28,183 nucleotides of DNA from Promethearchaeota archaeon (GTDB lineage Archaea > Asgardarchaeota > Lokiarchaeia > Sigyniarchaeales > SOKP01). The DNA lies in NCBI GenBank assembly GCA_004524535.1, contig SDNY01000042.1, positions 1 to 28,183 on the forward strand, in the 5' to 3' direction. Shown piece by piece: positions 1 through 28,183 of this stretch. The position numbers and the translations under genes are program-made. Below the pieces are notes generated by a model. It did not search any database. It had not been told where the DNA came from and was given only the letters and a program-made list of their open reading frames with translations. The first letter of the stretch is position 1; each line of letters opens with the position of its first letter.

Positions 1-515
1 ATTTTAACTTTATCCCGTAATCCTGCCTCTTTTATTGCCTTCACTACATTTTCCATCTCTACCATAGTAATTGTAAGAAGGGCACTTAATCCAACTGCGA
101 AAGGATTATATTCTTTTATTGCCTCTACAAATTTTTCTGGAGGAATATCCGTTCCAAGATCTATCACTTCAAATCCCGCACCTTTCAGCACAGATTCTAC
201 TAAGGTCTTACCAATGTCATGTAGATCACCCTTGACTGTACCAAGGACGAATTTTCCCAAGGATTTCGTATTTTTTCCTTTGGCAAGTAATGGTTTTAGA
301 ATTTCCATCCCTTCTTCCATTGCTCTTGAGGCGATCAACAAATCTGGAATAAAATATTCATTTTCTTGAAATAATTCTCCTACTTTATCCATAGCTGGAA
401 TCAATGCTTTGTTTAAAATATCTTCTGCGCTGTTACCTTCCTCTAAAAGTGTATTTATTCTTTCTACAGTATCTTTATTATATCCTTCTACTACTAATTC
501 TTTCAATTTTTCCAT
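1..515 (-). CDS. Corrinoid (B12-binding) methyltransferase protein, MtaC/MttC-like; 3' end truncated by the window edge
   Basis: Not in the ORF track; translated by hand from ATG at 515: MEKLKELVVEGYNKDTVERINTLLEEG...ALIPAMDKVGELFQENEYFIPDLLIASRAM...GTVKGDLHDIGKTLV...GFEVIDLG...VGLSALLT. It has the cap domain, the DxHxxG cobalt-ligand motif and the SxL motif. AGGAG Shine-Dalgarno (SD) at about 526-530. Confidence 0.95.
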   Translation of the reverse strand, partial: MEKLKELVVEGYNKDTVERINTLLEEGNSAEDILNKALIPAMDKVGELFQENEYFIPDLLIASRAMEEGMEILKPLLAKGKNTKSLGKFVLGTVKGDLHDIGKTLVESVLKGAGFEVIDLGTDIPPEKFVEAIKEYNPFAVGLSALLTITMVEMENVVKAIKEAGLRDKVK

Positions 516-529
516 TATATAATCTCTCC

Positions 530-2035
530 TTATTCAATATTTATAGGATATTTACCATATTTTTTGACAGCTTCAACCATCGCCTTAAAATTTTCAGGTT
601 TAACATAGTCAGGTATAGAATTTGAGGCTGCACATCCATAGCCCCCCCCTGAAGCAAGTTCTTTAATTCTTTTTTTCACAGCAGCGTCTACTTCTTCCAC
701 AGTACCTCTAGTCAAAGTATAATCAAGGTCAATATTCCCAAAAATACAAAATCTATTACCATATTCTTTCTTAACAGCTACAATATCCATTGCCTGAGGC
801 TCAATTGGGTGAATTCCCTTGACACCACAATCTGCTAAATCATTAAAAACAGCCATAAAATTGCCATCGGAATGAAAAATAAACGGAATGCCTGCATTTT
901 CAAGTATCTTTCCAATTTGTTTATACCATGGAAAGACATATTTTCTATAAATTTTAGGATTAACAAAACATCCCCCTGTATGAGCCAAATCATCTGACAT
1001 TAATACAGCTCCAAGTTTTGGCACAGTGACTAATCTTTCTGCGATCCTTACATAAGAGGAACCAATCTTCTCGAACAGAGCTTCCACTAATTCTATGTTA
1101 TCATATAATGCATATGAAAAATTTGTCAATCCCATAGATTGTGAAGTATTCCCAAAAACCGCTGCGGGTGAGAGTAATCCTAAAATTTTCATTTTGGGTG
1201 GTAGCAACTCAGCAATTTCATAAAATGACGAGAGATCTACTTCATCCGGGTCAGGCCAAGGGAATTTTTTAAAATCTTGCATTGTTTTAATTCTACCTTC
1301 ACTCTCCGTTATCCAACTCCTCTCATCATCCTTTGCCTGCCTCATTACCCGGGGGGTAAAAAAAGGCGGAACCACAGGTACAAAATCATAGCCAGCTCGG
1401 ATATAAAACTCAACCTCGTCCTCTGCTGTTGTGACCTCCCTTCCTAAAAACCATTCTTTAATAGGAATTTCGATTTCTGCTTCAAATAAAGGAACCCGAT
1501 CTGGTATTTCTCGTCTGATAGCAGTCTCCAATCGAGAAAAATCAGGATCCAAAGGAACACCCCCCAAAGTTCCTTCAATAATTATAGGTTTTTGTGATGC
1601 TTTTTCCTTCTTTTTCGAAAATATTTTCCTTATTTTTTGCTTAAAAGATAATTTTTCAGGTTCACCAATAAAATCTTTTACCTTGAGGGATACTCCTCCA
1701 TATTCATGCGTAATAAAACTAATTTTTATCACATGTTTCCCATCTGAAAGAGGATTTCCTTTTATGCGAATATCAAGTTTTGAATTTTTGGCAAATTCTA
1801 CTAATTCTTTTAAAGGCTCCTCTGAAATTTTAAAGGTTCGCCCTCCGAGTTCTAATTGTACATTCTCAGAAGGAATTGAAATTTCTCCATCAATAGTAAT
1901 TTTAAGCTGACTCATTCCACTTATCTTTAATGGTGTCATAGTATTCATAAAACAAAAAGAAAAACCATTTTCTGTATTTTGTAAACTTCCCCTATCATAA
2001 ACTTTATTCACTAAAAATCCCGGAATATAAACCAT
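530..2035 (-). CDS. UroD/MtaA-superfamily (putative corrinoid-dependent methyltransferase) protein with an extra ~125-aa N-terminal beta-rich domain
   Basis: The C-terminal ~340 aa carry PDRVP, SDDLA, YRKYVFPWYK, FHSDGN, FGNID and GGGY..SNSIP..V.PENF, typical of UroD-like TIM barrels. It lies next to the corrinoid gene and has a GAGGTGA SD upstream of the ATG. Confidence 0.85.
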   Translation of the reverse strand: MVYIPGFLVNKVYDRGSLQNTENGFSFCFMNTMTPLKISGMSQLKITIDGEISIPSENVQLELGGRTFKISEEPLKELVEFAKNSKLDIRIKGNPLSDGKHVIKISFITHEYGGVSLKVKDFIGEPEKLSFKQKIRKIFSKKKEKASQKPIIIEGTLGGVPLDPDFSRLETAIRREIPDRVPLFEAEIEIPIKEWFLGREVTTAEDEVEFYIRAGYDFVPVVPPFFTPRVMRQAKDDERSWITESEGRIKTMQDFKKFPWPDPDEVDLSSFYEIAELLPPKMKILGLLSPAAVFGNTSQSMGLTNFSYALYDNIELVEALFEKIGSSYVRIAERLVTVPKLGAVLMSDDLAHTGGCFVNPKIYRKYVFPWYKQIGKILENAGIPFIFHSDGNFMAVFNDLADCGVKGIHPIEPQAMDIVAVKKEYGNRFCIFGNIDLDYTLTRGTVEEVDAAVKKRIKELASGGGYGCAASNSIPDYVKPENFKAMVEAVKKYGKYPINIE

Positions 2036-2050
2036 AATTTCACCTCTTTT

Positions 2051-4606
2051 TTATTCATGTTCTGTCCTTTGAATAATTTCATTTTGGATTTCAATACCTA
2101 ACTCACAGAAATATGCAGAATATCCTCCAACTTTAACAATTAAATCTCCATACATGCCTGGATTGTCTTGTGCCTCTTTAAGCATTTCAGCAGAAACGAC
2201 AGTGGGTTGTACTTGTTGTCCACCTAATTCGAAATACGCGCGGATTAAAGCAATCCATTTTTCACGATTTTCTAATTTTTCTCCTATGGCTGTGGGATGG
2301 AACTTTACATTTACAGCACATCCTAATACATCCTCATAATCTATAGCAGAAACGGAGTGGAATACGTTGGTTATACCGCATTTTTCTACATTATACGGAT
2401 TACAGCTTGCAGCATAAGGAGTAGCAGCTTTACGACCATCTGGAGTTGCAATAGAGATTCGACCATCAATAGTATGTGTTGTCATACTGATAAGATACGG
2501 GACAAATGATCCGCCCCTATAAGAAGTATAATTATATGTGTCTTCGAATAGCTGTTTAGTAACATAATGACATAAATCATCGACTTCTTTATAACCATTT
2601 CCCCATTTACCATCTAATCTTAGAATTTTATAATAGAGGTCTTCATACCCGTTATAATTCATATCTATTGCTTTCATAAGTTCCTTAAAAGTCGTTATCT
2701 TTTCATCGAAGATGAGTTTCTTGATAACATATAAAGAATCGGTTAAATTAGCTATACTATTGATGAAGGAGATACCAGATAAATCATATTTTCCCCCCCC
2801 TTGAGTAACATCTTTCCTGCTCTCGATACATCCTTCTATAAAAGCAGAGATATATGGAGCTGGTAAATATTGAGCATATAATTGATCGCGAAGATTTGAG
2901 ACATCAACAAGCATTTTCACCTGTTTATTTGCTTGAGTTAAAAAGGCTTCCAAAAATTCTTCAAATGTAGAGAAAGAATCTGGTTCACCGGTTTTAAGCC
3001 CTAAGTTTTTTATAAGGCCCATAAAAGTTTGAGAATCACCATTACGCAATGTGAGGTCTAACAACCTACAGAGAAGTAATGCATTAGCGCTCATACCACC
3101 CGTTTTACCGGGACAGAGCATTTCTACACATCCCATTACAGCATAATCGCAGGCATCCTCTTCAGAAAAGCCTCTTTTTTTCATCGACTCTACATTAACA
3201 TCATCATTAAAAAACGAGAGATTTGAACTCCCTTGATATAAAACATCTGCTGCTTTCAACAATACCTCATCGGGCGTGGCTTCATTAACTCTCAGAGATA
3301 TATTTGTTACTGCCCTTGAATTATTAGCAGCCTCGAGAAAAAGATAGGTTAATTCATTAGTTGCGTCTGTTCCATCTGGTTTAAGTCCCCCTAAGGTTAT
3401 TGGTGTAGAACCAAGAAATCTATGATAAAAATTTGAAAGTAAGTTTGTTTCGGGACGAATGTTTTGTGACATAACTTTTAAAAGAAGTTCTTCAAGTATT
3501 TCTCTTGCTTTATCATGTGTAATTATCCCCTGTTCAAGATCTTTCTTATAATAAGGATAAAAAATCTGATCCATGCGACCAAAACAATGTAAATTTACAG
3601 GATGTGCTAACTCAACAGCGGTTTTTAATGTCCATCCTGATTGTACCGCCTCATAAAAAGTTTCTGCTGGATATAAGGGAACTTTTTTACAATTTTCTAA
3701 CATTTTTTTTAAGATCGCTTTCTGTGTAGAATCGGTTGCTTTGTTATATTCAGATTCAACCTTTTCAGCTAGTCTTTCTGCAAAAATAATGACTCCTTCT
3801 ATTGCGATCTTAAGGGATTTTAATGTATTTAAATCCTCTGAGGATAATGACGAGCTATTTTCAATTTCATCCTCAATCTCCTCCTTCATTTTAAGCAAAC
3901 CTTTTTTAATTGGCGTTTTATAATCTATTATGACATGGCCTTGATAAGTAGATATTGTAGCACACATACTAATCATTTTAGTTTGCCTAGAGGTATTTGC
4001 GGGCATAGCATTAGAAAATTCTACCATACTTCCTGAAAGAATACCTGCTTTCGGAATTTCATCCTCTAGTATGTTTACTAGCGTTTTCCCATTCCATTTC
4101 GGAAGGAGTTTTTTTAATAGAATTTTCTTATCTTTCTTATTAATTTTAAAGGGATTTATTTTTCTTTTTTCCATTGATTTGACTCCAAAATTCAAAGGTT
4201 GGGAGCCTTCTTTGCGGAGTCTCTTATTATTTTGTAGAAAATCATGTAAATATTCTTTTTCACGTAAGAATTTAAAGGATTTCAAGAGTGATCCTATTCT
4301 GAAACGTAAAAGCGTCCACCAACTAAGTTCCGTCTCAAACACTTTATTGAAAACCCCCCGTTCAATATCAATTGGCATCCCCATAAAATCCTCAGTCCAA
4401 TAACCTGCAATCCTATCATCGGGATCTACATAATGAGTCATGTGTTTATATACATTCTTCATTGAAAGTGCAACTCGTATATTCTGAGGGGTTCCATTAT
4501 TCTCAGTTTCGAACCACTTATCACTATAATATTTTGCTCTTTCAATTGAAATTTTTGGCATTTCAGTCTGGTATCTTTTACGCAATCTTTTAATTCTTTC
4601 GCTCAT
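2051..4606 (-). CDS. Glycyl radical enzyme 2 (PFL2/eliminase-like, substrate unknown)
   Basis: 851 aa; Gly loop LIVKVGGYSAYF; Cys loop YAVMGCVEM; also GRMDQ, ATPDGRKA and QGHVIIDY. Confidence 0.95.
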   Translation of the reverse strand: MSERIKRLRKRYQTEMPKISIERAKYYSDKWFETENNGTPQNIRVALSMKNVYKHMTHYVDPDDRIAGYWTEDFMGMPIDIERGVFNKVFETELSWWTLLRFRIGSLLKSFKFLREKEYLHDFLQNNKRLRKEGSQPLNFGVKSMEKRKINPFKINKKDKKILLKKLLPKWNGKTLVNILEDEIPKAGILSGSMVEFSNAMPANTSRQTKMISMCATISTYQGHVIIDYKTPIKKGLLKMKEEIEDEIENSSSLSSEDLNTLKSLKIAIEGVIIFAERLAEKVESEYNKATDSTQKAILKKMLENCKKVPLYPAETFYEAVQSGWTLKTAVELAHPVNLHCFGRMDQIFYPYYKKDLEQGIITHDKAREILEELLLKVMSQNIRPETNLLSNFYHRFLGSTPITLGGLKPDGTDATNELTYLFLEAANNSRAVTNISLRVNEATPDEVLLKAADVLYQGSSNLSFFNDDVNVESMKKRGFSEEDACDYAVMGCVEMLCPGKTGGMSANALLLCRLLDLTLRNGDSQTFMGLIKNLGLKTGEPDSFSTFEEFLEAFLTQANKQVKMLVDVSNLRDQLYAQYLPAPYISAFIEGCIESRKDVTQGGGKYDLSGISFINSIANLTDSLYVIKKLIFDEKITTFKELMKAIDMNYNGYEDLYYKILRLDGKWGNGYKEVDDLCHYVTKQLFEDTYNYTSYRGGSFVPYLISMTTHTIDGRISIATPDGRKAATPYAASCNPYNVEKCGITNVFHSVSAIDYEDVLGCAVNVKFHPTAIGEKLENREKWIALIRAYFELGGQQVQPTVVSAEMLKEAQDNPGMYGDLIVKVGGYSAYFCELGIEIQNEIIQRTEHE

Positions 4607-4635
4607 CTTAATCTTCTAAATTTAAAAACTTATTT

Positions 4636-5436
4636 TTAATACCAATCCCATTTAATATACGAGTAGGGTAAAAATTCCTCTGGATCTACTTCAGTCATTA
4701 TTTCTCCTGGAAACATTTCATTCTCAGATTGTAAATACATCCCCCCTAAAATTTTTACAACTTCTATTTCTCCCCATGGATCGTGGATAGTAGAATTTAA
4801 GGTAACTTCAGCTTCTCCCATCTGCATAGATTTTATTTTAGATTTAGTTACCTGCTTTATTAACCAAGGAGTATAATCAAATCCCTCTTTTGTAGGATGG
4901 GGAAAATGTTTGAAAAGATAATTTACAGTCCCCTTACCTCTTTTTGGAATCATTTGGATCTCAGATACAATTTTAGGGGTTTCTGCATCATTAAACTTAC
5001 CGGTAATTTTCAGTTTAGCTTCAAGATTTTTTACCCCATTGCGTTCAGAAAATCCGTAAATTTCGTTTCCATTTTTCTCAAAATGGACATTTGCAATCTT
5101 TTTGGGGAAGCCAAAAATTTCACGACCTGCGAAGGTTGCTCTATCATCTGTCAGAGGCATCGCAAGGAAGTAATTTCCCAATTCATCCTTATACTTACAC
5201 CTTAAAATTAATGCTGCTTCTGTGTAAGGCAATCCATATGAATGAGAGGGATAGTTAGCTACAAACGCAAGAGCAATTGGGCGCTCAAGCGGTTCTAATG
5301 GGGGTGGAAGCACACGCTCAACAACTTCCTTCTTGGTCTCCCATAATACCCAAACCATTTCTGCCCCTTCAAACACACTTGTTACCATTTCTTCCTTCTT
5401 CTTTTTTATTTCATCTAAATCTCTTTTAAAACTCAT
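4636..5436 (-). CDS. Acetoacetate decarboxylase (ADC)-like superfamily protein
   Basis: AGREIFGFPKKIA Schiff-base Lys motif, LPPPLEP and PYTEA. GAGG SD upstream. Confidence 0.9.
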   Translation of the reverse strand: MSFKRDLDEIKKKKEEMVTSVFEGAEMVWVLWETKKEVVERVLPPPLEPLERPIALAFVANYPSHSYGLPYTEAALILRCKYKDELGNYFLAMPLTDDRATFAGREIFGFPKKIANVHFEKNGNEIYGFSERNGVKNLEAKLKITGKFNDAETPKIVSEIQMIPKRGKGTVNYLFKHFPHPTKEGFDYTPWLIKQVTKSKIKSMQMGEAEVTLNSTIHDPWGEIEVVKILGGMYLQSENEMFPGEIMTEVDPEEFLPYSYIKWDWY

Positions 5437-5454
5437 TTTATATCCTCTTTTATT

Positions 5455-6663
5455 TTATTCTATAGCTTGATTTAATAATTCTAATAGATCTATCATTTTC
5501 ATATTCGAACCTAAAGCTTTAATCGCATCGCTTAAATTTCTATAGCAGAATGGGCAAATACTCACGAGATTATCCACCCCTGTTTCTTCGGCTTCTTTTA
5601 TTCTGCTTTTAGCCATTTCTAATGATAACTCTGGAAATCCCTTTTTTAGACCGCCGCCTGCACCGCAACATTTTGCATGTTGTTTTATAGTTTTCATCTC
5701 CACAATCTCGGCTATTTTACTCAAGAGTTCCCTTGGTTCTTCATATAATCCGGTATGCCGCCCGGTGTGGCAAGGATCATGATAGGTAACCTTGAGCCCT
5801 AGATCATTTAATTGGATATTGTTTTCAGCTAAATATGTCCTTAAAAATTCAACAGTATGAAGTATTTCGATATCCAAATCCTTAAATAACTCGGCATAAT
5901 CCACTTTTAGGGTTCGATAACAGCCAGCGCAGCTAGTGATAATCTTTTTGGCACCGCTCTTTTTAAATAGTTCAAGATTACGTTCGGCCACAAAATTAAA
6001 AGCTTTTCGATCTCCGGTTCGCATGGCGACACTACCGCAGCATACTTCATTTTCTCCGAATATAGAAAAATCTATTCCTAATTTTTTGAGGACTTTAGCT
6101 GTATCTATCGCTACTGCTCGAATATTAGGAGTCAAGGCAGCCGTACATCCTACGAAATAAAGAAGATCTGCCTGCTCTTTACTTGCATCTTTTATTTTAA
6201 AGTCTAATTCTTCTATCCAATTTTCTTTTTCTTTATTATCCTTGTTATAAGGATTTAGTAGTTTGACCATCGCTTTATTCATAGAATCATGAGATTCCAA
6301 TCCGCAACCTGCATCTACGAGCTCAGCCCGAAGTGCTTCATAAAGAGCAACATTATTCAAATTATAATTACATGCCTCAGCACATGCATTACATGTGGGA
6401 CATTGATATATAACTTCAGCCAATCGCTTACTAAGGTTCAAATTTTTTTCCCAAATTGATCGAATGATTTGCATCTTTCCCCGTCCGAAGAAGGGCTCAA
6501 ATCCAGTAGAGTGTTCTTTCGCCACGCAGACTCCCACAACTTGAGGATCCGCCGTTATATCTACAGTCTCGCGGCAATCCCCGCAGCTAATACACGAATT
6601 AATTATATCTTTTAATTTTGCTAAATGTTTGTATTTTATATCAGGGTTAATATCAATAGTAAT
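5455..6663 (-). CDS. Fe-S oxidoreductase with 2x[4Fe-4S] and two CCG domains (GlcF/HdrD-like); start extended to a probable ATT codon
   Basis: The ORF track starts at GTG 6537, but the frame is open 42 codons further upstream and encodes the first cluster motif CISCGDC. The second motif is CPTCNACAEAC. CCG domains: GC..CCG..CAGC and HDPC..CCGAGGG..CPFC. GAGGAGG lies 7 nt upstream of ATT at 6663. The family call is firm; the start is inferred. Confidence 0.85.
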   Translation of the reverse strand: MTIDINPDIKYKHLAKLKDIINSCISCGDCRETVDITADPQVVGVCVAKEHSTGFEPFFGRGKMQIIRSIWEKNLNLSKRLAEVIYQCPTCNACAEACNYNLNNVALYEALRAELVDAGCGLESHDSMNKAMVKLLNPYNKDNKEKENWIEELDFKIKDASKEQADLLYFVGCTAALTPNIRAVAIDTAKVLKKLGIDFSIFGENEVCCGSVAMRTGDRKAFNFVAERNLELFKKSGAKKIITSCAGCYRTLKVDYAELFKDLDIEILHTVEFLRTYLAENNIQLNDLGLKVTYHDPCHTGRHTGLYEEPRELLSKIAEIVEMKTIKQHAKCCGAGGGLKKGFPELSLEMAKSRIKEAEETGVDNLVSICPFCYRNLSDAIKALGSNMKMIDLLELLNQAIE

Positions 6664-6665
6664 TT

Positions 6666-8198
6666 TTATTCCTCCTCATTTATAATATATTTTGAAATAT
6701 CATCTTCGTAGCTATACATATGGAACTTTTTTGGGCTAAGAATGAAATTAGGATCCACAAGCTTTTTCATATCTTTAAAGAATTTCATAAATTCTGTGCT
6801 ATAAGCTCCTGACTCCACGATAGATTGGGAAATAACCTCACCAAGCCAATAATGTACGCCACCATATTGTGCTTGATGTCGAACTCTCTTATGCCACATC
6901 TTCATGGCTACTTCTCGTTGATCACTTTTTATGTTATCTGCATTAAAACCTCCAGCAAAAACACAATGACCATTTGATAGAAGATGGATGGAAGTGGCAA
7001 ATAATGAAAAACTCTGATCAGGGAATTCGCTTCTATGAGCGTTATCAAAATCCGTACTAAGTTTCTTTTTTTCGGCCATGGTTGATATAGGAAGTTTATG
7101 ACAAGTGGTACAAGAAAGTTTTGGAGGTGCGAGGGACACGAATTTGTTAAAATATGTATAAGAAAATTTTAAATTGAATCTCCAATCTCTCGCTTCTTCT
7201 GCGGTTAAATCAATTTCGGTCCATTCAAAAGGTCTTGCGAAATCTTTCATAATTTTTCCCAGTTTTTCTTCATAAATCTCCAAAATACGCTCATCAGTAG
7301 CTTCTAATATGAACAATATAACAGGTCCCTTTAATTTCGCTCTCTTCGGAGGTCTCTTTTTAGCTTGTGATGCTAAAATCTGCACCACCGTACGGGGAGT
7401 GACATATAAATCTTGCATACTGTCTCGTAATTCGGTCTGGCATTTATACATTAGTTCAAATAATCTATTATAATCATCATTCAGGAGCATATAGTTTCTT
7501 CGGATCTTATAGGGAGGGTTCGGATATAATTTCAAGGATGCTTTCGTTTTAATTCCCATTGTCCCTACATCCCCCATAAAGAGCCCTGTAAAGTCTGGAG
7601 AGATTCCATATCTACAGAATGGTTTGGCATATTTATTTGCAATTGAACCCGTGCGAATAATAGTCCCGTTTGGGTCTCCTAATACCACCTCAACCCCAAG
7701 GCAATTATCTGTAATTAAACCATATTTGGTTGACCCAAACCCTGCGGTGCTATTGGATAATCCCCCGCCGATAGTTGCTGAAAAACCGCTTCCGGGACCG
7801 ATAATCCCAATAGATAAATCTTTTTTTAATAATTCTGAATTCAGTTCTCCCCAAGTTATCCCTGTTTCAATAAAACAATAGAAATCTTTTTCATTTATTT
7901 CTATTATTTTGTTCATCCGGGTTAAGTCCATTAAAATTCCCCCTTGAGTAGCGGACCCTCCTACTAAATCTGCACCGCCACCTCTGGGAACTATCGATAT
8001 TTTATATTTATTTGCTATCTTAACTATTTCGGACACTTCTTCGGTACTTTCGGGACGAACTATCATATCTGCCCACCTATCAGGAAATGCAGGATCTACA
8101 TTTCGAGAATAAGCAGCTTTCATGAAATCTTCGTCTGTAATATAATCAGAGCCAACTATATCTTCAATGTCTTTATATATATTATCAACTTTGGCCAT
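6666..8198 (-). CDS. FAD-linked oxidoreductase, GlcD/VAO (PCMH-type) family
   Basis: VRPESTEEVSEIVK, PRGGGADLVGG, ATIGG, KYG, GDVGTMGIKT and C-terminal KKLVDPNFILSP. I prefer ATG at 8198 (MAKVDN, GAGG upstream) to TTG 8222, which overlaps the upstream gene. Confidence 0.9.
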   Translation of the reverse strand: MAKVDNIYKDIEDIVGSDYITDEDFMKAAYSRNVDPAFPDRWADMIVRPESTEEVSEIVKIANKYKISIVPRGGGADLVGGSATQGGILMDLTRMNKIIEINEKDFYCFIETGITWGELNSELLKKDLSIGIIGPGSGFSATIGGGLSNSTAGFGSTKYGLITDNCLGVEVVLGDPNGTIIRTGSIANKYAKPFCRYGISPDFTGLFMGDVGTMGIKTKASLKLYPNPPYKIRRNYMLLNDDYNRLFELMYKCQTELRDSMQDLYVTPRTVVQILASQAKKRPPKRAKLKGPVILFILEATDERILEIYEEKLGKIMKDFARPFEWTEIDLTAEEARDWRFNLKFSYTYFNKFVSLAPPKLSCTTCHKLPISTMAEKKKLSTDFDNAHRSEFPDQSFSLFATSIHLLSNGHCVFAGGFNADNIKSDQREVAMKMWHKRVRHQAQYGGVHYWLGEVISQSIVESGAYSTEFMKFFKDMKKLVDPNFILSPKKFHMYSYEDDISKYIINEEE

Positions 8199-8212
8199 TT
8201 TTATAAAACCTC

Positions 8213-10765
8213 TTAAAAACAATTACAAAATTCAATTCTATCTATCAAATCATCTTGGATTGACCTGCCAAGCCTTGTAAAATAGGCTGAATATCCAGAA
8301 ACCCGTACAATTAAATCGGGATAATTTTCAGGATGTAGTTGAGCATCCTTTAATGTGTCAGTTCCCATATTATTGACTTGAAGATGCATTCCTCCTTTTT
8401 CAAAGTAGGTTTCAAGCAAATTCTTAAAGGTTTCGAGGCCCTTATCATTATCTGTTAAGAAGGGTGGGAACCTCATATTCAGAGAATCACCATATCCTAT
8501 ATCCGTATGGTCAATTTTAGCTACTGAATTTAATGCTGCGGTAGGACCATTCAGTTCAGCACCATTACAAGGAGATATTGCGTTTGAAAGTGGCTCACCC
8601 GCTTTTCTTCCATTCGGAGTTGCGGGTTCTAATGCTCCTTCATACACATTTAGACCATAAGAACTAAAACTTGGTTTGAAAAAATCTCCCATTGACAAAT
8701 TTTTACTCTTTACCATTGCACAAAACTTTTTTACTAATTCAACGGCGATTTTATCTGTGTAATCATCATCATTTCCAAATTTTGGGCCATTCATTAAGAT
8801 TTGCCTTAAAGGTTCGTTATCCTTAAAATTGGTTTGTATAGCATGAAGTAAATCGCTCATAGATATTGTTTTTTCTTCATACACAAACTTCTTTATAGCC
8901 GCTAAAGAATCTACTATCGTTCCTAATCCCCCACCACCAATTGCATGGAACATGAGTTCAGCTCCTCCTTGAGTCATATCCTTAGCATTTTCAATACACC
9001 CATCAATAGTACATGAAATCAATGGATTATGATAATTTTCAGCCCAGACTTGATCTCTCAAATCTCCTGCTTTAGCACATACATCAACAATACGTTCTAA
9101 TTGAGTATAATATGCTTCCATAAACTCGTCAAATGACTTAAACTCTGCGGGATCTCCCGTATCAATATCTTTTTCTCCTCCAAAAAAGGTTGTAATACCC
9201 CGATTAAATGTCAAATCAAGAATAGATGGAAAATATAGTTTAGTACCACCAGTTGCTCCATATGTATCTCCATTACCACTTGGCTCTACACACCCCACTA
9301 TACAGTAGTCTCTTGCAGCTTCCAATGAATATCCATCTTTTTCAAGAGCTTTAATAATAACCTCATCATTAAACATAGCTGGTCCGGCTGTATATTTTTG
9401 TAATTCCAAGACCTTTTTTATATATTCTTCAGGACTATTTTTTGAAATTCGGAAAGAGGATTGAGTAGCAAGCTTAGTATTTTTTATTGCTTCCATAAAG
9501 ATATAAGTAAGGTCATTGGTCGCATCCTCTCCATTTCGATCTACTCCTCCAAAAGTAATATCTTGAACATCTGAACCTAAATGGTTAAGGCGAGCACCCA
9601 ATACATTAGGCCATATCACTACATTATTGTTAATCTTTATGATAACTTCTTCAAGTAACCTTAAAGCATCATCATCCGTAATTAAATTGGCATTTTTATC
9701 TTTCTTATAATATGGATATAGGATTTGATCCAGACGCCCTGGAGTCATACCACCCATCCCATAACTGATTATTACCACATTATGAGTAAACCAGAAAGAT
9801 TGGACTGCTTCATAAAATGTTTCTGGAGGATTCCAAGGTACCTTTTCACAAATTTTTGCAATTTTCAATAATTCCTTTTTTCTTTCCTCATCAGGTTCAG
9901 TACTCGCTATCTCCTTAGCTAATTTTGTGAAGCGAAGACTAAAATCTCTCATTGCTTCACAAGTCATAATAACACCCTCCAGAAAACCCTTCTCTGAATC
10001 ATTCTTAGCAGTCTTTAATCTGTTTTCAGCTTGTTCTTTTATACCTTTAAATCCAAATTTCACGACATTCTTATATCCTGGAACAATATGACCTTGCATA
10101 TCAATACATCTTCCCCTTCCTTTCACATTATCAGCAGTGCCTACTTTCATTAGTTTAATCCATTTTGGTAGTTGTAAAAAGAATTTAACTTTATCAAAGA
10201 AATTAGCATCTGGGTCTGTCACCAGCTTACCTATGTGTTTCAAACCAAACGCATTTCTTAGTCTTTTTAATCCACCATTGCCTAAAGTAAGTTTGTCCGA
10301 TAAATTATGTTCCTCAAATAATGGAACCTTCAGAGCTCTCACGGATTTATCTTTCCAGTAAGGTATAATCTCTTTATTAAGCCATTTTTTATGCTCTTTC
10401 GTGATATGATATCCATATCTTTTCTTAAGAGTTGGTAAAAGATACTTTATTACCATATTCATGTCTCCTCTCTCAGGGGCAATAGGGGGTGCAATATATT
10501 GGGAGGATCTATTTCCCACCAATAATTCCTCAGGATAAATAGCTATAGTCATATTCTCAAAGGTGTGCTTTAAAGCCTTTGCTGTACGGATTGAAGGATG
10601 TTGCCCTTCTGTTTCTTTATAACTATCCGTATAAAATTTCGCTCGCTCCAAGCAGATCCAATGATCTGCTGTTAATAAGCGATCTTTTTGAATTTGATTT
10701 TGAGGATGAAGACCCGTTGAATTAAATTCTGGAACTTTTACCTGTTTTTTAATCTCAGCTTGCAT
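8213..10765 (-). CDS. Glycyl radical enzyme 1 (PFL2/eliminase-like, substrate unknown)
   Basis: 850 aa; Gly loop LIVRVSGYSAYF; Cys loop YCIVGCVEP; also ELLVGN, PGRLDQ, ATPNGRKAG and QGHIVPGY. Confidence 0.95.
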   Translation of the reverse strand: MQAEIKKQVKVPEFNSTGLHPQNQIQKDRLLTADHWICLERAKFYTDSYKETEGQHPSIRTAKALKHTFENMTIAIYPEELLVGNRSSQYIAPPIAPERGDMNMVIKYLLPTLKKRYGYHITKEHKKWLNKEIIPYWKDKSVRALKVPLFEEHNLSDKLTLGNGGLKRLRNAFGLKHIGKLVTDPDANFFDKVKFFLQLPKWIKLMKVGTADNVKGRGRCIDMQGHIVPGYKNVVKFGFKGIKEQAENRLKTAKNDSEKGFLEGVIMTCEAMRDFSLRFTKLAKEIASTEPDEERKKELLKIAKICEKVPWNPPETFYEAVQSFWFTHNVVIISYGMGGMTPGRLDQILYPYYKKDKNANLITDDDALRLLEEVIIKINNNVVIWPNVLGARLNHLGSDVQDITFGGVDRNGEDATNDLTYIFMEAIKNTKLATQSSFRISKNSPEEYIKKVLELQKYTAGPAMFNDEVIIKALEKDGYSLEAARDYCIVGCVEPSGNGDTYGATGGTKLYFPSILDLTFNRGITTFFGGEKDIDTGDPAEFKSFDEFMEAYYTQLERIVDVCAKAGDLRDQVWAENYHNPLISCTIDGCIENAKDMTQGGAELMFHAIGGGGLGTIVDSLAAIKKFVYEEKTISMSDLLHAIQTNFKDNEPLRQILMNGPKFGNDDDYTDKIAVELVKKFCAMVKSKNLSMGDFFKPSFSSYGLNVYEGALEPATPNGRKAGEPLSNAISPCNGAELNGPTAALNSVAKIDHTDIGYGDSLNMRFPPFLTDNDKGLETFKNLLETYFEKGGMHLQVNNMGTDTLKDAQLHPENYPDLIVRVSGYSAYFTRLGRSIQDDLIDRIEFCNCF

Positions 10766-10846
10766 TTTTTATCACTTTTAGAATTAGAATCTGTTAAAAA
10801 ATTAAACATTTCTAGAAATATCTGTAATATTCTTCAAGTTACACTA

Positions 10847-10879
10847 GTAGAAATAGGTATTTATAGTTTCTACCTATTT
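10847..10879 (-). promoter_or_regulatory. Candidate TATA box of the GRE operon embedded in overlapping inverted repeats (putative operator)
   Basis: The minus strand reads GTAGAAAC-TATAAATA (10873-10858). Inverted pairs: AAATAGGTA 10851-10859 / TACCTATTT 10871-10879, and GTAGAAA 10847-10853 / TTTCTAC 10867-10873. Confidence 0.4.
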
Positions 10880-10996
10880 AAGAGCATTTCTTTAAATATA
10901 AATTGAGTTTTTAAGGCTTTCAAGGTTCAGAAATTAAATTAAACTGTTATGAGAATTAAATTCTTTTTTTATAAATTACATCTCTCACTATAGCTC

Positions 10997-11869
10997 TTAT
11001 CCTTTAAATCCTGCAGCAAGTTGTGCATCTGCAGTCGGCCTTAAAAGAATATAAGTACGACGTGTATATTCAATAAGTTCTTCATGGTCTGAATAAAGTG
11101 CTGAAGCTTCTTTAATGTTTATTCTATTATTTTTTACATCACTTTTAATTAACGTCATAATTAATTCCCGATTATCGACCATTGTCATTCTTATGGGAGG
11201 GGCAAAATTAATTGCTTTAACATCAATATCAGTGGTTGTCTGACCATCGATCAAACCAATCGGTTCAAGTATTTCCTTTCTAAAGTGGATCCTAAATTTG
11301 GGTGGCCCTCCATAAAGAATCTTTATTTTTATACCCTTTTTTATTGCTTTTTGTATATAATCTCGCAAAAGATCCTCTTCATATTTTAATAAATAAGCCA
11401 TAATTAGGATAATTTCATCTTTTGCGCCCTCTAGAATATTTCTCATAAGTTTATGATACTCTTCTAAACCAGTCACGAAATTAAGGGGAGGCACTTCACT
11501 AAATGGGTAATTTATACCGAGTTTGGGTAATAATTTAATTTCATTGAATATGGATTCAGAAGCTTTTTCTAATTCATTTTTACGCGACTTTAATAAATTC
11601 TCAATGGCAATTGCAGGTTCTATAGGTCTTATAAACATAGGGCGAGTATTATCAATCTGAATCAATTTTCTTTCTTCTAATCTTTTAATAATATTATATA
11701 CTTTTGGTTTTGAATATTTTGAAAGCTCTATTAAGTCAGTCGCCTTTATTTTATTATAAATACTTTTTGAATCTTTTCTTGGAATCAAAGATAACTGAAT
11801 TAATAATTTGTAAATATTTTCTTCAGCATCATTAAAATTAAATTCTGAAAAGGGATTATAGATTGACAT
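10997..11869 (-). CDS. TrmB-family transcriptional regulator
   Basis: N-terminal wHTH (EENIYKLLI...SKYSKPKVYNIIKRLEERKLI...RPMFIRPIEP), a coiled coil, then an effector domain (AKDEII...KKGIKIKIL...MVDNRELI). Confidence 0.85.
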   Translation of the reverse strand: MSIYNPFSEFNFNDAEENIYKLLIQLSLIPRKDSKSIYNKIKATDLIELSKYSKPKVYNIIKRLEERKLIQIDNTRPMFIRPIEPAIAIENLLKSRKNELEKASESIFNEIKLLPKLGINYPFSEVPPLNFVTGLEEYHKLMRNILEGAKDEIILIMAYLLKYEEDLLRDYIQKAIKKGIKIKILYGGPPKFRIHFRKEILEPIGLIDGQTTTDIDVKAINFAPPIRMTMVDNRELIMTLIKSDVKNNRINIKEASALYSDHEELIEYTRRTYILLRPTADAQLAAGFKG

Positions 11870-12179
11870 ATTATCGACTCATCTATGTGTAAATTTAAAT
11901 AAACTCTCTTTAAGTAATAAATAGAATACTGAGTATTTTAAGTTAAGTATTTACTTTTTTAACAACTAACTAGTTATAAAAATCCTTAACAACTATCTAA
12001 AATCTCATTTAATGATTAAGCTATCCCATGAATAATTCATTTCTATTTTAATGAAAGCTAGTAACAATGCCAATCCACAGTCTCTTTTCCATGAAAATTC
12101 AGACATATTATTTTTTATTCAATATAAATTTTATATTCTAAGTGGTATATTATAGATTTATTAATAGTAGGAGATAGAA

Positions 12180-12983
12180 ATGATAGAGGAGAAAAGTAAG
12201 ACTAAACCTTTCTTATTCACTCAAAAGGATGCAGTAGCAATAATATCAATAAATAAACCCCCAATGAACACCATGAGTTTGGAGTTCTTCGATAAGTTGG
12301 AAAAACTTGTCCCGAAGCTCTCCGAAGACCGAAATGTTCGCGCCATCGTTATTACGGCAGAAGGGGAGGATAATTTCTCTGTGGGTATGGATCTTAAACA
12401 GATTGCAGGGGTAGGGCGCAACAAAAAGCGTATACAAGACATCTTAGACCAACGCTTACGAGTCCTCAATGCGATTGAGAAAATGAGAAAGCCCGTAGTG
12501 GCCACACTTTTTGGATATTGCCTTGGAGGGGGATTAGAACTACCTCTATCATGCCATTTTCGACTAGCTGCTGAAAAAGGTGCAAAGATCGGTCTACCTG
12601 AGCTGGATCTAGGCACGGTCCCAGCATGGGGAGGAAGCGCACGCTTAACCCGATGTGTGGGGCGATTATACGCACTTGATATGATACTCCGAGCTAAAAA
12701 GATTTCTGGTCCGGAAGCATATCGGATTGGCTTAGTAAACGAAGTTGTCCCAAACGCAGAGCTTAAAGATCGTGCTTTTGAGTTAGCTAAAGAACTTTCT
12801 GATATGCCAATGATGGCCGTTTCTGAAATGCTAAGTTGTATAGTTGAATACGGAGATCAACCATTACAGCAAGGATTATATCAGGAACGCCAAGCAGTAC
12901 TTAAAACTATGGGTACAAAGGACAACATGGAAGGAATGATGGCTTTCCTCCAAAAACGCAAACCAAAATTCAACCAATTCTGA
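12180..12983 (+). CDS. Enoyl-CoA hydratase/isomerase (crotonase) family protein
   Basis: FSVGMDL, KPVVA..GYCLGGGLEL and GLPELDLGTVPAWGG with both catalytic Glu present; C-terminal EGMMAFLQKRKPKF. AGGAG SD. Confidence 0.93.
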   Translation: MIEEKSKTKPFLFTQKDAVAIISINKPPMNTMSLEFFDKLEKLVPKLSEDRNVRAIVITAEGEDNFSVGMDLKQIAGVGRNKKRIQDILDQRLRVLNAIEKMRKPVVATLFGYCLGGGLELPLSCHFRLAAEKGAKIGLPELDLGTVPAWGGSARLTRCVGRLYALDMILRAKKISGPEAYRIGLVNEVVPNAELKDRAFELAKELSDMPMMAVSEMLSCIVEYGDQPLQQGLYQERQAVLKTMGTKDNMEGMMAFLQKRKPKFNQF

Positions 12984-13023
12984 ATTTTAAATTATCCACA
13001 GTTGCTTTATCCTATATTTATAT

Positions 13024-13392
13024 TCATCCTATCAACTTATTCCGCTTCCAATGGAACCAAAGGTCTCCCAGTAATTGGATTGTCCCAGGGATTAACGCAA
13101 TATAAGCACCTAGAATAAGATAAATTATCGAAATCACTGCATACCATATAAGCGCACCTTTTAGAAATGGAGTTATTGGATCCATTTTGAGCATCGGATA
13201 TAAGAGAATGATGCTAAGGATATTTATCCCAATTACTATATACATTGAGACCGTCGCATCAAATCTAAAGCTTTCGGGAAATTTAATATTCCATATTATC
13301 ACTAGGATTATTGCCATAATATTACAGAGGAAAATCCATATCATAAAAATGGGGATAAAGGTTTTTGGAGCATCCTTCCTTTCGAGTGTCAT
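13024..13392 (-). CDS. Hypothetical membrane protein (3-4 transmembrane segments)
   Basis: Hydrophobic segments in the ORF. I prefer ATG at 13392 (MTLERKDAPK) because the 16 upstream codons are AT-rich and intergenic-like. Confidence 0.65.
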   Translation of the reverse strand: MTLERKDAPKTFIPIFMIWIFLCNIMAIILVIIWNIKFPESFRFDATVSMYIVIGINILSIILLYPMLKMDPITPFLKGALIWYAVISIIYLILGAYIALIPGTIQLLGDLWFHWKRNKLIG

Positions 13393-13609
13393 AAAAAAAT
13401 GAATGAATTTTTTATTAAAAAAGATTATATTATAATTCATTAATATAATTTAATAAGTATGATTTCTAGACGAGAGATTAGTAATTTAGATGTTTAAGTT
13501 TATATTTTTCCCACTTTTAATATTATCGTTTTATGCTAAAGATTTTTTAAATTCAAAAAATTTACCTTTTTACCCAAATATTTACAATTAAATATGAGAT
13601 AAATTAAAT

Positions 13610-14668
13610 TTGAAGGGATTCCCTCTATTTGACGATGTTGGTAGCTTTCCACTGCCTGATAATGTGGATATTGAATGGTATCGCAAATTCTATTGGGTAA
13701 CTTACAAAGCAATTATTAATAAAAATGAAAATGATATTTTAGAGCATACAGGAATTAATAATTATTTCATAAATCCGTTTCTTAATTCATTCCAATTAAA
13801 ACTAAAAGCGGGAGTAGAAATAATCAATTACCCTCAGCATTTAGATATGTACAATCAATTCTTAAAACCAATTTCAGAATACGAAACTGCCCCAGGTTTA
13901 ATAAATCCTCAAAATGCTTTTATACCCGAGATATTTATCCTTAAGAATTTTGCAAAAAATAATTATGAAGAAACGGGACATCCTTTAGATGTTAAAATTT
14001 GTGTTACAGGCCCATTAGAATTATATATTAAACAGCATAATTTTACTGTGTACTTAGATTTGGCTTTAAATTTTGCAAGATCAGTAAACTCCTTTATAAA
14101 AAGTGCGATAGTCAATAATAAATATATAAAAACATCTGTCGTTGCGATTGATGAGCCTTCCTTCGGTTATGTTGATATGTTTAATATAACCAATGATGAT
14201 ATCATCAATATCTTTGATAAATCTTTAGAAGGTATTGATACCACAAATCAAATTCATCTTCATACTTTAAATAAAGCTATCCTTCCAATGCAGACAAAAA
14301 AGATTGATGTGTTAACATGTGAATACGCTTCAGATCCGAGCAATAAAATTCCGAAAAAAGAATTGGATCAGTACGATAAATTTATTCGAGTGGGCATCAC
14401 TAGAACCAATATTGATAACATTATCGCTGAGAAATTAGATATGGGAAGTTCTTTAGATGATTTCAAAACTATTTCGGGAAAATTAAGCTTAATTGATTCT
14501 AAAGAAAGGATTAGAAAAAATTTATTAACTGCGATTGAATTATACGGCGAACGGCTAAAATTCATAGGACCCGATTGCGGTTTAGGAGGTTGGGAACTTC
14601 CACAAATCGCTTTTGAATTACTCCGTCGAACAAGTGGAGTCATAGAACAAATCAAAAAAGAAATGTAA
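13610..14668 (+). CDS. Folate-independent 'core' methionine synthase (MetE catalytic barrel only), MesC-like
   Basis: FDDVGSFPLP, AGVEIINYPQ..DM..QFL, CVTGP, IDEPS, Zn-site QIHLH...CEY...GPDCGLG; single barrel of 352 aa; TTG start. Confidence 0.85.
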   Translation: MKGFPLFDDVGSFPLPDNVDIEWYRKFYWVTYKAIINKNENDILEHTGINNYFINPFLNSFQLKLKAGVEIINYPQHLDMYNQFLKPISEYETAPGLINPQNAFIPEIFILKNFAKNNYEETGHPLDVKICVTGPLELYIKQHNFTVYLDLALNFARSVNSFIKSAIVNNKYIKTSVVAIDEPSFGYVDMFNITNDDIINIFDKSLEGIDTTNQIHLHTLNKAILPMQTKKIDVLTCEYASDPSNKIPKKELDQYDKFIRVGITRTNIDNIIAEKLDMGSSLDDFKTISGKLSLIDSKERIRKNLLTAIELYGERLKFIGPDCGLGGWELPQIAFELLRRTSGVIEQIKKEM

Positions 14669-14737
14669 AAAAATGCAAAAGAAATTTACATAATTGCAAT
14701 TATTTACTAAAGTCTCTTTTATTATAAAAACAATAGA

Positions 14738-14799
14738 TTTAAATAGTCTTTTCACTATTTTTTAAGTGTAAAGGACTTATTGACAAAAAGTAATTTACA
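14738..14799 (+). promoter_or_regulatory. Candidate hsp20-cdc48 promoter with operator-like inverted repeat
   Basis: TTTAAATA at 14738-14745. TGTAAA-N7-TTGACA at 14767-14785 lies at the expected transcription start, with an extra half-site TTTACA at 14794-14799. Confidence 0.4.
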
Positions 14800-14823
14800 T
14801 GTCCCAAAATAAAGGTGGTAAAT

Positions 14824-15441
14824 GTGTCGGACGATTATGATGAATTTATAGACAATATAAAAAAATTGTTTAAATTTAATTCAAAATTTTTTGATGCAGA
14901 TTTCTTTTTTATTCCAGAATCGGATAATAATTTAGATTTTGATAAGAAAAATACTAGAGGATTTAAAGTTTCATATCACTATGATTCAGGAATGGACGAG
15001 CCAGATATCAAAATAGAAGGTAATATAGATGAGAAAAAACTTCGAGAATATTTTCAGAAGCATAATATTAAAGTAGACTCGAGATTTAAGAATATATTCA
15101 ATCCTAAGCAAATAGGAGAAATTGACGCTAGCGAACTTACTTTAGAACCAGAACCTGGTATACATACAGCAGAATCACGCGTTATGGAACCATATACAGA
15201 AATTAACGATTTTGACAATTCTTATGAGATTATGGTTGAAGTTCCTGGTATAAATAAGGACGATATTATCTTAAATTTAAACGAATTAGATAGAAAAATA
15301 ATATTTTCTGCTCGAAATTACCTAAAGCATTATCTTAAACATATTTATTTACCCTTTAATATTTCTATGGAGGATTACAACTTAGAAGTTAATAATGGGA
15401 TTGCGACATTAAAGTTTAGAAAGAATTCAAATCAAGATTAA
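14824..15441 (+). CDS. hsp20: Archaeal small heat-shock protein (Hsp20/alpha-crystallin domain)
   Basis: EPYTEI...IMVEVPGINKDDIIL...YLKHIYLP...NNGIATLKF, plus the archaeal N-terminal GFKVSY...PDIKIEGN segment; directly upstream of cdc48. I prefer GTG 14824, which follows an AGGTGG SD, to GTG 14815. Confidence 0.85.
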   Translation: MSDDYDEFIDNIKKLFKFNSKFFDADFFFIPESDNNLDFDKKNTRGFKVSYHYDSGMDEPDIKIEGNIDEKKLREYFQKHNIKVDSRFKNIFNPKQIGEIDASELTLEPEPGIHTAESRVMEPYTEINDFDNSYEIMVEVPGINKDDIILNLNELDRKIIFSARNYLKHYLKHIYLPFNISMEDYNLEVNNGIATLKFRKNSNQD

Positions 15442-15506
15442 ATCTTAATTAATAAATAGTATTATATTAATTGAAAAAAAATAAAAATTAATATACTGGG
15501 AAAAAG

Positions 15507-17729
15507 ATGAGTGGTTTTACAAGTGGATATGAAAGAGAGGGGAATAAGTTAAGAGTAAAAGATGCTTTTAAGGAAGATGCTGGACGGGGTATTGTAAGAA
15601 TTGATCCTGATTTAACGGCAGAATTAAATATAAAAACAGGAGATGTTATAGAAATATCCCATCCTACAACTAATTTAAAAACTGCAGCATTGTTATACCC
15701 TGGAAGGTTAGAAGATAAAGGAGCTGGCATAATTCGAATCGATCAATCCTTGAGAAGAAATTTAGGCGCTTCTTTAGATGACATCGTGGAAATTCGCAAA
15801 ATAGAAGCTGCCTTAGCAAGTAAAATAACATTTGCGGGTTTAAAAGAAGCTGTAATATTAAGAAATCCTCAACAATTAGCGAGAAAATTAGAGAATCGTG
15901 TAATTACAAAAGACGATCTTATAAGTTTTTACGCTTATGCTCGTAGAGTAGATCTTGTGGTTGTAGATTTTCATCCGAAAGCTGATGCGGTTCGAATCCA
16001 TTTAGACACGAAGGTTGTTTTTAGTGAAAAAAGTCATATGGAGCTTATAGAGTTAGAGAAAGCAAAAGTTACTTACGAGGATATAGGAGGGTTAGAAGAA
16101 GAAATTCAGAGAATCCGTGAAATGATTGAATTACCTATAAGACACCCCGAGTTGTACAAAAGAATTGGAATTAATCCTCCCAAAGGCGTTTTACTTCATG
16201 GACCCCCTGGTACAGGGAAAACATTGTTAGCAAGAGCAGTCTCATACGAGACTGATGCCCATTTTATAACGATTAGCGGACCTGAAATTATGAGCAAATT
16301 TTATGGTCAAAGTGAAGAAAATCTTCGCAAAATTTTCGACGATGCAAAGGATAACGCTCCTTCAATAATTTTTATTGATGAATTAGATTCGATAGCTCCT
16401 AAAAGAGGCGAAGTAACTGGTGAAGTAGAGAGGAGAGTTGTTGCTCAACTTCTTTCCTTGTTAGATGGTTTGGAAGGAAGAGGTGAAACTATTGTCATCG
16501 GAGCAACTAATAGAGTAAATGATATTGATCCTGCGCTTAGAAGACCTGGAAGATTTGACCGTGAAATTGAAATTGGCGTCCCAGACACAGATGGACGATA
16601 TGAAATATTATTAATTCACACGCGTGGAATGCCATTATATAAAGATGTTAATTTACGATTAATGGCTGAAAAAACTCACGGATTTGTTGGAGCAGATGTC
16701 GAAGCATTGGCAAAAGAAGCGGCAATGTTATCAATAAGAGAAATATTGCCAAAAATTGATTTAGAGAAACCTATCCCCCCTGAAATTTTAAACAATCTTC
16801 AAATTACAATGAATCATTTTGAATCTGCGTTAAATAGTATTGAACCTTCAGCATTAAGAGAAGTCTTGATAACACAACCTACTGAAACTTGGGAAGATAT
16901 TGGTGGTTTAGAAGAGGTAATCTTACAATTAAAGGAAGTAATCGAGTGGCCTTTAAAATATCCTGAATTATATCGCCATTTGAATTCAAAACCTCCAAAT
17001 GGAATTTTACTTCATGGACCCCCTGGTACTGGGAAAACATTGTTAGCGAAGGCATTAGCTCATGAGAGCGAATTGAATTTTATTTCGGTTAAGGGCCCCG
17101 AATTTTTATCCAAATGGGTTGGCGAAAGTGAAAAAGCAGTGAGAGAAACTTTTCGAAAAGCAAGGTCAGCATCTCCTTGTATTATTTTCTTCGATGAAAT
17201 TGATGCTATAGCAGCAATAAGGGGAAGATCAGCTGGTTCTCACGTAACTGAATCAGTTATATCACAATTACTAACTGAAATGGATGGATTAGAAGGATTA
17301 AAAGATGTTATTTTACTTGCTGCAACAAATAGGGTTGATATGCTCGATCCAGCAATGTTACGTTCAGGAAGATTCGGCAGACACATTGAAATACCAATGC
17401 CTGATAAAAAAGCACGCAAAGAAATATTTAAAATTCATCTTAAGAATAAACCCTTAGCTAAAGATGTTGATATTGATAAAATGACACAAAGTATGGAAAA
17501 TTATACTGGTGCAGATATACAAGGAATATGCGAAGAAGCAACTCTGTTAACTATTCGAAGAGCTCTAGCCGATCCTACGATTAATTCACAAGATTCAGAA
17601 TCAGTAAAGAAAGTAAAAATTTCAAAAAAGGAATTCGATGATGCTATGGAGAAAATATTAAAATCCGCAGACCGGGCTAAAATTGCTCAAGATAGATATG
17701 CAAAAGAACCAGAAGAAATGTATAGATGA
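15507..17729 (+). CDS. cdc48: CDC48/VAT (p97-like) AAA+ ATPase
   Basis: N-domain ([10 protein letters not shown]), two AAA modules (GPPGTGKT twice, IIFIDELD / [16 protein letters not shown] / RSGRFGRH) and a C-terminal HbYX tail, MYR. Confidence 0.97.
16189..16231 (+). repeat. 43-nt intragenic direct repeat, copy 1 (cdc48 D1 Walker A)
   Basis: TTTTACTTCATGGACCCCCTGGTACAGGGAAAACATTGTTAGC; 42/43 identical to 17005-17047. Confidence 0.9.
17005..17047 (+). repeat. 43-nt intragenic direct repeat, copy 2 (cdc48 D2 Walker A)
   Basis: TTTTACTTCATGGACCCCCTGGTACTGGGAAAACATTGTTAGC; a single A/T mismatch versus copy 1. Confidence 0.9.
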
Positions 17730-17780
17730 TTAAAATTTTAAATACAAATAAAAATATTAAATAAAAGTGTGAGTTTTTAT

Positions 17781-18605
17781 ATGGAAGTAGAAGAAAGTGA
17801 AGGAAATAGTAATTTTATCAGTTTAGATAATTTATTGGAAATATTGGGAAATCCAACGAGAAGATTAATTTTATCAAAATTAGCTAAAGTTCCTCACTCC
17901 ACTTCAGAATTAGCTAATGAATTAGGAATATCAAGACAAGCAGTTCATAGTCAATTAAAAATTCTACTTAGTTATAATATAATTGAAGAAATAATTCCCG
18001 AAAAGCCTGGAGGAGAATATTGTATTAAGAGTAATCTTTCAATAAGAATAGATATAAATCCTCATTATTACAATATTAAGTATAGTTCAGAAGAAATAAA
18101 GGGAGATAGCGATATAATTCAACTCAAAGATACTGATTTTTCTTCTGATTATCAAAGAATTAAATCACCTAATAAAAAAATTAGATTCCTAGGAGAAAGA
18201 ATTAAAGAAATAGAAGATAATGTCAGAATTTTAGAAATTGAGAGAAGTATGTTGCTACAAAATAAACAATGCTTTCTTGGTGAGCTAAAAAATATAATGG
18301 AACGGCAATATAAGGAAAAGCTTCTTAAATCAATTAAAGAACGACGTAAAAAAGATAAACTCATTAAGGAAAGTCTAAATTTGGGAGAAGAAATTTTTTT
18401 TACTTTGTTTTTCAATCCCGAAAAATATTTCAAAAAAACGTCTGTTAGTCTGTTAGATCGGTTAGTAGACGAGCTCTTTTCTTCAGATATGGATATAGAT
18501 TTACGAGCGAGAAATCGAGTTTCAATAGAACCATTGCTTAAGGATTTATCAAAAATAATGGATTTTCTCCATGAAGAAGAAGATGATTGGTTTTTTGATT
18601 TATAA
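17781..18605 (+). CDS. ArsR-type wHTH regulator, probable Phr/HSR1-like heat-shock repressor
   Basis: LEILGNPTRRLILSKLAKVPHSTSELANELGISRQAVHSQLKIL, then a coiled coil; linked to hsp20-cdc48. Start is ATG 17781 or GTG 17769. Confidence 0.8.
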   Translation: MEVEESEGNSNFISLDNLLEILGNPTRRLILSKLAKVPHSTSELANELGISRQAVHSQLKILLSYNIIEEIIPEKPGGEYCIKSNLSIRIDINPHYYNIKYSSEEIKGDSDIIQLKDTDFSSDYQRIKSPNKKIRFLGERIKEIEDNVRILEIERSMLLQNKQCFLGELKNIMERQYKEKLLKSIKERRKKDKLIKESLNLGEEIFFTLFFNPEKYFKKTSVSLLDRLVDELFSSDMDIDLRARNRVSIEPLLKDLSKIMDFLHEEEDDWFFDL

Positions 18606-18632
18606 TTTAGTAAAAATTAAAACAAAAATCGG

Positions 18633-19142
18633 GTGAATAATATAAATCTTAAAGAATTAAAGAAAGAAATTCCTGATATTTTTGAAAAGGTTAGAATTGA
18701 TGTAAAGCAGATCCTTGGGCGCCATAGGGCTGGTCTAAACTTAGGTTTAGCAGAAATGGGAATGTATCGAGGCGGATTTATTGGCGGAATGCATTTCCCT
18801 CCAGGAACCGACATTGTTATGAATAAAACACCGTTGAAAATTATTCTTGAAGAACAACCCTATGAAATTGTTTGGGCCTACACTTATCACATTCTTTTAC
18901 ACGAATACTTACATTCTCTTGGTATCTGGGATGAGAGATTATGTCGAGCCATAACCCTTAGGATTAGCGAAGAAATTTTTAAAGACGCAGACCATCCCGC
19001 AATAATTCTAGCAAAAAATGGGATTGGAACATATTTTCCTAATTTGCATTTGATATATGCTCCTTCTGAATATCATCCAGATGGAATTTCTATAGAATAT
19101 GTAATGGATTTTGATAGAGAAAGCTATTCGTATTATTCATAA
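18633..19142 (+). CDS. Small putative zinc metallopeptidase (HExxH)
   Basis: FIGGMH...IVMNK...HILLHEYLHSLG; 169 aa; 27 nt downstream of the ArsR gene. Confidence 0.7.
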   Translation: MNNINLKELKKEIPDIFEKVRIDVKQILGRHRAGLNLGLAEMGMYRGGFIGGMHFPPGTDIVMNKTPLKIILEEQPYEIVWAYTYHILLHEYLHSLGIWDERLCRAITLRISEEIFKDADHPAIILAKNGIGTYFPNLHLIYAPSEYHPDGISIEYVMDFDRESYSYYS

Positions 19143-19496
19143 ACTTTTTGCGAAAACATTTGAAAAATAATTTATTATAGGTGTAAAAAATTTTTACAAG
19201 AGTATGTTTTATTTTTCATAGATATTAAAATTAATTAGCAAGAAGAATTTAGAATGAGCGGTAAAAATAAAGCTGTATTTCCCAAGGCTAATACTGGCTT
19301 TATGATATTTTTAAAAACAGAAGGTAATTAAAGCTTTATTTTATAATCTCACAAATTTTAATTGGGTCTAAAAGTTTAAAAACTCTAAATTTACTAGCTA
19401 TTTAAATAGTAAAAAAATAAGAATATATAAAAAAAGAAAATACACTGAAATATTTTTAAAATTCGACAATTCATTAAATACTTATTTGTGGTTTAA

Positions 19497-20870
19497 TTGG
19501 TTTATTTTCAGATTAGTCGCATAGGATTTAATTGCGGATATGATAAAAAAGAATGTGATAAATATCCAAATCATTGTACGGAATGTGTTATGATTCGGAT
19601 TCGAGAACTTGGTCTCGAAATAAATGATAATATAAGAGTTTTCGAGATGGATTCTGAAGAAAAACGCATGCAAATGCTACATGACTTAATCTGGCAAAAA
19701 TTCTTAGATGTTTTGAACTTAAAGCATATTTTAATATTGTCAAAAGAGTCTGGGTTACCTATTGTGAATTATCCAATTTCAAGGATAGGGATGGATATAG
19801 ATTTATTGACCGGTTTTATGCAAGCGAATATTATTTTTTCTGAAACAGACAACGCTTCAGAAGATAGTACAAATTTTGCAACAGACCAACAATTCTACGA
19901 ATTCAATTACAAAAACTTCAATGTCTTACTCAAAAATGGAGAATTTATAAGAGTCTGCTTGATATTGGACGAAATTGCTTCTGACGACCTAAAGAATCTC
20001 CTTAATGCATTTTTGAACGTTTATGAAAGGAATTATCGAGATAAAATTATAGAGAATTTAAAAACAGGAGTTCTCAATTTTGATGATACAATTGATTTTA
20101 TGGTTGATACTTTCAATGTCAAATTAGTGTTTCCAATGGTTCTTACACATACTTTTTCCCCGGATGTAATAGAATCAATAAATAAGAATTATATTCAAAA
20201 AGCAGCAGTAGACTTTGCTAAAGAATTTCTAGCATCAAAACCATTCTTTTTTATTAATAATTTACTTAATGAGGTTAAAACAACTTTCAAGATTGATCCG
20301 AAGGTTATTCTTTATGAAATCTATCAGCTTTTAGAAAAAAATGTTATAATTCCCACTTCTCTTGAAACAGTTCAAAACCATGTTGAAACCTTTGAAGAAA
20401 CATATGCAATAAGAATAGCTAGTAATAAACTAATTTCCCCAATAATTGCTGCTGATAATGAGATAGAAGAATTAAAAGAAAAAGCTAAACATATGGACAA
20501 TGAAGAGGCAAAAGAATTAATAGATCAATTCATTAAGAAAGCTCAAACTGCCGAAAAGACTTTAGCCTATACAGAAGCCCAAAAAGAATATGAAAAAGCG
20601 CTTTATCTGGCAACCGGGTTTAATTTTAAAAAAACGATTGGTAAAATTTCATTCATGATTCTAGAACTTGATAAAAAGTATAAAGAAATGGAACTTGAAT
20701 ACACCCAAAATGCTGGGGAAAAAGCTGAGAAAAAGAGTGATTACTTCAATGCCATACGACATTATCAAAAAGCACTTTCTTTACTTCGAGAGTTCTCGAT
20801 TTATTCTGATAACAAGTCTAGTAGAAGGAAAATAGAAAAAAAAATTGCTAAACTTCAAACTCAACTATAA
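19497..20870 (+). CDS. Hypothetical protein: Cys4 N-terminus, longin-like domain and helical/TPR-like C-terminus
   Basis: C-x6-C-x6-C-x2-C near the N-terminus. HILILSKESGLPIV...DLLTGFMQA...EFNYKNFNVLLKNGEFIRVCLIL resembles Lokiarchaeal longin-like domains. C-terminal AQKEYEKAL and AIRHYQKAL helices. Confidence 0.65.
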   Translation: MVYFQISRIGFNCGYDKKECDKYPNHCTECVMIRIRELGLEINDNIRVFEMDSEEKRMQMLHDLIWQKFLDVLNLKHILILSKESGLPIVNYPISRIGMDIDLLTGFMQANIIFSETDNASEDSTNFATDQQFYEFNYKNFNVLLKNGEFIRVCLILDEIASDDLKNLLNAFLNVYERNYRDKIIENLKTGVLNFDDTIDFMVDTFNVKLVFPMVLTHTFSPDVIESINKNYIQKAAVDFAKEFLASKPFFFINNLLNEVKTTFKIDPKVILYEIYQLLEKNVIIPTSLETVQNHVETFEETYAIRIASNKLISPIIAADNEIEELKEKAKHMDNEEAKELIDQFIKKAQTAEKTLAYTEAQKEYEKALYLATGFNFKKTIGKISFMILELDKKYKEMELEYTQNAGEKAEKKSDYFNAIRHYQKALSLLREFSIYSDNKSSRRKIEKKIAKLQTQL

Positions 20871-21022
20871 ATTGATTTATTTGAGTTGATTTTTTAGAGA
20901 TCTATTTATAAATTCTTAATAGCAATTATTTTTTTATTTTAACTTTTAGTCATTAAAATTAATTACCAAGAACAATTTTTATTACTTAGTAGAAAGTGAA
21001 AATATGAAATGGTCGATTAAAA

Positions 21023-22093
21023 ATAACTCAAGCATCTAAAGAAGATAATGTTCAAGATGAAACAGAAGAGAAAATTGAAAAAGGGTTAGAAATTGGGCCA
21101 GATCAATTCGTTCTCAACTGGAAATATAAGGATATTAGTAAAGAACTTACGTACGACATTAAAAAATGTATAGGTTGTAGTTTATGTAAACTTGTATGTC
21201 CCGTTGACGCCATTGAGCTTGGACCAATTCCAGAAATAGCTCAAAACATTTTAGACGAATCTAATCCAAAACTTTTAATTGACCATGAAAAATGCTGCTA
21301 CTGCATGTTGTGCGCCATAGTTTGCCCAACCGACGCATTTCACGAAAATTTTGAACCTGAAGGGCAAATTGACCTTGAAGAATTTCCTACAATAGGTAAA
21401 TTTTACAAAATCGATGAGGATAAATGTGTTGAAGATCTTAATAACGAGATTTGTCAATTATGTTTAAAGGTGCGAGATAGAAACAGCGTAAAAGTTTATT
21501 TCAGAATTGAAAAAGAGTGTCCCACTCAATGTTTTCATATCGATTCTCCTATAGAGGGAGAAGTAATTATCAAAAAAAATATGTTGTGGAAGTGTGACCC
21601 CCAAGGTTGTAAAGCTTGTGTTAATATATGCCCCACAGAATCTTTTTTTATTCCAGAAAGCGCCGAAGATGTCATAAAATATGGAAAAATTGCATGTAAT
21701 GAAGATGCATGTTTTTACTGCGGTGCTTGCGAGAATTCATGCCCTGATGATTTAATCGTGGTCGAAAGAAAAAATATCGTTATAGAGGACCCAAAAAAGC
21801 AAGGAAATTATCCCTGGATTAAAGGATGGGTTAAAAACATTAAAGAAATCTTGAGAAAGAGACTTATTGAAGGAAAAGAACAGTTTAGTATTCCAATTAT
21901 CGAAAAAGAAATTGAAAAAGTAAAAGAAAAAATAATAGAGGCAATACCTCAATTATCGGAAGAAGACCGTCAAAAATTAAATGAATTAAACGAAAAAATT
22001 CAAACCTTACTGAAATCTAAAAAAATTCGATATTGGATAAAAGATAAAAAAGTTGATAAAATCTTAAAAGAATTAAGAAAGCAACTACAGTAA
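21023..22093 (+). CDS. Polyferredoxin, FwdF-like; start extended to a probable ATA codon
   Basis: The ORF-track ATG at 21305 falls inside a cluster motif (CCYCMLCAIVCP). The frame is open from 21008 and encodes another motif, CIGCSLCKLVCP. Further motifs are CDPQGCKACVNICP and CFYCGACENSCP. The start is inferred. Confidence 0.8.
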   Translation: MTQASKEDNVQDETEEKIEKGLEIGPDQFVLNWKYKDISKELTYDIKKCIGCSLCKLVCPVDAIELGPIPEIAQNILDESNPKLLIDHEKCCYCMLCAIVCPTDAFHENFEPEGQIDLEEFPTIGKFYKIDEDKCVEDLNNEICQLCLKVRDRNSVKVYFRIEKECPTQCFHIDSPIEGEVIIKKNMLWKCDPQGCKACVNICPTESFFIPESAEDVIKYGKIACNEDACFYCGACENSCPDDLIVVERKNIVIEDPKKQGNYPWIKGWVKNIKEILRKRLIEGKEQFSIPIIEKEIEKVKEKIIEAIPQLSEEDRQKLNELNEKIQTLLKSKKIRYWIKDKKVDKILKELRKQLQ

Positions 22094-22105
22094 AAAGAAA
22101 ATAAT

Positions 22106-22639
22106 TTATTTATTCTCTTCATATAATGATGGTAAAAAATTTGTAAATTCACTTATCTCTTCTATATTATGTTTACGCAGAGCTTTTAAAAACCATCGAG
22201 GAGTCTTTGCCGGTAACCGAAATGTTGTACGTAATCGCGTCCCATCATCAATAGACTCATATTCATGTAATATCCAACTGAGAGGTTTATCGTTGCTATC
22301 AAGGATACTCCCTGCCAATAGATGGCTGTAGGTTGCTTTTATGGGTATTGAACTTGGGTCTTCCCAACGAATCCGTAACATGGTGGGAACTTTTACAGTT
22401 TCTATGACATGTTGGATTGCACCAACATGCCCGTTTTCGGGAGATTTTTCCCATTTAAATGAAATATGATCTTTAGGATGCCATAATTTATAGCGCTCTG
22501 TAGTATTAATGTGATCCCACCACCAATCAATCATTTCTGCAGTAACCCGTTGTAATTTATGATCAACAATCAAATCAACTGTTTCAGAGTTTGATGCACT
22601 AGCGATCTCTTCCATTACTCGAAATGACTCTCTACTCAT
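22106..22639 (-). CDS. PhlG (DAPG hydrolase)-like / Bet v1-fold protein
   Basis: VTAEMIDWWW...ERYKLWHPKDH, HVIE, G.RLRTTFRL and C-terminal HNIEEISEFTNFLPSLY. Confidence 0.7.
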   Translation of the reverse strand: MSRESFRVMEEIASASNSETVDLIVDHKLQRVTAEMIDWWWDHINTTERYKLWHPKDHISFKWEKSPENGHVGAIQHVIETVKVPTMLRIRWEDPSSIPIKATYSHLLAGSILDSNDKPLSWILHEYESIDDGTRLRTTFRLPAKTPRWFLKALRKHNIEEISEFTNFLPSLYEENK

Positions 22640-22780
22640 CTCCTCTATCTTTTCTTGATCTTCCCTTAATATTATTCCTAAATCACTTAATCATTTATTT
22701 ATAAGATGTCAAATATAATAGTACTTAAATTAATTTATTTCATATTATAATTTATAACTTATTTTAATGAGGTTTAATAA

Positions 22781-23323
22781 ATGATTTTAGAAAAATTAAA
22801 TGAGTGGCCATCTCCAAAAATTACTAAGCATTTACTAATTTTTAGCATAATATTAACTATTATCGTGTATCCGATTATGGCATATTTTTTTATATTATCA
22901 AAATACCCTGTTGGATTCATAGAAAGTCAATTATCGTTCAGTGGCTCCGTATTAAAAGGACATTATAAAATAACTAACATAAACTATTATAGAATTATGC
23001 AAATTTTAGATTACGCATATATGATTTCTTACGGAACTTTTTCTTTTAGTTTAGCTTTAATAATTTCTCGAAAATTTGAGAATGGCTCATTTTGGAGTAA
23101 TTCGGGTCATTTAATAAGCATTTTAGGTATTTTTGCTGCTTGTTGTGATGCGATTGAAAATGCTTTTATATTAGCTATGCTTACAGACCCTTCAGGCTTC
23201 CCAGATATATGGGCTATAACGCATAGCTGTTTTGCCCTCGTGAAGTATATTTTATTATTTACATGTATTGGCTGGGCAATTGTGGCTGCTATTACTCTTT
23301 TGATCAAGAAAAGATCCTCTTAG
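22781..23323 (+). CDS. Hypothetical membrane protein (~4 transmembrane segments)
   Basis: Four hydrophobic stretches; LDY..MISYG and DAIEN motifs; GAGGT SD. Confidence 0.75.
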   Translation: MILEKLNEWPSPKITKHLLIFSIILTIIVYPIMAYFFILSKYPVGFIESQLSFSGSVLKGHYKITNINYYRIMQILDYAYMISYGTFSFSLALIISRKFENGSFWSNSGHLISILGIFAACCDAIENAFILAMLTDPSGFPDIWAITHSCFALVKYILLFTCIGWAIVAAITLLIKKRSS

Positions 23324-23438
23324 ATCTCATTTTTTTATTTCTATTCCTTTTTTTTAAAAAGAGAATTGTTTAAATAATTTTTTATATAATTATAGTGCTT
23401 AAATTAATTTTCAATCAGAATTAATAGGAAATATCAGA

Positions 23439-23705
23439 ATGATTCTAAAACTAATTATTAAGAATAATAAAAAAACAGGAAAACATGATTTAAAGGCATG
23501 CATTCAAAAAAATAAAGATTTTGACAATGAAATCAAACAAATTTTTCAATTTTTTAAAGACAACATTAAAATCTCTGCTAAGAGAAGATTTTATAATTAT
23601 TATAAAGTCAATTCGGATAATCCTGCTATTATGATGTCGCTATTCTCAACTGTCCTCGATTTAATACCAGATATTTATTTTAATTCCGAAGAGCCTAAAG
23701 ATTAG
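23439..23705 (+). CDS. Hypothetical protein (88 aa)
   Basis: Non-overlapping ORF with ATG, AGGA upstream and protein-like composition. Confidence 0.6.
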   Translation: MILKLIIKNNKKTGKHDLKACIQKNKDFDNEIKQIFQFFKDNIKISAKRRFYNYYKVNSDNPAIMMSLFSTVLDLIPDIYFNSEEPKD

Positions 23706-23716
23706 AATCATGAAAA

Positions 23717-23818
23717 TGGGAGGAGGGGGATTCGAACCCCCGGCCTCCTGGTGTTTTGCTCCAACCTTTCTGTTTGAAGTCCCAAACCAGGAATCATACC
23801 AAGCTAGACCACCCTCCC
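23717..23818 (-). tRNA. tRNA-Pro(TGG) with a 28-nt intron at canonical position 37/38 (intron 23753-23780)
   Basis: The minus strand reads GGGAGGG TG GTCTAGCTTGGTATGAT T CCTGG TTTGGG [ACTTCAAACAGAAAGGTTGGAGCAAAAC] A CCAGG AGGCC GGGGG TTCGAAT CCCCC TCCTCCC A. Bulge-helix-bulge: helix TTTG/CAAA with bulges GGA and ACA. CCA is not encoded. Confidence 0.96.
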
Positions 23819-23976
23819 GAGGAGGATCTATAAATAATAATAATTATACAATTCAAAAGTTAATCTTATTTTTTCAATTTTGCTTTTTTTGAACAATTAT
23901 AAAATAATATTTCATAACTTACATTTTCATAGTTTGAATAATTAAATCGAAAACAAATACAATATATGTTTTAATT

Positions 23977-24555
23977 TTGAAAAAAGTAATTTATCTTCAA
24001 AAAATTGGCGATGTGGATGACATCGTTCTGAAGAAATTAAAGAAAAACTTGAATTCGTTTTTTAAAGAGTTTATTGATTCAGTAGAAATTTCGCCTGACT
24101 CTATTCCACTCAAAGTATCTGAATATAGTCCATCAAAGAGACAATATAATGGTTCATTAACTGTAAGAAGGCTTTATAAATATTGTAATGAGAGAAAACA
24201 TTTTCGCACATTAGGAATAATCGATAAAGACATATTTTCAGGAGAATTCAAATTTATATTTGGTAATGCAATAATTCCAAAAAAGCAAGATCTAAATTCG
24301 CCTGGAGCTTCTTTAATTCAAATAAAGCGCCTTAAAGAAGGATTTTATAATCGTCCTGAAAATAAAGCTCAATTTGAATTGAGAGTTCTTAAAGAAGCAA
24401 TACATGAGCTCGGGCATACTTTTTGCTTGGAACATTGTAATAATAAATGTGTTATGCAATTTTCAAACAGTTTACTCGAAGCAGATGAAAAACCAGCTAA
24501 ATTCTGCTTGTCTTGTTCTAAAAAATTAAAGGATCTTTTTGGGAATTTAGATTAA
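23977..24555 (+). CDS. amzA: Archaemetzincin (peptidase M54)
   Basis: RQYNG, DIF..FIFG.A, RVLKEAIHELGHTFCLEHC..KCVMQFSNS..E.D.K...FC..C (Met-turn plus Cys4 zinc site). Confidence 0.9.
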   Translation: MKKVIYLQKIGDVDDIVLKKLKKNLNSFFKEFIDSVEISPDSIPLKVSEYSPSKRQYNGSLTVRRLYKYCNERKHFRTLGIIDKDIFSGEFKFIFGNAIIPKKQDLNSPGASLIQIKRLKEGFYNRPENKAQFELRVLKEAIHELGHTFCLEHCNNKCVMQFSNSLLEADEKPAKFCLSCSKKLKDLFGNLD

Positions 24556-24560
24556 ATGAT

Positions 24561-25565
24561 TTAATATCTCTCCTTAAATTTTTCATAGAGAGATTCCGCT
24601 AATTGCAATATTTCTTTATAATTTTTTATCAATTTTATCAAATCCTCAGGAATCTTATTTAAACCATAATATGCACCAATTAAACTACCACCGATTGCTC
24701 CAATCGTGTCGCTATCTCCACCAGCAGTAGATAACTCAAAGATACATTCTTTAAATGATGAATTCATTTTTTTTAGAAATATAAAAATTGCACAGGCAAC
24801 GGTACTTAACGTGTAAGGATGTACAAATGCTTGGCCTAAAAATTGTTCAATAAAATAGGGTGATTTCACTCCTACCTGAGAAAACTTAATTAGACCAGCT
24901 TCTACTGATAAATCAAGATTGCGCCTTAGTTTTTTTAAAATCTCAATAAATTCCTCCCAAATCTCCATATCAGAACCAGAAATGAAGGATATTAATACAT
25001 TAAAAAAATCTTCAATTGAAAAATGCATTTCTGATCCTCTTTCTATTAGATAAGCAATTGCTCTGGCGATTACAACAGCACCAGCAGATGCAGCTGGATG
25101 GGAATGTGTAATAATACTTGAACGTATCGCATTTATTTTTAAATCTTCTAGATCTTTACAATAAAATAATCCTATTGGAGCTACACGCATAGCTGTTCCA
25201 TTTCCTCCCGAATTTGAAGCCGCTTTTTCCCAAGGAATGCCATATTTTATTTTTTGAATTGATGAAAGACATCCGTAACCAGGTCCGATTGGGGGATCAT
25301 CTAACCATTTAACATATTCTCGGATGAAATTATTAAAATTAAATCCACCTCCTTGAATTAGCGCTTCGGCTGTATGTATTGTGAGTTGTGTGTCGTCAGT
25401 ATATGTATTGAAGAGCCTTTTATTATTTTGAATAAACTCCTCAAATTTATCAAAACGAGAATAGATATCTGATCTTAATCTTCCTTCAAAAGGATGCCCT
25501 AGAGTATCACCGATAGCTACGGAGATGAGAGTACCTTGAAATTTGTCTAAATAATCAGCTTTCAT
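24561..25565 (-). CDS. ADP-ribosylglycohydrolase (DraG/ARH family)
   Basis: AIGDTLG, YTDDTQ, GNGTAMRVAP, ITHSH and GGDSDTIGAIGG are all intact. Confidence 0.95.
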   Translation of the reverse strand: MKADYLDKFQGTLISVAIGDTLGHPFEGRLRSDIYSRFDKFEEFIQNNKRLFNTYTDDTQLTIHTAEALIQGGGFNFNNFIREYVKWLDDPPIGPGYGCLSSIQKIKYGIPWEKAASNSGGNGTAMRVAPIGLFYCKDLEDLKINAIRSSIITHSHPAASAGAVVIARAIAYLIERGSEMHFSIEDFFNVLISFISGSDMEIWEEFIEILKKLRRNLDLSVEAGLIKFSQVGVKSPYFIEQFLGQAFVHPYTLSTVACAIFIFLKKMNSSFKECIFELSTAGGDSDTIGAIGGSLIGAYYGLNKIPEDLIKLIKNYKEILQLAESLYEKFKERY

Positions 25566-25667
25566 TTTAAAGATTTAAGAATTATAGACTTAGTAAATTA
25601 AGTGTTTTAAATTGATTTATTTTTTTTGAAATGTACTTTTTAAGTTAAATTCACTAAAATTTGTAAT

Positions 25668-26024
25668 TTATAATACATTTTTAATTATTTTTAGGAATTT
25701 TTCCATTGAAAATGGTTTTTCAATGAATTCAATGGCTCCAATTGATAGTGCTAGGTTTTTTACACTATTATCAGCACTTACAAAAATAATTTTTGAGTGA
25801 TTGCTAATTTTTAGGATTTCCTTTGTCGCTTCAATCCCGTTTTTGATAGGCATTCTATGATCCATTATTATTATTTCTGGTTTTACAGAAAATGATTCAT
25901 ACAGCTTTACCCCCTCTTCCCCATTATTTGCAAGTCCCACAACTTGATGTCCTGAGGTGCTTAAAATCATATCATATAATTTCTGTAGAGAAATATCATC
26001 TTCAATAATGAAAATGGTTGCCAT
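25668..26024 (-). CDS. Single-domain response regulator (receiver)
   Basis: IIEDD, phosphoacceptor IMDHRMP..NG, FVSAD and FIEKPF. Confidence 0.95.
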   Translation of the reverse strand: MATIFIIEDDISLQKLYDMILSTSGHQVVGLANNGEEGVKLYESFSVKPEIIIMDHRMPIKNGIEATKEILKISNHSKIIFVSADNSVKNLALSIGAIEFIEKPFSMEKFLKIIKNVL

Positions 26025-26025
26025 T

Positions 26026-27927
26026 TCATTTTTCCTCTGGTAATAAAATAATAAAATTGCTTCCTTGAGTATAATCCCCTTCTATACGATCTTCAACTTT
26101 TATTTCACCATTAAAACTTTCAATCACTTTTTTTGTGAACAATAATCCTAATCCTATACCTGAGGGGAGTTTATAGTTTAGATATTCTTTATATTCTCTT
26201 TGGAATATTTCACCTTTCATGGAGTCTGAAATCCCAACACCATTATCAATAAATTCTATTTTTATTATTTTTTTATCATCTTTTACGTCTTTTGATAAAT
26301 TAATATCGATCTTGATAATTTCATTGTTATTATGTTTCACAGCGTTAAATAAAAGATTTTCAAAAGCGTTTTGTAATAACTCATTTGCTATAACAAAATA
26401 CTCGTTTTGTATTGATTCAGTCTTAATATTTATTTTTTTATTTGGAAAACTCTTTCTTACAAAATTTATTGCCTTTTTTAAAACTTCGTTAACTTCAATT
26501 GAAAATAGAGATGGTTCATAATTTTCGATTGCTGATAGGTTCTGAACATTTGATACTAACATAGTACCTCTTAAAATTTGTTGTACTATTAAATTTTCAA
26601 TTTCCTCAAGTTCGAATTGCTTTTCAGGATCTTTTCTATATAAATTGTAGAGTTCGATTGAAGATAAGATATTTTGGAATATGTTATTTATATCATGGGT
26701 AAATAAATCTTTATAAAGATTACTACTATTATACGCTTCTCGATACATTTTTTCTGATTTTTTTAATTTATCTTCAATATGCTTCTTTTCCGTTATTTCA
26801 GAGGTAACCTCTACGCCGCCTATTAAATTTCCTTTTTCATCAATAATAGGATATCCTTTAATAAACCAAACTCTCCCATCAATAGTTGTGATTTCATTGA
26901 CCTCTGGTTTTTTCGTTTTAAATGAACGTTCAACTGGACAGTTTTCACAAACCTCATTACTACCTTGCCATATTTCATGACACTTTCTTCCTATTAACTG
27001 TTCTGCCTTTTGATTAACAGAATCACAGGCAGCTTTATTAGGATATATTACTGTATGATCTAAACTCTGAAAAACTATATGTTCCAAGATATTTTCTAAG
27101 ATAATAGATTTTTCCTGTTTTTCTTTCTTAAGGATCTCTTCAATGTTTTTTCTGTCAGTGATGTCTTCATGTGTAAAAATGGCTCCGATAACATCCTCAT
27201 TTTTAAAGAGGGGAACGGCCCTTATATTGAAATAACCATCCGATCCAGTAGTTAAACTAGGAAAATATTGATCTTTTAGATTTAAAGGTTCTCCTTCAAG
27301 CACTTTTTTATATTTTTCAGAGAGTCCTGCGTTCATAATAGTAGGATGTGTAAAAATATTTTTTCCGATGAATTCTTCTTTGCGTGTTTTACCCATAGCG
27401 AGGTGTTTGAGGTGATAAGGATTTATATCAATGATTATCCCCTCTTTATCGACTAAAATGAGGGATGTAGGGACTGTGTCAAAAATGTTCCTATAACGCT
27501 CCTGACTCTCTCGCAATTCTTCTTCAGATCTTTTTAGTTCTTGTTGAGCTTTCTTGCGCTGGGTTATATCTTCCGTGTGTATTATTACTAAATCAGGGGA
27601 TACAAAGTTATATTTCACAGATAAATATTTTTTCTCTCCCGTCGACACAAATTTATATTCCATCTCTCTGTAAATATCGACCTGTTTATTAACACAATTA
27701 TATAATTCTTTCAAAATTTCTGGTTGATCCTTATATAATTCTGTGGCTTTTATTCCAATATATTCCTCTATTCGTCCTTTAGTAACTTTTTCAGCAGCAA
27801 TATTATAATCAATTAATATTAGATCTTCATCACTTTTCTGCCATGTATAAATTGGTATAGAAATTGATTTAAGCACTATCTTACATCTTTCTTCATTTAA
27901 TTCTAAATTATTATCCTTTTCGGTCAA
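26026..27927 (-). CDS. Cytoplasmic PAS-domain sensor histidine kinase
   Basis: Three PAS/PAC modules (ending DITQRK, DITDRK, EITEKK); H-box THDINN, N-box NLLFNAVKH, G1 DNGVG, G2 GIGLGL; no transmembrane segments; TTG start. Confidence 0.93.
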   Translation of the reverse strand: MTEKDNNLELNEERCKIVLKSISIPIYTWQKSDEDLILIDYNIAAEKVTKGRIEEYIGIKATELYKDQPEILKELYNCVNKQVDIYREMEYKFVSTGEKKYLSVKYNFVSPDLVIIHTEDITQRKKAQQELKRSEEELRESQERYRNIFDTVPTSLILVDKEGIIIDINPYHLKHLAMGKTRKEEFIGKNIFTHPTIMNAGLSEKYKKVLEGEPLNLKDQYFPSLTTGSDGYFNIRAVPLFKNEDVIGAIFTHEDITDRKNIEEILKKEKQEKSIILENILEHIVFQSLDHTVIYPNKAACDSVNQKAEQLIGRKCHEIWQGSNEVCENCPVERSFKTKKPEVNEITTIDGRVWFIKGYPIIDEKGNLIGGVEVTSEITEKKHIEDKLKKSEKMYREAYNSSNLYKDLFTHDINNIFQNILSSIELYNLYRKDPEKQFELEEIENLIVQQILRGTMLVSNVQNLSAIENYEPSLFSIEVNEVLKKAINFVRKSFPNKKINIKTESIQNEYFVIANELLQNAFENLLFNAVKHNNNEIIKIDINLSKDVKDDKKIIKIEFIDNGVGISDSMKGEIFQREYKEYLNYKLPSGIGLGLLFTKKVIESFNGEIKVEDRIEGDYTQGSNFIILLPEEK

Positions 27928-28107
27928 AATATCGAATTTTTGTTATTTGTTTTAAAAAACTAAAATAAATTGTTAATTTCAAATTAATATTTGAAAATTC
28001 AATATTTATGTTTTTTTATTATCATCTAGTAATTTCTTAAAAAATAAGAGGGGAAAAAATAAATTATATCAAATCTTTATATCTTTATTCTTTTGAGATG
28101 ATGGAAT

Positions 28108-28183
28108 ATGAATCAATTAGGACCCAAAAAGGATAAATACGATAAGATTTTATTAATGTATTCAGGAGGATTAGAATATATAC
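28108..28183 (+). CDS. 5' fragment of a probable PP-loop ATP pyrophosphatase (argininosuccinate synthase-like), truncated by the window edge
   Basis: ATG at 28108 gives MNQLGPKKDKYDKILLMYSGGLEYI, resembling K(I/V)xLxYSGGLD. SD-like GAGATGA upstream. Only 25 codons are visible. Confidence 0.5.
   Translation, partial: MNQLGPKKDKYDKILLMYSGGLEYI

Follow-up and report, generated by a model that had tools for sequence, protein, structure and literature searches.

Gene organization of the cluster

The window, i.e., the whole stretch of DNA analyzed here, is a complete contig of 28,183 nt; its host is an Asgard (Promethearchaeota) archaeon from sediment. ORF and Pfam analysis revealed eight minus-strand genes spanning positions 3–11869, which encode, in order, a TrmB-family regulator, a glycyl radical enzyme (GRE1), an FAD-linked oxidase/dehydrogenase, a CCG-domain iron-sulfur protein, an acetoacetate-decarboxylase-like (ADC-fold) enzyme, a second glycyl radical enzyme (GRE2), a URO-D methyltransferase fusion and a corrinoid protein. 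The TrmB-family HTH regulator (10997–11869, 290 aa; 30.4 bits on Pfam TrmB, cut-off 25.6) stands first and is followed by an AT-rich spacer of 231 nt (10766–10996), likely a promoter/operator region. ORF and domain calls confirmed the seven minus-strand genes that a sequence-only reading had placed downstream of TrmB; of the Shine–Dalgarno sites it listed, GAGG-type ones are seen ahead of three genes (ADC, URO-D and corrinoid). The gaps of about 2–29 nt given in that reading held in part: the intergenic spacing is tight (14–29 nt), suggesting a single transcript, but 231 nt follow TrmB and the start of the FAD gene has to be shifted.

Two gene starts required correction. For the FAD gene (6666–8222), a TTG start would overlap GRE1, and alignment with paralogs indicates that the true start is most likely ATG 8198, 14 nt past the GRE1 stop. 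The CCG gene (5455–6663) was called as an ORF from GTG 6537, leaving an apparent 128-nt gap on its 5' side; this stretch is in-frame coding sequence, homologous up to 6663, and matches the N-terminal CxxCxxC motif of the paralogs, whose ATG reads ATT in the window. The CCG gene is dispensable: its canonical start is lost here, and it is absent in close relatives, namely LW60_4 (contig L030, from a Promethearchaeota MAG) and a contig of run X4 from another sample. At the other end of the cluster, the corrinoid gene (3–515) is interrupted by the contig end, so that the first 171 of about 209 residues are present; the L030 ortholog is complete, with 209 aa. No activase gene was found within the 28,183-nt window; four activases score over the cut-off elsewhere in the genome, one of them within a paralogous GRE2 module on contig C167.

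Two divergent glycyl radical enzymes

GRE1 (8213–10765, 850 aa) matches the Pfam PFL-like domain with 570 bits and Gly_radical with 103 bits; the corresponding values for GRE2 (2051–4606, 851 aa) are 489 and 74.5 bits. The Gly loop and the C-V-E Cys loop expected for both enzymes are present. In GRE1 the Cys loop is GCVEPSGNGDTYGATGG (residues 491–507, nt 9245–9295) and the Gly loop RVSGYSAYF (residues 821–829, nt 8279–8305), while in GRE2 they are GCVEMLCPGKTGGMSAN (residues 492–508, nt 3083–3133) and KVGGYSAYF (residues 825–833, nt 2108–2134). Alignment columns show that both also retain the diol-dehydratase His (H166 in PD numbering) along with C438, E440 and the radical Gly, and that the remaining GDH/PD pocket residues, H283, S284 and W450-H451-D452, are substituted in both. 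Bacterial and archaeal GRE2 orthologs share identical substitutions at those columns (N-L, M-S, S, I, M). With its abundant Met, Leu and Ile, the GRE2 pocket is predicted to have a far lower polarity than the pockets of glycerol and propanediol dehydratase.

Judged by sequence, neither of these oxygen-sensitive enzymes falls into any of the characterised GRE families tested, in agreement with the sequence-only reading, which called both divergent. The best PDB matches reach only 490 bits (1r8w, GRE1) and 345 bits (5i2a, GRE2), TIGR01774 with its cut-off of 678 gave 565 for GRE1 and 474 for GRE2, and the NCBIfam equivalog scores of both are about half of the cut-offs; on the CutC model GRE2 reached 371 against 1050. 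The phylogeny suggested as a check placed neither enzyme within a reference family: GRE1 belongs to a five-row clade and GRE2 to a seventeen-row clade (SH-aLRT 100 each), within a clade separate (SH-aLRT 98) from the references, which comprised propanediol dehydratase, PflD, YbiW, HpsG and HypD. Compared with glycerol dehydratase 1r8w and the Roseburia inulinivorans 1,2-propanediol dehydratase 5i2a, the fold, Gly loop, G-C-V-E and H166-equivalent His are the same, but identity is only about 30–35%; the Asgard cluster is devoid of microcompartment and adjacent activase genes, and its GRE partners are instead an ADC-fold enzyme, a flavoprotein and a corrinoid methyltransferase. The genome as a whole holds 8–9 GRE genes.

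Flavoprotein, iron-sulfur protein and ADC-fold enzyme

The FAD-linked protein belongs to the VAO/GlcD superfamily (Pfam FAD_binding_4, 131 bits). Its best PDB matches, p-cresol methylhydroxylase 9h40 (104 bits) and D-lactate dehydrogenases (96 bits), cover the FAD domain only, and its cap domain matched no solved structure. The GlcF/HdrD/TfrB-like CCG protein (Pfam CCG, 129.5 bits) scored 239 bits on TfrB against a cut-off of 385 and 131 bits against PDB 9ojn (1042 residues; entered there as iron-sulfur-binding reductase). An FAD_binding_4 protein followed by an Fe-S/CCG protein, as well as the C-terminal motifs GGxHYWxGE and DPN..LSP, are shared with 2-hydroxy-acid dehydrogenases of the GlcD/GlcF and YdiJ types; in contrast to these, all curated cut-offs are missed widely and the CCG partner is optional in the Asgard lineage. 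Three tandem FAD paralogs occur in the genome.

The ADC-fold enzyme (4636–5436, 266 aa; Pfam ADC, 169.5 bits) carries FPKK at nt 5098–5109, and GR[ED]I.GFPKK with the Glu is conserved in 13 of 13 aligned rows. Acetoacetate decarboxylases (3bh2, 3bgt, 3c8w) share its ADC Pfam domain, the Schiff-base Lys-Lys and the neighbouring Glu, but match with only 26–46 bits over the N-terminal half, and the NCBIfam cut-off is missed (PRK02265, 64.9 against 150). In true ADC the carboxylate of the substrate is bound by an Arg (Arg29); the enzyme of the window has Ala at this position, which varies across the family.

URO-D methyltransferase fusion and corrinoid protein

The fusion protein (530–2035, 501 aa; Pfam URO-D 88.6 bits, HMG-CoA_red_N 57.8 bits) consists of an N-terminal all-beta CGDB/HMG-CoA_red_N-like domain, a long basic linker and a URO-D-fold domain of the MtaA/CmuA/CdmB type. 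Most relatives of the N-terminal domain are separate proteins with a length of about 120 aa. URO-D is matched only in part and below the NCBIfam cut-offs; the best NCBIfam and PDB matches (CdmB 9rui, 37 bits; 4ay7, 31 bits) are methyltransferases and not HemE. The HxC...C zinc motif of MtaA is absent from the aligned fusion. CdmB, the closest solved structure at only 37 bits, also has no zinc site, and passages of PMC13222342 state that zinc is not required in CdmB or the Moorella enzyme. The adjacent cobalamin-binding protein (Pfam B12-binding_2 81 bits, B12-binding 77 bits) carries a DxHxxG motif (DLHDIG). The pair resembles corrinoid three-component systems with a URO-D-fold MTI (the O-demethylases MtvB/OdmB/MtoB, the chloromethane system CdmBCA, and CmuA), which likewise combine a URO-D methyltransferase with a DxHxxG corrinoid protein, but the extra beta domain and linker set the fusion apart, and neither an MTII nor a reductive activator is encoded in the Asgard cluster. 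Two MtrH proteins and one Pterin_bind protein are encoded elsewhere in the genome, and L030 has MTHFR/MetV 6 kb downstream. URO-D and corrinoid paralogs are generally numerous in this genome.

The full-length fusion adjoins GRE2 in the window and in C167, L030, L222, L223, L230, L058, L059, L061 and L062, and a GRE2 ortholog is present in 11 of the 13 genomes carrying the fusion. The corrinoid gene follows the fusion in all eight archaeal-type loci and was found within 8 kb of it in none of nine bacterial loci. The nearest relatives without the N-terminal domain (40–42% identity) are single URO-D+B12-binding proteins, which adjoin a Pterin_bind methyltransferase and a TRAP transporter, in L073 also FTHFS-FolD-MTHFR. 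None of the five bacterial genomes with GRE2 and ADC contains the fusion, which indicates that GRE2 works without it.

Conservation and modularity of the locus

The neighbourhood comparison proposed as a check recovered the complete order TrmB-GRE1-FAD-(CCG)-ADC-GRE2-fusion-corrinoid in two other Asgard contigs: L030 (GRE1 97%, GRE2 96% identical; CCG absent) and the metagenome contig L222 (GRE1 70%, GRE2 80%; CCG present). TrmB orthologs lie directly upstream of GRE1 in both (88% and 82%, respectively). Between the window and L222, the neighbours of GRE1 are 77–89% identical, while GRE1 itself reaches only 70%.

GRE2 orthologs of at least 57% identity were found at 31 loci after removal of duplicates. 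In 19 of them, both Asgard and bacterial, GRE2 has an ADC homolog within 6 kb; of the 12 without one, nine are short contigs or loci with narrow retrieved flanks. The 19 include uncharacterised bacterial TetR-GRE2-ADC-acyl-CoA-dehydrogenase cassettes, whose GRE2 ortholog is 58–63% identical, keeps the same pocket columns and has the ADC-fold gene directly 3'. These cassettes add an HpnA/3-beta-HSD-like dehydrogenase, an SDR, an acyl-CoA-dehydrogenase-like protein and TetR, have no corrinoid protein nearby, and contrast with the Asgard form, where TrmB, FAD/CCG and GRE1 take the place of TetR and the dehydrogenase genes.

GRE1 is linked to the rest of the cluster in only 3 of the 31 loci, all on close contigs; in Helarchaeota and Myxococcota its orthologs are either solitary or accompanied by an activase of their own. 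L209, L210 and L213 combine FAD-CCG-ADC with genes for an MFS transporter and an enoyl-CoA hydratase and have no GRE gene within 7 kb, and FAD orthologs flank GRE2 in the same-genus genomes G207 and G279, both without GRE1 and the fusion. The paralogous C167 module has the order GRE2-activase-fusion-corrinoid, is devoid of ADC and ends with a TauE/SafE-family exporter gene. Of 301 sampled Asgard genomes, 44 contain ADC relatives, 21 have members of the GRE2 family and one has the fusion. The cluster is therefore a mosaic of modules with different distributions, its seven-enzyme set having been assembled in one lineage, and the idea of one indivisible ancient pathway does not hold. Literature searches returned no description of a pathway with this gene set, as the sequence-only reading had anticipated, nor, in the portions of the sources available, of a URO-D corrinoid methyltransferase system coupled to a GRE. 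Relative to the GRE2-ADC cassette, the novel elements are the link to a corrinoid methyltransferase and the complete Asgard assembly.

Proposed pathway and alternative explanations

We tentatively propose that the TrmB-headed predicted operon, with its three modules, catabolises a methylated, hydroxylated organic compound in this Asgard archaeon; that it breaks down a methylated compound without oxygen is probable. From the observed gene content, motifs, clades, conservation and co-occurrence we infer the chemical steps, their order and the substrate as follows. Module A, the URO-D fusion and the corrinoid protein, would take an activated methyl group, e.g., from an aryl-methyl or thio-methyl ether, off the substrate or its precursor. 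The resulting methyl-Co(III) may be passed to a pterin methyltransferase encoded elsewhere and on to the Wood-Ljungdahl methyl branch. GRE2, whose activase would come from a gene outside the window, would employ the thiyl Cys together with the Glu at +2 and the conserved His in a radical 1,2-elimination that breaks a C-O or another C-X bond and yields a carbonyl compound. In module B, the ADC-fold Lys could form a Schiff base with this product, leading to decarboxylation, retro-aldol cleavage or beta-elimination, and an oxidation step could come from the FAD oxidase, either alone or together with the CCG iron-sulfur protein. GRE1 may be a second eliminase-type GRE recruited in this lineage only, acting on a related substrate or a later intermediate. 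The sequence-only reading had put forward a comparable scheme of two eliminations, hydroxyl oxidation and Schiff-base cleavage, which likewise stays at the level of a proposal.

The modular distribution raises the possibility of a catabolic island, in which TrmB-GRE1, FAD-CCG-ADC and GRE2-methyltransferase-corrinoid serve different substrates and are merely packed together, perhaps co-regulated. Each of the three is found on its own elsewhere, GRE1 is rarely joined to the rest and is less conserved than its neighbours in L222, and the many GRE, FAD, URO-D and corrinoid paralogs of the genome point to frequent shuffling of such genes. We nevertheless regard this as rather unlikely, as ADC stays beside GRE2 in two domains of life even though the respective ADC groups are mutually just 36–44% identical, FAD orthologs flank GRE2 in G207 and G279, and the short gaps suggest a single transcript. 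The order of events could also be reversed, as the sequence-only reading had considered: acting like choline TMA-lyase or isethionate lyase, GRE2 might cleave a 2-hydroxyalkyl-X compound, and the small methylated leaving group, e.g., methanethiol or dimethyl sulfide, would be demethylated, MtsA-like, by the URO-D methyltransferase and the corrinoid protein. The adjacency and co-occurrence of GRE2 and the fusion fit this equally well, and the hydrophobic GRE2 pocket and the exporter of the C167 module are in line with it. URO-D-fold methyltransferases, moreover, take methyl groups from donors with good leaving groups, among them thioethers. Haloalkanes and methoxylated aromatics are named as donors in passages of PMC13222342. 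Such a lyase-first scheme is improbable, however, because it leaves the ADC-fold enzyme and the flavoprotein without a role, the GRE2 score falls far short on the CutC model, and the five fusion-free bacterial genomes indicate that methyl harvest is not always required for the GRE2 product.

Two further explanations concern the assignment of the enzymes themselves. The fusion might not be a methyltransferase but convert the substrate of GRE2 as a decarboxylase without cofactor or as some other TIM-barrel enzyme, with the adjacent Asgard corrinoid gene serving another system; the nine bacterial loci without a nearby corrinoid gene, the absent MtaA zinc ligands and the resemblance of the N-terminal domain to the small subunit partnering a TIM-barrel C-glycoside deglycosidase would agree with this. 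We consider it very unlikely, given the corrinoid gene next to the fusion in every archaeal-type locus, the relatives fused to B12-binding domains within pterin-methyltransferase and C1 clusters, and the methyltransferases among the top matches. A role of the two GREs as alkyl- or benzylsuccinate synthases, activating hydrocarbons by fumarate addition, seems hardly credible, although this assignment has been proposed in print for Asgard homologs: in passages of PMC8163825, Hermodarchaeota GREs with 29–33% identity to AssA/BssA are called Ass/Bss from their single loop Cys. GRE1 shares 69% identity with P0138, a protein of Hermodarchaeota. Judged on scores, GRE1 is much closer to 1r8w (490 bits) than to TutD (242) or MasD (258), and GRE2 to diol dehydratases (345 and 339 bits) than to TutD (175) or MasD (187). 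Both GREs keep the dehydratase Glu and His, and the cluster contains no small beta/gamma subunit genes and no bbs/ass-type beta-oxidation set.

Returning to the proposed elimination to a carbonyl compound, aldehyde:ferredoxin oxidoreductases repeatedly adjoin relatives (L037, L211, L152), which fits an aldehyde product.

Organization of the gene cluster

The window is the complete contig C118 of an Asgard MAG (3.66 Mb, 99% complete), and its positions 3-11869 are filled by eight ORFs, all on the minus strand. Pfam and NCBIfam models identified them, from the 5′ end, as a TrmB-type regulator (10997-11869), the glycyl radical enzyme GRE1 (8213-10765), an FAD_binding_4 protein (FAD, 6666-8222), a CCG/Fe-S protein (CCG, 5455-6537 as the listed ORF, with homologous coding to 6663), an acetoacetate decarboxylase-like, ADC-fold protein (4636-5436), the second glycyl radical enzyme GRE2 (2051-4606), a URO-D-fold protein with an extra N-terminal HMG-CoA_red_N/CGDB-like domain (hereafter the fusion, 530-2035), and a B12-binding corrinoid protein truncated at the contig end (3-515). 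The row of minus-strand enzyme genes downstream of TrmB described in the sequence-only reading is therefore present. TrmB and GRE1 are separated by 231 nt. The GRE1-FAD gap is 14 nt, given an FAD start at ATG 8198 as suggested by its paralogs, and the CCG-ADC, ADC-GRE2, GRE2-fusion and fusion-corrinoid gaps are 18, 29, 15 and 14 nt. A sigma-70 promoter and terminator scan, of a type that does not apply to archaea, performed no better than on shuffled sequence. DNA contigs of four sequencing runs differed from the window by strain variation only, and a search for runs covering 2000-11900 listed no RNA run.

The G+C content of positions 1-10000 is 0.33-0.38 per kb, above most of 11000-28183 (0.27-0.33); exceptions outside the cluster are 0.39 at 12-13 kb and 0.36 at 16-17 kb. 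Because the cluster is richer in G+C and the fusion and GRE2 have bacterial orthologs that are 58-69% identical, the sequences suggest gene exchange between Asgard archaea and sediment bacteria.

Two divergent glycyl radical enzymes outside the characterized families

Glycyl radical enzymes (GREs) carry out chemically hard anaerobic reactions, and newly assigned families have each opened a pathway, as for choline, hydroxyproline and sulfonates. Membership in the superfamily was defined by PFL-like and Gly_radical domains, an RVxG[FWY] glycine loop and a catalytic Cys loop. Both Pfam domains scored far over their cut-offs in GRE1 and GRE2, which share 32% identity. The glycine loops read RVSGYSAYF in GRE1 and KVGGYSAYF in GRE2, the Cys loop is GCVE in both, and the loops quoted earlier from sequence were found letter for letter.

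The dehydratase-type Cys-x-Glu loop and the equivalent of His166 of 1,2-propanediol dehydratase (PD, 5i2a) are kept in GRE1, GRE2 and all orthologs shown. Both enzymes retain PD H166, C438, E440 and the radical Gly, and both have lost H283/S284 and W450-H451-D452. Together with Y339 and Y640 of the B12-independent glycerol dehydratase (GDH, 1r8w), we take these PD residues (H283, S284, W450-H451-D452) to be the functional polar pocket, which neither GRE preserves: the positions are occupied by G-G, A-T-G, V and S in GRE1, and by N-L, M-gap-S, S and I in GRE2. The replacements are identical (N-L, M-S, S, I, M) in GRE2 orthologs from Asgard archaea and from bacteria, which therefore probably share one, less polar, substrate.

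Neither enzyme reached any of the curated NCBIfam thresholds tested. Scores for GRE1 and GRE2 were 565 and 474 against a cut-off of 678 for the PFL2/glycerol dehydratase subfamily TIGR01774, 492 and 371 against 1050 for choline TMA-lyase CutC, 550 and 418 against 1100 for hydroxyproline dehydratase HypD, 527 and 419 against 1000 for sulfopropanediol dehydratase HpsG, and 471 and 371 against 1000 for sulfopropanediol dehydratase HpfG. They fell further for indoleacetate decarboxylase IAD (362 and 304 against 1100), hydroxyphenylacetate decarboxylase HPAD (300 and 260 against 1150) and PFL (121 and 89 against 994). Among solved structures, GRE1 matched glycerol dehydratase 1r8w best (490 bits), and GRE2 matched propanediol dehydratase 5i2a best (345 bits).

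A maximum likelihood tree of 69 rows (LG+G4, quick search, SH-aLRT support only) was built from the 121 GRE ORFs of the fetched loci; reduction at 70% identity left 63 representatives, and five non-GRE ORFs were removed. Rows added were three E. coli proteins (PflB, PflD, YbiW), the enzyme of Roseburia inulinivorans and seven GREs from the genome of the window; the labels HpsG (three rows) and HypD (one row) derive from NCBIfam equivalog passes. CutC, IslA, HPAD, IAD and the succinate synthases, which have no true reference in the tree, were judged by NCBIfam and PDB scores. GRE1 falls in a 5-row clade and GRE2 in a 17-row clade (SH-aLRT 100 each), and the two, joined by the paralog lineages, make up a clade of 26 rows (support 98). 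Every labelled reference groups in a separate 33-row clade (support 94), with both GREs outside. The earlier description of two divergent GREs that keep C-V-E, for which a phylogeny had been proposed as a check, is upheld by this placement and by the missed cut-offs.

In homology searches, each family comprised at least 120 cluster representatives at 55% identity or above. Among the matches listed, members belong to Promethearchaeota, Helarchaeota, Hermodarchaeota, Hodarchaeota and uncultured bacteria, carry generic annotations, and come from sediments, Asgard archaea and several bacterial phyla. Both families are thus large and lack named or characterized members.

Related Asgard GREs are labelled alkyl- or benzylsuccinate synthase (Ass/Bss) in the accessible part of PMC8163825, and the Hermodarchaeota 'Ass/Bss' genes listed for that paper may include members of the GRE1 family. 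Against the TutD and MasD structures, GRE1 scored 242 and 258 bits and GRE2 175 and 187 bits, compared with 490 and 345 for the dehydratases. The Glu and His are conserved, and the cluster holds no small beta/gamma subunit ORFs. Given the scores and the two conserved residues, the interpretation published for such Asgard GREs, that they are succinate synthases activating hydrocarbons, is not supported here, and our sequence data argue against it.

An Asgard sister subclade of GRE2 has C-V-D in place of C-V-E (loci L037, L040, L045, L047, L051, L054); its neighbors include an activase, sugar-type MFS/MFS_2 transporters, KDPG aldolase and FGGY kinase, as well as 2-hydroxyacid dehydrogenase and GFO/IDH/MocA oxidoreductases, or aldehyde:ferredoxin oxidoreductase. 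In a Desulfobacterales locus (L152, 6447-14863), a relative of the GRE1 paralog lineage (44% identity) is clustered with GntR, a V4R protein, acyl-CoA ligase, enoyl-CoA hydratase and aldehyde:ferredoxin oxidoreductase, by analogy a layout typical of a GRE whose aldehyde product would be oxidized and CoA-activated.

Activases

No activase is encoded in the window; the sole match, at 23 bits, is a polyferredoxin that aligns with the Fe-S insert of the activase model. This ORF (262 aa, in an open frame of up to 361 aa) lies in the region 21305-22639 and is not an activase, nor is a fragment-like 177-aa ORF on the other strand of that region, which has a 56-bit match to the DAPG-hydrolase (PhlG) domain. 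Elsewhere in the genome, four radical-SAM activases exceeded the TIGR02494 cut-off (contigs C167, C132, C62 and, as a fusion, C53), one of them, on C167, within a paralogous GRE2 module. There are eight to nine GRE genes in the genome versus only four activases. The fused form on C53 (10630-13908) has counterparts in L169, L171, L177, L178, L181 and L202. These activase-GRE proteins, ~1,100 aa long, group tightly (SH-aLRT 100) in one clade common to Asgard archaea, Hadarchaeota, Smithella and other Deltaproteobacteria-labelled MAGs.

A predicted corrinoid methyltransferase associated with GRE2

The URO-D fusion and the corrinoid protein are treated here as the METHYLTRANSFERASE module. Conservation of the fusion family across Asgard archaea and bacteria is strong, with a mean column identity of 74% and the invariant motifs FHSDG, IHPIEP, SDDL and ASNS.P.YV.P.N. 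The fusion has the URO-D fold (Pfam, 88.6 bits) and the adjacent corrinoid partner expected of a URO-D-type methyltransferase. The corrinoid protein combines a B12-binding_2 cap with a B12-binding Rossmann domain (Pfam) and the motif DLHDIG; its TIGR02370 score of 163, against a cut-off of 215, is that of a protein truncated by the contig end.

Three lines of evidence predict that the fusion is a corrinoid-dependent methyltransferase. In each of the eight archaeal-type loci (window, C167, L030/L055, L056, L057, L222, L223, L230), a DxHxxG corrinoid protein lies 3′ of it. Its closest relatives lacking the N-domain come from Desulfobacterota (40-42% identity) and unite URO-D and B12-binding domains in a single polypeptide; encoded in C1 clusters, they adjoin a TRAP transporter and a Pterin_bind methyltransferase, and the one in L073 directly follows FTHFS, FolD and MTHFR. 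Finally, its best-matching curated models and solved structures are those of MtaA/CmuA-type enzymes and of CdmB, a chloromethane methyltransferase. For TIGR01463 (MtaA/CmuA) the score of 54 falls below the cut-off of 235, and MtaA's HxC...C zinc site is replaced, with H-S-D and Asn in place of the Cys ligands. According to the accessible part of PMC13222342, CdmB, like the Moorella O-demethylase, needs no zinc, and the URO-D fold serves methoxylated aromatics and haloalkanes; absence of the MtaA zinc site is thus a feature that the fusion has in common with a zinc-independent enzyme. The URO-D+B12-binding methyltransferases of Desulfobacterota and Syntrophaceae MAGs (590-630 aa; L070, L072, L073, also L074 and L084) lie in clusters that, from their gene content, look like a complete demethylation system for some anionic methyl donor.

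Relatives of the N-domain (201 representatives at E ≤ 0.001) are mostly stand-alone proteins of ~120 aa, and a weak Pfam match likens them to the small subunit of C-glycoside deglycosidase, which partners a TIM barrel. Docking of the N-domain onto GRE2 is therefore less likely. An AlphaFold2 model of the fusion, built on 14 aligned rows, was of low quality (mean pLDDT 59.9) and showed only an all-beta N-domain at residues ~13-123 and an unstructured linker at 125-190. ESM Atlas look-ups returned generic ADC and URO-D clusters only.

The fusion adjoins GRE2 in ten loci, and a GRE2 ortholog is present in 11 of the 13 fusion-bearing genomes; the remaining two are G302, whose best match is 36%, and G307, which gave none at E 1e-100. 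Conversely, the fusion is absent from each of five bacterial GRE2-ADC genomes examined and from two genomes of the window's genus (G207, G279). As nearly all fusion genomes hold GRE2 while GRE2 genomes without the fusion exist, the fusion seems to be an accessory that relies on GRE2 and is not required by it.

On contig C167 (10563-18575; L031), a paralogous module combines an activase with paralogs of GRE2 (60%), the fusion (76%) and the corrinoid protein (70%). It also encodes a TauE/SafE-family exporter and a variant radical SAM protein of 454 aa (NF045502, 376 bits); ADC, FAD and GRE1 are absent from it. Candidate methyl acceptors elsewhere in the genome are two MtrH proteins and one Pterin_bind protein.

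The ADC-fold protein and its redox partners

The ADC-fold protein has an ADC domain (Pfam, 169.5 bits) with the Schiff-base Lys and adjacent Glu, and FPKK and YTE are conserved in all 13 aligned rows. The position of Arg29 of the clostridial enzyme, presumably the carboxylate-binding residue, is Ala and varies across relatives; the PRK02265 score is 64.9 against a cut-off of 150. Since the Lys-Lys and Glu are kept and Ala replaces Arg29, the protein is likely a Schiff-base enzyme other than a plain acetoacetate decarboxylase.

The FAD protein is a member of the VAO/GlcD superfamily, and its similarity to solved structures is confined to the FAD domain; the top match there is p-cresol methylhydroxylase (PCMH, 104 bits), followed by D-lactate dehydrogenases. 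The C-terminal part has GlcD-like motifs and lacks the phenolate-binding Tyr-Arg pair, which we take to be a feature of VAO/PCMH enzymes, so an aromatic substrate gains nothing from this protein. Contig C3 (1-5842; L033) carries three tandem FAD paralogs, 65-67% identical to that of the window, followed by a CCG paralog (74%) running off the contig end.

The CCG protein resembles TfrB/GlcF/HdrB. The 128 nt 5′ of its listed GTG start are in-frame coding sequence homologous to the N-terminal CxxCxxC of the C3 and C61 paralogs. Where the C3 paralog starts with ATG the window has ATT, and the window gene appears to have lost its start codon, which would leave the first CxxCxxC motif outside the canonical ORF. 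The gene is optional, being present or absent among close relatives: it is missing from L030 and from a run X4 contig in which 5451 is directly followed by 6806, and present in L222 and runs X2 and X8.

Conservation of the gene set

The gene set is conserved, but as a mosaic. Of the neighborhood conservation that had been proposed as a check, the full order was recovered on two other Asgard contigs, and elsewhere only parts of it occur together. L030, a 184-kb contig of a Promethearchaeota MAG, has the full order except CCG (TrmB 88%, GRE1 97%, FAD 78%, ADC 94%, GRE2 96%, fusion 85%, corrinoid 96% identity), followed by a second URO-D/corrinoid pair and, 6 kb on, MTHFR/MetV. L222, a 22.9-kb metagenome contig, has the full order including CCG (TrmB 82%, GRE1 70%, FAD 82%, CCG 77%, ADC 89%, GRE2 80%, fusion 84%, corrinoid 78%).

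To survey partners, GRE2 orthologs (≥57% identity) were pooled from the fetched loci and same-contig duplicates removed, giving 31 loci. Within 6 kb, an ADC homolog was found in 19, the full-length fusion in 10 (plus one truncated at a contig end), an activase in 9, a corrinoid gene in 6, an FAD ortholog in 6 and CCG in 2, with a GRE1 ortholog within 9 kb in 3; many rows are close kin, and the counts are descriptive, not statistics. Nine of the 12 loci lacking ADC have less than 3.3 kb of flank on at least one side.

One bacterial form consists of an SDR, an HpnA/3-beta-HSD-like dehydrogenase, TetR, GRE2, ADC and an acyl-CoA-dehydrogenase-like protein; another of the fusion, GRE2, an activase, an HpnA-SDR fusion, ADC and the acyl-CoA-dehydrogenase-like protein. 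Other Asgard MAGs encode FAD-CCG-ADC between an MFS transporter and a convergent enoyl-CoA hydratase, with no GRE within 7 kb in L209, L210 and L213; in L211, FAD-ADC adjoins an aldehyde:ferredoxin oxidoreductase. GRE1 orthologs in one Helarchaeota and two Myxococcota MAGs are not linked to other cluster genes. Among 301 sampled Asgard species genomes, the GRE2 family occurs in 21 (E ≤ 1e-150, top three candidates per genome scored), ADC relatives in 44 (E ≤ 1e-40), and the fusion in one, the window's own.

Proposed route and alternatives

Asgard physiology has so far been mostly inferred. Our data consist of gene content and association patterns, from which we infer every chemical step. A catabolic operon for a methylated, hydroxylated, rather non-polar compound fits most of them. 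The methyltransferase and corrinoid pair would remove an activated methyl group and pass it to C1 metabolism. GRE2, activated in trans, would perform a ketyl-radical 1,2-elimination through its Cys, Glu and His. The ADC-fold Schiff-base enzyme and the flavoprotein would then process the carbonyl product, and GRE1 could provide a second elimination in the window's lineage. As a variant, methyl capture might follow elimination, the methylated leaving group being harvested rather than the substrate demethylated beforehand. The modules, which also occur apart, could instead serve different substrates. Substrates considered for the operon are 2-(methylthio)ethanol or sulfonium alcohols, O-methyl sugars or inositols, alkylglycerol ethers, 3,4-dihydroxy acids and, because HpnA/SdmB-like dehydrogenases occur in the bacterial cassettes, hopanoid or steroid polyols.

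We consider it improbable that GRE2 and its dedicated fusion jointly form an anaerobic route for methoxylated lignin-derived phenylpropanoid units in sediment bacteria and Asgard archaea. URO-D/corrinoid O-demethylation would here feed methyl groups into the Wood-Ljungdahl pathway, and GRE2 would be a radical aryl-glycol/aryl-glycerol dehydratase or beta-aryl-ether lyase whose ketyl radical expels hydroxyl or phenoxide to leave an aryl ketone; the PCMH/VAO-like flavoprotein would oxidize the side chain and the ADC-fold enzyme cut it. The non-polar GRE2 pocket, a methyltransferase family that takes methoxyaromatics (accessible part of PMC13222342), the p-cresol methylhydroxylase match and the sediment origin permit such chemistry and go no further, and the GlcD-like end of the flavoprotein adds nothing to it. 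If true, the main ether bond of lignin would gain its first oxygen-independent radical enzyme.

The near-constant presence of GRE2 in genomes that carry this special methyltransferase points to an unrecognized use of methylated organic matter in anoxic sediments, and also to a source of carbon and methyl groups for Asgard archaea. A single GRE, activase, methyltransferase and corrinoid protein make up a defined, testable gene set. A literature search at the abstract level retrieved no report linking a GRE to an ADC-fold enzyme or to such a corrinoid methyltransferase cluster, in agreement with the sequence-only reading, which knew of no described archaeal pathway with this gene set; the accessible text of a microcompartment preprint (PMC12747264) names GREs in its reference list only. 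GRE-based anaerobic catabolism as such is known; here it would involve two uncharacterized GRE families and an unprecedented methyltransferase partner.

Genes flanking the cluster

An enoyl-CoA hydratase gene (12180-12983, plus strand) is divergent from TrmB in the window and is not beside the cluster in L030. As a crotonase gene lies convergent with the FAD-CCG-ADC unit in L209, L210 and L213, the window gene may belong functionally to that unit. Farther out, 1.7 kb from the cluster, a core-MetE-like methionine synthase of 352 aa is encoded at 13610-14668 (plus strand; NF004712 244 bits against a cut-off of 387). Some core MetE enzymes accept the methyl group of methylcobalamin, and by analogy a link between this protein and the corrinoid module is conceivable.
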